NCBI GenBank assembly: GCA_964609855.1 | Contig: CAZSTB010000001.1 | Span: 27,854-91,853, forward strand | Reading direction: 5' to 3' | DNA: 64,000 nucleotides | DNA from: an uncultured Bdellovibrionales bacterium | Lineage (GTDB): Bacteria > Patescibacteriota > Minisyncoccia > Moranbacterales > GWC2-37-73 | Shown here: piece after piece, positions 1-64,000 of the stretch | Numbering within the stretch: the stretch's first letter is position 1 | Layout: the number at the start of each line of letters is the position of its first letter | Notes under the pieces: model-generated | What the model was told of the DNA's origin: nothing | What the model saw: the letters and a program-made list of their open reading frames with translations, nothing else | The model's database searches: none | Program-made: the position numbers and the translations under genes

Positions 1-50
1 ATTGTCTGTAAATCATTCACGACAGTTTGTACCTCTGGAAGTTCGGGCAT
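1..50 (-). CDS. mutM: Formamidopyrimidine-DNA glycosylase (Fpg/MutM/Nei family), first 16 codons only; gene runs off the left edge
   Basis: Minus-strand translation from ATG (plus coordinates 48-50) reads MPELPEVQTVVNDLQT. This is the near-invariant Fpg/Nei N-terminus (Pro2, Glu3, Glu6). Confidence 0.55.
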   Translation of the reverse strand, partial: MPELPEVQTVVNDLQT

Positions 51-112
51 ACTTCAATAATTTTTAAATTTGAAATTTTAAATTTGAAATTGAGGAGTCG
101 CTTGCGACGACA

Positions 113-2824
113 TTATATTTCTCCCCAATTTTCTCCCACAGCCACGTCTACGATTAGGGGAACACGAAGCGGGTGAACGTTTTCCATAGCGTGCTTGAGC
201 CTGATTGCGACATCTTGCGCTTTGTCGGCTGCGACTTCTAAAATGATTTCATCATGAATTTGCAGTAGCATCTGGACGTCATTATCATTTTCGAAAGCTT
301 TTTTTGTTGCAAGCATTGCCAGTTTCATGATATCAGCTGCAAGACCTTGAATCGGCATGTTGATTGCCATGCGCTCAGCGCCAGCTTTTACGAGAAAATT
401 GGGCGAATGTATTTCGGGAAGATTGCGTCTTCTGCCAAACAGGGTCTCAACGTATCCATTAATGCGTGCAGATTCGCGAGTTTCTTTCATATAAGCAGCA
501 ACTCCGGAAAATTTTTCCATGTATGCGTTGATGAATTTTTGGGCTTGGTCGCGCGGGATTCCAGCTGACTGTGCAAAGCCGAAAGAGCTCATCCCGTAAA
601 TAATTCCAAAGTTAAGAGCTTTTGCGTTGGAACGCATTTTTTGTGTTACTTCAGACAAAGAAACGCCATTGACTTCAGCCGCGGTAATTTTATGAATATC
701 GTCTCCGCGATGAAATGCTTCGATAAGTTTTTTATCTGCACTTACATGGGCCACTGCCCGTAAATCTATTTGTGAATAATCCGCACTTACGAGCTTGCAG
801 CCTTCTTTGGCAACGAAAGCCGTCCTTAGTAGCTGCCCAAGGTCTGTTTTGATAGGAATATTTTGAAGATTCGGGTCGGTTGATGAGAGTCTGCCAGTTG
901 CTGTTATTGCTTGATTGAATGTCGTGTGAATGCGAGAGTTTTTGTTGAGCAGTTTTGGAATTGCATCTAGATAGGTGGTTTTTAATTTGAAAAGCTCCCG
1001 ATACTCTTCGATTTTTTCGATAATTTTATGAGAGCCGCGCAATTTTTCAAGTTCCGCTGCAGCAGTTGAAAGACCCTTTTTTGTTTTTTTAATGTCAGCT
1101 GTAGACAGCGCTAAAGTGGTAAAAAGAATTTCAGAAAGTTGAGAAGGTGAGTTAATATTGAATTCTTTCCCCGCCATTTCATAAATGGAACTTTCAAGTT
1201 TTTTTAAGGTCTTAGTAATTTTTTCAGAAATCCCTTTAAAAATTATCGGATTTATCTCTATGCCGGTTAGCTCCATTTCCGCTAAGATTTCCACAAGCGG
1301 CATCTCAATTTTATGAAAGACGGTGTTAAGTGTTCCTTCGGTTAAATTGGATTCTTGCTGCTCGGCGCTGATTTGCACCAGGTTTTTTTCTAACGCTGAT
1401 TTTAGCTTGAAACAATAGTCAGCTTTCTGACAGACGACATGCATATTTGCTTCAAGCTCTTCTTGGCTGGCTACTAGCGAGAGTTGACCCTTAGTCTTTG
1501 GCTGAAAATTTATTTCTTCTCCCAGTTCGCTTAAGATTAATTTTTCCAAAGTTATTTTTTCTCCAGGATTCAAGACATAGGCTGCTAACAGGCAATCAAA
1601 GTGCATATTTGCCATTAGAACAGAATTTTTTGCGAGTAATTTGAAAAGCGTTTTCAGGTCGTAGCCAATTTTTTTAATTGAGTTATCGCCTAAAATAGAG
1701 CTTAATGCAAGGACAGAATCTCTATTAAAGGGGAAGAACGTAGCGCGACCGATTTTTTGAGAAAGTGCAATGCCAGTTATCTCTTCGCCGCTATTTTCAA
1801 TTGCAATTGAAATCTCGCTAGCTGTTTGAAACTCTTTCAAATCGCTCTCCATTGTCACATCGGTCGAGATGACATATTTAAAATCCTTCACGCCTTCGCT
1901 GACGGGTTTTGAATTAGTTTCTTCGGTTGAAGTGAGGTCGTGGATGCTTCCGGGAAGCCTTTTTACGAGGCTGTAGAAGTTAAGTTCGGTAAAAAGTTTT
2001 ACAATAGTTTCACGATCAAAATCATGAAGCTGCGATTTTTCCAGTTCCAAAGTTACCGGAGCATTCAAATCAATCGTTGCCAGTTCCTTGCTGAGCAGTG
2101 CGTTTGCCTTGTCGCGCTCAAGCTTGTCTTTGACAGCCCCCTTGATTTCAGCAAGATTCTCATAAACGCCTTCAATCGTGGAATACTTTTGTAGTAAGAC
2201 GGTTGCTGTTTTATCTCCAATGCCTTTTACGCCAGGAATATTATCAGACGGATCTCCTCTCAGCCCCTTGTAGTCGATAATTTGTGAAGGACTCAAGCCA
2301 TAGCGCTCAAAGACTTTGGCTTCATCATAAAGATGAGAATCCGAAAGCCCCCGGCGCATGGTGTAGACCTTGGTGCTGTCATTAACGAGCTGCAGGGTAT
2401 CCATATCGCCAGTTACGATGATGGTTTCAATGTTTTCCGCATGCTGCTTGATTTGACGCGCCATGGTTCCGATAATATCGTCAGCCTCGAATCCAGCCTG
2501 CTCGTATATGGGAATATTGAACGCTTTTACAATTTCTTTTACTCTGGGGATTTGAGCATAAAGTTCATCATCAGCTTTTACTCTGTTTGCTTTGTATTGA
2601 TCAAATTTTTCATGACGAAAAGTTCCGCCTGCCAAATCAAAAGAAGCTACAATGTAGTCCGGCTTAAATTCGGCAATCACGCTCAGTAGCGTTGAAGAGA
2701 ACCCGTAAACGGCATTAACTAGTTCGCCGGATTTTGTCGTAAATGGCGGCAATGCATGATAAGCCCGGTGGATGATGGCGTTTCCGTCGATAAGAATAAG
2801 TTTTTTGTATTTTTTTGAATCCAT
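113..2824 (-). CDS. polA: DNA polymerase I (5'-3' exonuclease + 3'-5' exonuclease-like + polymerase domains)
   Basis: 942-aa ORF. Starting at internal MDSKKYKKLILIDGNAIIHRAYHALPP gives a typical PolI N-terminus, the FEADDIIGT 5'-nuclease motif, and the C-terminal polymerase motifs (RRxxKxxNFGxxYG, QIHDEIILE). Start taken at Met40 of the ORF (ATG at 2822-2824). Confidence 0.93.
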   Translation of the reverse strand: MDSKKYKKLILIDGNAIIHRAYHALPPFTTKSGELVNAVYGFSSTLLSVIAEFKPDYIVASFDLAGGTFRHEKFDQYKANRVKADDELYAQIPRVKEIVKAFNIPIYEQAGFEADDIIGTMARQIKQHAENIETIIVTGDMDTLQLVNDSTKVYTMRRGLSDSHLYDEAKVFERYGLSPSQIIDYKGLRGDPSDNIPGVKGIGDKTATVLLQKYSTIEGVYENLAEIKGAVKDKLERDKANALLSKELATIDLNAPVTLELEKSQLHDFDRETIVKLFTELNFYSLVKRLPGSIHDLTSTEETNSKPVSEGVKDFKYVISTDVTMESDLKEFQTASEISIAIENSGEEITGIALSQKIGRATFFPFNRDSVLALSSILGDNSIKKIGYDLKTLFKLLAKNSVLMANMHFDCLLAAYVLNPGEKITLEKLILSELGEEINFQPKTKGQLSLVASQEELEANMHVVCQKADYCFKLKSALEKNLVQISAEQQESNLTEGTLNTVFHKIEMPLVEILAEMELTGIEINPIIFKGISEKITKTLKKLESSIYEMAGKEFNINSPSQLSEILFTTLALSTADIKKTKKGLSTAAAELEKLRGSHKIIEKIEEYRELFKLKTTYLDAIPKLLNKNSRIHTTFNQAITATGRLSSTDPNLQNIPIKTDLGQLLRTAFVAKEGCKLVSADYSQIDLRAVAHVSADKKLIEAFHRGDDIHKITAAEVNGVSLSEVTQKMRSNAKALNFGIIYGMSSFGFAQSAGIPRDQAQKFINAYMEKFSGVAAYMKETRESARINGYVETLFGRRRNLPEIHSPNFLVKAGAERMAINMPIQGLAADIMKLAMLATKKAFENDNDVQMLLQIHDEIILEVAADKAQDVAIRLKHAMENVHPLRVPLIVDVAVGENWGEI

Positions 2825-3089
2825 ATTTGATAATTTGCTAGATTTTAAGAGTCTTTTAAGTATACCGCGCCAGGAAAATAATACAAATACGAAATCAAAT
2901 AATTTATATTTTATAAAGTACAGTAGACATTCCCATTCCACTTCCTTTGGTAAAATATTTATTTACTCGTCTTGTTAAAGGAAAGCTTTGTAATTACGAA
3001 ATAAAAGTAATTATTATTTAAGCAAATTAATATTTTTTAGAAATAATTATTAAACATGCTAAAATATAAACAATACTAAAGTATATTTT

Positions 3090-3962
3090 ATGAATTCATT
3101 TGAAAATCCGCTTGCACAAAATAAGGCAACTCAAGATGTAGTTGTTCAGAAATCAAAATCTTCCATGACGGCAAATGAAGTTTTTGAAAGGTATCTAAAA
3201 AAGGATGAAAAAATAGAGATGAGGGATTTTCGTGATATTTATGGAGCAGAAGATGTGAAAAAAGATTTAGACAGAGTTGCGTATGTTAAAAACTCTAAAG
3301 GTTTTGAGAAGCCGACTTCTGAAAGTGTCGTTTTGGAAAACATGTTCAGCGACTTAGTAGAAAAATATAATTGGTTCGGGCAGGGGGTAAAATCGGTGCA
3401 GCTTTCGGAATTTGATGACATGATTGCAAGCGGGGCGCACTGCGATGTGGTATTGGAAATCCCAACTAATGATGGCAAATGCGTAAGAATTGGAGTTGAT
3501 CTCACAACTGCAATCAATTATGATACGCTAAGTAAGAAACGAACCAAGTGCATTGAAGGGATTCAAAGTGGAAAATTATTCAGTGTGAAATATTTTAAAT
3601 CAAAAATAGACGACACGAAAGGGAGAATTTCAAACGTACCAGTATTTTTTGCAGGTTTGGATAGAAACACTTTGCAAAATCTTTGCGAGACGATGGCGAA
3701 GCAAGAAAACGCAGGCAGTGAAATTTTAGAAAAACATGAAGGCCAATTTGTTTTTTTAGACGAAATTCTTAGTCAGTCAAACAGATTTATTGCAGTGGCG
3801 AGAGTCAGGCATGGGGAGCAAGCGGGTGTTACAAAATGGATGGAATATTATAAAGAACTTTTCAAGTGGATCTTGGATAATAAAAAATCCCCCCGTCCGA
3901 ATAACTTTGGACAGAGGGCTGGACAAGATGAGGTATATAGATATATCACCAAGTTTGTCTAA
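3090..3962 (+). CDS. hypothetical protein (290 aa), no recognisable motif
   Basis: Long clean ORF with ATG start, divergent from polA. No family recognised by eye. Confidence 0.5.
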   Translation: MNSFENPLAQNKATQDVVVQKSKSSMTANEVFERYLKKDEKIEMRDFRDIYGAEDVKKDLDRVAYVKNSKGFEKPTSESVVLENMFSDLVEKYNWFGQGVKSVQLSEFDDMIASGAHCDVVLEIPTNDGKCVRIGVDLTTAINYDTLSKKRTKCIEGIQSGKLFSVKYFKSKIDDTKGRISNVPVFFAGLDRNTLQNLCETMAKQENAGSEILEKHEGQFVFLDEILSQSNRFIAVARVRHGEQAGVTKWMEYYKELFKWILDNKKSPRPNNFGQRAGQDEVYRYITKFV

Positions 3963-4147
3963 TGCGAGATCATTTTCATCTCGTCTTCTTTTTTGAGGGC
4001 TTCAGTGATAAGTAGGATTTCGATGGCGATGTCCTTTCCTTCGGTTTTGGACAAAATTTCGAAATCCAGGGCGGCTAGATTAGTTGCTTGCACTAAAACT
4101 ACCGCGTGGCTACTATTCGATTTTGATTTTCCATTTCTACTACCCAT
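3959..4147 (-). CDS. small hypothetical protein (62 aa)
   Basis: ATG at 4145-4147 preceded by GAGGAGG SD (revcomp of tcctcctc at 4151-4158). Overlaps the stop of the convergent upstream gene by 4 nt. Confidence 0.35.
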   Translation of the reverse strand: MGSRNGKSKSNSSHAVVLVQATNLAALDFEILSKTEGKDIAIEILLITEALKKEDEMKMISH

Positions 4148-4226
4148 GATTCCTCCTCAAAATATGGAATATTATAGCAACTTAAAATACTATACTATTT
4201 TCGTATTTTTGTCAATAGCAGGCAAC

Positions 4227-4378
4227 TACCATCCGCGCTCTTTCATATAGGTCGCTTGTTTTAAAGCAGATATATTTTCTAAGGAACCAAACAGGAGTCT
4301 ACAGCGAATTTTTTCGTGGTCATCTAATTTTTTAAAAAACATATCGAGAACTTTTTTCCACCACAGTATTTTCTTTTT
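4227..4378 (-). CDS. small hypothetical protein (50 aa, MKKKILWWKKVLDMFFKKLDDHEKIRCRLLFGSLENISALKQATYMKERGW), not in ORF track (<60 aa)
   Basis: Hand translation of the minus strand. ATG at 4376-4378 is preceded by AGGAGGG SD 7 nt upstream and lies immediately downstream of tsaE. Confidence 0.3.
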
Positions 4379-4411
4379 CATGATTAGCCCTCCTGGATGT
4401 GTTGATAGCTG

Positions 4412-4885
4412 CTAGCTATTACTGGAAAAAGTCAGCTTTCTTTCTTTTTCACTTAGCCATTCAAAATTAATCCACACTGCTGAAGTAGGAATTATTTTTT
4501 TTACGTTCTCAGGCCATTCGATAATTGTGACTGAGTTTTCTTTCCCGGTAAAATCTTTAAAACCTAATTCGAGTAAATCTTTAGAATTTATTCTGTAAGC
4601 ATCTATATGATAGACATTTGTAAATTTTGAATTGCTTTTATAATGCTTGATGATTGAAAAAGTCGGACTCGTGTAAGGGCCTTTTATTTTCAGACCTTTT
4701 AATAATCCTTGTGTGAAAGTCGTTTTTCCCGCGCCCAAATCGCCTGAAAGACAAATTATCGCGCCTGTCTCGGCGCTTGAAAACAAGCTATTTTTTAAAA
4801 GCGGTTGTCCACCATAAAGCTCTTCGGCAAGTAATTGCCCAAGTCTTTTGGTTTTAAGTGATGAAGTTGTATTGAAAGTTTGCAT
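4412..4885 (-). CDS. tsaE: tRNA threonylcarbamoyladenosine biosynthesis protein TsaE (YjeE-type P-loop ATPase)
   Basis: GDLGAGKTTFTQGLLKGL Walker A and the YHIDAYRI motif typical of TsaE/YjeE. Start taken at internal Met (ATG 4883-4885) to give about 157 aa. Confidence 0.8.
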   Translation of the reverse strand: MQTFNTTSSLKTKRLGQLLAEELYGGQPLLKNSLFSSAETGAIICLSGDLGAGKTTFTQGLLKGLKIKGPYTSPTFSIIKHYKSNSKFTNVYHIDAYRINSKDLLELGFKDFTGKENSVTIIEWPENVKKIIPTSAVWINFEWLSEKERKLTFSSNS

Positions 4886-4950
4886 ATAAAATATTCTAAA
4901 GGTATTTTTAAAAAAAGGAAGAGCGGTCAAATTTTCTGACCGCCCCAGGT

Positions 4951-5439
4951 TTATCTACGTCTCCTTTCCAGTCCTTGATCATGTTGCCTATGCTGTCTGT
5001 TGCCATGTGATCCGCGACTATCACCCCTGTGACCGTATGAGTGCCTGGGAGCATATTGGCGCACCGGAACTCGATAATTTGTCGGGTATCGGTAAACATA
5101 CCTGTAGTGCCTGCCATCACTGCCGACAAAGAAAACCGAATTTGATCCCCGGTACCAATATTTCCAGGCATAGCCAGGATAAAATGGCGGGTCTCTGTAA
5201 TAAATAGTTGTTTTCGGCTGCACATAGGTCACGGCCTGAAAGCTGCCGTAGTCGGGAAGTATGACTCTGCTCTCCGCGTAAGTGGTTACAGCGGTGACAT
5301 TGTGCGACAGACGAGTAATAGAGGCATTTAGCGTGGGAAAATTTCCGTAGGCTACCGTAAAGGGCTGAGCCTCGACGTGGCCACTGCAGCCAGACAGCTG
5401 AAGGGAGATAAGAAGAATTACTACATTAACTATTTTCAT
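4951..5439 (-). CDS. secreted lipoprotein with Tyr/Arg-rich C-terminal tail (162 aa). Compositionally foreign (about 50% GC).
   Basis: AAGGAGG SD 5 nt upstream of ATG. Signal peptide ends in lipobox LSGC. Overlapping alternative-frame ORFs exist (4908..5225), so the C-terminal frame is uncertain. Confidence 0.5.
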   Translation of the reverse strand: MKIVNVVILLISLQLSGCSGHVEAQPFTVAYGNFPTLNASITRLSHNVTAVTTYAESRVILPDYGSFQAVTYVQPKTTIYYRDPPFYPGYAWKYWYRGSNSVFFVGSDGRHYRYVYRYPTNYRVPVRQYAPRHSYGHRGDSRGSHGNRQHRQHDQGLERRRR

Positions 5440-5545
5440 TTTTGGCCTCCTTAAGCCTTATTTTGAAAAAGAACCATACCTAAACTAACTTTTAATTATA
5501 CACCTAATTCAAGTCTTTGTCAATGGCCTAAAAAGTTTAAATTTT

Positions 5546-5902
5546 TTAATATTCGAAATCATAACCACGGTCATAATAGCCACCAAAGCCGCGCCCTGAA
5601 TAACATCTATCAGTAAAGGCATCTTTATTTTTTTTGCATTTCTTTCTTTCTTTTTTATCTTCAATACAATCACAGGTAAAATTAGCTTCACCGTAGTTTT
5701 CACGTTGGCTTTTGTATCTGTAAAAATATGGTACTTGTCTCAAATTTCTTGCCACGTCGCGGTCATGGATGTACTGTTGAGTTTCAGGACTCCAAAAGTC
5801 GATACCCGGATAGCTATTCCAAGCAAGAACGCGGGTTACACCTAAAAGGTTAAATATTACTACGGCTGAAATCAGCAGTGTAAGTTTATTTTTTAGTTTC
5901 AT
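5546..5902 (-). CDS. small secreted protein with Tyr/Gly/Arg-rich C-terminus (about 118 aa)
   Basis: N-terminal signal peptide (MKLKNKLTLLISAVVIFNLLGVTRVLA). C-terminal GRGFGGYYDRGYDFEY resembles the tail of the neighbouring lipoprotein. Start could also be 5920. Confidence 0.5.
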   Translation of the reverse strand: MKLKNKLTLLISAVVIFNLLGVTRVLAWNSYPGIDFWSPETQQYIHDRDVARNLRQVPYFYRYKSQRENYGEANFTCDCIEDKKERKKCKKNKDAFTDRCYSGRGFGGYYDRGYDFEY

Positions 5903-5965
5903 AATTTTTTTAACTATCAATATTAAATGTAACGCTTTAATATTGGCTTTTTGTCAAGATTATGA

Positions 5966-5994
5966 TTGACACAAGCCATAAAGCTTGTTATCTT
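5966..5994 (+). promoter_or_regulatory. sigma70-like promoter (TTGACA-17 bp-TATCTT) upstream of DHH phosphoesterase gene
   Basis: -35 TTGACA at 5966-5971, 17-nt spacer, -10 TATCTT at 5989-5994. About 55 nt upstream of ATG 6051. Confidence 0.4.
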
Positions 5995-6050
5995 GTAATA
6001 CTTTGGGTAATAGTGAAAATTTCGTAATTAAGGCGGGTTAAAATAAGAAG

Positions 6051-7199
6051 ATGAGTTTGAATAATGCCCAACAATTGGAAAATGTACTGAAAACTGCGAA
6101 ACACGTTTTGATTTTCATGGCGCAAAATTCTGGTGGAGACAGTATAGCATCTGCTTGGGCTACATATTTTTTCTTGAGAAAAAGTGATATAGAGGCAACA
6201 GTGGTCGTTCCTAAAAGCGAGCAACTTTTTCAGCGTTTTTCATTTTTAACAAAGCCGGAAGACTTGATGGATTCATTGGCGGGCGCCAGAGATTTTGTTT
6301 TAGCTTTTAACACAAAGTTCAATAAGATTACTAATGTTCGTAGTGAGAGAGTTGAGGACGAGCTGAGAATTTTCATTACACCAGAAAAAGGTTCAATAGA
6401 TCCGCGAGACTTTTCTTTTATTCCAGCAAAATTCAAATACGATCTCGTAATTGTCCTGGGTAGTCCCGACAAAGAATCGCTTGGCAGTGTATATGAGGAA
6501 AATCCAGATATTTTTTATGAAGTTCCGGTTGTAAATATTGACCATCATACTGAAAATGATAATTTTGGGCAGGTAAATATCGTAGACATCACAGCCTCCT
6601 CTACATGCGAGGTGATTGCTGACCTGTTTCAGACTATAAATGAAAAGAATATCGACGAAAGTATGGCGGAAAGCCTGCTTACGGGAATAATAGATGCCAC
6701 AAACAGTTTTCAAAAGAAAAATACCACTCCAAAGTCGCTTCGGATTGCTGCGGCGCTGATGAGTAAGGGTGCGGATCAACAAAAAATTATCAGATATCTT
6801 TATAAGACGCAGCCCTTGCATCTGCTAAAGCTTTGGGGAAGAGTGATGGCGCGATTATTCTGGGAAGAAGAAATAAACTTAGCCTGGGCTCCGATATATT
6901 TGGAAGATTTTGTTCAAAGTCGTTCCACACCCAAAGATGTTTCTTTTATTTTGGATAAAATAAAAGAAAATTATTCCGCAGCAAAAATAATCATGGTTTT
7001 GTATAATGAAAAAGCAGGATTAGTGCGTGGGATAATCAAGTGTCAGAACCGCGAACAGCTTAAAAAAGTTTCCGAAGCGCTGGATGTAGCAATTGTAGGT
7101 GATTTTTGCGAATTTACTGAACAGGCCGATGATACTACGGAAGCGGGACAGCGTGCAGTAGAAAAATTACGCACAAAATTTTTAACCGAAATGGAATAA
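6051..7199 (+). CDS. DHH-family phosphoesterase (NrnA-like bifunctional oligoribonuclease/pAp phosphatase type, DHH-DHHA1)
   Basis: GGDSIAS and NIDHHTEN motifs (the DHH signature) in the N-terminal half. C-terminal DHHA1-like region. Confidence 0.85.
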   Translation: MSLNNAQQLENVLKTAKHVLIFMAQNSGGDSIASAWATYFFLRKSDIEATVVVPKSEQLFQRFSFLTKPEDLMDSLAGARDFVLAFNTKFNKITNVRSERVEDELRIFITPEKGSIDPRDFSFIPAKFKYDLVIVLGSPDKESLGSVYEENPDIFYEVPVVNIDHHTENDNFGQVNIVDITASSTCEVIADLFQTINEKNIDESMAESLLTGIIDATNSFQKKNTTPKSLRIAAALMSKGADQQKIIRYLYKTQPLHLLKLWGRVMARLFWEEEINLAWAPIYLEDFVQSRSTPKDVSFILDKIKENYSAAKIIMVLYNEKAGLVRGIIKCQNREQLKKVSEALDVAIVGDFCEFTEQADDTTEAGQRAVEKLRTKFLTEME

Positions 7200-7367
7200 G
7201 AATTTCTTATTGAATTTGAATGGCGTTGATGTAAATTGACGCCTTTTATTTTTGCTGAATGACTGAAAATGGAGTAAGATAAAAGAAGAAAAAGGCTCCA
7301 AAAATATAAACAAAAAAAATTAGTATTCATGTCCGCATTTCACATGCCTGCATGATTCATAATCCGT

Positions 7368-10300
7368 ATGGTAAAAGTTTCACATAACCAGCTGACGCAT
7401 AATTCAGAAAAAGATGAGCAATCAGGAAAGCTTTTGCAGCGCATGCGTGAGCATTCCGAGGAGGAGCAAGCTTCACAATTAGCCAACGAATATGATCTTG
7501 CCTATGTAGATTTGAATGTTTTTCCAGTGGGAGGTGAGGATATGCAAACAATTACTTCTGAAGACTCGCATCGCTACAAGGTAGTAGTTTTTCAAAAAGC
7601 AGGAAAAGAAGTCCGAATGGGAATGATTGATCCAAACAGTGAAGAAGCGCTCTTGTTTATTGAAAAATTAAAAAAAGAAAATGGTTGGGTTATTCACCTT
7701 TATGTTATTTCAAATTCATCATTAGAAAAAATTTGGAAAAGATATGCGGAGGCGCCGCTGCTGGAAAGTCTTGAATCATTGCAGATATCGCTGACAGGCG
7801 AAGATTTGGAAAAGTTTGAAAAGGAATTTGGTAGCATGTTGGAACTCAAGCAGCGAATCAGGGAAATCCCCACAACGCAAGTCATCGCGATTATTATGGC
7901 AGGAGCTGTAAAAATGAAAGCTTCTGATGTGCATTTCGAACCGCAGGAAGAAGAAACACGTATGCGCTTTCGTATCGACGGCGTACTTCAGGATATTGGA
8001 AAATTTCCGAATGACACTTATCGTTTTATTTTGTCCCGTATAAAGATGATGGGAAAAATGAAAATCAATATTCGCGACATCGCGCAAGACGGTCATTTTT
8101 CCGTGGAAATGGAAAGCGGAAAAATAAACGTCAGAACAAACATCATTCCAGGCAATCATGGCGAATCAGTTGTTATGCGACTTCTTTCCCAAGCAGACAT
8201 TATGCTTTCAGTTGAAGATCTTGGTCTTCGCGGTCTGGCATATGAACATGTGCAAAAAGAAATCGCCAAACCGCATGGTATGATTTTAACAACTGGGCCT
8301 ACAGGCAGCGGAAAAACCACCACACTTTACGCCTTGGTTAATAAGCTCAACACGGCCGGCGTAAAAATTATTACGATTGAAGACCCGATTGAATATGAGG
8401 TTAAAAATGTTTCGCAAACACAAGTTGCCAAAGATCGAAATTATACTTTCGCAGAAGGCTTGAGAGCAGTAGTCCGTCAAGATCCGGACGTTATTTTAGT
8501 GGGAGAAATTCGAGATGACGAAACTGCCGACATTTCTGTAAATGCCGCACTAACGGGACATCTCGTGCTTTCGACGCTGCACACAAACAATGCTCCTGCA
8601 TCAATTCCACGTTTTATTGAGCTTGGTATAAAGCCTAATTTGATTGCGCCCTCCGTCAACTGTTTTATTGCTCAGCGTTTGGTCCGAAAACTATGTCAAC
8701 ATTGCAAGGAGGAATATGTGCCAGCTAGAGAAACCAGCGACAGTGTGAAAAAAATCTTGTCGATTATTTCTCCAAAAGCGAAATTGGAGATTCCTAAAAC
8801 GATTGAAAAACTTTATCGTCCAAAAGGATGCGACAAATGCCATATGTTGGGATTTAAGGGTCGTATCGGAATTTTTGAAGTGCTGACAATTAGTGAAAAC
8901 ATTGAAAAACTTATTCTGGAGATGGGCGGCGAAAGAGAAATTACTCAGACTGCACTTGAAGATGGAATGATAACAATGGCTCAGGACGGTATTTTAAAAG
9001 CTATCGAAGGGCTGACTTCAATGGAGGAAGTTTGGCGCGCAACTGGACAGACGGAATTCCTGGAAGAAATTTATGAAAAACTCATGGAACAATCCATGTC
9101 ACGCTCGATTGAAATTCCGGAGGAAGATTTGATTATTGTTTCGGATGCGATGTCATCGATAGAGAACTTGAAACAGTTGATTCAGACTACTAATCAAAAA
9201 AACATTGCCAAATATGTTTTCGCAAGTAGCTTGATGCTGAATGTTGGAGATATTCATATTGAACCAGAAGAAAATAGTGTGAAAATTCGCTACCGCATGG
9301 ATGGAATCCTGCAGACTATTGCAGAAATTCCGCTGACGGAATATCCCAGTTTTTTGGGCGCCATCAAATTTCTGAGCGGCTTCAGTACTGAAATTCGCGG
9401 CGGAGTTATGGATTCGCGTTTTTCTATCGCTTTGGAAAAGCCATTTAAAAATATTACTGAAACAAAAGTTGATGTGCGCGTTTCGATAATCTTAGGTGGA
9501 TATGGAGAAACGGTGGTAATGCGACTTTTAAACAAGTCTTCGGTGGCGCTGGATTTGGAAAAACTGGGGATTAGGAAACAAAATCTGGAAAGAATACTTC
9601 ATGCCGCAAAAAAACCGAATGGCGTTTTTCTTAATACTGGTCCTACTGGAAGCGGAAAAACTACCACGCTTTACAGTATTTTAAAAGTCTTGAATAATCC
9701 TGAAGTTAAGATTATTTCCGTTGAAGACCCGATTGAATATCAACTTGAAGGAATCTTGCAAACGGCAGTTGATGACAAAAACGGTTATACTTTTGCAACC
9801 GCGCTTAGGGCCTTGCTTCGTCAAAATCCGGATATTATGATGATTGGTGAAATTCGCGACGAAGAAACTGCTAACATCGCAGTGCAGGCGGCACTGACAG
9901 GTCATTCTATTCTTTCAACTTTGCATACCAATGATGCCGCCGGTTCCATTCAGCGCTTGATTAACATGGGCGTGCGAAGCGACGATTTGGCGACAGCAGT
10001 AAATGCCTTGATGGCACAGCGTCTAGTTCGAAAACTTTGTGATTGTAAGACTCCGCGCAACTTGAGCGATGACGAAAAACTTTCCATGCAAAAAAGTTTA
10101 GCAAGTCTTTCTGAAAAAGCTGGAATCCAGATTCCTGCTATACAACAAGTGTTTGAACCGAATGGATGCGAAAAGTGTAACAAAATAGGCTACAAAGGAC
10201 GAACAACAATCAGTGAGGTATTGGTTATTGACCGCGAAATCGAGGAAATGATAACTCAAGGAGCATCTTCTTCGCAAATCAGAGACAAAGCCATTGAAAA

Positions 10301-10385
10301 TGGTATGATCGCAATGGAGCAAGATGGAATTTTGAAAGTATTGGAGGGAGAAACTTCACTTGAAGAAGTTGAGCGAGTTATTTGA
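7368..10385 (+). CDS. Tandem-duplicated type II secretion / type IV pilus assembly ATPase (two complete GspE/PilB units fused, 1005 aa)
   Basis: Each half has Walker A (GPTGSGKTTTLYA / GPTGSGKTTTLYS), Asp box, Walker B (ILVGEIRD / MMIGEIRD), His box (TLHTNNA / TLHTNDA) and a tetracysteine CxxC...CxxC motif. N-terminal T2SSE_N-like region present. Start codon uncertain (7368 or ATG 7443). Confidence 0.85.
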   Translation: MVKVSHNQLTHNSEKDEQSGKLLQRMREHSEEEQASQLANEYDLAYVDLNVFPVGGEDMQTITSEDSHRYKVVVFQKAGKEVRMGMIDPNSEEALLFIEKLKKENGWVIHLYVISNSSLEKIWKRYAEAPLLESLESLQISLTGEDLEKFEKEFGSMLELKQRIREIPTTQVIAIIMAGAVKMKASDVHFEPQEEETRMRFRIDGVLQDIGKFPNDTYRFILSRIKMMGKMKINIRDIAQDGHFSVEMESGKINVRTNIIPGNHGESVVMRLLSQADIMLSVEDLGLRGLAYEHVQKEIAKPHGMILTTGPTGSGKTTTLYALVNKLNTAGVKIITIEDPIEYEVKNVSQTQVAKDRNYTFAEGLRAVVRQDPDVILVGEIRDDETADISVNAALTGHLVLSTLHTNNAPASIPRFIELGIKPNLIAPSVNCFIAQRLVRKLCQHCKEEYVPARETSDSVKKILSIISPKAKLEIPKTIEKLYRPKGCDKCHMLGFKGRIGIFEVLTISENIEKLILEMGGEREITQTALEDGMITMAQDGILKAIEGLTSMEEVWRATGQTEFLEEIYEKLMEQSMSRSIEIPEEDLIIVSDAMSSIENLKQLIQTTNQKNIAKYVFASSLMLNVGDIHIEPEENSVKIRYRMDGILQTIAEIPLTEYPSFLGAIKFLSGFSTEIRGGVMDSRFSIALEKPFKNITETKVDVRVSIILGGYGETVVMRLLNKSSVALDLEKLGIRKQNLERILHAAKKPNGVFLNTGPTGSGKTTTLYSILKVLNNPEVKIISVEDPIEYQLEGILQTAVDDKNGYTFATALRALLRQNPDIMMIGEIRDEETANIAVQAALTGHSILSTLHTNDAAGSIQRLINMGVRSDDLATAVNALMAQRLVRKLCDCKTPRNLSDDEKLSMQKSLASLSEKAGIQIPAIQQVFEPNGCEKCNKIGYKGRTTISEVLVIDREIEEMITQGASSSQIRDKAIENGMIAMEQDGILKVLEGETSLEEVERVI

Positions 10386-10440
10386 TGCTTGTTTGGATTG
10401 TGGCGGTTGAAAGGGCCTTAAAGGAATTTTAAGAATAAAA

Positions 10441-10475
10441 AAACCTCCGTAAATGGAGGTTTTTTTATTTTTTGC
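10441..10475 (+). terminator. rho-independent terminator after the tandem GspE gene
   Basis: Stem cctcc/ggagg with a gtaaat loop, followed by a T-rich run (10460-10475). Confidence 0.7.
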
Positions 10476-10482
10476 GTTCATT

Positions 10483-10631
10483 GGTCTGTAGACATATCCC
10501 AGGAAATAGATCCCCCGGGGAAGCGACAGTGTCGAGGAGAACCGCAGCCGAAACCGCCGAACCCATGTCTGGGCAAAAAAAGTCGCCGAGATTGAGGACA
10601 AAAGATAGAAGCCCCCAACTGTCTACAGGTC
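10483..10631. other. GC-rich (about 55% GC) structured intergenic element bounded by 9-10 bp inverted repeats; candidate small ncRNA or MITE/REP-like element
   Basis: gtctgtagaca (10484-10494) pairs with tgtctacag (10621-10629). Internal palindromes ccccgggg and cgacagtgtcg. Sits in the long leader between the GspE terminator and ruvB. Confidence 0.3.
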
Positions 10632-10917
10632 AATGAAAACAAATAATTATTGATGTACTTACCACTCGATTTAAAAGTATAGCATGGGTAATTTTTTTTG
10701 TCAATAGCTAATTTGTTAACAGCTAAAAAGAAGCCTCATTAAGCCAATTATTTCTTTAAATCAAGCTTCTATGTTGTAATACGCAAACCAAAGTCATTAT
10801 GTTTCACTTTTTGTCACTTTTTTTAAATAATTTCTTATGTGGTGTCATAGTGGAGATAAAAGTGTTATTATTACTAAGGATTAAAGTAAAAGGTAATAAG
10901 AATTTGAGAAAAAGTAT

Positions 10918-11925
10918 ATGATAACGACTTCAGAAGAACAAGAAGAAGACTCAGGATTAGAAACAACTTTACGTCCTCAGAATCTTGGAGAATATGTCGG
11001 ACAAAAGAAAATTCGCAAAAATTTGCAAATGTTTATTGATGCCGCCAAGAAACGCGGTGAAGCAATTGAGCATGTGCTGCTTTATGGTCCAGCAGGATTG
11101 GGTAAGACAACCTTGGCGCATATTATTGCAAACGAGATGGGTGTAAACATAAAGGTTACTTCAGGTCCAGCCATAGAAAGAGTGGGTGATCTAGGTTCGA
11201 TATTAACAAATCTCCAAGACGGCGACGTGCTTTTTATTGATGAAATCCATCGTCTAAATAAATTGATTGAAGAAGTGTTGTACCCTGCTATGGAAGACTA
11301 CAAATTGGACGTCATCATTGGAAAAGGTCCTTCCGCCAGAACCTTGCAATTGGATCTTCCAAAGTTTACACTCATCGGGGCCACTACTCGTCTTGGTGCG
11401 CTTTCAAATCCACTCAGAAACCGTTTTGGTGCGATTCATCGCTTGGAGTTTTATGATGAGGATGAGATGAAAAAAATTATCTACCGCTCTGGAGGAATTT
11501 TAGGCGTTGAAATGGAAGATAACGGCGCACGTGAAATCGCACTTTCAAGCCGTAAAACACCTCGGGTAGGAAATAGACTTATCAAGCGTGTGCGAGATTT
11601 TGCTCAGATAAATGACCATCCGACAATTACTAAGGATATCGCCAGGCAAGCGTTGGAAATGATGGACATTGATGAATTGGGACTTGAGCCAACAGATAGA
11701 TTTATTTTAGAAACGATCGCTTTAAAATTTAGCGGTGGGCCGGTTGGCATTGGAACAATTGCGGCTGCTACTTCGGAAGAAATTGAAACTATTGAAGATG
11801 TCTATGAACCTTTCTTGATACAATTGGGCTTCTTGATTCGCACACCGCGCGGACGCATGCTGACAGCAAATGCCTATCACCATCTGGGGCTTCCAGTGCC
11901 TGAAACGCATCAAAAAATAGTATAG
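10918..11925 (+). CDS. ruvB: Holliday junction branch migration ATPase RuvB
   Basis: [22 protein letters not shown] Walker A, DEIHRL Walker B, RuvB-typical C-terminal winged helix. Confidence 0.95.
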
Positions 11926-12044
11926 GAACTTAGGCGGGATGAATTTTTTTCTTCGCAGTTTAAATGTGGTATACTTGAAATATAAAAGTATCCATAAAAA
12001 AATAAAAATGTTGCCATAATTAAATATGGAGACAAAAACATAAA

Positions 12045-12269
12045 ATGCTTGTTTTGATTTTTCAAACATTATATTATCTCAGCTTGTTCTCAATGTTTTT
12101 GATGAGTATTTTTATTGTTTTTCATATTGTTTTTTACGCTTATAGTGCGGCTTCTAAGCTGATAACTCTGCTGATTTTTGTACCAGTAGCATTGGTTTTA
12201 ATGTTCACTAATTTTGCACTTTTTTCTGAACTGCCACTGGAAAGAATTTTAACCGGCATGCTACCATAG
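12045..12269 (+). CDS. small hydrophobic membrane protein (74 aa), hypothetical
   Basis: Two predicted TM helices. Precedes the bPH_2 membrane protein on the same strand. Confidence 0.3.
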   Translation: MLVLIFQTLYYLSLFSMFLMSIFIVFHIVFYAYSAASKLITLLIFVPVALVLMFTNFALFSELPLERILTGMLP

Positions 12270-12309
12270 CAAGAGGTACCTTGCTAAAAGAAAAATAAAT
12301 AAAATACAC

Positions 12310-12888
12310 ATGGACGGATTTTCAAATTTTCATTTTAATGACTTAGGGCAGGACGAGCAAATTGTGCGAGTCATTCATCGAAATTGGTTTTATTTATTGT
12401 CTCAGTTTTTTCTGGTATTTTTCGTGCTCGGAATTTTTTGGAGTGCGATTACTTTCGTGCCGATGTATTTTCCGGATTTTCTTGGCAATGTAAATGAGCT
12501 CGTCATGCTTTTCGTGCAAAATTTTTTCATGTTGGCGCTTTGGATTTACTGCTTTTTGATTTGGATTGATTATTATTATGATATTTGGATTATTACAAAC
12601 GAACGAGTTATAAATATCGAGCAGAAAGGCATGTTTACGCGCAAGGTCAGCGAACTTCGATTCAATAAAATTCAGGATGTAACAACAGAGGTTATCGGGT
12701 TTATTCCTTCGGTTTTAAATTACGGCGACGTGCAGATACAGACTGCCGGAGAACAAGAAAGATTCATTTTCAGAACAATTTCCGATCCGTATCATATTAA
12801 AAATATTCTTATGGAGCAGCAGAAGAATAATGAGAAAAAATCAACGGAACGTCTTGGTGAAATGATCAAAGAGAAGATGAATGAATAG
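12310..12888 (+). CDS. membrane protein with bacterial PH-like (bPH_2/DUF304, YdbS/YdbT-like) domain
   Basis: N-terminal TM hairpin followed by ITNERVINIEQKGMFTRKVSELRFNKIQDV...YGDVQIQTAG, typical of the bPH_2 fold. Confidence 0.55.
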   Translation: MDGFSNFHFNDLGQDEQIVRVIHRNWFYLLSQFFLVFFVLGIFWSAITFVPMYFPDFLGNVNELVMLFVQNFFMLALWIYCFLIWIDYYYDIWIITNERVINIEQKGMFTRKVSELRFNKIQDVTTEVIGFIPSVLNYGDVQIQTAGEQERFIFRTISDPYHIKNILMEQQKNNEKKSTERLGEMIKEKMNE

Positions 12889-12937
12889 GGGCGTTTCTGA
12901 TTTATAATTTTTCATATATCAGGGGGTCAAAAAAAGG

Positions 12938-15364
12938 GTGAAAGAAAAAAACGCATCCCGTGGAAAACTAATTCTACGGGTAAAAAAATCGTTTAAATAT
13001 CAAGCGATATTGGCACTGCTTTTTGCGGTGCTTTTTATTTTTCCAAATTTTTCTTATGCAACCGAATGCCCAAAAATTATTATAAGTGAACTGCAAATAA
13101 CGGGTGGGACAGGAAAAACAAATGAAGATTTCATAGAATTATTGAACGCTGGAGATGAAAACTGCAATCTCGAAGGACATCGCATCGTGAAAAGAACCGA
13201 AAACGGAACATCGGACAATTTGATTTATGAATGGCAACACGATGAGATTGTTTTGCCATGGAGATATTATCTGTGGGCTAATGCCGGCGGATTTGCTACC
13301 AAAATAAATGCCGATGTTTCGAGCAATGGATTGATTTCTAGCGACAATGGAATTGCTTTGCGATATAGGGACGATAACGGTGACAAGATCATTGATGCGC
13401 TTGGCTGGGGAGCGAGTAAAAATATTTATTCTCAAGAATATCTTTTTGAAAAAAATCCGGGCACAAATCAAAGTCTTGAGAGGAATGCGGATGGAACTTT
13501 CTTTTTGCAGACAAAACCTGAACCAAAAAACAGTTTATTTGAAAAAGATGAGGAAAAAAATGTGTGCAAAGCAGATATTTTATTTAATGAGATATATCCT
13601 TTCACAAATGAAGAATATGTTGAGGTGGTAAATCAAACAGACAGTCCATGTTTTTTGACTGGCTGGAAAATCAGCGACGAGAAAGGATATGACGAAGAGT
13701 TTCCTGATGATGCAGAAATTGCTGCGGGAGATTTTTTTATTTTAGATGGAAATCTTCATTTGAACAATGACACGGATAAGGTTTATCTTTTCAACTCAAG
13801 AGGAGAAAGAACTGATGAGCGCGAATACGAAGTGGATTTCAGCACGCAAGACAAATCGTATAGTTTTTTTGAGAATGATTGGCGCTGGACCAAATCACTC
13901 ACCCCAGCAGAAGAAAATGTTGAAAACTATGAAGAGGATGAAGAAGACTCGGTGCGTCTGGATGAACGCTCTGAACATGCCGGAACTGTTTTTATCAATG
14001 AATTTTTACCTGATCCTGAAAAGGGAGATGACGAGTTTATTGAAATCTACAACTCAGGCGATGCAGAAAGGGATTTGTCGGGATGGAAAATTCATGATGC
14101 GACAAAATCGGGAGAATATGAATTTGAAAGCCATGTGGTCATAGGAGCTAAAAAATTTCTGACTATTTTTGGGGAAGTTTTTAAATTCGCTCTCAACTCC
14201 AGTAAGGAAACTTTGACACTGCGCGATGAAGAGGGAAAAATCGTTTCCGAAATTTATTATGACAAAAGCAAAAAAGGCGCTTCCTACAATTTCAATGGTA
14301 GCATTTGGCGTTGGAGCAAATTTTTGACGCCCGGAAAGGAAAACATTTTCAACAGCGAGCCCTATGGAAAAATAAAAATTCCGGATGAGATTTATGAAAA
14401 GGTGTATGCGGAGTTTTCCGTTGGCACGGGCGACACTGATGGCGACATTGTGAAAGTTACTTGGGATTTTGGAGATAAGCATAAAAGTTATCTTGCAAAA
14501 ACACGTCATAAATATGTGAAAAAAGGAACATATGAAGGATACGTGAAACTATCCGACGGAAGTGAAGATGTCGTGCATAATTTCACCGTCAAAGTTGAAG
14601 AATTTCCACATCCTAAAGTTAAGATCACAATTGTTAATGCTAACCCAAAAGGAAGCGATACGAAATTTGAAACCATCACGATTCAAAACAAATCAAAGAA
14701 AAAAATAAACTTGAATGGTTGGAGCATCGCAACAGGTTGGAAAAATTTGGTGAATCATCCAATCAGGGAAGATGTTGAGATTAAGAAAAACAAATCCAAA
14801 GAGCTTAGCAGGGAAGTTTCAAGTTTCACTTTGAACAATAAAAAAGACAAAATAGAACTGCGCTATCCTGACGGTGAAGTCGCATATAAATTGAAATATA
14901 AAAAAGAGGAAGGCATTGAGGAGGGAGAAGTTTACAGGAAAGTTGATGGGGGATGGGAGTGGAAAAATAATAGGCAAAATTCAACAGACAAAATTCTCAA
15001 GAAGAATATGGAAGAATTGATTATTGATAATCAAGACGCAATAAGCAACATTCAAAAGACTGGAATCAGCAAGCAGCCAGATTTTAAGCAAGAAAAAGAG
15101 TTAGTGGACAGCAGCAATCAATCATCAGATAAGGAAGAAAAAGGAAATAAGCTTATAACCTTGAGCAATGAGAAAATTACAATTGAAATTCTCAAATTCG
15201 ACGCTGCTATCATTGAGAACACGAGCGTTAGGAATGTGGAGGGAAAATATCTACTTACCGGGGAAATTTCAAGTCGCGAACATTATGGAATTGTTTTTCT
15301 AAAAAAAGTTTCATCGAATGCAAATTTGAAATTGAACTTCATCCTGAATTATTTCTTGAATTAA
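12938..15364 (+). CDS. secreted multi-domain surface protein: four lamin-tail-domain (LTD) repeats plus a PKD-like domain (808 aa)
   Basis: Signal peptide. Repeated LTD signatures (IISELQITGG..EDFIELLNAGDENCNLEGHRI; LFNEIYPF..EYVEVVNQ..LTGWKISD; VFINEFLPDP..EFIEIYNSGDAERDLSGWKIHD; ITIVNANP..ETITIQNKS..LNGWSIA). WDFGDKHKSY PKD-like motif. GTG start with AGGGGG SD. Confidence 0.7.
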   Translation: MKEKNASRGKLILRVKKSFKYQAILALLFAVLFIFPNFSYATECPKIIISELQITGGTGKTNEDFIELLNAGDENCNLEGHRIVKRTENGTSDNLIYEWQHDEIVLPWRYYLWANAGGFATKINADVSSNGLISSDNGIALRYRDDNGDKIIDALGWGASKNIYSQEYLFEKNPGTNQSLERNADGTFFLQTKPEPKNSLFEKDEEKNVCKADILFNEIYPFTNEEYVEVVNQTDSPCFLTGWKISDEKGYDEEFPDDAEIAAGDFFILDGNLHLNNDTDKVYLFNSRGERTDEREYEVDFSTQDKSYSFFENDWRWTKSLTPAEENVENYEEDEEDSVRLDERSEHAGTVFINEFLPDPEKGDDEFIEIYNSGDAERDLSGWKIHDATKSGEYEFESHVVIGAKKFLTIFGEVFKFALNSSKETLTLRDEEGKIVSEIYYDKSKKGASYNFNGSIWRWSKFLTPGKENIFNSEPYGKIKIPDEIYEKVYAEFSVGTGDTDGDIVKVTWDFGDKHKSYLAKTRHKYVKKGTYEGYVKLSDGSEDVVHNFTVKVEEFPHPKVKITIVNANPKGSDTKFETITIQNKSKKKINLNGWSIATGWKNLVNHPIREDVEIKKNKSKELSREVSSFTLNNKKDKIELRYPDGEVAYKLKYKKEEGIEEGEVYRKVDGGWEWKNNRQNSTDKILKKNMEELIIDNQDAISNIQKTGISKQPDFKQEKELVDSSNQSSDKEEKGNKLITLSNEKITIEILKFDAAIIENTSVRNVEGKYLLTGEISSREHYGIVFLKKVSSNANLKLNFILNYFLN

Positions 15365-15570
15365 AAACCTTGATAAAAACGCGGTCGTCGAAAGGTCACA
15401 GTTTAGTTTTGGCATGTGATTAATTTTAGTAATCGAATTTACTTTACTCTGGGCGCGCTTGAAGCTGACGCTTTTGGATGCTAGTATTAAAAAAGATAAG
15501 TAGTTGATGTTTATATCGGGTATTTTGTGTGCACTCATACGAAATACAAGATACAAAATACTATATTCAT

Positions 15571-16287
15571 ATGTCAGGACATTCACATTGGGCAGGAATA
15601 AAGCAAAGAAAAGGGGTCAATGACGCCAAAAGAGCGAACGTATTCACCAAATATGGGCGTCTTATTACGATTGCGGCCAAAGAAGGCGGCGGCAAGCCGG
15701 AAATGAACTTCAAGTTGAAAATGGCTATCGATCAGGCGCGTTACGTAAATATGCCCAAAGAAACTATTGAAAGAGCAATAAAAAAAGGAACGGGAGAATT
15801 GAAAGATGGCGCCGAGATTGAAGAAATAATCTACGAAGGTTATGGACCTGGCAATGTCGCCATGCTTATCAAAACCGCCACGGACAATCGAAACAGGACT
15901 GGAAGCGAGGTGCGCAGCATTCTGACCAAGGCTGGCGGAAAACCAGCTAGCGAAGGTGGTGTGAAATTTATGTTCAAGCTGGTGGGAAACATTGCGGTGG
16001 CTGTTGGAGACAAAGATCCTTATGATGTTGAGATGGCAGCAATTGAGGCAGGAGCGGAGGATACTATTTTCGAAGGAGACATGGTTATCGTTTACACTAA
16101 AGTTGAAGATCTTCAAAAAGTAAAAGAAAATTTGGACAAGGCAGGCTTCACTGTTGAAGGCGCCGAACTTGTTTATGCTGCTGTCCAAAAAACAGAGCTT
16201 GATCCAGAGTCCAAAATCGACTACGAAAAACTTTTGGAAAAATTGGATGAAAATGATGATGTGCAGGAAATTTATGACAATCTGTAA
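15571..16287 (+). CDS. yebC: YebC/PmpR family DNA-binding transcriptional regulator
   Basis: MSGHSHWAGIKQRKG N-terminus is diagnostic of the YebC family. Conserved synteny immediately upstream of ruvC. Confidence 0.9.
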   Translation: MSGHSHWAGIKQRKGVNDAKRANVFTKYGRLITIAAKEGGGKPEMNFKLKMAIDQARYVNMPKETIERAIKKGTGELKDGAEIEEIIYEGYGPGNVAMLIKTATDNRNRTGSEVRSILTKAGGKPASEGGVKFMFKLVGNIAVAVGDKDPYDVEMAAIEAGAEDTIFEGDMVIVYTKVEDLQKVKENLDKAGFTVEGAELVYAAVQKTELDPESKIDYEKLLEKLDENDDVQEIYDNL

Positions 16288-16370
16288 GCTATCGCTTAAA
16301 GATTGTAATTTCTAATTTAGAATTTCGAATTTTAAATGAAACTCGAATGACTGAATGTTTTAAAAATAAA

Positions 16371-16426
16371 AATTCAAAATTAAAAAATTGATTCAAAATT
16401 CAAAATTCAAAATTCAAAATTCAACC
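16371..16426. repeat. AT-rich heptamer tandem repeat (attcaaa x5) overlapping the 5' end/leader of ruvC
   Basis: attcaaaattcaaaattcaaaattcaaaattcaacc at 16391-16425. Related aaatttgaaatt motifs recur at 61-100, 20950-20970 and 27590-27650. Confidence 0.5.
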
Positions 16427-16927
16427 AAAGCTCTTCGTGTTATTGGAATTGATCCTGGAACTGCGATTGTAGGCTGGGCGATTATAGATGAAATTGCGGG
16501 AAAATTAAATGCGGTGGCTTACGGCCATATTACTACTTCGCCGAAAAATACCACGGCCGAGAGACTTTTTGAAGTTGTGCGCGATCTTGATGAAATTATC
16601 AAGAAATATAAGCCTGAAGAATCGGCAGTAGAGGATTTGTTCTTTTTTAAGAATGTGAAGACAGTAATGAAAGTTAGTCAGGCGCGGGGTTCAATACTCT
16701 TGACTTTGCAGCAAAATTGTGTTAACATATATGAATATACACCGTTGCAAGTAAAACAGGCACTTACGGGGTATGGCAGGGCTGAAAAAAAGCAAATTCA
16801 GATAATGACGCAAAAGATTCTCAATCTGAAAAGTATTCCCAAACCTGACGACACGGCAGATGCGATTGCAATCGCTTTGTGCCATATAAACAGCCGAAAG
16901 ATGAAAGGAATAAAGAGTGGTTGTTGA
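16388..16927 (+). CDS. ruvC: crossover junction endodeoxyribonuclease RuvC
   Basis: LRVIGIDPGTAIVGWAIID (RuvC catalytic Asp motif) and C-terminal PKPDDTADAIAIALCH. N-terminus is encoded by the tandem repeat and the start is non-ATG (TTG 16388), so the true start is uncertain. Confidence 0.85.
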   Translation: MIQNSKFKIQNSTKALRVIGIDPGTAIVGWAIIDEIAGKLNAVAYGHITTSPKNTTAERLFEVVRDLDEIIKKYKPEESAVEDLFFFKNVKTVMKVSQARGSILLTLQQNCVNIYEYTPLQVKQALTGYGRAEKKQIQIMTQKILNLKSIPKPDDTADAIAIALCHINSRKMKGIKSGC

Positions 16928-17015
16928 TGATTTTAGATTTAAAATGAATCTGAAACAAAAATAAAAAGAGGTTCACTTCAATAGAATCTGCTTATTTTTT
17001 TATAAGATTAATTTT

Positions 17016-17672
17016 ATGCCAAATGTAAGTCCAATCATCCAATACTTTATTCAGCAAGGAGTGCCGCTCGACACGGTTATTTTGCTTTTCATGCTACCGA
17101 TTATTGTAACCTTGATCGCTTTTTTCCGCCAAGTTGTCGGAATTAAAGCTTTTGGAATATATACGCCCGCCATCGTGACCTTTGCATTTCTGGCTATCCC
17201 ACAGCTTCGTTACGGAGTTGTGATTTTTATTAGTGTCATCTTGGTCGGAATGCTGATGCGTTTCGTGCTTAAAGGTCTTAGAATTCTTTATCTACCGCGC
17301 GTTGCAATCACTTTAAGTATAATTGCCTTTTCTATCCTAATGCTCTTGGGAATCGGCGGTTCTTTGCAGCGAACTGGTTTAGCTTCGGTTTCAATTTTTC
17401 CTATCTTGATTATGATAACCTTGGTGGAAAAATTTGTAGCAGCGCAGCTTGAAAAAGGTAACAAGGCTGCTTTGATTCTAGCGATTGAGACGTTAGCTAT
17501 CTCATTGATAGGTTATAAATTAGCGAGCTGGCCATTTTTAATAAGTGGAATTGTTGCCTATCCTTGGCTTATATTGTTTACAATTCCGGTTAATATTTTC
17601 CTAGGTAAATGGGATGGTTTGAGACTTACTGAATATATAAGGTTTAGAGAGGTTCTGAAAAATCTTAAATAA
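17016..17672 (+). CDS. polytopic membrane protein (about 7 TM), resembling the 7TM module that partners with RimK-like ATP-grasp/DUF785 protease systems
   Basis: 218 aa, almost entirely hydrophobic helices. First gene of a same-strand cluster with four ATP-grasp genes. Confidence 0.55.
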   Translation: MPNVSPIIQYFIQQGVPLDTVILLFMLPIIVTLIAFFRQVVGIKAFGIYTPAIVTFAFLAIPQLRYGVVIFISVILVGMLMRFVLKGLRILYLPRVAITLSIIAFSILMLLGIGGSLQRTGLASVSIFPILIMITLVEKFVAAQLEKGNKAALILAIETLAISLIGYKLASWPFLISGIVAYPWLILFTIPVNIFLGKWDGLRLTEYIRFREVLKNLK

Positions 17673-17751
17673 TACTAAGTTGGTAGGATTTAAAAGATGA
17701 TATAATTAGGGCCATTGAGATCATTTCTTGCTGGTTTAATGACTTATATAA

Positions 17752-19146
17752 ATGTTTGAAGCTTTCAGAAATGGAAAAAAATTGTTGGGTATGAATGCCC
17801 GCAATCTTGATTACATTAGGCCTTACAATCGAAAACGCGCAAAGAAATTGGCAGACGATAAAATCCTGAGCAAGCGTATGCTTAAAAAGGGCGGGATTCC
17901 CGTGCCAAAATTACTTGCGAAAATCAGAACCGCTGAAGAGTTGGAAAACTTCGATTGGTCTTCTTTGCCGAATACGTTTGCTTTAAAACCCAATAGAGGC
18001 TATGGCGGCGGCGGGATTATGGTTGTATATGGAAAAAAGAAGAACAGAGCCGATGCCTGGGTTAAAGCTGATGGAAAAATTGTTACAATCGAAGACATTA
18101 AAAGTCATATTTTGAATATTTTGGATGGTGCTTTCTCATTGGCTAATATGCCTGACATCGCATTTTTTGAGGAAAGACTTACTTTACTGAAATTGTTTAA
18201 ACCTTACGCCTACAAGGGTATTCCGGATATCCGTGTAATTGTTTTTAATCGCATCCCGGTGATGGCCATGCTCAGACTCCCAACCAAGGAGTCAGGAGGA
18301 AAAGCTAATCTGCAACAGGGAGGTATCGGTGTGGGAATAGATTTGGCATCGGGAGTTACCACGACCGCTGTGATGGGCAAGGGGAACATCATTGATTATG
18401 TTCCAGGAACCAGACTTTTGCTTTCAGGTATTAAAATTCCATATTGGAAAGATATGCTGCTGCTGGCTGTAAAAGCTCAAGAGATTTCGGGAATGGGATT
18501 TTTAGGTGCGGATGTCGCAATTGATCGTGAAAGAGGTCCGGTATTTTTGGAAATTAATGCGCGTCCGGGACTTTCAATTCAAGTTGCGAATCTAAGCGGA
18601 CTTAGGGAGCGGCTGGAACGCATTAAAGGCTTGCGCATAAAAACCGCAGCTCGTGGCGTGCGCGTAGGTCGCGACTTGTTTGGTGGCGAAGTTGAAGAAG
18701 AAGTTGAGGAAATTTCGGGAAAAAAATTGATTGGAACGATTGAAAGAGTGAAACTTATTGGTCTGAAAGGAAAATTTGCAGAAATTGAAGCAAAAATTGA
18801 TACCGGAGCAGGTTTTACTTCTATTGATACCGACTTAGCTCAGCAGCTTGGCTTTGAGGATACGGTTGAGGAATTTCAAAAAATTGAAACAACCTATAAG
18901 GATATCGCTCATCTTGGAAAAAAAGAGCGTTGGGATATTTTTAAACACATTCCTCACCTTGAGAGTACCGTTGTTGTGCATAGCGCGAGCGGATCAACAT
19001 ATAGGCCTACAATCAAAATTACCGTTGTGATGGATAATGTGGTTATTCCAACTAAAGTGACTTTAATAAACAGAGCGCATTTGAAATACCCGATTATTAT
19101 CGGTAAAAGAAATTTAAAGAAATTTTTGATTGACGTAAGTAAATAG
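17752..19146 (+). CDS. ATP-grasp ligase (alpha-L-glutamate-ligase-related type) fused to a C-terminal retropepsin-like DUF785 ('putative ATP-dependent zinc protease') domain
   Basis: N-terminal 330 aa with ATP-grasp glycine-rich loop (NRGYGGGGIMVVYG) and LEINARPGLS. C-terminal 130 aa with aspartyl-protease-like KIDTGAGFTSID motif. Confidence 0.7.
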   Translation: MFEAFRNGKKLLGMNARNLDYIRPYNRKRAKKLADDKILSKRMLKKGGIPVPKLLAKIRTAEELENFDWSSLPNTFALKPNRGYGGGGIMVVYGKKKNRADAWVKADGKIVTIEDIKSHILNILDGAFSLANMPDIAFFEERLTLLKLFKPYAYKGIPDIRVIVFNRIPVMAMLRLPTKESGGKANLQQGGIGVGIDLASGVTTTAVMGKGNIIDYVPGTRLLLSGIKIPYWKDMLLLAVKAQEISGMGFLGADVAIDRERGPVFLEINARPGLSIQVANLSGLRERLERIKGLRIKTAARGVRVGRDLFGGEVEEEVEEISGKKLIGTIERVKLIGLKGKFAEIEAKIDTGAGFTSIDTDLAQQLGFEDTVEEFQKIETTYKDIAHLGKKERWDIFKHIPHLESTVVVHSASGSTYRPTIKITVVMDNVVIPTKVTLINRAHLKYPIIIGKRNLKKFLIDVSK

Positions 19147-19174
19147 GTGATTCATGTCCAGTAAAAGATGAGGT

Positions 19175-20020
19175 ATGAGATTTTATTGCATAAACAAGAG
19201 GCAGTCGCTTGGATTTGCTCGCGAATATTTGAAAAGCGCTTGTCAAAAATTGGGCGTGGAATTTGTGGAAATCGTTTCTGAGGATTTCAATATTTTAGAG
19301 ATGCCGCTACTAGGAAAGCAGGACATGCTTTACAGAGTGAGCACTGATAAAACTTCGTTTGCAATCGAACAATTTTTGTTAAATGATAATGTTACGACTT
19401 TTTACATTAATTCTCTGGAGCATGGAAAGTCGCGCGCTTCGTATTTGGCACTGAAAGGTTCGGAAATCTCCATTCCAAAAACCATCTCTGTACCGTCACT
19501 GAACAAGAAAAATATCGAAAAGTACGTTGAATATTTGGGCGGCTTCCCGATTATCTTGAAAGTCGTCGGCGGGATGCGCGGTGTTGGCGTTATTAAAGTA
19601 GATTCTTTGCCTGCGCTTTATTCCATTACCGATTATTTGGATACAATTGAAAGTAAATATATTTTTCGCGAGTTTATTGACTCTTCCAGTAGTGCTCGCT
19701 TAGTAGTTTTAAATGGAGAAGTTATTGCTAGTGTTGAATATGGCTCCACTGGAAACGATTTTCGTTCAAACAGTAGGCTTAGCGGTACCAGTGTGATTGA
19801 AAAGACTTATGACGAAAAAATTCAAAAAGCCGCTATTGAGGCAACGAGGCTTAGGGGATTTGCTTTTGGCGGCGTTGATATCATGATAGATAAGGGTGGA
19901 AAGTATTATGTTTTGGAAGTTAATTTTCCTTTTGGATTTCCAGAGGTTCAGAAAATTACCGGTATCGATGTGGCAGAAAAAATGATATGCTTTCTAATGA
20001 ATAAATCAAAAAAATTATAA
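19175..20020 (+). CDS. ATP-grasp family ligase (RimK/GshB-like)
   Basis: ILKVVGGMRGVGVIKV glycine-rich ATP-binding loop and VLEVNFPFGF ATP-grasp C-terminal motif. Confidence 0.7.
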   Translation: MRFYCINKRQSLGFAREYLKSACQKLGVEFVEIVSEDFNILEMPLLGKQDMLYRVSTDKTSFAIEQFLLNDNVTTFYINSLEHGKSRASYLALKGSEISIPKTISVPSLNKKNIEKYVEYLGGFPIILKVVGGMRGVGVIKVDSLPALYSITDYLDTIESKYIFREFIDSSSSARLVVLNGEVIASVEYGSTGNDFRSNSRLSGTSVIEKTYDEKIQKAAIEATRLRGFAFGGVDIMIDKGGKYYVLEVNFPFGFPEVQKITGIDVAEKMICFLMNKSKKL

Positions 20021-20022
20021 TA

Positions 20023-20943
20023 GTGGCTATGGAAATCAAAAAACGCCTTCTAATCATAGGTATCAGCGAAAAGGTTCACACGAGTGACAGACTCATAAGG
20101 GAAGCAAGACGAAATGATTTACCCTATGATTTTATTAAATGGGGTTCGCTGGTTTTTCTTGGTGGAGAAATTTTTTCGCAGTCGCAGAAAGTTGAAATTA
20201 AAAACTATGCAGCAATTTTTTGTGATATTCCTAGTTATAAGCTTAATGGAAAATCGCAGGATTTTTATTTCCGTCTCTATAACGAACTGAATGAAGTTTG
20301 CAAAGCAGCCGAAAAACATGGTGTAAAGTTATTGAACGGAAAATTTTTGCTGAGAAACCCTTTCTATAATAAATTTGCGCAAGCGCAAATGTTCGCAGAA
20401 AAAAATGTCGAGGCCATTGAAACCTTGCATCTTTGTGACAATAAACTTTCAAAAGTCGTTAGGGTTATTGATTCATTAGGGTGGGGTTATCCGTTGGTAG
20501 TTAAATGCAGTGAGGGCGGGATGGGGCAGGCTGTCTGGAAAGCGCAAGATGTCGAGGGTCTGCAAGACATTATCGAAGATAAACGCAATCAAAGTCTTGT
20601 TTATCAGCCATTTGTGAAAAATGATTGCGACTTTAGAGTTTTAGTGATCGGCGGAAAGGTTTTAGGCATCATGAAAAGAACAGCAAAGGATGGTGAATGG
20701 AAAAACAATTTCGCTTTGGGTGGCAGCGTAGTGGCATTTGAAGATGAAAAGATGGATATTTTTTGCAAGGATGTGTGCCGGAAACTGGAATTGGAATATG
20801 TAGGCCTGGATGTTTTTAAGGTGGGGGAGGGTTATAAGATCATTGAAACTAATATTTTTGCTTGTTTTGAGGGATTTGAGGAAGCTTTTCCGCATGAAAA
20901 CGTGGCACTGCAAATCCTTAGAGCGCTTGAACTAGTCAATTAG
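20023..20943 (+). CDS. ATP-grasp family ligase (RimK-like paralogue)
   Basis: VVKCSEGGMGQAVWK loop, DFRVLVIGGKV central motif, GLDVFKVGEGYKIIETN. GTG at 20023 or ATG at 20029. Confidence 0.7.
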   Translation: MAMEIKKRLLIIGISEKVHTSDRLIREARRNDLPYDFIKWGSLVFLGGEIFSQSQKVEIKNYAAIFCDIPSYKLNGKSQDFYFRLYNELNEVCKAAEKHGVKLLNGKFLLRNPFYNKFAQAQMFAEKNVEAIETLHLCDNKLSKVVRVIDSLGWGYPLVVKCSEGGMGQAVWKAQDVEGLQDIIEDKRNQSLVYQPFVKNDCDFRVLVIGGKVLGIMKRTAKDGEWKNNFALGGSVVAFEDEKMDIFCKDVCRKLELEYVGLDVFKVGEGYKIIETNIFACFEGFEEAFPHENVALQILRALELVN

Positions 20944-20998
20944 TTATAATTAAAATTTTGAAATTTTGAGCATAGCTCAGCTTTTCTAGGATATATCT

Positions 20999-21949
20999 AT
21001 GAAAAAAGTAATGATTCTTTTTGGAAGAAGTGATTGGAATAAGGCAAAGCCTTTCGCTAATCCTGAATATCAGTATTCTTATGAATATTTTTATGATCTT
21101 TGCAAACACAACGACATCCAGATGTATCGCGCGTCATATGAGTGGTATGACTATGAGAAAAATATTTTCACCCATGCTTGGATGTATGAAAGTGAGGGAG
21201 GGAATTGGAAGAAAGTTTCCAATATTGAACCTGATTTAGTTTACGATAAGACTAAAGCGCGCATGGAAGTCTATTACAAGAAAGAGCTTATTGGAAAAAG
21301 ATATCCATTTGTAAACGATTTGAATTTTACGAAAATAATTGACGATAAATTCGTTACAAGCCTGCTTTTTTCGCAGTGGTCAAAAAAAAGTTGGCTTTTT
21401 AAGAACAAGCAAGAACTTGATAGTATTTTGCCCGAGCTTAAAACTTCAAAAGTAGTCATTAAGCCCGTCAGCGAAAGTGGCGGCAAGGGTGTTTATATTC
21501 TTGATAAAGATGATGCTAAAAATTTGGAACTTAGCGGCGAAAATATTGCACAGGAGTTTATTGATTCATCCAAAGGAGTTCCAGGTGTCAGCAGTGGTAT
21601 GCACGATCTGAGGTTAGTTTTTGTGAACAATGAAATAATGTACGCCTATATTCGTCAGCCCCAAGAGGGAAGTTATTTGGCAAACTTGGCGCAAGGCGGT
21701 TCACTGATAATTGTTCCCATTGAAAATTTACCGGCCTCTTTGAATCCAGTCCTCGCTTATACGAAAGAAATATTTGCCACGTTTACAAATAAAATATACG
21801 CAATCGATTTCATGTTTGATGAAGAGGGAACTCCTTGGATTGTGGAACTCAATTCGATGCCGGGACTTTATTTTACGCCGGAAGAAAAACCGCACATGTT
21901 GAAAATGTATCAGAAGCTGCTCGACATGTTCAATGGAATATTGAAATAA
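20999..21949 (+). CDS. ATP-grasp family ligase (YheC/YheD-like paralogue)
   Basis: VIKPVSESGGKGVYIL glycine-rich loop, DLRLVFVNNEI, IVELNSMPGLYF. Confidence 0.65.
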   Translation: MKKVMILFGRSDWNKAKPFANPEYQYSYEYFYDLCKHNDIQMYRASYEWYDYEKNIFTHAWMYESEGGNWKKVSNIEPDLVYDKTKARMEVYYKKELIGKRYPFVNDLNFTKIIDDKFVTSLLFSQWSKKSWLFKNKQELDSILPELKTSKVVIKPVSESGGKGVYILDKDDAKNLELSGENIAQEFIDSSKGVPGVSSGMHDLRLVFVNNEIMYAYIRQPQEGSYLANLAQGGSLIIVPIENLPASLNPVLAYTKEIFATFTNKIYAIDFMFDEEGTPWIVELNSMPGLYFTPEEKPHMLKMYQKLLDMFNGILK

Positions 21950-22150
21950 CTTTTAAAAAACAGGCAATGCCTGTTTTTTTCATGGTATAGTACGAGTTTT
22001 GTGCTATAATTACAAGCATATAAATAAATTCTTTTTAATGAGAGTTGATATTTTTAAAAGAGGAAATTTTATTTTTTACGCTTGATTAAATTGTTACTTG
22101 GTGTATAGTAGTAGCTGCTTTAAAAAATGTAATTTTTAGTTTTTTTATAT

Positions 22151-24487
22151 ATGAAACCAATCTTTGTTTCAACAAAATTTAAAAATATCTCCCGTCAAGG
22201 AAAGTGGAAACTGGCTGGAAAAATTGCGCTCTACTCATTCGGGGTCGGAATTCTTTTTGTGGTGGGTCTTTTCATTTATTTTGCAAAAGATCTTCCAAGT
22301 CCGACAGCTGTGAATAGTCGCATGGTTGCTGAGTCTACTAAAATTTATGACAGAACCGGTGAACATCTCCTTTATGATGTGCATGGCGAAGAAAAAAGAA
22401 CTATCATTGAATTCAATCAAATCCCGGATACGGTTAAATACGCAACTATTGCTTTGGAGGATCAGGAATTTTATTCTCATCATGGAATCAAGATCACTTC
22501 TATTATTCGCAGCGCACTTAAGGATATTATCAAGGGTGGAGCGAAGCAAGGAGGTTCGACTATTACGCAGCAACTTGTAAAGCAATCACTCCTGACTTCA
22601 GAAAAAACGCTGACAAGAAAAATTAAGGAAGTTATCCTTGCTATTGAAATTGAACAGCGCTATACCAAAGATGAAATCTTGGGAATGTACCTGAATCAAA
22701 TTCCTTATGGCTCTAACGCTTACGGTATCGAAGCGGCTGCCCAGACTTTTTTTAAGAAATCAGCAGGCGAACTCACATTAGCTGAAGCGGCTTTACTTTC
22801 AGCTCTTCCAAATGCCCCAACTTACTATTCTCCTTTTGGATTACATACTGATGCCTTGAAAGCTCGCCAAGAAACCGCACTCAGCCGCATGGCAAGTATC
22901 GGGTATATCACTGAAGAGCAAACAGCGGATGCGAAAAATGTTGACATTCTCGCAGGCATAAGTCCAAAAAATGACAATATTTCAGCGCCGCACTTTGTTA
23001 TGTATATCAAGGATTATCTGGTTAATAAATATGGTGAGCAATCCGTTGAGCAGGGTGGTCTAAAAGTTTATACTTCCTTGAATTGGGAAATGCAGCAAGC
23101 TGCTGAAAAAGCGGTAGCTGAAGGAGCGGAAAAAAATGCCGCAAATAAGGCTTCAAATGCCGCACTCGTAGCGATGGATCCAAAGACTGGGCAGATTTTA
23201 GCAATGGTCGGATCTAAAAATTATTTTGATAAAACCATTGATGGTCAAGTGAATGTAGCCTTGGCTAACCGTCAGCCAGGTTCTTCATTTAAGCCTTATG
23301 TTTATCTTACAGCCTTTACTAAGGGCTACACTCCTGAAACAATGCTTTTTGACGTACCGACAAGTTTTAGTACGGACGCTACTCAACAAGATTATACTCC
23401 TCAAAACTATGATGGAAGTTTTCATGGACCGTTACAAATGAAAAACGCACTTGCTATGTCATTGAATATTCCTGCCGTTAAAACTTTGTACTTAGCCGGA
23501 GTTAAGGATTCGATAAATTTGGCGAAAAGTTTGGGAATCTCAGGACTTAATCAGCCGGATAGATATGGTCTTTCGCTTGTGCTTGGTGGAGGGGAAGTGA
23601 CATTGCTTGATCATGTCAGTGCATACAGTACGTTGGCAAGTGGAGGCATGAAGCGAGATAGGGTATCAATTTTAAAAGTCGAAGACAAAAATGGAACTGT
23701 CCTGGAAAAGTATAGGGAGAGTAGTGGTGTGCGAGTAGTGGATGAGAAATACGTAGGAATGTTGGATTACATTATGTCTACGAATGATTTTCGTGCCCCT
23801 GTTTTTGGTGAAAATAATCCCTTTAAATTTACTGAGCGGGCAGTGGCTGCCAAGACAGGAACAACAAATGAATTTCGTGATGGTTGGGCGATGGGATATA
23901 CTCCCTCCATCGCGGCCGGAGTATGGGCTGGGAATAATGATAACTCTTCAATGAAAGTCGGAGCTGATGGTATTATTGTTGCGGCTCCTATATGGAGAGC
24001 ATTTATGAATTTTGCTTTAGGTAATAGCGCAGCGGATAAATTTCCTGAATATGAAAAAGAGGAGCTAGAAAAGCCGGTGCTGAATGGAGATTTTAATACT
24101 AAAGAAATTGAAGTTTGTGAAATAGATAAAGGTAAAAAGGATGGAGAATATTGTTTGGCAAATGACACCTGCCCAAGTGACGCAAAAGATAAAGTTACAT
24201 TTGGAGATGTGCATGATATTCTTTACTACGTTAACAAGGAAGATCCCAGGGGAGACCAACCAAAAGATCCAAGTGACGACCCTCAATACAAAAACTGGGA
24301 AAAAGGAGTCCAGTCTTGGCTTAAGGATAGCAAGGGTAAAAAAGAAGTTAAGGGACTTAGAAAACTTGAACCTGCTCCAACTGATGAATGTAAATCTGAT
24401 TACTTTTCAGCGAATGATAAGCCAAAGGAAGAGCCAAAACCAGAGCCTGCCCCTGTTGTAACTCCCGTTGCAACTCCGGTTCTGTAG
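22151..24487 (+). CDS. class A penicillin-binding protein (bifunctional glycosyltransferase/transpeptidase, PBP1A type)
   Basis: N-terminal TM anchor, glycosyltransferase motifs (EDQEFYSHHGI, GGSTITQQL), transpeptidase SxxK (SSFKP), SxN and KTGTT motifs. Pro/Glu-rich C-terminal tail. Confidence 0.9.
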   Translation: MKPIFVSTKFKNISRQGKWKLAGKIALYSFGVGILFVVGLFIYFAKDLPSPTAVNSRMVAESTKIYDRTGEHLLYDVHGEEKRTIIEFNQIPDTVKYATIALEDQEFYSHHGIKITSIIRSALKDIIKGGAKQGGSTITQQLVKQSLLTSEKTLTRKIKEVILAIEIEQRYTKDEILGMYLNQIPYGSNAYGIEAAAQTFFKKSAGELTLAEAALLSALPNAPTYYSPFGLHTDALKARQETALSRMASIGYITEEQTADAKNVDILAGISPKNDNISAPHFVMYIKDYLVNKYGEQSVEQGGLKVYTSLNWEMQQAAEKAVAEGAEKNAANKASNAALVAMDPKTGQILAMVGSKNYFDKTIDGQVNVALANRQPGSSFKPYVYLTAFTKGYTPETMLFDVPTSFSTDATQQDYTPQNYDGSFHGPLQMKNALAMSLNIPAVKTLYLAGVKDSINLAKSLGISGLNQPDRYGLSLVLGGGEVTLLDHVSAYSTLASGGMKRDRVSILKVEDKNGTVLEKYRESSGVRVVDEKYVGMLDYIMSTNDFRAPVFGENNPFKFTERAVAAKTGTTNEFRDGWAMGYTPSIAAGVWAGNNDNSSMKVGADGIIVAAPIWRAFMNFALGNSAADKFPEYEKEELEKPVLNGDFNTKEIEVCEIDKGKKDGEYCLANDTCPSDAKDKVTFGDVHDILYYVNKEDPRGDQPKDPSDDPQYKNWEKGVQSWLKDSKGKKEVKGLRKLEPAPTDECKSDYFSANDKPKEEPKPEPAPVVTPVATPVL

Positions 24488-24510
24488 CTAATATTAAACG
24501 TAAAATATAA

Positions 24511-25083
24511 ATGATAGCGAAAATAAAAGGCAACCTTGAATATCTGCGAGATTCCTATGTGGTAGTGGATGTGAATGGAGTTGGATATAAAGTTTTCATA
24601 ACCATGCATACTTTCGGTGTAGTTGCAGGGAGGAAAGAAATTGAACTGTATACTCATACATATGTTCGAGAAGACACTTTAGCTCTGTATGGATTTCTAG
24701 AAATCGATGAGCTTGAAATGTTTGAACTACTGATTTCTATTTCCGGAATAGGACCGAAAGCAGCACTGGGAATCCTCACGATTGCCAATCCAGACACCGT
24801 TAGAATGGCTGTGCTGAATGAAGACCCGTCTATTCTTACACGTGTTTCCGGTGTGGGTAAAAAAATTGCTGAGCGCGTAATTTTGGAGCTTAGAAATAAA
24901 ATTACCGAAATTCCGGAAAGACAGAAAGCTCAAATTTCTGCTGACAGCGATTCACTGGAGGCTTTAGTTGCGATGGGATATTCAATTTCGGATGCCAGAG
25001 AGACTCTTAAGTTAATTCCTTCTGAAATAAAAGATGTTGCAGAAAGAGTAAAATTAGCATTAAAAAATTTAGGAAAAAAATAA
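24511..25083 (+). CDS. ruvA: Holliday junction DNA helicase subunit RuvA
   Basis: MIAKIKG...VVVDVNGVGYKV N-terminal OB domain, helix-hairpin-helix ISGIGPKAALGIL, C-terminal domain III. Confidence 0.9.
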   Translation: MIAKIKGNLEYLRDSYVVVDVNGVGYKVFITMHTFGVVAGRKEIELYTHTYVREDTLALYGFLEIDELEMFELLISISGIGPKAALGILTIANPDTVRMAVLNEDPSILTRVSGVGKKIAERVILELRNKITEIPERQKAQISADSDSLEALVAMGYSISDARETLKLIPSEIKDVAERVKLALKNLGKK

Positions 25084-25163
25084 TAACTGCCGGTTTTTTT
25101 GCTAAAATTTTCATAAAAAAAATTAGAATGGTATAATATGACCATAAGACTTCAATATTCTTT

Positions 25164-26426
25164 ATGAAAATAAAAATAAAAAATCAACACACGAAAAGAG
25201 GCTCAATACTTGCATATTCTTTGATAATACTTTTTGCAATGATTGCAATTGTTACTTCAATGTCTGCAACGACGCTTTTGGAAAAGAAGAGTTCAAATTC
25301 TACGGAATTTTCCGTGCAATCATTCCAGGTTGCTGATAGTGGTGCTCAGCTAGCGCTAAAAAAAATAAACAACGGACTTGGCAAAGCTATAAATGTTTCT
25401 TTTACTTGTGATGCCAGTGGGGACGTCTTGAATAATTTGGATGGCGGATTGGGAAAGTATGATCTCTCATTTTATTCTGATTCTGCAGGAACGATAAAAA
25501 TTACTGATTGCTCCAAGATGGTTTCTGAAATTTCCAGTATTAAATCGGTCGGATCTTTTAGGGGTACAATCAGGGCTGTAAATGTCGCAGTCTCGGCTCA
25601 ATCTTTGCCGACACTATATGTAACTGATTATTCCTCAGCAACTGGAAATATCAACATCTTGGATCTTACAAATCCTTTGGCACCTTCGCTAGCTGGAATA
25701 TTTACCGGGGGAACAGCAGATCCTTATCATATGGTAGTTTCTGGTAGGTTTGCATATGTGGCAACTTATACTCAGAATAAAATTGAAATTTTAGATCTTA
25801 GGAATAGCTTTGTTCCTACAAAAATAGAGGAAGTTGCAACAGTAAAAACCACACCTGTTGGACTTGCGATTTATGACAAATACCTATATGTTTCATATTT
25901 TAGTGAAGCCCAAATTGGAATATACAGTATCAATGAAAATACTGGAGCACTCAACCTCGAACTGGCTTCTTTCCCAGCAGGAACACGTCCCTATGGGATG
26001 GCTGTCAGCGGTAAATATCTTTATGTTGCTAATTCGGGAGATAATAATATTCAGGTGTTTGACTTGAGTAGCCCAACTAACCCCGTCTCTGTAGCTCTTG
26101 TAAATACAAATCCTAGTGGTGGTCCCACCGGATTATCGGCAACAGGTAATTATTTGTATGTTGCTAATCACGGATTGGATGAAGTTCAAATTATGAACAT
26201 AACTACGAAAAATAATCCTCTGCCGCTTAAAGCCTTTCCAGTAACAGGAAGTCCTTATGGGGTATTGGCTCATAATAATGTTCTTTACGTTTCCAGATTG
26301 ACGGCTGGAAAAGTGAGCATGTTTGACATCACTTCACCGGAATTGATAAATAATCCAATAGCTAAAGGTGACATCCCCGCAGCCTTAAATGGACCTTTGG
26401 GTATGGCGATATCGGTGGGAGAATAA
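25164..26426 (+). CDS. surface/secreted beta-propeller protein with YVTN/LVIVD-type repeats and a prepilin-like hydrophobic N-terminus
   Basis: N-terminal KRGSILAYSLIILFAMIAIV anchor (pilin-like but lacking the canonical Glu5). At least 6 repeats of the LYV(A/T)N...I.V.D type. Confidence 0.5.
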   Translation: MKIKIKNQHTKRGSILAYSLIILFAMIAIVTSMSATTLLEKKSSNSTEFSVQSFQVADSGAQLALKKINNGLGKAINVSFTCDASGDVLNNLDGGLGKYDLSFYSDSAGTIKITDCSKMVSEISSIKSVGSFRGTIRAVNVAVSAQSLPTLYVTDYSSATGNINILDLTNPLAPSLAGIFTGGTADPYHMVVSGRFAYVATYTQNKIEILDLRNSFVPTKIEEVATVKTTPVGLAIYDKYLYVSYFSEAQIGIYSINENTGALNLELASFPAGTRPYGMAVSGKYLYVANSGDNNIQVFDLSSPTNPVSVALVNTNPSGGPTGLSATGNYLYVANHGLDEVQIMNITTKNNPLPLKAFPVTGSPYGVLAHNNVLYVSRLTAGKVSMFDITSPELINNPIAKGDIPAALNGPLGMAISVGE

Positions 26427-26464
26427 TCTTAAAATTCTTTATTTTTCCATCTGATGCTGGTATA

Positions 26465-27529
26465 GTGAAAATTATGAATTCCTGCAAAAAACTAAATCAT
26501 CATAACCAGCAAGACTCCCTCGATGGAGGTTTTTTGCAATCTTCCGCGTGGCTTAAGTTTCAAGAAAGCGTTGGTAGAAAAATCTTGGAAGTCACTCTTC
26601 AAAATTCTCAAGCACAGATTTCCGAAAGTGATTCAGAATTCAAAGCTGGCCTTATTGAACATAAACTTCCAATTGTGGGAAAATATTTTTACATCCCAAG
26701 AGGTTCAATTTTCAGCGTAAATCTCATTAAATCTGGCATTCAGAAAATAATAAGTGAAGCTAAAAAAGAAAATGCCGGCTGGATAAGACTTGAGCCAGCT
26801 GATAATAAAACGCTCGAGCTCATAAGAGAGAGTTATCCGGCAAAAATAGCGCGAGCGCCGCATGACGTTCAACCTAAGGAGATATTTGTTATTGATATCT
26901 CAAAATCTCCCGAACAACTGCTTGAGGAGATGAAAAGTAAAACTCGCTATAATATTAAACTAGCTCAGAAAAGAGGTGTTATTATTCGCACAGTTTCTGA
27001 TTTTCGTTCGCAAGCTGGTGAGACATATGTGGCAGCATTTTTGGCTCTGACAAGAGAAATGGCCGCAAGACACGGAATAGCTGCACATGGCGATCAGTAT
27101 TATAGAAAGATGATTCAAGCTTTGCCAAAAGAGATGATTAGTATTTATATTGCCGAATATCAAAATAAAATTATTGCTGCAAATCTGGTTTTGTTTTATG
27201 GCAATTTCGCAACATATCTGCATGGCGCATCTGGCAACGAGCAACGGAACCTAATGGCCCCATTTTTATTGCAATGGCAGGCGATCTTGGATGCAAAAAA
27301 TAGGGGATGCGAAAAATACGATTTTGGAGGAGTGCAAACGCCAGGCGCTCAACATCAAAAGCATAGCGACTTGGTAGGAGTTACAAACTTTAAACTCGGC
27401 TTTTCTCCACTGACCAAGCCTATTGAATTTCCAGGAAGTTATGATATTATTATCAATCCTCGCGCGTATGCACTATACAGAGGGCTTCAAAAGGCAAAAT
27501 CAATGATAAAAATTTTTAAAAAAAATTAA
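26465..27529 (+). CDS. FemAB/FemX-family peptidoglycan interpeptide-bridge aminoacyltransferase
   Basis: GFLQSSAWLKFQ N-terminal motif, TRYNIKLAQKRGV, and C-terminal YLHGASGNEQRNLMAPFLLQWQAILDAKNRGCEKYDFGG typical of FemABX. Start GTG 26465 or ATG 26474. Confidence 0.7.
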   Translation: MKIMNSCKKLNHHNQQDSLDGGFLQSSAWLKFQESVGRKILEVTLQNSQAQISESDSEFKAGLIEHKLPIVGKYFYIPRGSIFSVNLIKSGIQKIISEAKKENAGWIRLEPADNKTLELIRESYPAKIARAPHDVQPKEIFVIDISKSPEQLLEEMKSKTRYNIKLAQKRGVIIRTVSDFRSQAGETYVAAFLALTREMAARHGIAAHGDQYYRKMIQALPKEMISIYIAEYQNKIIAANLVLFYGNFATYLHGASGNEQRNLMAPFLLQWQAILDAKNRGCEKYDFGGVQTPGAQHQKHSDLVGVTNFKLGFSPLTKPIEFPGSYDIIINPRAYALYRGLQKAKSMIKIFKKN

Positions 27530-27626
27530 ATCTCAATTCCAAAATCTAAATGACAAATAAATGACTCAATGATAAAATATCAAACGTATCATTTTTAGAT
27601 TTTAGATTTAGGATTTTATTGGATAT

Positions 27627-28943
27627 TTGAAATTGAGATTTTGGATTTATATGTTTTATATAAAAAAATTATTCCCTCAATGGTTGAAAAACATCTATCA
27701 TCTTGCTCAAGCAATGGTGGCTAATGTTTGGTTTGGATTTCCTTCTCGTAAAATCAAAATTATCGGAGTGACCGGAACAGACGGCAAGACAACGACGGTG
27801 CAGATGATAACAGCTATTTTGGAAGAGGCTGGGAAAAAAGTTGCGACGGCATCGACGATAAATTTTAAAATTAATAGGAAAGAGGAAAAAAACTTGTCCC
27901 ACTTTACCACCTCCTCTGCTTTCGCGGTGCAAAAATTTATAGCCAAGGCTATCAGCAGTAAATGCGAATATTTGGTTTTAGAAACCTCATCCCATGCTCT
28001 CGATCAACATAGGGTTTGGGGTATTAAGTTTCAAACTGCACTTATCACTAACGTTACGCGCGAACACTTGGATTATCATAAGACAATCAAGCAATATCGC
28101 GAAGCTAAGGGGAAGCTTTTTGAAATAGTCAAAAAAAATAACGGAAAAGCTATTGTAAATCTTGACATGGAAAATCCTGAAGAATTTTTAATGCTTACTG
28201 ATGATAATTGTTATGGATACACTATCAAGAAAAATCAGGAGTCGCGATTTTCGAAGTATGAATTAAGAATCATTCAGGCTGAGGGGATTGAATTAAAAAT
28301 AACGGGTTCTAAATTTCAAGTTCAAAATTCAAGTATCGAGCTAAATATTCCAGGATTGTTTAACATTGAAAATGCGCTGGCGGCCGCTTGTGTAGGCTTG
28401 TCTGAAAGTATCAACTTGGAAGTCATTTCCAGGGCATTAAGGGGGATCAAGAGTGTGCCGGGAAGAATGGAAACAGTAAAAAATGAAAAAGGGCTCAATG
28501 TAATAGTTGACTTTGCGCTTACGCCTAACGCCCTGGATAAATTGTATGCGCATTTATTTTCAGTTAAAAAGGATGAGAATAAAATTATCGCAGTTTTTGG
28601 ATCTTGCGGCGAAAGAGATCGAGGTAAACGTCCGATTATGGGAGAAATTGTTTCAAAATATGCAGATCTAATTATTCTTACAAATGACGAGCCGTACCGC
28701 GAAAATCCCGAAAATATAATTGAAGAAATTGCAGCTGGCATTTCAAATAAAAAAGAAAATGAAACTTTTTGGAAAATTCCCGACAGACGGCAGGCTATCA
28801 GGAGAGCTCTTCAGCTCGCCTCGGCGGGAGACATCATTGTGGTTACTGGAATGGGCAATTTTGAAACCATGATCATAGGCTGCGAAAAAATTCCTTGGAG
28901 TGATAAAGGGGTAATTCAAGAGGAATTAAAAAATCTCCCTTAA
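27627..28943 (+). CDS. Mur ligase family protein, MurE-like (UDP-MurNAc-dipeptide:diamino-acid ligase) with shortened N-terminal domain
   Basis: FGFPSRKIKIIGVTGTDGKTTT matches the MurE P-loop context. Central and C-terminal Mur ligase domains present. Only about 50 residues precede the P-loop. Confidence 0.7.
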   Translation: MKLRFWIYMFYIKKLFPQWLKNIYHLAQAMVANVWFGFPSRKIKIIGVTGTDGKTTTVQMITAILEEAGKKVATASTINFKINRKEEKNLSHFTTSSAFAVQKFIAKAISSKCEYLVLETSSHALDQHRVWGIKFQTALITNVTREHLDYHKTIKQYREAKGKLFEIVKKNNGKAIVNLDMENPEEFLMLTDDNCYGYTIKKNQESRFSKYELRIIQAEGIELKITGSKFQVQNSSIELNIPGLFNIENALAAACVGLSESINLEVISRALRGIKSVPGRMETVKNEKGLNVIVDFALTPNALDKLYAHLFSVKKDENKIIAVFGSCGERDRGKRPIMGEIVSKYADLIILTNDEPYRENPENIIEEIAAGISNKKENETFWKIPDRRQAIRRALQLASAGDIIVVTGMGNFETMIIGCEKIPWSDKGVIQEELKNLP

Positions 28944-28961
28944 TTAAGGGAGATTTTTTAA
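28932..28961 (+). terminator. rho-independent terminator overlapping MurE-like stop codon
   Basis: tctccct-taatta-agggaga hairpin followed by tttttt. Confidence 0.6.
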
Positions 28962-29007
28962 TGCTATTTTTGTTGTTGTCGAACGAGTGATGACATCAAA
29001 TAGGTTT

Positions 29008-29029
29008 AACCTGCCTGCCGGCAGGCAGG
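29008..29029. repeat. perfect 22-bp GC-rich palindrome (acctgcctgccggcaggcaggt) between convergent genes; REP-like element / bidirectional terminator
   Basis: Perfect inverted symmetry. A related acctgcc...ggcag..caggt palindrome recurs at 30951-30993. Confidence 0.5.
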
Positions 29030-29060
29030 TACCTCGGGGCTTGCCCAGGGGTCAATACTT

Positions 29061-29501
29061 TTATTTAAAAAGTTGTATAAATATCATTGTTAAAGCCAAG
29101 CCTGCACTAGCGCCAACAACTACTTCACTGACCTTGTGACCCATTCTCTCTTTTAAACGAGGAAACTGCTTTTCATTTATATTTAGTTGACCGATGAGCA
29201 TGTTGAGATATTTACCCTGATCTCCAAGTGTCATTCTTAGTCTGGTAGCATCGTCAATGATCAAGAACGCAAGTGCGGTTGCAACTGCGAATGAACCGGT
29301 GTGAATACCCTCATAAAAACCTATGCTTGTTAGCAGCGAAACAGCAAATGCTGTATGCGCCGAAGGCATGTGTCCGTGAGTGAAAGCATAGCGAATATCC
29401 CAACCATGCTTCATGCTGTAGAGAACAAATTTTATTCCCTGCACAATGATACCGACAAATATCGGAATTAAGAACACGGCGTAAGGGGCAATATTTTTCA
29501 T
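29061..29501 (-). CDS. divergent PAP2-family membrane protein (DUF212 / acid phosphatase-vanadium haloperoxidase-related)
   Basis: HGHMPSAHTA motif (GMPSSHSA-type signature of divergent PAP2) and overall TM topology. Confidence 0.8.
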   Translation of the reverse strand: MKNIAPYAVFLIPIFVGIIVQGIKFVLYSMKHGWDIRYAFTHGHMPSAHTAFAVSLLTSIGFYEGIHTGSFAVATALAFLIIDDATRLRMTLGDQGKYLNMLIGQLNINEKQFPRLKERMGHKVSEVVVGASAGLALTMIFIQLFK

Positions 29502-29697
29502 TTGTTTTGCGTATTATTGTTTAATGCTTACATTATAGCATAAAATGCATTGTTTCTCTTGGAATAAAATAAGTGAAGCATGGATTTGCATGAATTAATT
29601 TGAACAAGGAGCGTTTTTTATGTATAATAAATAAAGGTAATTTAAATTATCTGCGGATCGCAGTAAAATCGTTTACGGCGCTTGAGCGGAAAAAAAT

Positions 29698-30240
29698 ATG
29701 TTCATAGGAATAATTGTGGTAGGCGTTTTAGCGCTATTGTTTATTGGAATGTACAATGGATTGGTAACCTCAAAAAATCGTGTTGATGAGGCATGGAGCG
29801 ACATCGATGTTCAGCTAAAAAGGAGGTATGATTTGATTCCTAATCTTATAAATACTGTAAAGGGGTACGCTACGCATGAAAAAAATTTACTGGAGGAAAT
29901 AACAGCTGCCAGAACAGCTGCAATGGGCGCGCAGTCTCCTGGTCAAAAGGAGCAGGCAGAAAACATGCTCAGTGGAACATTGAAATCATTGTTTGCAGTC
30001 AGTGAAAATTATCCAGATTTGAAAGCTAATCAGAATTTTTTAGAGCTTCAAAGAGAACTTGCTGACACTGAGGATAAGATTCAATCATCCAGGCGCTTTT
30101 ATAATGGAAATGTTAGGGACTTCAATACTAAAATTGAAACTTTTCCAACAAATATTTTCGCCAAGATGTTAAATTTTACAAAAAGAGCTTTTTTTGCTGC
30201 TGATGAAGTCGAAAAAGAGAATGTAAACGTGCAATTCTAA
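29698..30240 (+). CDS. lemA: LemA family membrane protein
   Basis: N-terminal TM followed by NRVDEAWSDIDVQLKRRYDLIPNLI, the LemA signature. Confidence 0.85.
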   Translation: MFIGIIVVGVLALLFIGMYNGLVTSKNRVDEAWSDIDVQLKRRYDLIPNLINTVKGYATHEKNLLEEITAARTAAMGAQSPGQKEQAENMLSGTLKSLFAVSENYPDLKANQNFLELQRELADTEDKIQSSRRFYNGNVRDFNTKIETFPTNIFAKMLNFTKRAFFAADEVEKENVNVQF

Positions 30241-30251
30241 GCTCCTATCTC

Positions 30252-30911
30252 ATGCTTGAACACAATGAGTCAAAAACTGGTGTAAATATCATTACTGCGG
30301 CGGTTATTACGTTAACCGGGCTGATTGTTTTAGCTGTAACATATTCCGTCTATATTTTTATAGATCTTACACATGTCTCAACTGCTGCCAATGTGCATGT
30401 TACGAAGAATTTGTTTTTGGCTGGTAAGCGAGCGCAAGGAAAACTGTATAGCAATGAAAGCAAGGGAATATCTGACTGGGTTGTTTATAGTGATAAAAAT
30501 ATTGGGTTTGAATTAAAATATCCAAATGAATTTAGGTTCCAAGACAGTGCTGATTGCGGGCATTTGTTGATTATAAAAAAATTTAACAAAGTTTCTGGAA
30601 ATGGCAGTGATTCTCTTTCCATGGCTATTTATTTGGATATAAGGGATATTCCAGACAATCAATCCTTAAGGCAGACACTGGAAAAGGCTGGAGTAGCTTG
30701 GAATGAGTCATGGAGACAGCAAGAGTTTGGTGGTAGGGCAGGAATTAGAACTGGAGAAAGAACTGATAGTTCTGGTGTAATAAAAGATACAGTGTATTGG
30801 CAATTTAATGGCAAAGTTTTTTCTTTGGAGGGGGATTTTTATAATATGAAATCGGCTGAGAATGAAAAAATATTTGATGAAATTTTATCTGAATTCAAAT
30901 TTATTATCTAG
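30252..30911 (+). CDS. hypothetical membrane-anchored protein (219 aa)
   Basis: Single N-terminal TM. Sits between LemA and HtpX on the same strand. Confidence 0.5.
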   Translation: MLEHNESKTGVNIITAAVITLTGLIVLAVTYSVYIFIDLTHVSTAANVHVTKNLFLAGKRAQGKLYSNESKGISDWVVYSDKNIGFELKYPNEFRFQDSADCGHLLIIKKFNKVSGNGSDSLSMAIYLDIRDIPDNQSLRQTLEKAGVAWNESWRQQEFGGRAGIRTGERTDSSGVIKDTVYWQFNGKVFSLEGDFYNMKSAENEKIFDEILSEFKFII

Positions 30912-30924
30912 CGAAGTCGAGAGC

Positions 30925-30993
30925 AAATTGAAAAGTACTCTTTTCAATTTACCTGCCCACTGCCGATCTATCGGTAGGTAGGGCAGACAGGTC
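30925..30993. repeat. perfect 11-bp-stem hairpin (aaattgaaaag/cttttcaattt) followed by a GC-rich imperfect palindrome related to the 29008 element
   Basis: 30925-30950 hairpin. 30951-30993 acctgcccactgccgatctatcggtaggtagggcagacaggtc. Confidence 0.4.
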
Positions 30994-31037
30994 TTAGAGG
31001 CTTATTCGCGCTTGTCCTGAAGCATTAATCCTTTTAT

Positions 31038-31934
31038 TTGATAGCTATGGCAACACTATATACACAAGCTGACAAAAATAGACGCCTGACCTGGGTTTAT
31101 ATTGCGGGTTTTTTGATTTTCGTTATTGGTATTGGATATTTTTTCTCTCAAATCATGGGCAATCGAGTCATTTTATATGGTGCTGTGCTTTTTTCAACGA
31201 TTATGAGCTTCGGTTCATATTGGTGGAGTGATAAGATTGTTCTGAAGATGAGTGATGCGAGTGAGGTGACTCGCGAAAATGCTAAGGAGTTATACCAGCT
31301 TGTGGAAAACCTGTGCATAACTGCTGGATTACCCTTACCTAAGATCTATATCATCCAAGATAGCGCACCAAACGCTTTTGCAACTGGTCGCGATCCGGAG
31401 CATGGCGTCATTTGTGTAACAACTGGAATTTTAGAAAAATTGGAAAAAATAGAACTTGAGGGTGTTTTAGCTCATGAGCTTTCACATATTGGTAACAGGG
31501 ATATTCTGCTTTCAACGGTGGTGGTTATCTTAGTGGGATTCATTGCCTTATTGGCTGATTGGTTTCAGCACTGGGCATTCTGGGGAAGATCCGATGATGA
31601 CGGAGACAACTCAAATCCATTGTTTATCGTTTTGGGTATCGTGTTGTCTTTGCTAGCACCACTGGCTGCAATGTTGATCCAGTTGGCAATTTCAAGAAAG
31701 CGTGAATATCTTGCAGATGCTTCCGCTGCATTGCTTACAAGGCATCCAGAAGGCCTTGCCAGCGCACTTGAAAAGATATCAGGAGACCAAGAGCCACTTG
31801 AAGTTGCAAATCGCGCCACCGCGCATTTGTATATAGCTAACCCTTTTAAGGGAAAGAATATTGCTAAACTTTTTTCAACTCATCCACCGATTGAGGAGCG
31901 TGTTGCAAGATTAAGGGGAGTAGATACAAACTAG
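31038..31934 (+). CDS. htpX: M48-family zinc metalloprotease HtpX
   Basis: HELSHIGNRD (HExxH) zinc-binding motif, multi-TM topology, downstream Glu. TTG 31038 or ATG 31047 start. Confidence 0.85.
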   Translation: MIAMATLYTQADKNRRLTWVYIAGFLIFVIGIGYFFSQIMGNRVILYGAVLFSTIMSFGSYWWSDKIVLKMSDASEVTRENAKELYQLVENLCITAGLPLPKIYIIQDSAPNAFATGRDPEHGVICVTTGILEKLEKIELEGVLAHELSHIGNRDILLSTVVVILVGFIALLADWFQHWAFWGRSDDDGDNSNPLFIVLGIVLSLLAPLAAMLIQLAISRKREYLADASAALLTRHPEGLASALEKISGDQEPLEVANRATAHLYIANPFKGKNIAKLFSTHPPIEERVARLRGVDTN

Positions 31935-32086
31935 CTTTTAGCTTCGTTAGCTTTTAGCTTTTCAGGAAAATCCATTGCATAAAAGCCAACGACCATAGTC
32001 AATGGCTTTATGTTTGGATATTTAGAAGTTTGAAGTTAAAATAGCCTAAGAAGCTAAAAGCTAATGCCTAAAAAGCTGTTAATGCT

Positions 32087-32665
32087 ATGCAATGGAAAAC
32101 ACCAAAAAATACCGACAAATATCAATGGACTGCGCATGTGAGTGAAAAGATGCATTATTATGGACTCAGTGAACAGAAAGTTTTGGGCGTAATCCGCAAT
32201 CCCCAAAGAATTGAAACAGGTATTGTGGAAAATACGGTGGCGGTGATGATTCCTGTTGGTAACACTCAAAAAATATTGAAACCTAGATGGGGCAGACCCG
32301 CGCCAGTCTTCGCTTCCGCTAAAGCTTCAACGAAACAACTTTCTTCTGAAAGGGAAAGCTCCTCTTCCTCTAAAGCTCCGGCGGACACATGGAATCAGGA
32401 AATATGGGTAATGTATCAGCTTCGAGGGAAAGGACCGTTTGCAGCTAAAAATGACATGATTTCAGCAAAAGATGAAGAAGCAATGCAAAAGCTGGAAGCT
32501 CAATATACTAAGTTTGGTACGAGCGAGCAAGCTAAAAAGCTAATGAAGCTAATGCCTAAGAAACTAATCATCATTTCTGCTTGGCGATATCCAGGCGTAA
32601 GTCCTAAAAATAATCCTATTCCTGAAGAAATTTTGAGAGAAATTGAAGAAACAATTCATATTTAA
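32087..32665 (+). CDS. hypothetical protein (192 aa); contains repeat-derived sequence
   Basis: ORF start is embedded in an inverted repeat (atgcaatgga) and the 3' part carries a copy of an intergenic agctaatgcctaa motif. Coding status uncertain. Confidence 0.35.
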   Translation: MQWKTPKNTDKYQWTAHVSEKMHYYGLSEQKVLGVIRNPQRIETGIVENTVAVMIPVGNTQKILKPRWGRPAPVFASAKASTKQLSSERESSSSSKAPADTWNQEIWVMYQLRGKGPFAAKNDMISAKDEEAMQKLEAQYTKFGTSEQAKKLMKLMPKKLIIISAWRYPGVSPKNNPIPEEILREIEETIHI

Positions 32666-32817
32666 TTCAACATCGCGATGCGATATTTTTTTATAATACT
32701 CAAGGTGAGCCTCTACGGCTCACCTTTGTTTTTCTTGCAATTTTTTAACATGTCTATAACTAACATTTATGATATAATTAAAATAAATAAAACTTAGCAT
32801 TAAAATAAAAAGTTCTT

Positions 32818-33405
32818 ATGGAGAAAAAACAAATTATCTTGATAATTATTATTGGTGTCGTCTTATTGCTAGGAGTATCTGCGGCAACTTATTTTTATTT
32901 TGATGTGCATGAAGCTTCACTATCAAATGCAATAAACAATGGAAGCGGTGGCGATGTTGCAATGGAAAAACCATTGTACAATGGAAAGGTTGAATCAACC
33001 CCAGCAGGTGATTCTTATAGTGACGAGCGCGGAACTTGGCAGCGATCAGGGGCGGGTACGACATTTGAGAGTGGTGGGGATGGAAATGTGAAAAAATGGA
33101 GTGTTAATAGTGGAACCAGATCGATCGATGGTATTGACGGAGAGTGGGAAATGACGGATTCCGTCGTTTCCTATGATGGTCCGTATGGATCCTATAGTGA
33201 TACTGGCTCTACAGTTTCTTTTGATTCAGGAAATATTCATCTCGAATCAACAGGAAGTGTTACTTCTGTGGAAAATTCAAGTGGAAGCAGTACTGAAACA
33301 GATTCTGTAAAATCTTCAACAGGAATCAAGGGCTCTTTTACGCAAACAGACTCAATAAAATCTTACAGCAATAGTGAAGATGATTGGGCAGACATTGATG
33401 AATAA
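32818..33405 (+). CDS. secreted Ser/Thr/Gly/Asp-rich low-complexity protein (195 aa)
   Basis: Signal anchor then S/T/G/D-rich repeats. Confidence 0.45.
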   Translation: MEKKQIILIIIIGVVLLLGVSAATYFYFDVHEASLSNAINNGSGGDVAMEKPLYNGKVESTPAGDSYSDERGTWQRSGAGTTFESGGDGNVKKWSVNSGTRSIDGIDGEWEMTDSVVSYDGPYGSYSDTGSTVSFDSGNIHLESTGSVTSVENSSGSSTETDSVKSSTGIKGSFTQTDSIKSYSNSEDDWADIDE

Positions 33406-33445
33406 GATTCAATAATCTAACTATTCAAAATTACTTCAATAATCT

Positions 33446-34555
33446 ATGAAAAAAGCAATTTTTATAAGCACAGCAATATTTGGGTCATTTGGTTTATATT
33501 TTTCGGTTGTTTTTTTATCTCCAGTAAATGTAAAAGATGACAGTCTAAGTAGCATTGTTCCTTTTGTAAGTGCGAGCGAAAATACTTGTAAAATGGAATT
33601 TGATAATCTTTTGCAGAGCGTTAAGAGAGACTTTTCCAATTGTTCCGTGAATCCATTGCAAGAAACAACCGCAAAGACACAGGAAAAACCAAAGAAAAAA
33701 AATAACATGGTTTTAATTTTCGATTCTTCTGGATCGATGGCTCCGAAAATCGGTGGAATTTCAAAACTAGATCAGGCAAAATCTGCGGCGAGGAAATTTT
33801 TGCAAGATATGGATGCAAAAGATTTGAATTTAAGTATTGTGGCATATGGACACAAGGGTTCAAATAGCACCAGGGACAAGGCTATTTCTTGTAGTGGAAT
33901 CGAAGAAGTTTATTATATGGGATCAATTAATGCTAAAGTTGCACAAGCAAAATTGGATATCTTCAAACCAACTGGTTGGACTCCGATAGCGGATTCCCTT
34001 AAGAAAGCAGAAACTATTTTGAACAAATATCCTAAAGAGCAGAATAATAATTCGATACTCCTGCTTTCTGATGGAGAAGAAACATGTGGAGGCGATCCTA
34101 TTGAAACAGCTCGGAGATTGAAAGAATCCGGACTTAATGTGCATGTAAATGTTATTGGATTTGATGTGGTTGGTATGGAAGAAAAGCAGCTTCAAGCGAT
34201 TGCGAATGCTGGAGGTGGGGAATATTTTAGTGCGAAAAAACAAGAAGATATTGAGAAAGCATTTCAAAAACACGAAGACCTCATCGCAAAATTTGATAAT
34301 GATATTTCAATGACAAAGCAAACACTTGGAGATATCACAAAAATAGGTAATACTTTTGCTAGTTGCCTTTTGAATCTGGAAGAAGAAAAAGCAAATCTTA
34401 TTTTAGATATGTATGCACAAAAGAAAATTTCTACAAAATGCCAAAATTTTGTAGAACGAGAATATCAAAAGCGATATGAAAATACATATGAACAACTCAA
34501 GAAACCTTTTCATGAAGCAATGCGAAAGGTTCAACAAAATGAAGTTATGCGCTAG
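33446..34555 (+). CDS. secreted von Willebrand factor type A (VWA) domain protein
   Basis: Signal peptide. MIDAS motif in VLIFDSSGSM, and LLSDGEETCGGDPIE...VIGFDV typical of VWA. Confidence 0.75.
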   Translation: MKKAIFISTAIFGSFGLYFSVVFLSPVNVKDDSLSSIVPFVSASENTCKMEFDNLLQSVKRDFSNCSVNPLQETTAKTQEKPKKKNNMVLIFDSSGSMAPKIGGISKLDQAKSAARKFLQDMDAKDLNLSIVAYGHKGSNSTRDKAISCSGIEEVYYMGSINAKVAQAKLDIFKPTGWTPIADSLKKAETILNKYPKEQNNNSILLLSDGEETCGGDPIETARRLKESGLNVHVNVIGFDVVGMEEKQLQAIANAGGGEYFSAKKQEDIEKAFQKHEDLIAKFDNDISMTKQTLGDITKIGNTFASCLLNLEEEKANLILDMYAQKKISTKCQNFVEREYQKRYENTYEQLKKPFHEAMRKVQQNEVMR

Positions 34556-34625
34556 ATGTGGATTGTTAAATATCAATAAATTTGATATAATTCCAATATA
34601 AATAAGATTATAAATTTGAAATCAG

Positions 34626-34952
34626 ATGCTAAAAAAGACGACATTATTTTTCATGGGGATAATCTGGTTTTTGATGCCAGCCTTGGCTCTGGCTGGTAAT
34701 TCTCAAGTCAAAACTGCCGGTGCGATTACAGGCGGTATATTCATTCTTTTTTTTCTGATTGTTGTTGCTGTTGTTGCTACCACCATTTTTTGGATCTTGA
34801 TGCTGGTGCATGCCGCTACCAAAGAAGTTGAAAACAAAGCGCTATGGCTCATTATCATAGTTTTCCTAGGCTTTATAGGAGCTATTGTGTATTATTTCGC
34901 CATAAAGCGCCCAATGGATGAAGCCATAAATTCTACTGCGCAGGCTAAATAA
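34626..34952 (+). CDS. small membrane protein, PLDc_N-like (108 aa)
   Basis: Two TM helices with LWLIIIVFLGFIGAIVYYFAIKR resembling the PLD-nuclease N-terminal membrane domain. Confidence 0.45.
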   Translation: MLKKTTLFFMGIIWFLMPALALAGNSQVKTAGAITGGIFILFFLIVVAVVATTIFWILMLVHAATKEVENKALWLIIIVFLGFIGAIVYYFAIKRPMDEAINSTAQAK

Positions 34953-34974
34953 TTTAATTTTTAAGAATAAAAAA

Positions 34975-35346
34975 ATGAGAAAAATTATTGCTTGCTCGTT
35001 TGTATTATTGGCATCAGTTTTATTATCCGGCTGTTCGCTTCAGGATTTTGCTGATTCAAAGGTTAAAATTGATGAAAGTGGAATCGATATTCAAAGCGAT
35101 AAAGGTTCTGTGAAGATAGATGAAAAGGGAATTGATGCAGGATTAAATGGTGGACAAAAATCGAGCAGAGAAAAAGATCCAGCTTCTTCGACAAATGAAA
35201 AGTATACGGCACCAATTGATGTTTCGATGCTAGATGGCGACACAACCAAGGTCGATGCTGATGGAACGATAAATGTAAAAACGGGAAACACTGAAATCAA
35301 AACAAATCCTAATGGCTCTGTAACTATAGATGGCGTAACTTATTAA
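34975..35346 (+). CDS. lipoprotein (123 aa), hypothetical
   Basis: Signal peptide ending in LSGCS lipobox. Confidence 0.55.
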   Translation: MRKIIACSFVLLASVLLSGCSLQDFADSKVKIDESGIDIQSDKGSVKIDEKGIDAGLNGGQKSSREKDPASSTNEKYTAPIDVSMLDGDTTKVDADGTINVKTGNTEIKTNPNGSVTIDGVTY

Positions 35347-35363
35347 TAAATAAATTTAATACA

Positions 35364-35741
35364 ATGGAAGAAAATACACAAAATCAGCAAGAACAACAAA
35401 ACGTTAATGCCACTCCAGACGGTCAAAACGATGATGTTCAAAAAAACAAGCCAATCGCAATCATCGGGTATATTTTGCCGTTCTTATTTTTTGTGCCGCT
35501 CATAAGTGAAGCAAAAAACAGTAAGTTTGCAATGTTTCATGCTAATCAACAACTGATTTTACTGATAGCTGCCGTAGCGGTTAATGTGGTTGGCACGTTA
35601 ATTCCCATTTTAGGCTGGTTCATAATCCTGCCGTTTGGGACTATCTTCCTTTTTGTTATCGCAATTTTAGGCATAATTAATGCAGCCAAGGGAGAAATGA
35701 AGAAATTACCGCTAATTGGAGATTTTCAAATTTTGAAATAA
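35364..35741 (+). CDS. DUF4870-like small membrane protein
   Basis: Gln/Asn-rich N-terminus then two TM helices with AMFHANQQLILL motif. Confidence 0.45.
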   Translation: MEENTQNQQEQQNVNATPDGQNDDVQKNKPIAIIGYILPFLFFVPLISEAKNSKFAMFHANQQLILLIAAVAVNVVGTLIPILGWFIILPFGTIFLFVIAILGIINAAKGEMKKLPLIGDFQILK

Positions 35742-35842
35742 CTCTCCGGTAAATAGAAAACAGGCTCCTTTCTTTAGGTTGCCTGTTTTTGATTAATGTG
35801 GCAGTATTATTAGAGGATTCCTATTAAATTAACGTTAATATT

Positions 35843-37285
35843 ATGAAAAAAACAAAGATCGTAGCAACATTAGGATTAGTTTCTGATAGTCGTGAGGTGC
35901 TGAAAAAACTGATTGAAAACGGCATGAATGTGGCACGTTTGAATTTTTCTCACGGTTCTCATGAATGGCATGGCAACATCATTAAGCTTATCAGAGAGCT
36001 GTCTGCTGAAATGAATGTTACGGTTGGAATTTTGGCTGATCTTCAGGGTCCTAGAATTCGCACGGTGGTAGATCAACCTGTTCAGATGATGCCAGGGGAA
36101 AGAATTCTTGTTAGTGATGTTTTTTATGCGCCAGATTTGAATTTCCCACTCAAGGATGAAAAATTTGCTCAAGATAAAAGATTTTCACTTGATGTGGAAA
36201 AAATTATTGACGATGTGGAAATTGGAAATGAAATTCTCATCGAAGACGGACTGATGAAAGTCGTGGTAATAGAAAAGATTGACGGAGTACTCGTTACCGA
36301 GGTTATGGATGGAGGAACAGTGAAAAACCACAAGGGAGTGAACATCCCTGATGCGAAACTCAAAATCAGCCCAATTACGGAAAAGGATGAAAAAGACTTA
36401 GCTTTCGTTTTGGGAATGGACGTGGATTTTGTTGCGATGTCATTTGTGAGCAGCGGCGAAAACATTGAGGACCTAAGAGGAAAAATGAAAACTATCCTGA
36501 GACGCGAAGACAGTCTTCCTCAAATTATTGCTAAAATTGAACGCAAGGAAGCCATTAAAAATCTCGATGATATCATTGAACACACTGATGCCGTCATGGT
36601 AGCCAGAGGCGACCTAGGGATTGAAATTGAGGGAACGATGGTTGCGATTTTGCAAAAAGAAATCGTTAAAAAAAGTTTGCAAGCAATGAAACCGGTTATC
36701 GTGGCAACGCAAATGCTTGATTCTATGATTGAAAATCCGCGTCCAACCCGCGCAGAAGTGAGCGACGTAACCAATGCAGTTGTTGATCATGCCGATGCAG
36801 TCATGCTTTCAGGAGAATCCGCAAGCGGAAAATATCCGGTTGAAAGTGTTCGCACAATGCGCGAAATTATTGAAAACACTGAAAAATCATCCTTTGACGA
36901 TGTAACTCATTTGTTGGAATTGAATGGAGATGACGATTTTAAAAAACTCGTGAAGAGCGCTTTTGATTTAGCGAAGACAAGCAGTGCTAAAGCAATCGTG
37001 CTGGCAAGTTCTTCCGGTTTCACAGCAAGACTGATGTCGCATTTCCGCAGCGAAAAACCGCTGTTTGTAGTTACGAACAATAAAAAAACATTCAACCAAT
37101 TAGCTTTGGTTTGGGGAGCGCAAGGTTTTTATACTGAAGAAAAAGAATTATTCAGCGCAATTGAAAAAATGATTGAACATAGAAAAGAAAGTAGCGAGCT
37201 GCAAACCGGTGATACGGTAATTATGGTTCTTGGTAGTATTCCCGCAGGACCTAGGATGCAGATGGTTGGCGTTAAGATGGTTTAG
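35843..37285 (+). CDS. pyk: pyruvate kinase
   Basis: KIVATLG...NFSHGSHEWH N-terminal motif, MVARGDLGIEI active site region, C-terminal allosteric domain. Confidence 0.92.
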   Translation: MKKTKIVATLGLVSDSREVLKKLIENGMNVARLNFSHGSHEWHGNIIKLIRELSAEMNVTVGILADLQGPRIRTVVDQPVQMMPGERILVSDVFYAPDLNFPLKDEKFAQDKRFSLDVEKIIDDVEIGNEILIEDGLMKVVVIEKIDGVLVTEVMDGGTVKNHKGVNIPDAKLKISPITEKDEKDLAFVLGMDVDFVAMSFVSSGENIEDLRGKMKTILRREDSLPQIIAKIERKEAIKNLDDIIEHTDAVMVARGDLGIEIEGTMVAILQKEIVKKSLQAMKPVIVATQMLDSMIENPRPTRAEVSDVTNAVVDHADAVMLSGESASGKYPVESVRTMREIIENTEKSSFDDVTHLLELNGDDDFKKLVKSAFDLAKTSSAKAIVLASSSGFTARLMSHFRSEKPLFVVTNNKKTFNQLALVWGAQGFYTEEKELFSAIEKMIEHRKESSELQTGDTVIMVLGSIPAGPRMQMVGVKMV

Positions 37286-37297
37286 AAATTACAATTG

Positions 37298-37317
37298 CAT
37301 GGCCTTTGGCCATGTTT
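37298..37317 (+). terminator. hairpin terminator after pyk (catggcc-ttt-ggccatg + tttgg)
   Basis: 7-bp perfect stem immediately before tRNA-Ser. Confidence 0.45.
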
Positions 37318-37406
37318 GGAGAGGTCGCATAGTGGTCGAGTGCACCACCTTGGAAAGGTGGCATACTGTCAAAGGTATCGGAGGTTCGAATCCTCTCCTC
37401 TCCGCC
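37318..37406 (+). tRNA. tRNA-Ser (anticodon GGA), class II with long variable arm
   Basis: Acceptor GGAGAGG/CCTCTCC. Anticodon stem CCACC/GGTGG with loop TTGGAAA. T-arm GGAGG-TTCGAAT-CCTCT. 18-nt variable arm. Discriminator G. Confidence 0.85.
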
Positions 37407-37538
37407 TTCGCCTCGCTATAGCTCGGCTTCGGCGTGACGCAGTCCGCCTAAGACGAGCGAAAGCGGGATTCACTACGCTGAAGCATGACTACGGCGTAAC
37501 AAAGTCTGCCAGTGGTTATGTGAAAGCTAAATTTAATT

Positions 37539-37778
37539 ATGTATTACGTCTATAGTTTGAAGTGCAAAGATGGTTTTTATATTGGATGCACGGACAATCT
37601 TAAAGAAAGATTTGAAAGACATCAAAAAGGATATGTTACGGCGACGAAGAATCGTTTGCCTATCAATTTGAATTTTTATTTTGCAATAGATGATAAATAT
37701 AAGGCATTTGAGTTTGAGAAATATTTAAAATCAGGATCGGGCAGAGCCTTCACTCTAAAACATTTTTATTTAAAATGA
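37539..37778 (+). CDS. small GIY-YIG nuclease superfamily protein (YhbQ/UPF0213-like)
   Basis: YYVYSLKCKDGFYIGCTDNLKERFERHQKG matches the GIY-(x10)-YIG motif with the conserved Arg and Glu. Confidence 0.7.
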   Translation: MYYVYSLKCKDGFYIGCTDNLKERFERHQKGYVTATKNRLPINLNFYFAIDDKYKAFEFEKYLKSGSGRAFTLKHFYLK

Positions 37779-38140
37779 ATTACGTATTAAATGTAATTGA
37801 ATATATTTTTCTGGAACATTTAGATGCAACATCTTTTGTTTTAAGCATTCTTTCTATTCTTATTGGATACTGGTTCTGGAAAAATCCTTTATCGACTGAA
37901 ATAATTAAAAAAAGATGCTTTACGGATAAGAATGGTGATATTAGATTTATATCAGGTATTAATCACAAGGGCTGGATTGTTAAAAGATTTGATACGGAAT
38001 TGTCCAATAAACTTGATGATGCAAATATTAAAACGGGTCCAATTGAAGAGTATGCCAGTAGGAAAAACAATAAGAAAGTCAAAAGTCCGCCATCAACATT
38101 TGAGGAATTAGAAAAATTAAACTACAGTGAAGACTTATGA
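37775..38140 (+). CDS. hypothetical protein (121 aa) with N-terminal TM segment
   Basis: ORF overlaps neighbours by 4 nt on both sides (operon-like). Confidence 0.4.
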   Translation: MNYVLNVIEYIFLEHLDATSFVLSILSILIGYWFWKNPLSTEIIKKRCFTDKNGDIRFISGINHKGWIVKRFDTELSNKLDDANIKTGPIEEYASRKNNKKVKSPPSTFEELEKLNYSEDL

Positions 38141-38814
38141 AAACAGTTTTAATTACCGGAGCTAGTCGTGGAATTGGAAAGGCAACTGCGGAAAAATTTT
38201 TGACAGAAGGTTGGAAAGTAATTGGAACCTCAACAAGTGGAAAGGCAGATTTTCAACATGAGAATTTGCAGATTTTGAAACTAGACTTAGGCAAGGAGGA
38301 GAGTATTAAAAATGTTGCAGATGAAATAATTTCCAAAGGAGAAAAAATTGATGTTCTTGTTAATAATGCAGGCGTTTCTCTGGATCCTTTTGATGTTGGC
38401 GTGAACTTGGAAAAGGTTCGCAAAACATTTGAAGTCAATCTTTTCGGGCTCATCGATTTCACGGAAAAACTTTTGTCTGTAATCAAAGAAAATGGACACG
38501 TAATAAATATGGATTCCCGTTACGGTTCATTTGCTATGCCGATCGACGATGACACATCAATTGGTTATCGCATGAGTAAGGCTGCCTTGAATATGTACAC
38601 ACGCTTTCTGGCTTTTCGTCTTAAAGCAAGAAGTATTTGTGTTTCCTCTCTTCATCCCGGTTGGACAAATACTGATATGGGTAATGATGCCGCTACTGAA
38701 ACAGAGAGGCCAGACACTGAACCAGAAGAAGCTGCTGGCGACATCTTTAAGCTTGCAACTAGCAATGTTGAAACAGGACAGTTTTGGTTTAAGGGAGAAA
38801 AAATGGATTGGTAG
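38137..38814 (+). CDS. SDR-family short-chain dehydrogenase/reductase
   Basis: TGASRGIGKA Rossmann motif, NNAG, and catalytic YxxxK (YRMSK). Confidence 0.85.
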   Translation: MKTVLITGASRGIGKATAEKFLTEGWKVIGTSTSGKADFQHENLQILKLDLGKEESIKNVADEIISKGEKIDVLVNNAGVSLDPFDVGVNLEKVRKTFEVNLFGLIDFTEKLLSVIKENGHVINMDSRYGSFAMPIDDDTSIGYRMSKAALNMYTRFLAFRLKARSICVSSLHPGWTNTDMGNDAATETERPDTEPEEAAGDIFKLATSNVETGQFWFKGEKMDW

Positions 38815-39017
38815 TATTGGCATGCGCAATTCTTCTCAAGTTAGTGAAGATTGAAAGGTCGTTACTTTCCGCAATCGAGCACCTTGAATTTAGGACGGGA
38901 TACTTTATGGTTCTTGTGAATAAACAAATAAGTTGCAGAAATACATCAAATAAGAAAATCTCAATAAATATTATAACACTGGACAAAATCAAAATTTCAT
39001 GATATACTTATATTATT

Positions 39018-39047
39018 GAAAAAGACGGGTGAAAGCTCGTCTTTTTG
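39018..39047. terminator. hairpin terminator (aaaaagacg-ggtgaaagct-cgtcttttt), bidirectional type
   Basis: 9-bp stem flanked by an A-run and a T-run. Confidence 0.55.
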
Positions 39048-39071
39048 CGTCTAAATAAATAAAACAAAAAC

Positions 39072-39590
39072 ATGGAAAAAATACCAACAGACTATAATTC
39101 AGAAAATCCAGCAAAAAAATACCAGGACCCGATATTTGAAAAGAGGATGAATCGGAGGGAAATCCTGAAAGGACTTGCGTACACTACGGCGGGAGCTCTT
39201 GTTGCGGCTTCAGGGTTAAGGGCGGTAAATATTTATAATGACAATAAAAAGGAACAAAAAAATAGTTCAGAGGCGATAGAAACTGAAATCAGAAAGCAAA
39301 TCGATGAGCTTAATGGCGATGTTAAATTTCTTGAAGATAATATGGATTCTCAATACTATATTGATCGATATGAACCCGGCGAGGGAGCCGTGCAGGGCGC
39401 GTTGATTATTGAAGATGATGCGGACAGTTTGCGGAAAAGAATTACCGAATATCGCGAAAAGGTAAACTTTTTTACTGAAAAAAGTAATCAAAAGGATTTT
39501 GCTGCAATAATGCCGGATGAGCTTTCAAAAATGAGCATCGATATTTTTCGTGACAGACATAAATTAATGACTTGGATGAAAAGAAAATAA
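39072..39590 (+). CDS. hypothetical exported protein (172 aa) with twin-arginine-like signal (NRREILKGLAYTTAGALVAASG)
   Basis: RRxILK motif followed by a hydrophobic stretch. True start may be the internal Met at 39147. Confidence 0.45.
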   Translation: MEKIPTDYNSENPAKKYQDPIFEKRMNRREILKGLAYTTAGALVAASGLRAVNIYNDNKKEQKNSSEAIETEIRKQIDELNGDVKFLEDNMDSQYYIDRYEPGEGAVQGALIIEDDADSLRKRITEYREKVNFFTEKSNQKDFAAIMPDELSKMSIDIFRDRHKLMTWMKRK

Positions 39591-39622
39591 GGATTTTTGG
39601 ATTTTTAAAACATTTCCTTTCT

Positions 39623-39656
39623 GACGGGGCCATTTGGCCTCGTCTTTGCTTTTTTG
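39623..39656 (+). terminator. rho-independent terminator (gacggggcc-attt-ggcctcgtc + T-run)
   Basis: 9-bp stem then tttgcttttttg. Confidence 0.6.
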
Positions 39657-39680
39657 CGCAATTTTGTATAGCATGTAGAT

Positions 39681-41486
39681 ATGAACAATAACGTTGAAGA
39701 AATAAAATCGCGGCTCAATATCGTGGATATTGTAGGCGAATACGTGCGGCTTACAAAGGGAGGGGCAAACTGGAAAGGCTTGTGTCCTTTTCATGGCGAA
39801 AAAAGTCCTTCATTCATGGTTAATGAAGAGAAACAGATTTTTCATTGTTTCGGCTGTACGAAAGGTGGGGATGTTTTTACTTTTGTGCAGGAAATTGAAA
39901 GTTTGGAATTTCGCGAAGTGCTGAAGATTTTGGCTGAAAAGGCTGGCGTACAGCTGCAAGAATATAAGGGTGGGCAACCGCAGGATAATAAAAAAAGAAT
40001 AACCGAGGCCTTGGAATTGGCAACAAAATTTTATCAAGATCAGCTTGAAAACAGCGCTGCGCGTGAGCTAATTTCTAAGTATTTACATGATAGAGGCCTA
40101 AATGACGAAAGTATTGCGAGATTTCGCTTGGGATATGCGCCGGCAGGATGGGACAACATTATCAAGCATCTTACGGAAAAAGGATTTTCAACCGCGGAAA
40201 TCGAAAAAACTGGACTGTTAGTTGTGAAAGACCAGCAAAATGCTGGCCAGCAAGCATCAAGCAGATATTACGACCGCTTTCGCGATAGAATCATGTTTCC
40301 AATTTGCGACCCCATGGGTGCAGTTGTGGGATATAGTGCTCGCGTGGCTCCTGGTCAGGATGAATCGCAGGCAAAATACATCAATTCTCCGGAATCGCTA
40401 GTTTATCATAAGAGTAAAGCGCTTTATGGAATCAATCTGGCAAAAAGCGAAATTAAAAGAAAAAATTACGTACTTTTGGTAGAGGGAAATATGGACGTTA
40501 TTGCTTCTGCACAGGCAGGTTTTGGCAATGCGGTTGCGGTTTCCGGTACAGCCCTTACTTCTGATCAATTAACTTTGCTTAAGCGTTATACGGAAAATAT
40601 TGCTATGCTTTTTGATATGGATAGTGCAGGGCAACAAGCCGCTGAAAAAAGTGCTGATTTGTGCTTCCAGATGGGAATTAATGTTAAAATCGTGGTGCTT
40701 AGCGATGGAAAAGATGCCGCTGATGTAGTTGCAAAAGACCCAAATTTGCTAGTGGAAGCGGTGAGAAATTCCGTGGCGGCAATGGAATATTTCTTTAATA
40801 ATGCGCTTTCTAAGCACGATAGGCATAGTGCGGAGGGAAAACGCAATATTGCTAAGGAGGTTTTGGCTCATGTGGTTAATCTTGAAAGTCAGATTGAAAA
40901 AGCTCATTGGATAAAGAAAATCGCCCATGAAGTTGATGTGGAAGAAAAAGTAATCAATGACGTACTAAAAAATATTGCGCCTCAAGCAACGCAAATTCGT
41001 CAGCAAAATCCGATTGTTGAGGAAGAAAGTTCTTTTCAGCGTCGTTCGGATATAATTAGAGATTCGCTGGTTGGCGCAATCATGAGCAGTGCTAAAGTTT
41101 GGAAAGAGATTTCTGAGACTAGGCTTGCCGAAGATTGGGTTGGTGCTGATAAATTGATTGAGTTCATTTTGACAAAGGGGATTGAGGTTGATTTCTCTTT
41201 TGATGCACTTTTGGCTTCAGTAAGCGACACAAGGGCAGCTGAGAAGCTCAGGAAAATTTATTTTGAAACCAAATACAGGTTTACGCAAGATGGGGTAATT
41301 GAATATGGAGCTGAAGATTTGCGTCAATTGACACTCGGATTTATCGCGCAATACGTCAAGGAATTGCAAAAAGAAAGACTTCATAGTATCATAAAGGAAA
41401 TTGAGGCAGCTGAACAAAAAGGGGATAAAGAGACCCTCGCCAAATTAATGAGCGAGTTCACAAAGCTTTCTCAGGAAATGAGATGA
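39681..41486 (+). CDS. dnaG: DNA primase DnaG
   Basis: CHC2 zinc finger CPFHGEKSPSFMVNEEKQIFHCFGC, TOPRIM domain (LVEGNMDVIA, DGKDAADV), C-terminal helicase-interaction region. Confidence 0.92.
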   Translation: MNNNVEEIKSRLNIVDIVGEYVRLTKGGANWKGLCPFHGEKSPSFMVNEEKQIFHCFGCTKGGDVFTFVQEIESLEFREVLKILAEKAGVQLQEYKGGQPQDNKKRITEALELATKFYQDQLENSAARELISKYLHDRGLNDESIARFRLGYAPAGWDNIIKHLTEKGFSTAEIEKTGLLVVKDQQNAGQQASSRYYDRFRDRIMFPICDPMGAVVGYSARVAPGQDESQAKYINSPESLVYHKSKALYGINLAKSEIKRKNYVLLVEGNMDVIASAQAGFGNAVAVSGTALTSDQLTLLKRYTENIAMLFDMDSAGQQAAEKSADLCFQMGINVKIVVLSDGKDAADVVAKDPNLLVEAVRNSVAAMEYFFNNALSKHDRHSAEGKRNIAKEVLAHVVNLESQIEKAHWIKKIAHEVDVEEKVINDVLKNIAPQATQIRQQNPIVEEESSFQRRSDIIRDSLVGAIMSSAKVWKEISETRLAEDWVGADKLIEFILTKGIEVDFSFDALLASVSDTRAAEKLRKIYFETKYRFTQDGVIEYGAEDLRQLTLGFIAQYVKELQKERLHSIIKEIEAAEQKGDKETLAKLMSEFTKLSQEMR

Positions 41487-41655
41487 TAACAAAGACTGGT
41501 AACCGCCGGTTTTTGGTGTTTGTGTGCGAATGGCAGCATGTTTGCCGAGCGGACACAAACAAAAAAGGCATCTCTTTTCTTGTTTTATGCAAGAACTACG
41601 TTTTTTAATTTGTGTATCTTTCGAATGATTTAATTTGTTCGAAAACAAGTCTCTT

Positions 41656-43083
41656 ATGAAAAAAGTGCAAAAAAAGGTGGCCAAAAAAATAGTTCCAGCA
41701 AAGAAGGTGGCAAAAGCTGCAATAAAAAAAGTTGCAAAAATTTCACCGAAAAAAGTTGCTGTTGCTGCAAAGAAAACTGTAAGTAAAGTTAATGTAAAAA
41801 AAATCGTGCCAAATAAAAATGCTAAAGCAGTTAAAAAAAACGTAGCAAAGAAGCCTGAAGTGAAAAAACCTGAACCTGCTGCTAAAAAGATTGAACAAAA
41901 AGCTCACACTCCAAAGCAGGCGCCTCTTAAGCATGGCGATCAGAAAAAACCAGCTCCTAAAGCTGTTAAGAAAGAAGAAGTTTCTGAAAAAGTTGATATT
42001 ATCGGTGAATTGATTGCGCGTGGAAAACAAAGAGGCTTCGTCACAGAAGATGAGATCATCCACCTTTTGCCAGAAATTGAAGAAGAGATAGAGGAGCTTG
42101 AAAATCTTTATGAAAGATTGGAGACAGCGGGTGTTAAGGTTGTCATCTCAGATGATATGCTTAAGATAGATTCTGACAAGGAAGCCGAAGCTTTCGAGAA
42201 GAGCAAAAAGGAAAAAAATGCCGACATGCTTTTAAGTGAGGGAATCGAAGACAGTTCTTCCGACTTAGTGCAGATGTATCTTCGTGAAATTGGTCGCGTG
42301 CCGCTTTTGAAATCTGAGGAGGAAGTAAAGCTAGCAAAGGCCAATGAAAAAGGAGACCTTGCTGCTAAGCAAAAATTGACTGAAGCAAACCTACGTTTGG
42401 TTGTAAGTATCGCAAAAAAATATGTGGGACGCTCTCATAATCTTTCCTTGCTAGATTTGATTCAGGAGGGAAACATCGGACTTTTTCGCGCAGTAGAAAA
42501 ATTTGATTACCGCAAAGGTTACAAATTCTCAACTTATGCAACTTGGTGGATTCGCCAAGCAATTACGCGAGCCTTGGCTGACCAATCAAGAACAATTCGT
42601 ATTCCTGTGCATATGGTGGAAACGATTAACAAGTATACGCAGATTACTAGAAGATTAGTTCAGGAACTCGGACGCGAACCTTTGCCAGAAGAAATTGCAG
42701 CTGAAATGAATTTAGAAGTCGACAAAATTCGTCATATTCAAAAAATTTCACAGGAAACGGTTTCCTTAGAAACGTCTGTGGGAGACAGCGACGACGACAG
42801 TGTACTTGGAGACTTCATTGAAGACACGGAGACCGTTATGCCTCACCAGGTTGCTTCACGCAAGCTTTTAAAGAACCATGTGGGCGAAGTTTTGACTGAT
42901 CTTACTCCTCGCGAACAGAAAATTCTGAAAATTCGTTTTGGATTGGAAGATGGCGTTACTCACACCTTGGAAGAAGTTGGAAAAGAATTTGGGGTTACAC
43001 GCGAACGTATTCGTCAGATTGAGGCGAAAGCACTTGAAAAAATCAGACAACACAAAGGTATCAGCAAATTGAAAGATTATTAA
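41656..43083 (+). CDS. rpoD: RNA polymerase primary sigma factor (sigma-70/RpoD) with about 110-aa Lys/Ala/Pro-rich N-terminal extension
   Basis: Regions 1.2-4 recognisable ([39 protein letters not shown]; region 4 [24 protein letters not shown]). Classic dnaG-rpoD adjacency. ATG 41656 chosen over upstream TTG. Confidence 0.92.
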
Positions 43084-43219
43084 ACTGGTTTCCATATCTT
43101 TATATCTTGCAAATGCGTCTCGCAAGGGACGCATTTGCAATTCTTTCTCTCATTTGCAAACTCTTGCCAGGCTGAAAAACATTTGTTATACTGATTTTGT
43201 TATCAAAAATTTAATATAT

Positions 43220-43291
43220 TCCGGCGTAGCGCAGCGGTAGCGCAGTTGACTGTTAATCAATTGGTCGTAGGTTCGAATCCTACCGCCGGAG
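43220..43291 (+). tRNA. tRNA-Asn (anticodon GTT)
   Basis: Acceptor TCCGGCG/CGCCGGA. Anticodon loop CTGTTAA. T-arm GTAGG-TTCGAAT-CCTAC. Discriminator G. Confidence 0.85.
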
Positions 43292-44848
43292 CACAATAGG
43301 ATGAAGAGATGCGAAAGCGTCTCTTTTTCCTTTTATGGAGCCACTTTCAGCGAGTTCGAAAGTACTATTTATCCTAGGCATCCATTCTGACATGAATTCA
43401 AACCCTAAGGTGTAGTTTGGCCTGATTTTATCGGCATTTAATGTAAGGTTCGAAAAAATATGACTTAAGAGTAGTCTTTTTTCTTCAGTGCTTGCTTCTG
43501 GGCATTTGTAGATTTCAGATGCCTTTAGTGCGAGTTCATGAATAGCAAGTCCAGCTTCATAATAGGCAGCACGAGACTCTCCTAATTTTTTGAGAGCTAT
43601 CACTGCATCTTCTTTTTCTTTTGCAGATTCATCCATCATCTTTTGACAGAGTTCCATAGACATCTTTCCATCAAGCTTGTCCCTGTAGGCATTTTCATAG
43701 CGTTTGTCAGCGGTTTGAATGGTTCTTGTAAATTCATTTCTTCTTAGTGTATTGTGTTCTATCTCGTCGTCGTGACTTTCTCTCAATGCCTTCTCGAGAA
43801 TCTTGAGCACACGCTCATTCTTTGGGGCTACATTGTCAAATAGAGGAAAGAGTTGATCTTCTACCTTCTCTTGCCTGAGATAGGTCCTCTGGCTACATTT
43901 TTTGTAATGATTGCAATGGCCATACCAGTGCCCTTTTTGGGTTTCCCAAGTAATTAACCCACCACATTCGTCGCACTGAATTTTTGCCTTGAATACGGGC
44001 AGATGCTTTTTAAAGCTAGGGTTGGCTCTTTTGCGACTCATTATTCCTTGAACTGCGTCAAATAAGTCTTTGGATATGAGCGGTTCATGCTTACCTGGAC
44101 TCTGCACTCCATTCCAAGTAATGATGCCATAATAATAAGGATCGCTGAGTAGTTGATGTATTCTACTTATGACAATTTTTCCACCAGCAACACTACGAAG
44201 TCCCTCTTTAGTTATTGTCTCAGTGATTGCCTTAAGGGAATAATTCCCTGTAGCGTAAAGCTCAAATGTTCGCGCCATAAGTGGACCCATAACTTCATCA
44301 ATAACATGACTCTTGCGACCCTTTTCTCCAATAGTTTTATAACCAGCCTTGGCTCTTTGAGGAAATTCACCTTGAGCTATTTTTTCTTTTTGACCTTTCT
44401 TTACCTCTTCAGAAAGATTATCGATATAAAATCTCGCAATTGCAACTTTCATATTCCAAACAAGACTTTCATGAGCCTTTGTGTTTTTGTTTAATATAAA
44501 TGATTCTTTTACAAAATGTATTTCGCGTTCAGTGTTCTCAGTAATCCAATCACTTATTATGCCGGCATCTTTTGGGCTACGAGTAAGCCTATCTATTTTT
44601 TCACAAAGTATCGTTAATACATTGTTTTTTGAAGCATAATCAAGCATTTCATTGAAAGTTTTTCGTATTTGTTTTCCACTTGCTGATTCAGATATTTTGA
44701 AAATCTTCTTAATAGCAATCTCGTTTTTTTGTCCGTAGGCTTCCAATAGTGTCACTTGAGCATCTAACGAATACCCAGCATCTTCTTGTTCCTTGGATGA
44801 AACGCGGGCATAGATCACCGCTTTGTTGTTTTTGTTGGCATTTTCCAT
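43280..44848 (-). CDS. large serine recombinase (resolvase/invertase N-terminal catalytic domain + recombinase domain + zinc ribbon)
   Basis: AVIYARVSSKEQ catalytic-serine motif near the N-terminus. C-terminal Cys cluster (CDECGG...CNHYKKC). Stop overlaps the 3' end of tRNA-Asn. Confidence 0.85.
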   Translation of the reverse strand: MENANKNNKAVIYARVSSKEQEDAGYSLDAQVTLLEAYGQKNEIAIKKIFKISESASGKQIRKTFNEMLDYASKNNVLTILCEKIDRLTRSPKDAGIISDWITENTEREIHFVKESFILNKNTKAHESLVWNMKVAIARFYIDNLSEEVKKGQKEKIAQGEFPQRAKAGYKTIGEKGRKSHVIDEVMGPLMARTFELYATGNYSLKAITETITKEGLRSVAGGKIVISRIHQLLSDPYYYGIITWNGVQSPGKHEPLISKDLFDAVQGIMSRKRANPSFKKHLPVFKAKIQCDECGGLITWETQKGHWYGHCNHYKKCSQRTYLRQEKVEDQLFPLFDNVAPKNERVLKILEKALRESHDDEIEHNTLRRNEFTRTIQTADKRYENAYRDKLDGKMSMELCQKMMDESAKEKEDAVIALKKLGESRAAYYEAGLAIHELALKASEIYKCPEASTEEKRLLLSHIFSNLTLNADKIRPNYTLGFEFMSEWMPRINSTFELAESGSIKGKRDAFASLHPIVLRR

Positions 44849-45042
44849 ATGATTTTGATTTTATAAAGACGCTAAAGGGACGGTTCTGACTTACCCAACT
44901 AACCACGAGGATTGTCGGCAGAACCGCCCCTTTAGGGCGACAATATAAAGTCGTGGTATTTATAATTGGGTAAGTATCTACATTATACATTTTCTGCAGC
45001 AAAATAAAAGCCAAAAAGTAAACCAAAGTAAACAGATGATGG

Positions 45043-45483
45043 TTAACTTTCTCTTTTGTGACCTTGAATTTCTCTAAGTATCCTGTGAGCTTGTTGTTTT
45101 GCTGTTTTTGGGCTAAATCCCGCCAGCACCGCTGCTCTAGTAGCGTTTCCCCTTGAACTAATAAATCCATAAAGAAAAGAGAGTCTTTTCATTGATGGGG
45201 CATTAAACATAGGTAGTTGCTTTAATGAGCTATCATTCATTATCTCATCTGCTATATAATGAAATAATAGTCCGTGAGGCTTATGAAAAATTAAATCTCT
45301 TATAAATAGCGCTTCTTGCAATGTAAATTTAGGTGAAGGATTTCGTTTTTTATAATTCACGTTATCTGAAAGAAGATTAAGTATATTTATAAGTTCCTCG
45401 GTAGCAATAATGGCGCGTTTTTTCCTCATTTTTTTTATTTTCATTAGTGGTTTTTTATTGTACATATTGATCGATAACCTCAT
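45043..45483 (-). CDS. phage terminase small subunit-like HTH protein (Terminase_2/P27-like), tentative
   Basis: GNATRAAVLAGFSPKTAKQQAHRIL resembles the conserved HTH of small terminase subunits (GNATqAAi.AGYS.kTA.sqasrLL). Confidence 0.4.
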   Translation of the reverse strand: MRLSINMYNKKPLMKIKKMRKKRAIIATEELINILNLLSDNVNYKKRNPSPKFTLQEALFIRDLIFHKPHGLLFHYIADEIMNDSSLKQLPMFNAPSMKRLSFLYGFISSRGNATRAAVLAGFSPKTAKQQAHRILREIQGHKRES

Positions 45484-45664
45484 CTAATAATTTTGAAATA
45501 GTTATCTCTTGAAGTTTTGCTATCTCTTTTAATTTTTCATATCTGGTTTTTTCAATTCGTTCTTGTTGAGTGATCCTTTTTGGTTTTAATCTTTTCGAAA
45601 GGATTTTAAGTGCATTTTTATTGGCTTTCTTAGCTATTTTTTCCTGTTGAGTGAAATCAATCAT
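45455..45664 (-). CDS. small basic hypothetical protein (69 aa)
   Basis: Overlaps the upstream gene by 29 nt on the same strand. Lys-rich, likely DNA-binding. Confidence 0.3.
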   Translation of the reverse strand: MIDFTQQEKIAKKANKNALKILSKRLKPKRITQQERIEKTRYEKLKEIAKLQEITISKLLDEVIDQYVQ

Positions 45665-45960
45665 ATTTTTGTTACCAATTACTATTTAGAACTGCTTTTG
45701 AGGCATCATATAACTCTTTATGACTTATAGAGAGAATAGAGTATTAAGTCAGTTGTGCGGGCGCACAAATTTTTGTCTGAGAATACTTTACCCAAGTTAA
45801 TTATTGATGGACAAATGACGCACCCCGTTGAGAATCAGTCACTCAGAGCGGGGGTTTGGATTTATCCACCAATAATGTTTGCAGCCGGTTTTTTATTCCA
45901 GGGGATTCGCTGACCGCCCCTGCTCTATAATTTGTAAATGTTAGGCTTAAAAAGCCTGAG

Positions 45961-46149
45961 TTAATTCTTTTCAGGAATCACTTCAGGATTTTCAATAGTA
46001 GTCATTCTCCGGTATTCAATTTTTGCAAGCAAGTCAAAATAAGCAACAAGATCGCTCATGATTTTGCGCGCATCGCTGATTGTTATTTCTCGTCCGTATT
46101 CCTCAGCCACAATCTGCTGAAACTCAATTATTGTTTCTTCTTTAATCAT
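45961..46149 (-). CDS. small hypothetical protein (62 aa)
   Basis: Followed by aggcttaaaaagcct hairpin (45943-45957). Confidence 0.3.
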   Translation of the reverse strand: MIKEETIIEFQQIVAEEYGREITISDARKIMSDLVAYFDLLAKIEYRRMTTIENPEVIPEKN

Positions 46150-46232
46150 AAAATCGCATTAGGATATTCCTAATGCGATTATCGATCTTTATGAAGTTTT
46201 AATATAATACACGCAAGTTTAACTTACGTGAA

Positions 46233-47072
46233 TTATGAAAAGGAGGCTTCTTTTAGGGCCTTTTTGAATCTCGCAATGTATGTTCCGACCTTCTGATAAT
46301 CACCGACCCATCCCATTTTCTTGGAAATTTCTTTGTAAGTCAGTTCTTGTTTGTACCTGAGATCATAAACTTTTTTATAGTTATTGAACTCTTTGTAAGT
46401 TTTGAATCTTTTAAATCCAGTAGGTTTTATGCTGTAGCTTTTTGTATTTTTTGAATCAAGCACTAATACGTCATTGTTTGGAAAAGATATTTTGCCTGTA
46501 TTCTTTTTCAGGTATCCAAGTATATTTCTGTGCTTTTCAATGTTTTTCCATTCCTTTGCTACTTGTTCTAGCGTAGTATCAGAATAAATTTCTATTTTTA
46601 ATCTAAGTAGGCCACCATCATTTTCAGTTCGATAATCTAATTGAGATGGGATAATAGGGTCTATATTGTCGTTATTTAAAAATGTGAAGTATTCAATTGC
46701 ATTTTTCCACCTCGGGTGGATATTAAACTTTACTAATATGTTTAAAATTGATGAGTCGTACTGTATCTTTATTTTTTCATTTTCACAAACTTTTTTAAGA
46801 TATTTGATGCAGTTTTCTTCACTTGTAAATCCTTGAGGCGGTATGCTGAAGGTTTCTCTTAAGTTATTGACTTCATCTATGAATTTGTCATTTGCAATTA
46901 AAAACAAAAATTTTTCCTTGTTGACTGTAAACTTATTGATTTTTGGTCGAATTGAATAGGGATCTTGAAATAAATCAAACTTCCATTGTTCAAAACAACC
47001 AGCATCTCTATATTTAATTTTTGTTAACATTTTCATAGTATAAAGTGTAGCTCTATATTGTAAATCTTTCAA
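46233..47072 (-). CDS. hypothetical protein (279 aa) with C-terminal HTH-like segment (LTYKEISKKMG)
   Basis: Long ORF on the island's minus strand. Sigma-R4/LuxR-like HTH at the C-terminus. Confidence 0.45.
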   Translation of the reverse strand: MKDLQYRATLYTMKMLTKIKYRDAGCFEQWKFDLFQDPYSIRPKINKFTVNKEKFLFLIANDKFIDEVNNLRETFSIPPQGFTSEENCIKYLKKVCENEKIKIQYDSSILNILVKFNIHPRWKNAIEYFTFLNNDNIDPIIPSQLDYRTENDGGLLRLKIEIYSDTTLEQVAKEWKNIEKHRNILGYLKKNTGKISFPNNDVLVLDSKNTKSYSIKPTGFKRFKTYKEFNNYKKVYDLRYKQELTYKEISKKMGWVGDYQKVGTYIARFKKALKEASFS

Positions 47073-47144
47073 TTATTTATAATCTATGATAATCTGTAGT
47101 TACAATTAAATGCCTAAACTTCACGGATTCCCGCGGAGCATGGC

Positions 47145-47284
47145 AAAAAATACCGACTAAAGTATATCAAGCTCTCCATCCAGAGCACTTTAGTCGGTCG
47201 TGCGTCGAAAGGCGTGCGGGTGTCCGCAAGGACATCGCTGGTGGGGAGCTTTATGTTTTCCACCAAAAAAAATCCGACTAAAGA
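47145..47284. other. GC-rich structured element flanked by 18-bp direct repeats (aaaaaataccgactaaag / aaaaaaaatccgactaaag); candidate ncRNA or MITE
   Basis: Inverted copy actttagtcgg at 47187-47197 forms an 11-bp stem with 47151-47161. GNRA hairpin tgtcc-GCAA-ggaca at 47221-47234. A spurious 77-aa ORF overlaps it. Confidence 0.35.
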
Positions 47285-47407
47285 AATGAAAAAAAGAATA
47301 AACTTATCTCGCATAGTATTTTTCGCTATGGCTTCTTTCGAAGTCATGTTTACAACCTTTTAAGGTTGTTTTTTTGTCGTTAATTATTTTTACTTAATAA
47401 AATTATT

Positions 47408-47830
47408 ATGAAAAATGCAATCAAAAGAATCTTTCAAGGAAGGCTCGCGCGAAAACACTATTTCTTAGCTCACATTTATATCCTTTTTCCAATTGCATTT
47501 ATTGGTGGAGTCATGGGTTCATTATTAGGTCTTAATAGTTTCGAAATGGGTATTTTCATTGGTTCGGTGCTTTTTCCAATTATTATAATACCGGTTACAG
47601 TTAGAAGACTTCATGATTTAGGCTTAAGCGGATGGGTTTTACCTATATTTTTCCTTGTCCCTTACCTTGGAAATAATTTTTCACTTCAAATCTTAGTAGG
47701 ACTACTTTTTTCAGGATATTTATTTTTTTATCAAGGCAAACAGGACGCTAATAAGTATGGCAAACCAGCACAAAAGGACAGAAAATTCTGGGATGCAGTT
47801 TTAAATAGAAACATTGCTAATGTTAATTGA
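47408..47830 (+). CDS. DUF805-family inner-membrane protein
   Basis: RRLHDLGLSGW motif diagnostic of DUF805/YhaH-like proteins, multi-TM. Confidence 0.6.
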   Translation: MKNAIKRIFQGRLARKHYFLAHIYILFPIAFIGGVMGSLLGLNSFEMGIFIGSVLFPIIIIPVTVRRLHDLGLSGWVLPIFFLVPYLGNNFSLQILVGLLFSGYLFFYQGKQDANKYGKPAQKDRKFWDAVLNRNIANVN

Positions 47831-48122
47831 TATGAAAGCACTAAATACGTTCAAATACATAATTGCAATAATCGCTATAATTTTTATTTTTTTCAGTTGG
47901 AAAATATCGCTATTATTATTTGTAATTGCATCCATCGCACACGCTTTTCCATTGGGTCCATACATGCTTTTAAATACGCTGGCAGGTTATTCATTGATTG
48001 GTGGCATACTTTATTTGTTTGTGAGCTGGAAAATAGGCGCGGTGCTAATTATATGCTCAATCTTGATTGTAAAGTTCAGGGCTTGGACTAATAGTGTGAA
48101 TGTTGATTACTACAAGAAGTAA
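47814..48122 (+). CDS. small membrane protein (102 aa), hypothetical
   Basis: Three hydrophobic helices. 17-nt overlap with the upstream gene. Confidence 0.35.
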   Translation: MLMLIDMKALNTFKYIIAIIAIIFIFFSWKISLLLFVIASIAHAFPLGPYMLLNTLAGYSLIGGILYLFVSWKIGAVLIICSILIVKFRAWTNSVNVDYYKK

Positions 48123-48147
48123 ATAAAACGATAATAAGATACGAAAT

Positions 48148-48441
48148 ATGCCAAAATTTTTAGCAACAACCTGTCCTCACTGCAAGGGAGAATTTGAAAA
48201 GAAAGTCCTGGATCTTATTTGTGGCGGAGTTAAATACTCATCCGATGAGTACAATGTGAGTTCAGAGGGTACATACACGCGCAAGACGCCTCATCTTCAG
48301 AGATGCCCCTTGTGCGACCACTTGATGAACGAGGAAGACTGGAAGCAGGTGAAACAACGATATAGATACGAGGATGATCCTAAGCCGATTCAAACCAAGT
48401 GGCAAAACTTTAAATGGTGGAGTAAACGCTTTTTACCGTGA
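48148..48441 (+). CDS. zinc-ribbon protein (97 aa), hypothetical
   Basis: CPHC...(50 aa)...CPLC metal-binding pairs. Confidence 0.45.
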   Translation: MPKFLATTCPHCKGEFEKKVLDLICGGVKYSSDEYNVSSEGTYTRKTPHLQRCPLCDHLMNEEDWKQVKQRYRYEDDPKPIQTKWQNFKWWSKRFLP

Positions 48442-48476
48442 TTTTTCTTCTAATAAGGAGTTGATTGAAGTGATAT

Positions 48477-48506
48477 TTGACATTATACGCATTCAATGCG
48501 TATAAT
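48477..48506 (+). promoter_or_regulatory. consensus sigma70 promoter (TTGACA-18-TATAAT) with embedded perfect 11-1-11 palindrome ttatacgcatt-c-aatgcgtataa (48483-48505); candidate auto-operator; drives leaderless transcript starting at ATG 48513
   Basis: -35 at 48477-48482, -10 at 48501-48506. ATG 7 nt downstream of the -10. The palindrome spans the spacer and the -10 box. Confidence 0.5.
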
Positions 48507-48512
48507 GTAGAA

Positions 48513-51500
48513 ATGAAATACAACATCGGAAAACTTATAAAAACAGAAAGAAAAAAGCATGGATGGGACCAGGCTGAATTGGTTCGTCGCCTGGGTGGGT
48601 CGATACGTCAGCAGGCTATCAGCGGTTGGGAGCGTGGTGCTTCTCGACCTACTCGCGAAACCATTCATCTTTTAAGTAGAGAATTTGAAATTGAAGAAAA
48701 AATCCTTTTAGAGAAAGCTGGGTACATAAGTGGAGTGGAAAGGATTCCCAGAAAACCAGTTAGACCACTGCTTACTACACTTCCAATTGCTGATCTTACT
48801 CCTTATCAATTCGAACAATTTTCAGCGGATTTAGCTTCTTATTTGAACCCGGAAAAAGGTGTTTCAATTGCTCGCTATGGGTCCACTGGCCATAAGCAGG
48901 AAGGTGCTGATATTATAGTTACAAAAAGCGGTCGCAAGAAAGCTATTTATCAATGCAAGAGAGTTAACCAATTTGGACCAGCCGCAATAAAAAAAGCAGT
49001 TGATGATACAAATCTCGTTGCAGAAAATTATTATTTGCTTCTTACGCGGGTAGCCACTCCTCAAGCTCGCGAGGAAATCCAAAAATATGAAAAATGGATA
49101 CTTTGGGATATTGAAGATATTTCACAACGAGTTCGTGAATTGCCAGTAGATAAAGCTCTTCGCTTAGTTGAAACATATTTCCCAGGTGGTTGGAGGGAAC
49201 AATTTCTTGGTATTGATGATTCCGGACCGTGGACTTCTGTTGAGGATTTTTATCGTCGTTTTAATGGTGACCAAATCTTTTCACATACATGGGGGCTGGT
49301 TGGTCAAGAAAAAATTATTGATGAAATCAAACTTTTTTATGCGGATGCTCAGCAAAAATTAGGTGTTATATCAGGGAGAGGAGGCAGCGGAAAGACTCGT
49401 CTTTTGCGCGAGTTAGCGAAAATAGCTCAAGAGGATTTTGAATACAATGTTCGTTTTTTAGGTAATGGTCAAAAACCAACTTTAAAAAATTATGAGTTAT
49501 TGCGGGATATTTCTAAACTTTTAATTATAGTAGATGATGCTCATGAGCGTTCAGATATTGCTCAAATCATTGATGGTATCCATGGAGCACAACCTGAAGC
49601 AAAAATTATTTTAGCACTACGTCCATATGGCTTTTCTCAACTATCTTCCGATTTGCGCCGTATAGGTGTGCATCCCTCTGAATTTCCAAGCTGGGAAATT
49701 CAGGAAATAAAATTTCAAGATGCAGAAAAATTAACAAAAGAAGTGCTAGGTGACAAGGCTGACTCTAGAATAGTTTCACGTATAGCTCATATGACAAAAG
49801 ATTGCCCATTGTTGACGGTTGTTGGTGCTGGCTTATTTAAGCGCGGTGAATTAGATGTTCTACAGTTGGAATCTGACGATCAAATAAAAGAAGAAATCTT
49901 ATCCAGATTTAGAGATACATTTATTGAAAGTTCAAGCCAAGGAGATTCAACCATATTAAATACCGTGCTAAATACCATTTCCGCGCTGCAACCTTTTCCG
50001 CTTAATGATCCTGATTTTCGCAAAACATTGGAAAAACTGTCCAATAAACATTGGGATGAGTTGATACCATATATTCGAAGATTAGAAGAAAAGGGAATTT
50101 TATTAAAAAGAGGTAATGTAGTCAGAATCGTTCCGGATTTATTAGGAGATGTTATATTAGCTGAAGCGTGTTTTGATAACAGTGGAAGTACCGGTTACAT
50201 AGAAAGGCTTTTTGCTGATTTGTCTGATATTCCTTTGCAGCATCTCATTATAAATACTGCCCGAGTTGACTGGCAGGTAAATACATCCAAGAGAGGACAA
50301 TCTCTTGTTGGATTTCTTTGGCCTAAAATTATTTCTGAATTTGAATCATCGGACTGGGGTGGTCGCTTAGTAATAATGAAGCTTTTGAAAAAAGTTGCTT
50401 TTTTTCAGCCAGAACAAACGCTATCTCTTGTAAATATAGCAATGACAGAAATTTCCGAAGATTCTGATGAAAAAACACGAGATGATATTTTTTCTTTGAA
50501 TAATGAGCATGTTATGCACGCTATTCCAGAAGTATTGAAACAAGTTGCTTATAATTTCGATTTTTTGAAAGAAGCTGCTGATTTACTTTGGGAGCTCGCC
50601 AGAAAAGATGATAGAAGAACAAATTCTTATCCAGATCATCCTATTCGTATTCTTCAGGATTTGGCTTCTTATTCACCATGGAAACCAGCTTATTTCAATG
50701 AGAAATTAGCAGATATTGCAATAAACTGGCTAAACGAAGAAAAAAAATCAATCCATTCTCCATTTGATATTCTTGAAACATTGCTTGCTACTGAAAGTTC
50801 AGAAACTTTATCTGAAGGACCTACGCTTACATTTAGGCCTTTTGCAGTAAGATTAGAGGCTGTACAGAAGATTAGAGATTCTATTTTGCAGGTGGCTTTT
50901 TTGCAGGCAAACACAAAAGAAATTGGAAAAGCAGCTCGAGCAGTGGATGCTATAAGTAAGGGAATAAGTTACCCCATGGGCATGTTTAATAGGATTCCTT
51001 CTGAGGCGGAGCGTTCTCATTGGACTCCTTATTTTGTAAAAACTATTTCAGAGCTTGGAGAGCTTGCAAGGATGCCAGAATTAGATCCTACTATTGCACT
51101 TGAAATACGCAAGGCTTTGCAATGGCACAGGATGTATTCTAAAACAGAAACAAAAAATGCTGCCCTGGAAGCGCTCAAAGGTATGCCAGAAGGAATTGAG
51201 CACCAAATGGCTTTAGCGCTCCACTCTGGCTGGGGAGATTTAGTTTTTGAAAGAATCCGTGATTTCAAATTAAGAGATGAGCGAAGAGAAGCTTGGTATG
51301 AGGAGTTAGCTGAAAATCTAGGTCGCACTTATTCTGATCAAGAAATTGCAGATCTGTTGGAAAGTCGTCTAAATGCACAAAAAGAAGTATCGGATAGTCA
51401 ATCGCATCCAGGTCCTTTCATGTGGGCGCTAGTAAAAGAAAACCCTTCTATTGGGGAAATTATCTGTGAGAAAGTTATGGAGAATAATGACTCAGTTTTT

Positions 51501-52616
51501 CTAGCTGTTCTTCCTATAGTGCTTTCGCAGATGATGGAAAATGATTCAGCGAAAAATATACTTGTAATCCGTAAGCTTGTTGCAACTGAAAATCTCTCTG
51601 TAATTCGTTCGGTCGTTCATGCTTTTGGATGGAATCGTGGTGGGCGAGACGAACTAAATGAGGAAGAATTTGATATTTTATGTGTATTGGCCAAACATTC
51701 AGATCAGCATATTCGAAGTTCTTTGATAAGAGTTGTTCATTATATTTCTTCTAAGCATCTTGATAAAGCAATAAAACTTGTTTCTCTTATTGAATTTGGA
51801 GATTCTTTACAGGTGGCAAGTGAAGTATTTTCCATTTTCGGAAAGCATGGCGTTATGAAGCTAGAGGACTTGGGTTCGGATGAAATTGAAAAAATATGGC
51901 AGCAATTAAAAATAGTTTCCTCCATTGATGATCATTCCATTATGGAGTTCCTATTCGAGGCATCAGAAAAAAATCCAGATAAAGTGTTAGAATTGCTCAA
52001 GGGACGGATTGAATATGGAGAAATGCATCCAGAAATTAAAGATTTTAATGAACTGCCGTTTCATTGGGATGGCAATTTTCGATTTCGTGAACATCCAAGC
52101 TTTAAACAGTTACTTAGAGAAATTCGTGATTGGATGGCCGAGAAGCCAGATTCTTGGGGGAGGATGATGGAAGGTGCAAAACTATTTCAAAATGTATCTG
52201 GAGAATTTGATGACATTGTTATTGGTGTACTTGAAGAAGTTTTATATTCTGGAACAGATGGTCAACTAGAAGCTGTCAGCTACATATTGCGTGAAGCGCC
52301 AAAAAATTTGATATTGGATAATCCTGCTTTTGTAGAAAGAGTGTTGGAGATAGCTAATAATCGAGGAGAGGAGAAGTTGAGAAACATCAGTTTCAGTCTT
52401 ATATCCGCTGTAGAGAATGGCGTAAGGAGTGGAACACTAGGAGAGCCTTTTCAGGCAGATGTTGAGCAAAAAGAAAAAGCATTAAGGATTGCGGAGTCCC
52501 TTGTCTCTGGTACTTTGGTGGAAAAATTTTACCGAACACTTGCAGAATCAGCCGAGAGAAACATGAATTGGCATGCCGAAAGTAATGAGAAAATGCAGGA
52601 CTCTCGCGAATGGTAA
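48513..52616 (+). CDS. Avs/bNACHT-like antiphage STAND NTPase: N-terminal HTH(XRE) + Mrr-like PD-(D/E)xK nuclease + P-loop STAND NTPase + about 900-aa helical repeat sensor region (about 1367 aa)
   Basis: HTH: IGKLIKTERKKHGWDQAELVRRLGGSIRQQAISGWERG. Mrr_cat-like: FEQFSADL...GADIIV...YQCKRV. Walker A GRGGSGKTRLL and Walker B LLIIVDDAHE. Long all-helical C-terminus. ORF track start 48477 is a TTG inside the -35 box; ATG 48513 preferred. Confidence 0.7.
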   Translation: MKYNIGKLIKTERKKHGWDQAELVRRLGGSIRQQAISGWERGASRPTRETIHLLSREFEIEEKILLEKAGYISGVERIPRKPVRPLLTTLPIADLTPYQFEQFSADLASYLNPEKGVSIARYGSTGHKQEGADIIVTKSGRKKAIYQCKRVNQFGPAAIKKAVDDTNLVAENYYLLLTRVATPQAREEIQKYEKWILWDIEDISQRVRELPVDKALRLVETYFPGGWREQFLGIDDSGPWTSVEDFYRRFNGDQIFSHTWGLVGQEKIIDEIKLFYADAQQKLGVISGRGGSGKTRLLRELAKIAQEDFEYNVRFLGNGQKPTLKNYELLRDISKLLIIVDDAHERSDIAQIIDGIHGAQPEAKIILALRPYGFSQLSSDLRRIGVHPSEFPSWEIQEIKFQDAEKLTKEVLGDKADSRIVSRIAHMTKDCPLLTVVGAGLFKRGELDVLQLESDDQIKEEILSRFRDTFIESSSQGDSTILNTVLNTISALQPFPLNDPDFRKTLEKLSNKHWDELIPYIRRLEEKGILLKRGNVVRIVPDLLGDVILAEACFDNSGSTGYIERLFADLSDIPLQHLIINTARVDWQVNTSKRGQSLVGFLWPKIISEFESSDWGGRLVIMKLLKKVAFFQPEQTLSLVNIAMTEISEDSDEKTRDDIFSLNNEHVMHAIPEVLKQVAYNFDFLKEAADLLWELARKDDRRTNSYPDHPIRILQDLASYSPWKPAYFNEKLADIAINWLNEEKKSIHSPFDILETLLATESSETLSEGPTLTFRPFAVRLEAVQKIRDSILQVAFLQANTKEIGKAARAVDAISKGISYPMGMFNRIPSEAERSHWTPYFVKTISELGELARMPELDPTIALEIRKALQWHRMYSKTETKNAALEALKGMPEGIEHQMALALHSGWGDLVFERIRDFKLRDERREAWYEELAENLGRTYSDQEIADLLESRLNAQKEVSDSQSHPGPFMWALVKENPSIGEIICEKVMENNDSVFLAVLPIVLSQMMENDSAKNILVIRKLVATENLSVIRSVVHAFGWNRGGRDELNEEEFDILCVLAKHSDQHIRSSLIRVVHYISSKHLDKAIKLVSLIEFGDSLQVASEVFSIFGKHGVMKLEDLGSDEIEKIWQQLKIVSSIDDHSIMEFLFEASEKNPDKVLELLKGRIEYGEMHPEIKDFNELPFHWDGNFRFREHPSFKQLLREIRDWMAEKPDSWGRMMEGAKLFQNVSGEFDDIVIGVLEEVLYSGTDGQLEAVSYILREAPKNLILDNPAFVERVLEIANNRGEEKLRNISFSLISAVENGVRSGTLGEPFQADVEQKEKALRIAESLVSGTLVEKFYRTLAESAERNMNWHAESNEKMQDSREW

Positions 52617-52649
52617 TAATCAATTTTTTAGAAGTTAAAAAAATATAAA

Positions 52650-53393
52650 ATGAATGGATACAAAATTTTAGCAATAGACGAAACTGGTAAAGCAAGTTTA
52701 ACGCATAAATCAAAAAATTTTATACTTTCAGGAATAATTATCCCGGAAAGCTTTAAGCCGCAGTTGAAAAAAATGATGTGCAAATTAAAAATAAAACATT
52801 TCAATGATGAAGATCTGGTGTTTCATTGTAGAGATATGCTTCGAAAAAAAGGACCATTTGCTTGTTTAAGAGGAGATAAAAATAAAGAAATGCTTTTTTG
52901 GTCTGATTTTATAAGTATCCTAAATTCAGATAAAATTTCGTTGGCCTTCGTTATTACTGATAAGGAAAATGCAAAAAAATTAAATTGGAATGAAATAGCG
53001 ATACTAAGAAAAGCTTATAAAAAGATGCTTGAGCAATTTGTTGTGCAACATTTAAACCATAAAACAAACGGAAAAATAATAGTCGAATCTGATTCATCGC
53101 AAGACAAATTTTTGATTGAAGCCAATGCGAGGTTGCAGAGTGCGGGCATTCCTTCGGAAGGAATTAGTGGTTCAGATTATCGTGCTAAAATTACGTCATT
53201 AAGTTTAGTTAATAAACTAAATTTCGATGACGATATACAAATAGCAGATAGCTTAGCACTGATGGCGGATACGGTTTATGAAATGAAGATTGGCCGTCAT
53301 TCAAGGCGTGTTAATAAAGTTCAGCTCATGATGAAAAGACTCATAGAAAGAAAAATGAAAAATAAATTAGGTATTTTTGAGATTCTTTCATAA
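52650..53393 (+). CDS. DUF3800-family protein (defense-island associated)
   Basis: N-terminal YKILAIDETGK...NFILSGIII resembles the DUF3800 (IyIDESG...FvlaGvi) motif. ESDSSQDKFLIEAN central motif. Confidence 0.45.
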   Translation: MNGYKILAIDETGKASLTHKSKNFILSGIIIPESFKPQLKKMMCKLKIKHFNDEDLVFHCRDMLRKKGPFACLRGDKNKEMLFWSDFISILNSDKISLAFVITDKENAKKLNWNEIAILRKAYKKMLEQFVVQHLNHKTNGKIIVESDSSQDKFLIEANARLQSAGIPSEGISGSDYRAKITSLSLVNKLNFDDDIQIADSLALMADTVYEMKIGRHSRRVNKVQLMMKRLIERKMKNKLGIFEILS

Positions 53394-53397
53394 CAAA

Positions 53398-53516
53398 AGA
53401 GTCGGCCATGGCTATCCGCGCTTTACCGACTCTTATATAATATACTACGCTTTTTTTGAAAAAAAATAACAAAAAAATCGGCCATGGCTATCCGCGCATA
53501 TACCGACTTCTTATAC
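53398..53516. repeat. two roughly 38-bp GC-rich direct repeats, each an internal hairpin (agagtcgg-N20-ccgactct), spaced 77 bp
   Basis: tcggccatggctatccgcgc identical at 53402-53421 and 53479-53498. Each copy is preceded by an A-run. Shares the ataccgact core with the 47145 element. Confidence 0.6.
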
Positions 53517-53661
53517 CTGATCCTACACCTTTTAGAAAAAAATGTCAAGTTTATAAAATTTGGCCTTAAAAAGGCAATTTCTTTGCGAAGAATGAATACT
53601 TTTTTAAAAATGTTTGTAAAATCGAAGTTAACTCCTCGAAAACTTGGAATTTCAATTTTGC

Positions 53662-53690
53662 TTGACATTTTTGCCAAAAAATGCTATCAT
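53662..53690 (+). promoter_or_regulatory. consensus sigma70 promoter TTGACA-17-TATCAT upstream of the high-GC two-gene cassette
   Basis: -35 at 53662-53667, -10 at 53685-53690. About 105 nt upstream of ATG 53796, which has a GGAGGAAG SD. Confidence 0.5.
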
Positions 53691-53795
53691 TTCTTGATTA
53701 TTTCATATAATCACCCCTGTCATTTTTACAACAGAATAATTGTGTTTTTTAGTTTTTTAACCGAAGTCAAATAACCCACAGAGGAGGAAGTCGCA

Positions 53796-55052
53796 ATGAA
53801 AAAGAGTCAGGTTAATGTTTTTGATAAAGGAACGCCGGATTACGTGATAGCTCACGCAGTCAGGCAGCAGAAAAGAGGACGTCGCCCTTCAATGGCCTTT
53901 CTTGGTGAAAGGAATCCGGAGAAGGCTTTGGCTCTAGCAAAACGTTTCAAGGGCTGCAACATGGTAGTTTCCCAGGATGGTGAAAAGCAATGGAAGGTTA
54001 CGTTTAACGGAGCCATCGCTGCACAGATCCACATGGACTACCAGAACCAGGCTGACAAGGTTGTTCTCATGAACGACGACAAGCGCTGCCAGCGGTTCGT
54101 CAAAGAGCTCGTCCTCTCGCATGCAGTACAGTTCGTTATGCAGCGGGGACCGATGCCGGCAGCACTTCTAAGGGTTGTTCCTGAACGCGCGCTGGAAGAA
54201 TATACCTGCGAAAACCTGATAAGCTTTGGCAAGATTCCCAGTAGTATTTTCGCGATGAGCGACAAAACCCTGGGCTCATATCTTTCCCAGTTCGTCACCG
54301 TTGTTGAAGGAAAGTATTCCAGCCCCGAACAAATGCTCACCTGCCTGTTGATGGAAATCTACGAGAAGAAAGGTATCCTTCTGGGTATCCGGGACGCTCA
54401 GTGGTCACGCATGGACGATGGTCATATCGTCGCTACGTTCGAAATAAAAAGCGAACAAACCTTCAAGGTGTGGAATGGTAACGACGCAAGCAACATGTTT
54501 CATTTCGTCGCACCTTACCACCCGTCGAGGAACGGCAAGAAAAGCGTCTGCCTGATCAACGGCAGCACCGATTATTACATCAGGGGAAGCGAGGCCGGAA
54601 TCAGAAGAGTGCTTTCTCCTGAAGAATCGAGACCTGTGAAGGAAGGATTGTTTCTTTCTTCTACCTGGTCAAAAATCAACCATCCGTTCTACGCCGAGGG
54701 TAAGACCTTGGGCATCGAGTTTTCGGCCGTGCTCTGCATGTCGAAAACCGGCTACCAGACGCTCTACGAGTTACTGCTTGCAGCAATGAATCAGGACAAT
54801 CTGTTTGTAGCGGTCAGTGGAGGGTTTGGCTCTCCTTACGATTATGCACAGAACGTCCTGAGTCGCAAAGGCATCCGTTCGCCTGCAGGCAAACAAGGGG
54901 CTCACGAAGTTCGTGGCTCCGAAGAGGACTGCGTCTGGGAACACGAGGTTCTCAAGTCGGAAGGCGTTCTGGACAAAAGTGTCGCTCCGGACTGGTTTTA
55001 CCACGAAGGGTGGCTCAAGATTTTCGAAGGAGAAGAAAAGAAGTTCAACTAA
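53796..55052 (+). CDS. hypothetical protein (418 aa) in about 50% GC cassette; no recognisable domain
   Basis: Strong SD (GAGGAGGAAGTCGCAATG). GC content far above the window average. Antisense ORFs in the same region are judged artefacts of the high GC. Confidence 0.6.
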   Translation: MKKSQVNVFDKGTPDYVIAHAVRQQKRGRRPSMAFLGERNPEKALALAKRFKGCNMVVSQDGEKQWKVTFNGAIAAQIHMDYQNQADKVVLMNDDKRCQRFVKELVLSHAVQFVMQRGPMPAALLRVVPERALEEYTCENLISFGKIPSSIFAMSDKTLGSYLSQFVTVVEGKYSSPEQMLTCLLMEIYEKKGILLGIRDAQWSRMDDGHIVATFEIKSEQTFKVWNGNDASNMFHFVAPYHPSRNGKKSVCLINGSTDYYIRGSEAGIRRVLSPEESRPVKEGLFLSSTWSKINHPFYAEGKTLGIEFSAVLCMSKTGYQTLYELLLAAMNQDNLFVAVSGGFGSPYDYAQNVLSRKGIRSPAGKQGAHEVRGSEEDCVWEHEVLKSEGVLDKSVAPDWFYHEGWLKIFEGEEKKFN

Positions 55053-55081
55053 ATATCAACTTCAAATGGAGGTATAGGAAC

Positions 55082-56074
55082 ATGACAAGCACACAGAAGG
55101 TTTTCGTCCCCGAAGAGCACTTCCGGGAAGTTCCCGACAGTTTTTCGGGAGAATCCAACATCGTTAGTGTCGAGTCCCGAGTTTGCTCCAACGGCATCAT
55201 CCTTGATAACCTCAAGGAAGTCGAGTGCGCACTCAGGATCCACAACGGGGAAATGCTTCTTACTCCGGTGTCTAGCACGTTTACCAATATGGATCTGATC
55301 GGCAATATGTTCAAGTCGGCCGGCCCCATGGGAGCAGGACTCGCAGCTATGGCCAGTCAAACGCTGATGAAAGGCAAGGACTTTGTCGGCACGATGATGG
55401 CGGAAGCGAGATGTAACCTTGCCACTACTGGCAAATACCATCGCAGTTACGACTACGACGCCATGGGAACGAATTTCCTGAAAACCTCGGTAACTGTTGC
55501 CAGGGTGGAAAGCAAGTTCGTTCTTAATATCAGTGGCTCCCGGGTCGAAACAGATCTGAGTGTACTCCTTGGGAAAAGGGTTGCACTTTCGAGCGCGGTT
55601 ATCTACGCAAATCTGAGTGTTGTCGACGAATGGTGGTATAATCTGAACCTGAAAAAGGTTCTCGGCGACATTGGCTATCTTGATCCCGATTTCGAGCCTA
55701 CCTGGCCGCAACTTGCGCAGGTTCTGGCCTCTGAAGGTCACCAATTCCGGTTACCGATTCTGAAGGATGGTGTTCCTCTCGATCTCTTGATCAGCGTGGA
55801 TTATTCCAGCTATCGGTACCCTTCGGAAGAAGACAAGCGGGCAAGTAAGGACCTGACCAGAGCAATCGGCAGTAACGTTGCCGGCGCCACCTGGAACGCC
55901 TATCGCCACCAACGCGAGGAAGCAACCAATGAAGACAGAAAGCTTCAGATAACTGTTGCACATCACGGCAGGGGCTATGGTTCCTCGCCGGTAATCGATC
56001 CCGCGTTCACTGATGCTTTGGCAACAGTGGCAAGGGAGATCGAAGAAAAGCTCATCAAGAAAGTAGTCGCTTAA
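55082..56074 (+). CDS. hypothetical protein (331 aa), second gene of the high-GC cassette
   Basis: ATG 55082 preceded by AAATGGAGGTATAGG SD (the ORF-track start 55010 overlaps the upstream gene). Followed by a strong terminator. Confidence 0.55.
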   Translation: MTSTQKVFVPEEHFREVPDSFSGESNIVSVESRVCSNGIILDNLKEVECALRIHNGEMLLTPVSSTFTNMDLIGNMFKSAGPMGAGLAAMASQTLMKGKDFVGTMMAEARCNLATTGKYHRSYDYDAMGTNFLKTSVTVARVESKFVLNISGSRVETDLSVLLGKRVALSSAVIYANLSVVDEWWYNLNLKKVLGDIGYLDPDFEPTWPQLAQVLASEGHQFRLPILKDGVPLDLLISVDYSSYRYPSEEDKRASKDLTRAIGSNVAGATWNAYRHQREEATNEDRKLQITVAHHGRGYGSSPVIDPAFTDALATVAREIEEKLIKKVVA

Positions 56075-56107
56075 TCTTACGTCGTTGAATCAACGAAGCA
56101 CCAATAA

Positions 56108-56144
56108 AAGACCCACAAGCATAATTGCGCTTGTGGGTCTTTTC
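56108..56144 (+). terminator. rho-independent terminator (agacccacaagc-ataattgc-gcttgtgggtct + ttt)
   Basis: 12-bp GC-rich stem after the cassette. Confidence 0.7.
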
Positions 56145-56412
56145 AATTTCTAATAACAGATTGAAGTCAATTCCCTTATTTGCCTTACTGCAATATCGGG
56201 ATCTGGAAACATCCTTTCCCATTCCAAAGTTCGGAACGTGCGTACCCAAGCGAGCAAGCTCAAAAAATACACCATTTATTGGTGTATTTTTGCTTTACCT
56301 TAACTATAATGGTAGTTCTGAAATAGCACTTTTCAATTCTTTGCTCTTAGTTATCTTGTATGAAAATATGATATACTATAATCAATGATAAATCTTAAAG
56401 GATAAGTATTAT

Positions 56413-56835
56413 ATGAAAATGAAGCCTTGGCAAATCAATTCGTTACTTATATTGGGATATGTTGGCATTGTGTATCTTATGCCAAAAGAATATAAGCAAA
56501 TAGTCGGATATGTAATTACTATCCCAAGTGCAATTTGGGTATTTTTTGATGCTAAAAAACTTGATATTAAAAAATACAAAGCTAGCAATATAGGAACTGC
56601 CTCACCATTCTGGGTTGCATTTTTCGTTGCCTTTTTTTGGATACTTGCAATGCCCATATACATTAGCTGGAGACAAAAAATTATTAATGGAAAATGTCCT
56701 TTAAAAGAAGAAATAGTGGCAAGTTCTCAAAAAAAATCTAAAAAATCCTGGACTTCGTTTTTTATTACATTATTAGCAGTAATTGTTGTGGTAGTTTCAG
56801 TTATATTTTATATAAATTATTACTATTCTAAATAA
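56413..56835 (+). CDS. small membrane protein (140 aa, 4 TM), hypothetical
   Basis: Hydrophobic helices. AT-rich (native-like) composition. Confidence 0.45.
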   Translation: MKMKPWQINSLLILGYVGIVYLMPKEYKQIVGYVITIPSAIWVFFDAKKLDIKKYKASNIGTASPFWVAFFVAFFWILAMPIYISWRQKIINGKCPLKEEIVASSQKKSKKSWTSFFITLLAVIVVVVSVIFYINYYYSK

Positions 56836-57014
56836 GCTGTTTGCATAAATAAAGGCAGTGATTGCATATCCAATTCAATCTTTGTTAGGTTTAAACTTCT
56901 GAACACATCAGCTATTGAGAGCACTTGACAAAAATATAGCATTATGCTATATTTTTTTGTTAGTTAAAAAATAGTAGTTCATATCATCACAGAATTATCA
57001 AGAGGAGGTTCGTC

Positions 57015-57299
57015 ATGGAACACAATTTTCCTGCAAATGCATTAGGCTTAAAACGAGGTTCCATCATAGTTAGCGCTCATCCGCAAGTTGAAGAACAGCT
57101 TGGGGTGAAAGTTGGAGATTCGCTGCCAATTGGCTTCGATGGCACCTATGTTTGCTGTGCTGGATTCACCTGGTCAATCGAACAACTTGTGAAGGAGATT
57201 AGATATGGGTTATGGACCATCAACAACAAATGCGTAGACTTATCTTCAGAAGAAGCTCGACATGAGTTCCGTTCAATTGTCGAGAGAACTGCAGAGTAA
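57015..57299 (+). CDS. hypothetical protein (94 aa)
   Basis: AGAGGAGG SD 6 nt upstream of ATG. Followed by terminator at 57354-57388. Confidence 0.45.
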   Translation: MEHNFPANALGLKRGSIIVSAHPQVEEQLGVKVGDSLPIGFDGTYVCCAGFTWSIEQLVKEIRYGLWTINNKCVDLSSEEARHEFRSIVERTAE

Positions 57300-57353
57300 G
57301 AAAAGGTAAAAAAATTTATAGAGCTGCATGGCATCGTCCATTAGAAAAGCTAA

Positions 57354-57388
57354 ATCCGCACGCTTAAGCAGGGTGCGGTTTTTTTTAT
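57354..57388 (+). terminator. rho-independent terminator (ccgcac-loop-gtgcgg + T9)
   Basis: Stem at 57356-57361/57373-57378 followed by tttttttt. Confidence 0.7.
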
Positions 57389-57625
57389 CCCAATTAAATT
57401 TAAATTCTTCAAATGCTTTTTGAAAGCTTACCCCACTCAATAGTTCTAAGTTTATTTATCAGAGGGCTCATAATAGGGAGGATGCTAACTTCGGCCTCTT
57501 TTTTCTGTCTATATCTAAATCTAATGTAAGCTGGACAAGATCTTTAAAATCTGCTACAATTGATGTATAGTAAAGACGGGTAATGCCGTCTTTTTATTTA
57601 TTTAAGTCAATGATAAACAAACAAA

Positions 57626-58135
57626 ATGGAAAACGAAACAGTAGTAGCAAGCGAACTGAGTAATCAACCTGTCCAAAGCCAAAGTCCAGTTGTTGTGGAA
57701 AAGAAGCACGACTTGGCATGGGTTATTGTGCATATTTGGGTTAAGGGTTTAATTGTTTCTTTTCCTGCATCTATCATTTTGATGATAATTTCAGGAATTG
57801 TGGTGGTAAGTATGGGATTTGATATGACAGTACTTGCACAGAGAGCGGCAACCGACCCAGAATTTGCGAAACAATTCACAATGATAAATCAATTATTTGG
57901 CTTTATTTTAATTCCCGTATCTTATTTTGGTCTTAAATGGGGTTGCAAAACAGCACTTCAAAAAACATCTATTGATGAAAAAGATTTTGGAAAAATTGGT
58001 TATTGGGTTGGTATTATCCCGATACTGTTTTCAATTCTGAACAGAGATTTAATGCTCGCTGCTTTGATATTTGGTATTTTCCTAACACCAAAACTCGTTA
58101 AAAAATGGCTTACACAATTTAACCAAGTAGCATAA
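57626..58135 (+). CDS. membrane protein (169 aa), hypothetical
   Basis: Four predicted TM helices. Confidence 0.45.
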   Translation: MENETVVASELSNQPVQSQSPVVVEKKHDLAWVIVHIWVKGLIVSFPASIILMIISGIVVVSMGFDMTVLAQRAATDPEFAKQFTMINQLFGFILIPVSYFGLKWGCKTALQKTSIDEKDFGKIGYWVGIIPILFSILNRDLMLAALIFGIFLTPKLVKKWLTQFNQVA

Positions 58136-58137
58136 TT

Positions 58138-58629
58138 ATGGTTCAAATAATCCTCAGTTACTTAGTTCTCGGCATTCTATCTTTTAATTTGGTGAAAGTG
58201 CTGAGGAAATACCTCTTGGATTTAGGCGAAAAGGCACAAAAAATAGGTGTTACAATTTTTATAATTGCAATCGCCTTTTTGCTTATCGTGTTCAAAATTT
58301 CTTACGCCAGAGATGCTATCGTTATTCTTCAATTTTTTGTTTTCCTTTATGATGCATACAGAGGGGAATTATATAAAAAACCAGAGAAAAACTTTTATGA
58401 TCTCACTTTCAATGAGAAATTTTATATGACCGCCTATAATTTGGTTTTTGTAAGTAGTTGCTTTATATACGCTCTCTATACATTTCCCTCGCGTCTTTCT
58501 GAGGATATGCAACCACTTGGTAATATAATAGTTATTTTTGTTATCGTATACTTGAGTTTTATAGATAAGAGAAAAAAAGGTAAATCCCTGATGTTTTACG
58601 GAAACAAGAAGAAAACAGTTTCAATTTAA
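58138..58629 (+). CDS. membrane protein (163 aa), hypothetical
   Basis: Starts 3 nt after the previous stop. 4 TM. Confidence 0.45.
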   Translation: MVQIILSYLVLGILSFNLVKVLRKYLLDLGEKAQKIGVTIFIIAIAFLLIVFKISYARDAIVILQFFVFLYDAYRGELYKKPEKNFYDLTFNEKFYMTAYNLVFVSSCFIYALYTFPSRLSEDMQPLGNIIVIFVIVYLSFIDKRKKGKSLMFYGNKKKTVSI

Positions 58630-58721
58630 TATTGCAAAGTGAAACTATTGAAAAATAAAGTCAATTCTTCCGTGAATTTAAGCGATTTCAGTTCCGAATA
58701 TAGCTGGTTGGGGGGGGCAAA

Positions 58722-58750
58722 TAAAAAGGGCTTAATAAAGCCTTTTTTGT
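58722..58750 (+). terminator. rho-independent terminator (aaaagggctt-aata-aagccttttt)
   Basis: Preceded by an unusual G8 homopolymer at 58707-58717. Confidence 0.55.
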
Positions 58751-58976
58751 TATCTAGAATGAATTTCGAACTTTGGTAATTTGATCAATAGCGTGTGAAA
58801 TATGTATTGACAAACTTTGATAAATCCGCTATGCTCTAAAGTCTTGGATGTCAGCGAGAATGTATTGTTTGTAGAGCATTATTTATGGCTATAATAGCGC
58901 AAATAATGTTCTGGAAATAATTTCAGAGCAGTAAACTTGAAAACTTAATCTTTACAAACGGAGGAGGTGAAAATCT

Positions 58977-59276
58977 ATGTACGCAGCACTGGAGTTGGTG
59001 TTTCTTTTTTTGGCTGTACTGTTCATCGTGACGCAAATGCTTATGCCGGCTTTAACTGGCGGGCAATACTTCTGGATTTTCCGAAAGGAACAGAAGGCGA
59101 TTAAGAGCAAGGAGGCTGAGCTTTCCGCACTGAGGGAACGTGAAAAGGCAATTGATCTTGACTCGGCCATCGCTGCAGGAAAAGCAAGGCTTAGGCAGAA
59201 AGCAGAAAGCGTAGGCCAGATGAAAGAAGCCATCACAGAGGAAGAAAAAGGCAAGATCCCTGAAGAAGAGAAATAA
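58977..59276 (+). CDS. small membrane-anchored coiled-coil protein (99 aa); NfeD-like partner of the downstream SPFH gene (tentative)
   Basis: GGAGGAGG SD. One N-terminal TM then a charged coiled-coil. TTGACA-17-TATGCT promoter at 58808-58836. Confidence 0.5.
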   Translation: MYAALELVFLFLAVLFIVTQMLMPALTGGQYFWIFRKEQKAIKSKEAELSALREREKAIDLDSAIAAGKARLRQKAESVGQMKEAITEEEKGKIPEEEK

Positions 59277-59312
59277 CTTTCCGCCTAGGCGGACATCAAG
59301 GAGGAGGACACG

Positions 59313-60611
59313 ATGGAAAGATTCGACGCAGATGATGCAATTGACAAGGCGACAGAACTGGGAAGGGCAGTGAAGCAGAAACTTCCGGGCAAACGAGGCA
59401 TGACTATCAGCCTCGTTTGTCTGGCACTGTTGTTCGTGCTCTTTGCGATCAAGGGCAAGATCTATTACGATCTGGCTCAAAACGAGATACTGTTCATCAA
59501 GGAAATGGGGTCCGGCAAGGTCTACATCCACAAGAATGCAGGCTGGAAGTGGGTCCGTTTCGGTGAGCCGACCATGATTAAGAAGAGCTATACGTTCTGG
59601 TTCTCCAATAAGGCTGACCAGGGCAAGAAGAATGACGAGAGTATCAAAGCGCGCTTCAATGATAACGGCCACGGGAACATCTCCGGATCCATCCGGATAA
59701 ACTCGCCACTGAACGATAAGCAGCTGTTGGATATATACTCTCAGTTTAAGACCCAGGAAGCCATCGAGCACGAGATCATCAGAACGACGCTCGAGAAGGC
59801 GGTTTATTTCGCCGGCCCACTGATGTCGTCCACTGAGAGCGCTTCCACCAAGAGGAACATGCTTCTTAGCTATATCGAAGATCAGGCCCAAAGTGGGATC
59901 TACAAAACTGTATCGGAGGAAGTGAAGGTTAAAGATACTCTGACTGGCGCCGATAAGACCATGACTCAGGTAAGACTGCTTACCGATGAAAAGAAGCCTA
60001 ATGGCATTGCCAGACACGAGCAATCGCTCCTGGCGAAGTTTGGCTTCACATCATCAAACCTGAGCATCAATGAAATTGTCTACGACGATGAAGTTGAGGC
60101 CCAGATCAAGGCCCAGCGGGAATCGATCATGTCGGTACAGACTTCCATTGCCGCGGCGAAGAAAGCCGAGCAAGACACGATCACCACTGAAGAAAAAGGA
60201 AAGGCTACAGCAGCTAAAGCCAAGTGGGCACAGGAAACGCTCAAGGCTACGGCGGTCACCAAGGCTGAGCAGGATCGCGAGGTGGCCCGTATCGACAAGG
60301 AAGCAGCTGAGTTTACCAAGCAAAAGCTGATCTTGGAAGGTCAGGGTGAAGCCGAAAAGCGACGTCTGATCATGGCAGCTGACGGAGCCCTGGACAAGAA
60401 GCTCAAGACATATGAGAACGTCATGGGTCGCGCTGTCCAGGAATTCGCCAAGCAGAAATGGGTGCCTGAAATCGTGATGGGTGGGGGATATAGTGGCAGC
60501 GCAGGCGCAGGCACTCCACTTTACGACATGATGAACATGATGTCCCTGTCGGCTATGAAAAGCATTGGCCTTGACATGGGCATCCCCATCGGCAAAAGCA
60601 CCAAGAAGTAA
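59313..60611 (+). CDS. SPFH/band-7 (flotillin/prohibitin-like) domain membrane protein
   Basis: N-terminal TM. Central SPFH-like region. C-terminal Ala/Glu/Lys-rich coiled-coil (KAEQDREVARIDKEAAEFTKQKLILEGQGEAEKRRL), flotillin-like. Confidence 0.65.
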   Translation: MERFDADDAIDKATELGRAVKQKLPGKRGMTISLVCLALLFVLFAIKGKIYYDLAQNEILFIKEMGSGKVYIHKNAGWKWVRFGEPTMIKKSYTFWFSNKADQGKKNDESIKARFNDNGHGNISGSIRINSPLNDKQLLDIYSQFKTQEAIEHEIIRTTLEKAVYFAGPLMSSTESASTKRNMLLSYIEDQAQSGIYKTVSEEVKVKDTLTGADKTMTQVRLLTDEKKPNGIARHEQSLLAKFGFTSSNLSINEIVYDDEVEAQIKAQRESIMSVQTSIAAAKKAEQDTITTEEKGKATAAKAKWAQETLKATAVTKAEQDREVARIDKEAAEFTKQKLILEGQGEAEKRRLIMAADGALDKKLKTYENVMGRAVQEFAKQKWVPEIVMGGGYSGSAGAGTPLYDMMNMMSLSAMKSIGLDMGIPIGKSTKK

Positions 60612-60635
60612 GCACGAAGTATTTTCACAACCGAA

Positions 60636-60670
60636 AAGGGCTGGCCGAGAAGTTTCGGCCAGCCTCTTTT
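60636..60670 (+). terminator. rho-independent terminator (ggctggccga-gaagtt-tcggccagcc + tctttt)
   Basis: 10-bp perfect GC-rich stem. Confidence 0.65.
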
Positions 60671-60689
60671 AACAAAAGGAGGCAATCTG

Positions 60690-61376
60690 ATGAAATTGCG
60701 AAAACTGATTTTGTTTTGTCTGGCTCTGCTTGTTTTTGCAGGGTGCAGGTCTGATATCATCGAAAAAGTCGCAACTGGCGCGGCTCTTAGCGAAGATGAT
60801 AAAAAAGAGTACGCTGAGTATACTAAGGATGCCAAAAGCAAGGCAGACTTTGACACAGCAGTCGCTGAATACAAGAAAAAGATCGCCGAAAATAGTTATT
60901 CGCCGCCCACTGAAGAACAAAAAAAACTCGGAGTCAGGGAGTATCATGGCCAAGAATTGAAGATTTCACCGGTAGTGACAGATCAGATCGGTTTTATCGA
61001 AGGTTCCAGGGTTAAGACGCCCGACGGTGAAGGATACTTCGTCGGAATCGATAAGGACGGCGACGGATGGTTTCACCTTGATGGCAAAACATCCCTGCAT
61101 TATTACAAAGGCGGGAAAGATGAATACATCAAGAAAGGATTCATGCTCATCGCATCTCCAGCAGAGCAGCAAGAATTGGTACTTATCGCGGAAAAGAGTG
61201 CAGAAGAACAAAATGCTCTTCCTTTGGTTCCAGCGGCACCGGCAGTCAAGCCCAATCCCGCAGCTCCGAAGATCGCGAAAGCCGCTTCGGCAACTTCGGT
61301 CGTTGCAGATCTGCAGGTAGGCGAGATTGAAAAACTCCCACCGATCCCACCGATCCCGCCATTAAAAGAGAAGTGA
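60690..61376 (+). CDS. lipoprotein (228 aa) with Pro/Ala-rich C-terminal tail
   Basis: AAAGGAGG SD. Signal peptide with LVFAGC lipobox. C-terminal PPIPPIPPLKEK. Confidence 0.55.
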   Translation: MKLRKLILFCLALLVFAGCRSDIIEKVATGAALSEDDKKEYAEYTKDAKSKADFDTAVAEYKKKIAENSYSPPTEEQKKLGVREYHGQELKISPVVTDQIGFIEGSRVKTPDGEGYFVGIDKDGDGWFHLDGKTSLHYYKGGKDEYIKKGFMLIASPAEQQELVLIAEKSAEEQNALPLVPAAPAVKPNPAAPKIAKAASATSVVADLQVGEIEKLPPIPPIPPLKEK

Positions 61377-61388
61377 TTTAAAACCTAA

Positions 61389-61420
61389 TAGAGGCTGGCT
61401 GAAGCATCAGCCAGCCTCTA
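61389..61420 (+). terminator. strong hairpin (tagaggctggctga-agca-tcagccagcctcta), terminator-like without T-run
   Basis: 14-bp perfect stem. Confidence 0.45.
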
Positions 61421-61449
61421 ATCATATCTTGCATTGATGCGAAAGGAGG

Positions 61450-61821
61450 ATGGTCATGGCACATTCAACAAAGAGAGAGGCTCTGATGGAGATCGTAAAT
61501 CTCATCGTTCAGAATTCTGGCAAAAGAGCATCGCTTGCCTTCCAGGAGGAAGATACGATGACTGAGAAAGTCGAGGATGCTGCACACTTCATCAAGGTCG
61601 ACGGAAAGAGGATTGGCCGTGACATTGGGATGTACGGCTTCATGGGTGATGGCCCAGTTGGCTGGGAAAGAACACTGGCCATGTTCCTGGAAGAAATTCT
61701 CTTTCCAGTTAAAGGTCTCGGCCTCACTGAAAGCTACAATGCTGCCGCCGAGAAATTAAAGGAGCTCGGCCATGAGGTCTATTCCACCGACCTTCATGCA
61801 GAGTGGGATGGGCTGTTCTAA
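61450..61821 (+). CDS. hypothetical protein (123 aa)
   Basis: GAAAGGAGG SD. GC-richer composition. Confidence 0.45.
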   Translation: MVMAHSTKREALMEIVNLIVQNSGKRASLAFQEEDTMTEKVEDAAHFIKVDGKRIGRDIGMYGFMGDGPVGWERTLAMFLEEILFPVKGLGLTESYNAAAEKLKELGHEVYSTDLHAEWDGLF

Positions 61822-61957
61822 GATTCGGCATCGCACCGGATCAACTAACGGCTATGAGTTTATACAGAAATGTATATCTCATGGCCGTTTTATTTTTTAT
61901 AAAAAGCTCTATCTAAAATCAGGGCTCTTTAACTATGAAAGAATTTCGAACTTGGCG

Positions 61958-62000
61958 CAAACAACAAAAAGAGGCTTATTTAAGCCTCTTTTTGTTGTTT
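61958..62000. terminator. bidirectional terminator: perfect long palindrome caaacaacaaaaagaggcttatt|taagcctctttttgttgttt
   Basis: About 20-bp arms, A-run and T-run on either side. Confidence 0.6.
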
Positions 62001-62153
62001 AGTCTTGACTTCTTTTAAAATTCATATTAATCTCCATTATCATTGTTATTTTAAAATTTAATCACGAACTGGCAGTTAAATAATTGAAATTGTTGATTAT
62101 TCAACTGTCAGTTTGTGCAAAATAGAAACTGAACGTCAAATGCGAGGAGGTGT

Positions 62154-62705
62154 GTGATGAGTGAAACGTGCTTGGTGAGAAAGTGGAGGGAAATATCAAG
62201 ACAAGTAGTGTTCACTGCCAAACGATTTTCAATCTTAAGCATTGATTTCTTAAGACCAGGCAATGAGAAATATCCAGAGGTATTTATTAAGAAAGAGCCT
62301 GATTCTGTGGGAATTTTTGCCATTACAAAAGATCAACAAGTCGTGATGGTGAAACATTACAGAGCTGGGCCAGGGGAAATAGTGCTTGAACTTCCAGCAG
62401 GCGACGTGGACAACGGAGAAAGCCCAGTGGAGGCTGCATTAAGGGAATTGCTTGAAGAAACGGGATTTCAAGGGGAAAAAGCAGTTATAACAGGATCAAC
62501 ATATCGGGACGCATATTCCACTGGAATTTTTTTCTCAGTCGTTGTGACTGATTGCGTCTTTGAGAGAATTCCAGTGGAACAACAAAGGCATAAAAATCTG
62601 CGTAAGATAATTCTTGTCCCGCTAGAGGAATTTCCTGGAATATTGGAAAGTTGCACGATGACAAATTCCGAGGCTGGATTCAGGGGTTTATATTTTCTAA
62701 AATAA
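62154..62705 (+). CDS. NUDIX hydrolase
   Basis: Nudix box GDVDNGESPVEAALRELLEETGF (Gx5Ex7REUxEExGU). Confidence 0.8.
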   Translation: MMSETCLVRKWREISRQVVFTAKRFSILSIDFLRPGNEKYPEVFIKKEPDSVGIFAITKDQQVVMVKHYRAGPGEIVLELPAGDVDNGESPVEAALRELLEETGFQGEKAVITGSTYRDAYSTGIFFSVVVTDCVFERIPVEQQRHKNLRKIILVPLEEFPGILESCTMTNSEAGFRGLYFLK

Positions 62706-62723
62706 CTCTCAAAGGAGAATGAC

Positions 62724-63365
62724 ATGAAAAATTCGAAAGACACTGTAGGTATAAGCGAACGCACTGATTGGGATAGAATGATAAATGAAGTAGATGCTCT
62801 CCGGAGAAGACTTCGGGAAAAACCCCAAGAATTAAGAATCGGATATTCCATAACACCTGGTGGCATACTCAATGCTTATTGTGAAGGTGATATTTTATTT
62901 GAACAAGCAGTTGCAGAACTGACCAAATTGACTCCTGGAACGGCCATGAAAAAAGTGATCATAACAAGAGGTATTCCTGGTTCAGGGAAAACGACTGAGT
63001 TGGAAAAGAATTATCCCGCAGCTTTCGTTTGTTCGGCAGTAAACTTTCACACTGACCACCTTGGAAACTACAAGTTTTATCCGAATGGCGTCAGAGAAGC
63101 GCACACTTATTGCCAGAATGCTTTTCGGGCAGCGCTTCAAAACAACCTCCCGCTCATTGCAGTAGACAATACCCACATTAAGACGTGGGAATTTGCTAAC
63201 TATATCGAACAGGCTGAAGATTACGGCTACGAAGTGGTTGTTATCCGCATGAAGTTCGATGACATCGCCGCCGCATTCGAAAGGAACATTCACAGAGTTC
63301 CACTTGAAGTAATTGCTCGGATGCACAGCATGATGGAAGATTATGCTGGTGAAATTTTTGTCTAG
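62724..63365 (+). CDS. P-loop kinase-like ATP-binding protein (AAA_33 / polynucleotide-kinase-like)
   Basis: Walker A GIPGSGKTT, Walker B-like IAVDNTH. Size and layout match small nucleotide/polynucleotide kinases. Confidence 0.55.
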   Translation: MKNSKDTVGISERTDWDRMINEVDALRRRLREKPQELRIGYSITPGGILNAYCEGDILFEQAVAELTKLTPGTAMKKVIITRGIPGSGKTTELEKNYPAAFVCSAVNFHTDHLGNYKFYPNGVREAHTYCQNAFRAALQNNLPLIAVDNTHIKTWEFANYIEQAEDYGYEVVVIRMKFDDIAAAFERNIHRVPLEVIARMHSMMEDYAGEIFV

Positions 63366-63403
63366 CCGATGACATTATAAAAAGGTAAAGGAGGATTTGA
63401 AAG

Positions 63404-63793
63404 ATGCTAACTATAAAAACATGGTGTTTGCCGAACGGTCTTTCGGAGAAAGAATTAAACGATCTGCATAACGCAATGGTAGCTGCAGTCATCTCCATCC
63501 CAAAGACTGGGGTTAAGAATGAGAGTATGATGCTCAATCTTTTTCCTTCAGACATGATGAGCTATGGTCTGGGAAATGAAATCAGTATTGAGATCACAAA
63601 AGTTCCTGTATCCTGTGATCGGCACATCCTAAATAAGCTCGCACGAGCTGTTGGCGTGGTCGTCAGAAAGGCTTTCCCAAACGCGAGAGTAGAATGCGAA
63701 GCTTTGCCATTTAACACTGCCGCTGGCTTTTTCTCAGCCATAAGCGAACAGCAGCAATTCGAGGAAGAGTGTGCGGCGGGATTTCATAAATAG
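63404..63793 (+). CDS. hypothetical protein (129 aa)
   Basis: AAAGGAGG SD 7 nt upstream. Hairpin aggaggc-ttgtttt-ggcctct downstream at about 63939-63962. Confidence 0.4.
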   Translation: MLTIKTWCLPNGLSEKELNDLHNAMVAAVISIPKTGVKNESMMLNLFPSDMMSYGLGNEISIEITKVPVSCDRHILNKLARAVGVVVRKAFPNARVECEALPFNTAAGFFSAISEQQQFEEECAAGFHK

Positions 63794-64000
63794 TTCTGTC
63801 TGCACAACAAGCAGTAAGAAGAAAAAGAGAGTCGTTGGCAAATGCCCGCGGCTCTTTTCATATCCAAATTTGATATTCTGAGTCTTTATTGTAATTTAAA
63901 AAGTATAAGGTTTGTTTAGCGGGGAGAGATAAACGTTTAAAGGAGGCTTGTTTTGGCCTCTCTTTGCTCTCTCTTTGCTGTTTGCTATTGACTTAAACTT

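Follow-up and report, generated by a model that had tools for sequence, protein, structure and literature searches.

The window analysed here (the whole 64-kb stretch of DNA, from a Moranbacteria (CPR) bacterium) encodes a large protein that is probably a one-gene abortive-infection sensor of the Avs-like kind, equipped with a transcriptional governor of its own. From N- to C-terminus, the protein consists of four modules, namely an XRE-family helix-turn-helix (HTH), an Mrr-type nuclease, a STAND NTPase of the nSTAND5 type and a HEAT-like solenoid. Its promoter carries a palindrome that we predict to be the operator of the protein's own HTH, and the predicted operator, the promoter and the leaderless-type start accompany the gene across bacterial phyla. 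No description of this HTH-Mrr-STAND-solenoid family was found in the literature searched, and the source annotation of its members is just 'helix-turn-helix domain-containing protein'. Features of the locus are summarized in Table 1.

Table 1 Coordinates of the gene, its modules and its upstream elements in the window
Feature	Position	Strand	Remarks
tRNA-Asn gene	43220-43292		abuts the recombinase gene
Large serine recombinase gene	43283-44848	-
-35 hexamer TTGACA	48477..48482	+	TTGAC-like hexamers equally spaced in many homologous loci
Perfect 14-1-14 palindrome ACATTATACGCATT C AATGCGTATAATGT	48480..48508	.	predicted operator
Conserved operator core ACGCA-N5-TGCGT	48487..48501	.	half-site centres 10 bp apart
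-10 hexamer TATAAT	48501..48506	+	first T shared with the operator core (its last base)
CDS, 1367-aa HTH-Mrr-STAND-solenoid protein	48513..52616	+	ATG at the predicted transcription start (predicted leaderless)
XRE-family HTH, residues 1-70	48513..48722	+	recognition helix Q33-Q34-A35-I-S-G-W-E
Mrr-type PD-(D/E)xK nuclease, residues 93-205	48789..49127	+	Mrr_cat; predicted catalytic E101, D133, Q147, K149
STAND NTPase module, residues ~262-600	49296..50312	+	nSTAND_NTPase5, then helical and winged-helix domains
Walker A GRGGSGKT, residues 288-295	49374-49397	+	NTPase module
Walker B hhhhDD, residues 337-342	49521-49538	+	NTPase module
HEAT/ARM-like alpha-solenoid, C-terminal	50310..52613	+	predicted ligand sensor; model pLDDT 93.6

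An initial sequence-only reading of the window had proposed a single protein of approximately 1370 residues with this order of modules, and both points hold. The open reading frame is real, and in its mechanical form it runs from a TTG at 48477 to 52616. The TTG was rejected as the true start, as it forms the first half of the -35 hexamer and homologues favour the ATG at 48513, whose aligned residue begins most of the 58 homologous loci. In several of these loci no other start is possible upstream of that residue, and the start at 48513 was called identically on two independent metagenome contigs.

Matches to HTH_3 (residues 9-61, 37.2 bits, cutoff 23), Mrr_cat (28.7 bits, cutoff 21) and nSTAND_NTPase5 (PF25199, residues 266-371, 38.2 bits, cutoff 34) all exceeded the Pfam gathering score. 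The motifs GADIIV...YQCKR, GRGGSGKT and IIVDDAHE are present, and alignments of 36 and 106 sequences show little or no variation at their key residues. Of the four predicted catalytic positions, K149 is conserved in at least 90% of the 106 aligned sequences and the other three (E101, D133 and Q147) do not vary. G290, G293, K294 and D341 of the NTPase are invariant, and D342 invariant or nearly so, in homologue alignments. The HTH was modelled with pLDDT above 90 and is followed by a low-confidence linker (residues 70-90). It had been remarked on as an unusual extra for an Avs-type protein; the domain is indeed there, but it is no one-off, being constant across the whole family.

In a fold comparison with the PDB, residues 1-640 (model pLDDT 90.3) matched EcAvs4 best, in a structure bound to phage portal protein (8dgf_B, E 3.9e-9), ahead of EfAvs5, plant NLRs (RPP1), SAMD9, Apaf-1 and NOD2. 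Further, distant relatives (27-30% identity over approximately 1100 residues) retain the NTPase and solenoid and begin with an HTH-less Mrr domain, DUF4365 (3e-34), Metallophos, an HNH-like motif (recognised by eye, with no Pfam match) or a non-enzymatic N-terminus. Such swapping of N-terminal effectors is typical of Avs-type defence proteins and, together with the EcAvs4 match, upholds the Avs-like character proposed earlier. At the sequence level, no Avs chain in the PDB was matched, and all PADLOC v2 models, including Avs1-5 and bNACHT, went unmatched beyond the HTH and P-loop. 'Avs-like' therefore refers to a mode of working and not to membership of a named type, and the assignment to bacterial NACHT proteins had to be dropped.

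The solenoid comprises approximately 770 residues (~600-1367, with one beta-hairpin at ~761-778) instead of the 900 or so residues of helical repeats estimated before, the remainder being the helical and winged-helix part of the STAND module. The C-terminus is thus formed by HEAT/ARM repeats, and no DNA-binding domain of the kind expected there in a STAND regulator was found. Structural matches of the solenoid were generic only (karyopherin, CAND1, SF3B1 and PP2A-A), and none of the known Avs sensors specifically resembles it in structure comparison, so the ligand need not be a phage protein. Many of its residues are invariant (e.g., W603, H709, K724 and W739). Its conservation along the full length is unusually high for an arms-race receptor.

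Upstream of the gene, the textbook promoter recognised by the sequence-only reading (TTGACA, an 18-nt spacer and TATAAT) is the sole 12/12 sigma-70-type match in 47-54 kb of the window. Six nucleotides lie between the -10 hexamer and the ATG, so its A is the 7th base past the hexamer, as had been stated. The palindrome is real but longer than the 11-1-11 first described (Table 1), and its core, ACGCATTCAATGCGT, was found once in the 64-kb window.

To place this palindrome in context, 54 homologous upstream regions were compared with 937 control gene starts and 1.04 Mb of flanking sequence. In 41 of the 54 loci, a core with the consensus ACRCA-N5-TGYGT precedes the start codon by 26-27 nt. A dyad score of at least 8/10 at this position was reached by 41/54 loci versus 2.0% of the controls, and a score of 10/10 by 25/54 versus none; the strict dyad occurred in 31/54 upstream regions versus 8 matches in the entire flanks. 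The core overlaps a -10 box ending 6-7 nt before the start codon, where a TANNNT hexamer is present in 41/54 loci, and approximately 10 actinobacterial loci have a second dyad copy 31 bp upstream. Both arms of the dyad switch jointly, from ACGCA/TGCGT to ACACA/TGTGT. ACACA-type operators were paired with T or S at residue 35 in 12/12 cases, and A35 proteins with ACGCA or ACGTA operators in 22/22, a co-variation with base 3 of the half-site that is partly confounded by phylogeny; T35 was paired with ACGCA too, in six loci. In a tree built without the HTH, the operator type switched independently at least 2-3 times. Furthermore, the dyad was absent from four loci of HTH-less Mrr-STAND relatives. 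Given the conserved position of the dyad, its overlap with the -10 box, its tracking of residue 35 and its absence where the HTH is lacking, autorepression from a predicted leaderless promoter is strongly supported on comparative grounds, and the earlier proposal that the palindrome is the operator of the protein's own HTH gains strong backing from this cross-phylum comparison.

We infer that, in the resting state, the two HTH domains of a dimer would occupy the 15-bp dyad, which lies over the spacer and reaches one base into the -10 box, and would thereby block RNA polymerase, so that the level of a potentially toxic nuclease stays low and steady. Transcription would begin at or beside the A of the ATG, and translation hence would need no Shine-Dalgarno sequence. 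Upon infection, by analogy with Avs3 and Avs4, the HEAT-like solenoid may capture a conserved invader molecule, after which the STAND NTPase would drive oligomerisation and the clustered Mrr-type nuclease domains would cleave DNA, so that phage replication is halted and the cell sacrificed. The promoter, predicted operator, leaderless-type start and HTH domain all fit in approximately 4.14 kb, and such an all-in-one unit would be expected to secure its own expression, and keep it in check, in hosts of very different kinds. It looks like a self-contained, portable, self-limiting defence gene, which fits its scattered spread over phyla and megaplasmids.

The HTH-bearing family is sporadic, with 58 loci in 185,579 species genomes from Actinomycetota, Patescibacteria, Chloroflexota, Proteobacteria, Melainabacteria and one Halobacteria MAG, and copies were found on Rhizobium and Ralstonia megaplasmids. 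The wider NTPase and sensor family contains 844 representative clusters at E<=1e-30. Homologues often have mobility genes beside them, and their neighbours include integrases, serine recombinases, a TrwC relaxase, DDE transposases, DNA methyltransferases and Cas1; given this setting and the sporadic spread, the family does not belong to the core genome. No conserved partner gene was found beside homologues. Defence genes were few among the 136 nearest neighbours, so defence-island enrichment was not demonstrated, and no homologue encoded in phage records was found, which is neutral for defence and gives no hint of a phage connection. In the window, the proposed island at tRNA-Asn is weakly suggested by the abutting recombinase gene, but neither an att repeat nor a right border could be defined there. 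The downstream gene scored 20.1 bits against DUF3800, under the cutoff of 21, which leaves its earlier naming as a DUF3800 gene doubtful. No known defence gene adjoins in the window, the neighbours being without PADLOC matches.

Other readings of the locus were weighed against this one. It is unlikely that the dyad is a site for another host or element factor, or an inherited promoter feature, with the HTH serving, for example, to tether the nuclease to DNA. Such a reading would accommodate the 13/54 HTH-bearing loci without a good dyad at the expected place, as well as the leaderless-type -10 layout of the HTH-less relatives L061 and L064, which makes part of the upstream conservation older than the HTH. 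However, a host factor cannot account for a site spanning Actinomycetota, Patescibacteria and Proteobacteria, the symmetric changes in both arms favour binding by a dimer, and the absence of the dyad in HTH-less relatives and the co-variation with residue 35, at the start of the recognition helix, point to the HTH itself. Known STAND regulators have a layout of DNA-binding domain, STAND NTPase and helical repeats. This layout, the promoter as the clearest predicted DNA target and the conservation of the sensor over its full length would suit a transcription regulator of the STAND class that works like AfsR/SARP-LAL or MalT. The HTH would then serve as the output and the solenoid would respond to a ligand from the cell or its environment, leaving the Mrr-like domain with a structural role or no activity. 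Moreover, STAND clades with and without a role in defence are interspersed (Lee et al. 2026). We consider this reading quite unlikely, as the nuclease residues are conserved, relatives carry other enzymatic effectors and not other DNA-binding domains, no neighbouring target gene is conserved, dyads in the ~24-kb loci are confined to the gene's own promoter (with 8 stray strict matches in 1.04 Mb) and Avs4 is the best fold match.

An NTP-dependent type IV/Mrr restriction enzyme sensing DNA (e.g., modified DNA) and not protein, with an HTH that aids binding and a palindrome that is incidental or self-protective, appears very unlikely. The Mrr_cat domain, the annotation of a plasmid homologue (H5) as 'restriction endonuclease' and the recurrence of DNA methyltransferases as neighbours (3/136) agree with it, whereas the nSTAND5 NTPase with winged-helix and HEAT solenoid is not a McrB-type AAA+ or helicase motor, a methyltransferase partner is not conserved, and a dyad fixed on the gene's own -10 box argues for regulation over target recognition. 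Highly improbable is a chiefly toxin-antitoxin-like addiction module that stabilises mobile elements, with a self-repressing, antitoxin-like XRE domain fused in cis to a nuclease toxin. Weak matches of the HTH to the MqsA, HipB and HigA antitoxin families and the presence of members in integrative elements and on megaplasmids are in line with it, but a fused and equally stable 'antitoxin' cannot cause post-segregational killing, addiction alone leaves the NTPase and 770-residue sensor unexplained, and swapped effectors on a constant sensor are the pattern of immune receptors.

The Avs-like sensor preferred here has in common with Avs4 (EcAvs4, PDB 8dgf) and other Avs/AVAST systems that one polypeptide joins an Mrr-type nuclease at the N-terminus to a STAND NTPase and a large sensor of helical repeats at the C-terminus, that effectors are swapped on a constant NTPase-sensor chassis and that the system consists of a single gene. 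It differs from them in lacking a sequence match to Avs models or chains, in the Pfam family of its NTPase (nSTAND_NTPase5), in a HEAT/ARM-like sensor without specific similarity to solved Avs sensors, and in having an XRE HTH ahead of the nuclease and a conserved predicted operator on its own promoter. STAND regulators (MalT, AfsR/SARP-LAL and GutR) likewise join DNA binding, NTPase and repeats in one protein, but their outputs are LuxR- or SARP-type domains without a nuclease; here, the conserved catalytic residues and swapped enzymatic effectors suggest that the output comes from the nuclease, with the HTH as an accessory governor. By sequence, the solved proteins nearest to the HTH are P22 C2, 434 repressor and ICEBs1 ImmR; like theirs, its predicted operator is a dyad that starts with AC and has half-sites one helical turn apart. 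A QQ pair opens the recognition helix of 434 repressor as it does here, and the lambda cI mRNA from P_RM is leaderless, as is predicted for the present gene. Unlike these repressors, the present protein has no C-terminal dimerisation or autocleavage domain and no lysogeny context, and 1300 residues of nuclease, NTPase and sensor follow its HTH. The controller (C) proteins of type II restriction-modification systems (e.g., C.PvuII and C.AhdI; C.BclI is a weak sequence match of the HTH) also set an XRE-family HTH over a toxic nuclease, as predicted here, with palindromic boxes, often in two copies, directly 5' of their own start codon, leaderless mRNAs (predicted here) and frequent horizontal transfer (PMC2632904). 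However, C proteins are small and separate, and are mainly activators of a weak promoter without a clear -10 box, with a site ~17-18 nt from the start. In the present gene, the HTH and the nuclease that it would control form one protein, a methyltransferase partner is missing, and the dyad, ending ~11 nt from the start, overlaps a near-consensus -10 box (often with a near-consensus -35 too), from which simple repression is predicted.

Translation from ATG 48513 gave a protein of 1367 residues, and profile searches recovered the four-module architecture proposed by the sequence-only reading, with three Pfam matches above their gathering cutoffs: HTH_3 (PF01381) at residues 9-61 (37.2 bits, cutoff 23), Mrr_cat (PF04471) at residues 93-205 (28.7 bits, cutoff 21), and nSTAND_NTPase5 (PF25199) at residues 266-371 (38.2 bits, cutoff 34). 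Residue conservation was assessed in two family alignments, one of 36 and one of 106 sequences, and the positions listed here are invariant or at least 90% conserved. They comprise Q20, Q33, Q34, S37, W39, and E40 of the HTH (invariant or at least 90%), G290, G293, and K294 of Walker A and D341 of Walker B (invariant), D342 (invariant or at least 90%), and, in the 106-sequence alignment, nuclease residues E101, D133, and Q147 (invariant) and K149 (at least 90%). Given the Mrr_cat match and the retained E...D...(E/Q)xK catalytic set, the second domain is a predicted Mrr-type nuclease. Structure prediction agreed with the proposed order of HTH, nuclease, and STAND module. The AlphaFold2 model of residues 1-640 (mean pLDDT 90.3, pTM 0.77) begins with a five-helix HTH (pLDDT above 90), which a linker of low confidence (about residues 70-90) joins to an alpha/beta nuclease domain; a P-loop, helical, and winged-helix module follows. 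Its top PDB fold match was EcAvs4 with a phage portal protein (8dgf_B, E 3.9e-9, 591 columns), followed by EfAvs5, RuvB, the plant NLR RPP1, SAMD9, Apaf-1, and NOD2. The N-terminal domain is an XRE-family HTH according to its profile match above the gathering score and its five-helix fold, and it was closest by sequence to the P22 C2 and 434 repressors and ICEBs1 ImmR among the 60 of 118 PDB matches listed. Likewise, the PF25199 match, the Walker A and B motifs, and the helical and winged-helix module after the P-loop domain place the protein in the STAND superfamily.

A word-indexed search returned 159 relatives, nearly all of 1355-1400 residues and aligned over their full length at 31-61% identity. 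Nearly all had a Pfam pattern identical to that of the window protein, and those that their sources name are labelled 'helix-turn-helix domain-containing protein' or 'transcriptional regulator with XRE-family HTH domain'. Members in NCBI include those of Xylanimonas protaetiae, Microbispora rosea, and Saccharothrix sp. BKS2. The N-terminal HTH, described earlier as an unusual addition to an Avs-like protein, is therefore real but no singleton, being the constant architecture of a whole family. Furthermore, a scan of one genome per species (185,579 species; the genome of the window was not among these GTDB species representatives) found 58 loci, the majority in Actinomycetota and the others in Saccharibacteria and other Patescibacteria, Chloroflexota, Alpha- and Gammaproteobacteria, Melainabacteria, and one Halobacteria MAG. 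With so few loci in such scattered phyla, the family is sporadic rather than a universally conserved core gene. The homologue in the Halobacteria MAG (locus L045) had 35% identity over residues 79-1358 and lay at a contig end, and a weaker partial match was present on the haloarchaeal plasmid NZ_CP101457.1 (Natronobeatus ordinarius); these matches may point to inter-domain transfer or to an error of binning.

With residues 240-1367 as the query, phmmer against 1.84 billion representatives yielded 1716 matches at E<=1e-3 and 844 at E<=1e-30. The distant relatives, at 27-30% identity over about 1100 residues, kept the NTPase and the solenoid and differed in their N-termini. These were Mrr_cat without the HTH (proteins P0315, P0320, and P0302), DUF4365 (P0317, 3e-34), a calcineurin-like phosphoesterase (P0367), an HNH-like motif recognised by eye and with no Pfam match (P0333), and, in several relatives, non-enzymatic regions. 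Such exchangeable effectors on a constant sensor chassis are the signature of Avs-type immune receptors. P0027, P0028, P0050, and P0078 were rejected as HTH-less homologues because they are truncated gene calls starting inside the HTH-Mrr linker. In Amycolatopsis sp. GM8, protein P0289 (locus L049, 9400-10090) kept the NTPase and sensor with an N-terminus of just about 50 residues, and its GxQxGDxNTMNI motif recurred at the end of the ORF just upstream; P0289 may serve as an adaptor for an effector that is encoded by a gene of its own.

Having a STAND NTPase, a predicted N-terminal effector of the defence type, a large C-terminal repeat region as predicted sensor, and effector exchange among its relatives, the protein is by architecture a putative antiviral STAND (Avs) protein in the broad sense. 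The label Avs/bNACHT-like given by the sequence-only reading thus stood for the broad architecture, but not for NACHT or for the named Avs types 1-5. The PADLOC scan proposed as a check (v2) returned no Avs1-5 or bNACHT match for the protein, just HTH_VI (28 bits) and P-loop-only matches below 16 bits. The NACHT module PF05729 had no match in the window protein at E<=1 and was recorded for just one homologue among those listed, and no Avs chain appeared at E<=1 among the 60 of 118 matches listed from the PDB-sequence profile search. Overall, that reading was supported with four corrections: the HTH marks a family, the protein is neither NACHT nor a named Avs, the palindrome is 14-1-14, and the island, tRNA, and DUF3800 context is weak.

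The mechanical ORF of the STAND gene (+ strand) opens with TTG 48477 and closes with its stop at 52616. In most homologous loci the start was aligned to M1, and several have no other in-frame start upstream, so ATG 48513 is the start and TTG 48477 is only the -35 hexamer. The promoter proposed for the gene was borne out, as TTGACA-18-TATAAT was the sole 12/12 sigma-70-type match within 47-54 kb. The six bases that intervene between its -10 and the ATG accord with the earlier placement of the ATG 7 nt past the -10, and they leave no room for a Shine-Dalgarno sequence. The palindrome is also real but longer than the 11-1-11 originally described, being a perfect 14-1-14 palindrome at 48480-48508 (ACATTATACGCATT C AATGCGTATAATGT) that extends from the last three -35 bases to two bases past the -10. 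Its 15-bp core ACGCATTCAATGCGT occurs a single time in the 64-kb window. A 10/12 promoter-like site, TCTACA-18-TATAAT (48511-48482, -), is aimed leftwards from the operator because the palindrome has TATAAT on both strands; no minus-strand gene lies directly upstream of it.

Features of the tRNA-Asn segment and of the STAND gene promoter in the window
Feature	Position	Strand	Remark
tRNA-Asn	43220-43292		3' end overlapped by the stop end of the recombinase gene
Large serine recombinase gene, 522 aa	43283-44848	-	Adjoins and slightly overlaps tRNA-Asn
Terminase-small-like (terS-like) fragment	45046-45483		Beyond the serine recombinase
Arc-like repressor	45458-45664		Beyond the terS-like fragment
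LOOT RNA (Rfam RF03000)	47111-47236	+	84.7 bits, gathering score 46.4; between serine recombinase and STAND gene
-35 hexamer TTGACA	48477-48482	+	Upstream DNA of the STAND gene
-10 hexamer TATAAT	48501-48506	+	After an 18-nt spacer from the -35
Start codon ATG	48513	+	Six bases after the -10

We then compared the aligned 70 nt upstream of each homologue's start codon. The layout was nearly constant across hosts of 35% to 73% GC, with a dyad ACRCA-N5-TGYGT whose final T also opens the -10 (TATAAT, TATGAT, or TACGAT), often a TTGAC -35, and a start codon 6-7 nt after the -10. Operator counts were taken over 54 loci, with 937 other gene starts from the same loci as controls. A strict dyad (N3-7 spacer) was present within 100 nt upstream in 31 of the 54 loci, against 8 occurrences outside upstream regions in 1.04 Mb of the same loci. 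When the N5-spacer dyad was scored, 41/54 loci reached at least 8 out of 10, 35/54 at least 9, and 25/54 the full 10, compared with 2.0%, 0.2%, and none of the control starts, respectively. The dyad began at -26 or -27 in 31 loci. In 41/54 loci the start codon was preceded by a TANNNT hexamer at a distance of 6 or 7 nt; at this spacing, the canonical +1 falls on the initial base of that codon or on the base just ahead. In about ten actinobacterial loci, a second dyad was located 31 bp upstream, that is, three helical turns. The predicted dyad-bearing operator is conserved from Actinomycetota to CPR bacteria and Proteobacteria.

Three findings, all drawn from sequence comparison, appear to tie the dyad to the protein's own HTH: the symmetry of its arms, their tracking of residue 35, and the absence of the dyad from HTH-less relatives. 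Both arms shifted together from ACGCA/TGCGT to ACACA/TGTGT in 11 loci, a preserved symmetry that would be expected for a dimer. Furthermore, the half-site change tracked residue 35, which stands third in the recognition helix (QQ-x-[VI]-S-x-W-E). In the 12 loci where base 3 of the half-site is not G (11 of the ACACA type and one ACCCA), residue 35 was T or S in 12/12, while all 22 A35 proteins (22/22) were paired with ACGCA or ACGTA; T35 was paired with ACGCA as well, in 6 loci. A neighbour-joining tree built without the HTH indicated at least 2-3 independent switches of state, for example at L006 within a QQT subclade, and at L036, L044, L040, and L052 versus L029. GC content as the cause of the half-site pattern was rejected, given that L006, at 65% GC, has ACACA while L040, L044, and the window, at 36-39% GC, have ACGCA.

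The dyad was absent from four HTH-less Mrr-STAND relatives (L061, L062, L063, and L064/L065), which came from the representative search and scored at best 6/10 near the start. Since L064 (1046-1118) and L061 (1770-1805) have no dyad but retain, six nt ahead of the ATG, a -10 box (TATAAT or GATAAT), the leaderless layout seems to be older than the HTH, and the operator seems to have arrived with it. A further candidate control without HTH and dyad, L048, was rejected, as its operator is present and its HTH is frameshifted after about 60 codons; this copy is a pseudogene or an assembly error. L046 and L048 are two gene copies in one Melainabacteria MAG (MFD09603.bin.1.256), alike in operator and start.

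The window comes from a CPR bacterium of Candidatus Moranbacteria according to its PBP1A (22151-24484), which was 79% identical to Candidatus Moranbacteria MAG proteins, and the named best matches were all Moranbacteria or Parcubacteria. A Firmicute host, as the 38% GC content might suggest, was rejected on these matches. An identical STAND gene with the same neighbours was found on two metagenome contigs. After the tRNA-Asn and the recombinase comes a low-GC stretch (0.32-0.33) that holds the terS-like fragment, the Arc-like repressor, and the LOOT RNA; a 77-aa mechanical ORF at 47114-47347 (-) is probably not a gene because the LOOT RNA overlaps it. The segment 43220-45664 looks like a phage- or satellite-like integrative element, and the integrase, the terS-like fragment, and the Arc-like repressor were the only phage-like matches (PHROGs) among the window neighbours. 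No convincing att-type direct repeat was found in the window, as expected for a serine recombinase. The island proposed at tRNA-Asn beside a DUF3800 gene is plausible, but its borders were not found and the DUF3800 match of the downstream gene is sub-threshold. PADLOC gave no defence match among the window neighbours, and the genes on either side of the STAND gene include no known defence gene. Immediately beyond the DUF3800-like gene lie two copies of a direct repeat of 32 nt, ATAACAAAAGAGTCGGCCATGGCTATCCGCGC, at 53390-53421 and 53466-53497 (94% identical, 76 nt apart), and an 11/12 promoter-like site comes next at 53662-53690. Two patches, 54000-56000 and 59000-62000, are GC-rich (0.49-0.52 versus about 0.38 elsewhere) and may be separately acquired DNA; their ORFs 53796-55049, 55010-56071, and 60690-61373 had no Pfam or PADLOC match, and ORF 59313-60608 had a weak Band_7 match only.

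Across the family, clustering of 1036 flanking ORFs revealed no conserved partner gene, and the DUF3800-like gene of the window was not conserved with the family. Recurrent among the 136 nearest neighbours were Phage_integrase (5), Resolvase/Recombinase (3), and N6_N4 methyltransferase (3), with TrwC relaxase, DDE transposase, Cas1, and KfrA among the singletons. Possible defence-type neighbours among the same 136 numbered, as raw counts, 3 DNA methyltransferases, 1 Cas1, and 2 mad2 matches. Plasmid-borne homologues were found in Rhizobium etli and, on megaplasmids, in Ralstonia solanacearum, whereas 50,697 phage records contained none. Cultured carriers include Ralstonia solanacearum, Rhizobium etli IE4771, Xanthomonas albilineans CFBP2523, Arthrobacter (for example sp. 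FW306-04-A), Streptomyces actuosus, and Nocardia. CPR genomes are typically very small, and a 4.1-kb predicted immune receptor is retained in this Moranbacteria bacterium.

The kind of system is already known, as antiviral STAND proteins that carry Mrr nucleases have been studied in depth, and the NTPase has a Pfam family of its own. In Lee et al. 2026, 589 STAND clades are catalogued, 198 of them defence-associated, and the main text, where nSTAND clades are named, mentions no HTH-bearing family. In the limited set of literature searched, the family of the window protein is not described. Relative to this set, what is new is an Avs-like family constantly bearing an N-terminal HTH of the phage-repressor type, together with the cross-phylum conservation of its predicted operator, its promoter, and its predicted leaderless start.

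STAND immune receptors are dangerous to the cell that produces them, and their regulation is usually credited to separate proteins such as WYL, CapW, or BrxR-type regulators; to our knowledge, little is known about how bacteria set the receptor dose. This family appears to solve dosage in cis, with repressor domain, operator, promoter, ribosome-binding-site-free start, effector, and sensor in one 4.1-kb unit. We propose that the HTH, on its flexible linker, would dimerise on the dyad, whose half-sites are spaced 10 bp from centre to centre, like those of the 434 and P22 repressors. As the dyad covers the spacer and the -10, its predicted occupancy should exclude RNA polymerase, which would give negative autoregulation and a low, copy-number-independent level of a dangerous nuclease from a putatively leaderless transcript. 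Upon binding of a ligand, the solenoid would drive NTP-dependent oligomerisation, and the Mrr nuclease domains would become active, leading to abortive infection. This order of events is inferred by analogy with Avs3 and Avs4, reportedly described by Gao and co-workers in 2022, with the EcAvs4 fold match in support. Such a layout would explain in concrete terms how a toxic defence system made of a single gene can pass between very different hosts, and the family adds an uncharacterised predicted sensor to the Avs-like repertoire.

It is a speculative and rather doubtful extension that the HTH-operator-leaderless cassette is more than a brake. As a plug-and-play expression unit independent of the host, the cassette could allow a toxic NLR-like receptor to take hold when it is transferred between phyla, possibly domains, and ligand-driven oligomerisation might release HTH dimers from the operator. 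If so, detection of an invader would set off the nuclease and also lift the repression of its gene, a feed-forward immune response within a single polypeptide, and the HEAT-like sensor, conserved to an unusual degree, would have a target so far assigned to no Avs family.

The nearest regulatory precedent is provided by the controller (C) proteins of R-M systems. They have an XRE HTH and palindromic boxes directly upstream, often in two copies, their mRNAs are leaderless, and they control a toxic nuclease (PMC2632904). In sequence layout the STAND family resembles them, with an upstream palindromic dyad at -26/-27 and a -10 placed 6-7 nt from the start (41/54 loci). Given the strong -10 of the STAND gene promoter, repression rather than activation is predicted. 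C proteins, however, are small stand-alone XRE proteins that adjoin restriction and methylase genes, whereas here the HTH makes up the first 70 of 1367 residues and the family has no conserved R-M partner. Unlike in C proteins, the controller HTH is thus fused to the very nuclease that it is predicted to govern.

Follow-up and report, generated by a model that had tools for sequence, protein, structure and literature searches.

A self-contained, probably recently acquired operon for a co-evolving pair of uncharacterised proteins in a CPR genome

Two adjoining ORFs on the forward strand, genes A and B, lie with their own expression signals downstream of a DUF3800 gene in the 64,000-nt stretch of DNA analysed here, which is called the window (Table 1). 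Both ORFs of the original prediction are present, but the second encodes 330 amino acids, not 331, from an ATG start that is backed by the alignment of homologues. The promoter of perfect spacing, TTGACA-17-TATCAT, was found as described, with 11 of 12 consensus matches plus a TG extension. It is strong, yet ordinary for a genome with about nine perfect TTGACA promoters in the window, those of host genes included. We infer the position of the transcription start site from the sequence, and the putative 5′ UTR that would follow it folds no better than its shuffles (z = +1.7). GGAGG Shine-Dalgarno sites, rightly called strong, precede both genes, and the operon ends in a real terminator whose stem measures 15 bp instead of the 12 bp first counted (−24.8 kcal/mol, z = −6.9 against shuffles). 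The TG-extended 11/12 promoter, the unstructured 5′ UTR, GGAGG on both genes and the strong terminator read, as far as sequence signals go, as a design for high expression. An Rfam scan of the window at gathering thresholds gave nothing in 53.3–56.5 kb, and an E-value scan of 53300–56500 gave as its sole match a chance miRNA inside gene A, with none in the 5′ UTR or in the repeats upstream.

Table 1. Features of the A-B locus and of the repeats preceding it (window coordinates).
Feature	Position	Strand	Description
Repeat copy 1	53390-53465	.	unit of ~77 nt; starts at the DUF3800 stop codon
Hairpin in repeat copy 1	53397-53434		AAGAGTCGG-N20-CCGACTCTT; 9-bp stem, 20-nt loop
Repeat copy 2	53466-53542	.	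identical 20-nt core; + strand stem decayed
Promoter-like site	53520-53548	-	TTGACA-17-TAGGAT, 10/12 matches; apparently directed into both repeats
A-B promoter, sigma-70-type	53662-53690	+	TTGACA, 17-nt spacer, TG-extended TATCAT (TGcTATCAT)
5′ UTR (putative, ~100 nt)	53697-53795	+	AT-rich, unstructured, GGAGG at 3′ end
Ribosome-binding site of A	53783-53787	+	GGAGG, 8 nt before ATG
Gene A	53796-55052	+	418 aa; adjoins gene B
A N-terminal domain	53796-53960	+	residues 1-55, pI 10.7; YVxAHAxWQxSRGRxPSxxYxxERNPxKALxLA
A core	53961-55052	+	residues about 56-418; large uncharacterised family
Ribosome-binding site of B	55068-55072	+	GGAGG, 9 nt before ATG
Gene B	55082-56074	+	330 aa, pI 5.7; directly after gene A
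Operon terminator, intrinsic	56106-56143	+	15-bp stem, 8-nt loop, U-rich 3′ side

The repeats between the DUF3800 gene and the operon consist of a ~77-nt unit duplicated in tandem, with a register of 76–78 nt; the window contains exactly two copies of the 20-mer TCGGCCATGGCTATCCGCGC, and 100 shuffles contain none. They had been described as paired hairpin direct repeats; the repeats are real, but only copy 1 forms a significant hairpin on the forward strand (−16.4 kcal/mol, z = −4.3), copy 2 folding no better than shuffles (−6.7 kcal/mol, z = −0.5). On the reverse strand, each copy has a stable hairpin followed by a U tract, like Rho-independent terminators: copy 1 (−19.5 kcal/mol, z = −3.7) is followed by UUUUGUUAU, and copy 2 (−16.7 kcal/mol, z = −3.4) by a U7-G-UUA-U8 tract. 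Unlike such terminators, the repeats have very large loops (~20 nt in copy 1, counting only the outer 9-bp stem), they have no U tract on the forward strand, where copy 2 is unfolded, and no reverse-strand gene lies upstream of them, only the promoter-like site 53548–53520. A 20-nt inverted repeat pairs 53530–53549 with 53661–53680, the −35 regions of this site and of the A-B promoter. The hairpin repeats are absent at all other A+B loci and do not belong to the cassette; they mark the 3′ boundary of the DUF3800 gene as a duplicated element that resembles a terminator. An integron cassette with attC was also considered and rejected: A/B owns a promoter, the only recombinase found is of the serine type, with no IntI tyrosine recombinase, and the hairpin repeats stand as tandem copies 76 nt apart instead of one per cassette.

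Neither protein carries a motif that can be recognised, as was originally stated, and the proposed check for remote homology by profiles and by Foldseek on predicted structures yielded no significant relative. Searches of Pfam, NCBIfam and PHROGs with A and B gave nothing significant, PDB sequence profiles gave no match for the A core, the N-terminal domain of A or B, and models of A and B found no significant match by Foldseek in the PDB. When each member of the A and B alignments was searched against Pfam, the best single-member matches had E = 0.0027–0.0054, none of them significant; isolated single-member matches of the A core family lie at E 0.003–0.005, and one of the 25 B members has an isolated match to DUF6414 (E = 0.0029). 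A BFVD fold search for B returned nothing at E ≤ 1e-3, IMG/VR scans with the A and B alignments brought no confirmed relatives, and tblastn found A and B in none of 50,697 phage and 72,556 plasmid records. No secretion signal or transmembrane segment was found in A or B, and no toxin, nuclease or NTPase domain was detected in either.

Protein A consists of a small N-terminal domain and a large core. The N-terminal domain is modular and is found fused to many unrelated proteins, in which it can also be internal or duplicated, as in P0009 with its two copies; its structure is predicted with pLDDT 83–91. The A core family comprises 263 clusters at E ≤ 1e-3, mostly of about 360 aa and without the N-terminal domain, and carries the motifs SHAxQ, YHP, INGDTDAYI, HPFYAEG, VSGGF and RGSExxCVWEY...PxWFxxEGWL. 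Its near-invariant polar residues are D81, H109, R117, Y241-H242, N255, T258, H296, R373, S375, E376, E389 and E404, and the AF2 model of A is weak (pLDDT 40–60) precisely over the most conserved, C-terminal third. Relatives of the core are mostly solitary, without B; one such gene has ftsK on one side and, on the other, a rodZ-like gene and then recA.

Protein B represents another uncharacterised family, with the motifs GIILD, DFVGT, YDYDAMGxNFLKT and VVDxWWYN. Its AF2 model (mean pLDDT 80) is composed of long helices and antiparallel sheets, with a long C-terminal helix. A dCache domain and several START/PYL/Bet v 1 entries are among its top Foldseek matches, but none reaches E ≤ 1e-3, TM-scores are 0.1–0.2 and probabilities at most 0.21; a ligand-binding alpha/beta fold may serve as a lead, not as a fold assignment. 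Solitary B genes also exist. One is situated between rpsB and enolase, a divergent one abuts a type ISP restriction-modification / SIR2 / GmrSD cluster, and some relatives are on contigs with archaeal-type neighbours.

The co-occurrence of the pair in other genomes, proposed as a check, was found in at least nine other contigs or MAGs, and the four with a taxon label are CPR. A and B are adjacent on eight other contigs, i.e., those of P0002 and P0004/P0013 together with L004, L007, L018, L019, L020 and L021, and a Moranbacteria MAG has both genes on separate contigs. For six operons the DNA is available, and A and B are there between −23 and +29 nt apart. At the loci with DNA, every operon comes with a TTGACA/TGnTATnAT promoter and a terminator of its own and with ~70–110 nt of 5′ UTR. 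Both proteins are equally and strongly conserved (61–62% identity with a Moranbacteria MAG), and their pairwise identities co-vary with r = 0.82 among eight operons. Besides A and B themselves, no conserved neighbour was found across the loci, where neighbours always differ. Labelled homologues come from CPR MAGs (Moranbacteria, Buchananbacteria, Saccharibacteria and “Patescibacteria group”) except for one MAG labelled Gammaproteobacteria. A and B thus resemble lineage-restricted CPR/Patescibacteria “hypothetical” families in having CPR homologues, in being unannotated and soluble, and in possessing their own strong promoters. Unlike such families, they are joined in a conserved mobile operon, A has the extra modular N-terminal domain, and the copy in the window is compositionally foreign.

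Indeed, GC contents of A and B are near 50%, as noticed at the outset (0.504 and 0.516, respectively); the window averages 0.389, and the flanks have 0.27–0.36. Their GC3 is 0.59 versus 0.352 ± 0.045 in 32 host ORFs (z = +5.4 and +5.2). Codon usage is shifted alike at pyrimidine-ending and purine-ending codons: G over A at purine-ending codons is raised from 0.33 to 0.5, and AGG and CGG, normally avoided, rise in their combined share of Arg codons from 0.16 to 0.47. The GC profile has sharp edges at 53.8 kb, the start codon of A, and at 56.14 kb, the terminator. Furthermore, the cassette sits in a compositionally mosaic region starting at a tRNA-Asn gene (43220–43292) that abuts a large serine recombinase gene (43280–44848). 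Atypical composition with sharp boundaries and the association with a tRNA gene and a recombinase are properties of a genomic island, and both are seen here; a flanking att-type direct repeat, which would mark the limits of the island, was looked for and not found. From the foreign codon usage, the sharp GC edges, the mosaic and recombinase-associated surroundings and the same promoter-A-B-terminator design elsewhere, the view of this locus as a recently acquired, self-contained expression module is supported, and we take A/B to be a recent acquisition, an operon complete in itself whose two products are uncharacterised and co-evolve.

It is conceivable instead that the high GC is the codon bias of native, very highly expressed genes, and that the cassette is an old resident. 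GC3 of A/B exceeds that of the neighbours in six of nine loci from different lineages, so part of the GC excess could be expression-linked codon bias and not transfer; strong promoters and ribosome-binding sites are present at all copies; and a second cassette in the window repeats the same design and codon usage. However, the enrichment of AGG/CGG and the shift of G over A point to a general GC shift, not to translational selection, and the surroundings of the cassette are mosaic and recombinase-associated. In L018 and L021, two loci of 34% GC, GC3 of the pair is neighbour-like, which shows that the family is not GC-rich by nature. We regard native codon bias as quite unlikely to be the explanation.

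An assembly chimera or a contaminant join could likewise produce a GC-rich block with sharp steps, and two Logan contigs break off shortly past B, within the terminator hairpin. This reading is extremely improbable. An independent Logan assembly, L001, ends at 56117 and, except within its last 6 nt, agrees with the window letter for letter from 47193 on, so that it covers STAND, DUF3800, the repeats, A and B. Over 54914–56125, a contig from a second run shows no difference either; the right-hand junction (56.1–56.4 kb) lies beyond both of these independent contigs, which have their ends in that hairpin. The GC edges fall on a start codon and a terminator, and the AT-rich promoter and 5′ UTR are kept as parts of the operon at other loci.

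STAND NTPases and DUF3800 proteins are commonly reported from defence contexts. Such a STAND gene and a DUF3800 gene precede A and B here, and the four genes are adjacent on the same strand; the pair had been proposed as the remaining part of one multi-gene system with them. The composition speaks against this: GC3 of STAND/DUF3800 is 0.26, below the host value and thus opposite in direction to the 0.59 of A/B. Between DUF3800 and A lie a 400-nt spacer, terminator-like hairpins and a separate consensus promoter, and at no other locus is a STAND or DUF3800 relative found near A or B. The common system is highly improbable and largely refuted.

In another reading, a defence island would carry A and B as its cargo, and the two would form a new two-component module for anti-phage defence or for toxin and immunity. 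The cassette is a self-contained two-gene unit directly after the HTH-Mrr-STAND and DUF3800 genes in a tRNA/recombinase-associated variable region, its foreign composition, patchy distribution, variable contexts and mobility would equally suit defence cargo genes, and the divergent solitary B relative described above adjoins a restriction-modification cluster. In its place beside the STAND gene and its signs of horizontal acquisition, the pair is like the cargo of Avs-like STAND defence islands. It differs from such cargo in that A and B have no credible PADLOC match, are found without STAND elsewhere and deviate from the STAND gene in composition, and in that their other copies are outside defence contexts. 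A and B hit no family of PADLOC-DB v2 at E ≤ 1, 25 B relatives gave no match, and 70 A relatives gave a single marginal one, to BnzA (E = 0.0038). Among the A+B loci, a small sample, a defence-type neighbour is present at the window locus only, and the A core and B are usually solitary, some adjoining housekeeping genes (ftsK, recA; rpsB, enolase).

With polymorphic toxin/immunity pairs, A and B share an N-terminal module on unrelated C-terminal regions and a tightly linked, co-evolving downstream gene. In contrast to these, the A core is a large conserved family mostly without the N-terminal domain and without B, the domain is sometimes internal or duplicated, no secretion-associated or toxin domain was detected, and B, with 330 aa, equals A in size and conservation. 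The equal and strong conservation of both proteins, the strong constitutive expression design, atypical for a toxin, and the lack of a secretion signal, of a transmembrane segment and of any detected toxin, nuclease or NTPase domain stand against the defence or toxin reading. The defence or toxin module of the original prediction is unsupported, and we consider it unlikely. A type II toxin-antitoxin was rejected separately, since A and B have 418 and 330 aa against typically <150, and no toxin-antitoxin, HTH or RHH family was matched in Pfam and NCBIfam.

The reading that we favour, and hold to be somewhat better than an even bet, is a horizontally acquired, autonomously transcribed A-B operon of uncharacterised, mainly CPR families, functionally independent of STAND/DUF3800. 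The operon, in the order of promoter, unstructured 5′ UTR, gene A, gene B and terminator, would have been dropped into the mosaic region downstream of tRNA-Asn and the serine recombinase, and its products would be co-inherited soluble proteins. What they might do together can be sketched only tentatively, with low confidence. A and B may act as a complex, expressed constitutively at a high level, in which the A core, from its many near-invariant polar residues, would be the catalytic or main functional subunit and B its accessory partner. The very basic 55-aa N-terminal domain may be a portable adaptor by which A, like numerous other CPR proteins, would be tethered to one shared target, acidic and most plausibly nucleic acid.

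The A+B pair is under strong purifying selection across CPR classes. Together with the compact and strongly expressed operon, this makes it probable that the pair confers a portable, selectable trait. A large share of bacterial diversity is accounted for by CPR bacteria, in which about one gene in two is without an assigned function. A+B may be a previously unrecognised mobile CPR module, and the N-terminal domain a widespread adaptor for well over a hundred unrelated proteins, a possibility that we hold doubtful. If so, a two-protein machine without characterised relatives would pass from one CPR lineage to another as an operon ready for expression, the target of the adaptor would be, for example, nucleic acid or a machinery at the episymbiont-host interface, and the domain would be the hallmark of an entire class of “dark” proteins with linked functions. 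The cassette is a handle on three pieces of CPR biology, the A core family, the B family and a small reused basic domain, and at 2.5 kb it is small enough for synthesis and heterologous testing. For the mining of defence islands, adjacency to a STAND gene is here unaccompanied by independent evidence of a defence role, and compositional analysis can tell apart neighbours that were acquired independently.

Further downstream in the window, at 58.8–62 kb, lies an SPFH cassette that matches the A-B cassette in design and in codon usage.

The two adjacent + strand genes A and B lie between a promoter and a terminator of their own, and it is firmly supported that this A/B cassette is a self-contained, recently acquired operon, as the original prediction held. 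Both ORFs indeed have a GC content near 50% (50.4% for A and 51.6% for B, against a window mean of 38.9%), and the excess sits at third codon positions: GC at these positions (GC3) is 0.592 in A and 0.586 in B, against 0.352 ± 0.045 in host ORFs (z = +5.4 and +5.2), the reference set being the 32 ORFs (each ≥150 aa) that precede tRNA-Asn. The edges of the GC-rich block are sharp, the left one at the start codon of A and the right one at the terminator. In the codons of A/B, C over T at two-fold sites rises from 0.33 to 0.53–0.65, G over A from 0.33 to about 0.5, ATC from 0.28 to 0.73, and AGG plus CGG, which are normally avoided, from 0.16 to 0.47 of Arg codons. Translational selection could be invoked for such codon usage, but it fits less well, since the shift is general and includes the rise in the avoided AGG and CGG; a donor with about 50% GC fits better. 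A chimeric assembly is the other explanation to be weighed for the GC-rich block. On the left side it is argued against by two Logan contigs: L001, an independent assembly that ends at 56117, matches the window exactly from 47193 onwards except for at most its last 6 nt, and L022, from a second run, is identical over 54914-56125. Both terminate within the terminator palindrome, so that the right junction is supported by the NCBI contig alone.

Positions of the features in the window
Feature	Position	Strand	Remarks
tRNA-Asn	43220-43292		13-nt overlap with serine recombinase gene
Large serine recombinase	43280-44848	−	Resolvase, Recombinase, Zn_ribbon_recom domains
LOOT RNA (RF03000)	47111-47236	+	84.7 bits (gathering score 46.4), full-length model
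STAND gene (HTH_3 + Mrr_cat + nSTAND_NTPase5, 1379 aa), then DUF3800 gene (247 aa)	48477-53393		33-nt gap
Repeat copy 1	53390-53465		tandem duplication of ~77-nt unit
Repeat copy 2	53466-53542		tandem duplication of ~77-nt unit
Promoter-like site TTGACA-17-TAGGAT	53548-53520	−	promoter scan; directly upstream of both repeat copies
A/B promoter TTGACA-17-TATCAT, TG-extended	53662-53690	+	promoter scan, 11/12, top site of the region
Gene A	53796-55052	+	418 aa; GGAGG 8 nt 5′
Gene B	55082-56074	+	330 aa, ATG start; GGAGG 9 nt 5′
Terminator hairpin after B	56106-56143	+	15-bp stem, −24.8 kcal/mol, z = −6.9, U-rich 3′ side
Second-cassette promoter TTGACA-17-TATGCT	58807-58835		ribosome-binding sites GGAGGAGG
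Second-cassette 99-aa membrane protein	58977-59276
Second-cassette SPFH/Band-7 protein	59313-60611		GC3 0.65, z = +6.6
Second-cassette lipoprotein-like ORF	60690-61376
Second-cassette 123-aa ORF	61450-61821
Second-cassette terminator	61959-62000		perfect 20-bp stem

The predicted expression signals were largely recovered. Both ribosome-binding sites are present, and the promoter was found again by the scan. The window has about nine perfect TTGACA boxes, some of them ahead of host genes, so the A/B promoter is strong yet normal for this genome. The inferred 5′ UTR of A, about 100 nt, folds no better than shuffled sequences (z = +1.7), which suits efficient translation initiation. The hairpin after B is convincing as a terminator, with a stem longer than the 12 bp first described. 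The size given for A holds, while that of B is shorter by one residue than the predicted 331 aa: the longest ORF call reaches back to a GTG at 55010, and the start was set at the ATG because every homologue begins there. A 96-aa ORF at 53484-53774, which the public Logan annotation lists as a gene, starts at the ATG of the CCATGG core within repeat copy 2 and spans the promoter and 5′ UTR of A/B; being AT-rich and of low complexity, it is probably spurious.

The paired hairpin direct repeats described upstream of A are real as tandem units that begin at the stop codon of DUF3800 and contain one identical 20-nt core, TCGGCCATGGCTATCCGCGC (exactly two occurrences in the window, none in 100 shuffles). 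On the + strand, only copy 1 forms the hairpin (9-bp stem, 20-nt loop, −16.4 kcal/mol, z = −4.3), the stem of copy 2 being decayed (z = −0.5). On the − strand both copies fold because G-U pairs rescue the stems (−19.5 kcal/mol, z = −3.7 for copy 1; −16.7 kcal/mol, z = −3.4 for copy 2), and a U tract follows 3′ of each hairpin. The −35 region of the − strand promoter-like site and that of the A/B promoter pair up as an inverted repeat of 20 nt (53530-53549 and 53661-53680). This − strand arrangement could be a source of a short RNA of about 45–125 nt, or a relic of tandem terminators. The core was found neither in 20 other loci nor in IMG/VR, and Rfam gave no match to the repeats, the 5′ UTR or the terminator. 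Contrary to their earlier assignment to the cassette, we take the repeats to be a boundary or terminator-like element at the 3′ end of DUF3800 that was duplicated, or possibly a short − strand RNA, and not a part of A/B. An attC/integron reading of the hairpins was considered and dropped.

The STAND and DUF3800 genes deviate from the host in the opposite direction to A/B (GC3 0.26, z about −2) and therefore have a different origin; likely they are a separately acquired two-gene unit of defence type, the DUF3800 assignment being weak (E = 0.0011, just below the Pfam cut-off). Furthermore, an all-against-all comparison of neighbours revealed no third conserved gene among the A/B loci and no relative of STAND or DUF3800 at any other of them. 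The independence of A/B from these genes is thus firmly supported, and the suggestion that the pair is the remainder of a multi-gene system with them is very improbable.

Co-occurrence of the pair was borne out: A and B are adjacent, on the same strand and tightly spaced not just in the window but on eight further contigs (that of protein P0002; L002/L004, Buchananbacteria; L007/L008; L018; L019; L020, which holds the operon of L019 again, from a second run; L021; that of proteins P0004/P0013), and the spacing ranges from −23 to +29 nt in the six operons for which there is DNA. In each operon with DNA, a TTGACA/TGnTATnAT promoter of its own and a 5′ UTR of roughly 70–110 nt precede A, and a terminator follows B. 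In one Moranbacteria MAG, A and B are on separate contigs, with A truncated at the contig end. Pairwise identities of A and of B are correlated across eight operons (r = 0.82), consistent with a pair inherited and evolving as a unit; that A and B are two co-inherited proteins is firmly supported. GC3 of A/B equals that of the neighbours in the 34% GC loci L018 and L021 but exceeds it in the window, L004, L005, L006, L007 and L019; a high GC content is therefore no intrinsic property of the family. The operon looks itinerant among CPR lineages differing in GC content.

There are also solitary relatives. Solitary genes for the A core (residues ~56-418) are found in L003, L005, L006, L013/L014, L015 and L017; for example, that of L006 follows a tRNA gene, and one in a Saccharibacteria MAG has ftsK on one side and a rodZ-like gene, then recA and ham1, on the other. 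The gene 3′ of this solitary A is RodZ-like rather than a hidden B (hhalign probability 0.1%). B stands alone at four loci: two are on contigs whose neighbouring genes look archaeal (RIO1, HTH_45 and DUF7557 among them), one is between rpsB and enolase, and one is between a type ISP restriction-modification/SIR2/GmrSD cluster and rpsP-trmD. In L009, a 33% GC contig with archaeal-type neighbours, the solitary B-family gene (8001-8981) is flanked by two tRNA genes, 7315-7385 (−) and 9063-9133 (+), and its GC3 of 0.12 is well below the 0.26 of its neighbours.

As the original prediction had noticed, neither protein has a recognizable motif: no match was obtained in Pfam, PHROGs, PADLOC or NCBIfam even at E ≤ 1, and 70 A and 25 B relatives gave merely four isolated single-member matches to Pfam/PADLOC (E 0.003–0.005). 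A word-indexed search of 5.8 billion proteins returned nine relatives each for A and B, with no functional name or Pfam domain and Candidatus Moranbacteria as the sole taxon label. With the A alignment as HMM query, 263 clusters at 50% identity were retrieved (105 at E ≤ 1e-30), mostly of about 360 aa and covering residues ~57-415 alone; A therefore consists of a widespread core and a 55-residue N-terminal domain. The B profile found 41 proteins, all unannotated. No relatives were found in IMG/VR scans or by tblastn against GenBank phages and PLSDB plasmids. A and B are not paralogues (hhalign probability 0.3%), and PD-(D/E)xK or PP-loop readings of A motifs were discarded, the residues not being conserved at the required places.

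The remote-homology searches gave no significant match. AF2 models from shallow alignments reached a mean pLDDT of 71 and pTM of 0.65 for A, poor across the highly conserved C-terminal third, and 80 and 0.75 for B. Foldseek with both models against PDB, and with B against BFVD, gave nothing at E ≤ 1e-3 (TM-scores ≤0.24); dCache and START/Bet v 1 entries head the list of B, a hint only. Sequence-profile searches of PDB with the A core, the N-terminal domain and B gave best E values of 0.25–1.1, and the best matches (endonuclease III, ribosomal proteins eS7 and eS19) were treated as chance. An HK97 capsid/encapsulin reading of B was dropped, as no capsid fold was among the matches. Neither protein being placed in a known kind by these library and structure searches, the cassette is formally far from anything characterized.

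The N-terminal domain of A (pI 10.7, AF2 pLDDT 83–91) has the motif MKKxQ...YVxAHAxWQxSRGRxPSxxYxxERNPxKALxLA. It also starts many otherwise unrelated proteins of 60–360 aa (including P0009, P0146 and P0156-P0169), whose C-terminal regions have no Pfam match, and about 125 of the 263 clusters appear to match this domain alone. P0009 holds two copies, one of them internal; the domain is thus a folding module and not a signal peptide.

A role as a defence or toxin module, the candidate function first put forward for A/B, is quite improbable: none of the tests run, on small samples, backs it, and the PADLOC search was empty for both proteins. Tentatively, A and B may be abundant cytoplasmic partners, a proposal that as a whole is rather doubtful. 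The A core would be the active subunit, as suggested by how many of its His, Asp, Glu, Arg and Ser residues are near-invariant; the basic N-terminal domain might be a portable tether, perhaps to nucleic acid, and B an accessory, possibly ligand-binding, partner. Genes of nucleic-acid metabolism lie near some relatives (ftsK/recA, UvrD-PDDEXK helicase-nuclease, DEAD-box helicase, TfoX) and are given little weight because small genomes often have them. Pairs of hypothetical genes are nothing unusual in CPR genomes. Of most value as leads are the A-B operon, conserved and mobile, and the N-terminal domain, a reusable module.

The gene content of the window (PolA, a tandem double PilB ATPase, lamin-tail-domain proteins, PBP1, Mur ligase, pyruvate kinase, DnaG, RpoD) and the labels of homologues suggest a CPR/Patescibacteria host. 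A 1005-aa protein (7368-10385) has two tandem T2SSE (PilB-type) secretion ATPase domains, and a nearby 808-aa protein (12938-15364) has four lamin-tail domains and a PKD domain, which is typical CPR surface/pilus equipment. At the tRNA-Asn and recombinase genes begins a variable region, about 19 kb long and mosaic in composition, with AT-rich genes (STAND, DUF3800), A/B, AT-rich genes for small membrane proteins and a second GC3-rich cassette in this order; no att-type direct repeats were found around the cassette or the island. The LOOT RNA, in the AT-rich part of the island, has a 279-aa ORF on one side and a DUF805 gene on the other, and the 77-aa ORF that overlaps it on the − strand is probably spurious; a literature search on the motif gave nothing usable. 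The second cassette (58800-62000) is designed like A/B, with promoter, ribosome-binding sites and terminator, and its codon usage is very close to that of A plus B (ATC 0.72, GGC 0.5, CTG 0.39), suggesting the same type of donor or the same selective regime.
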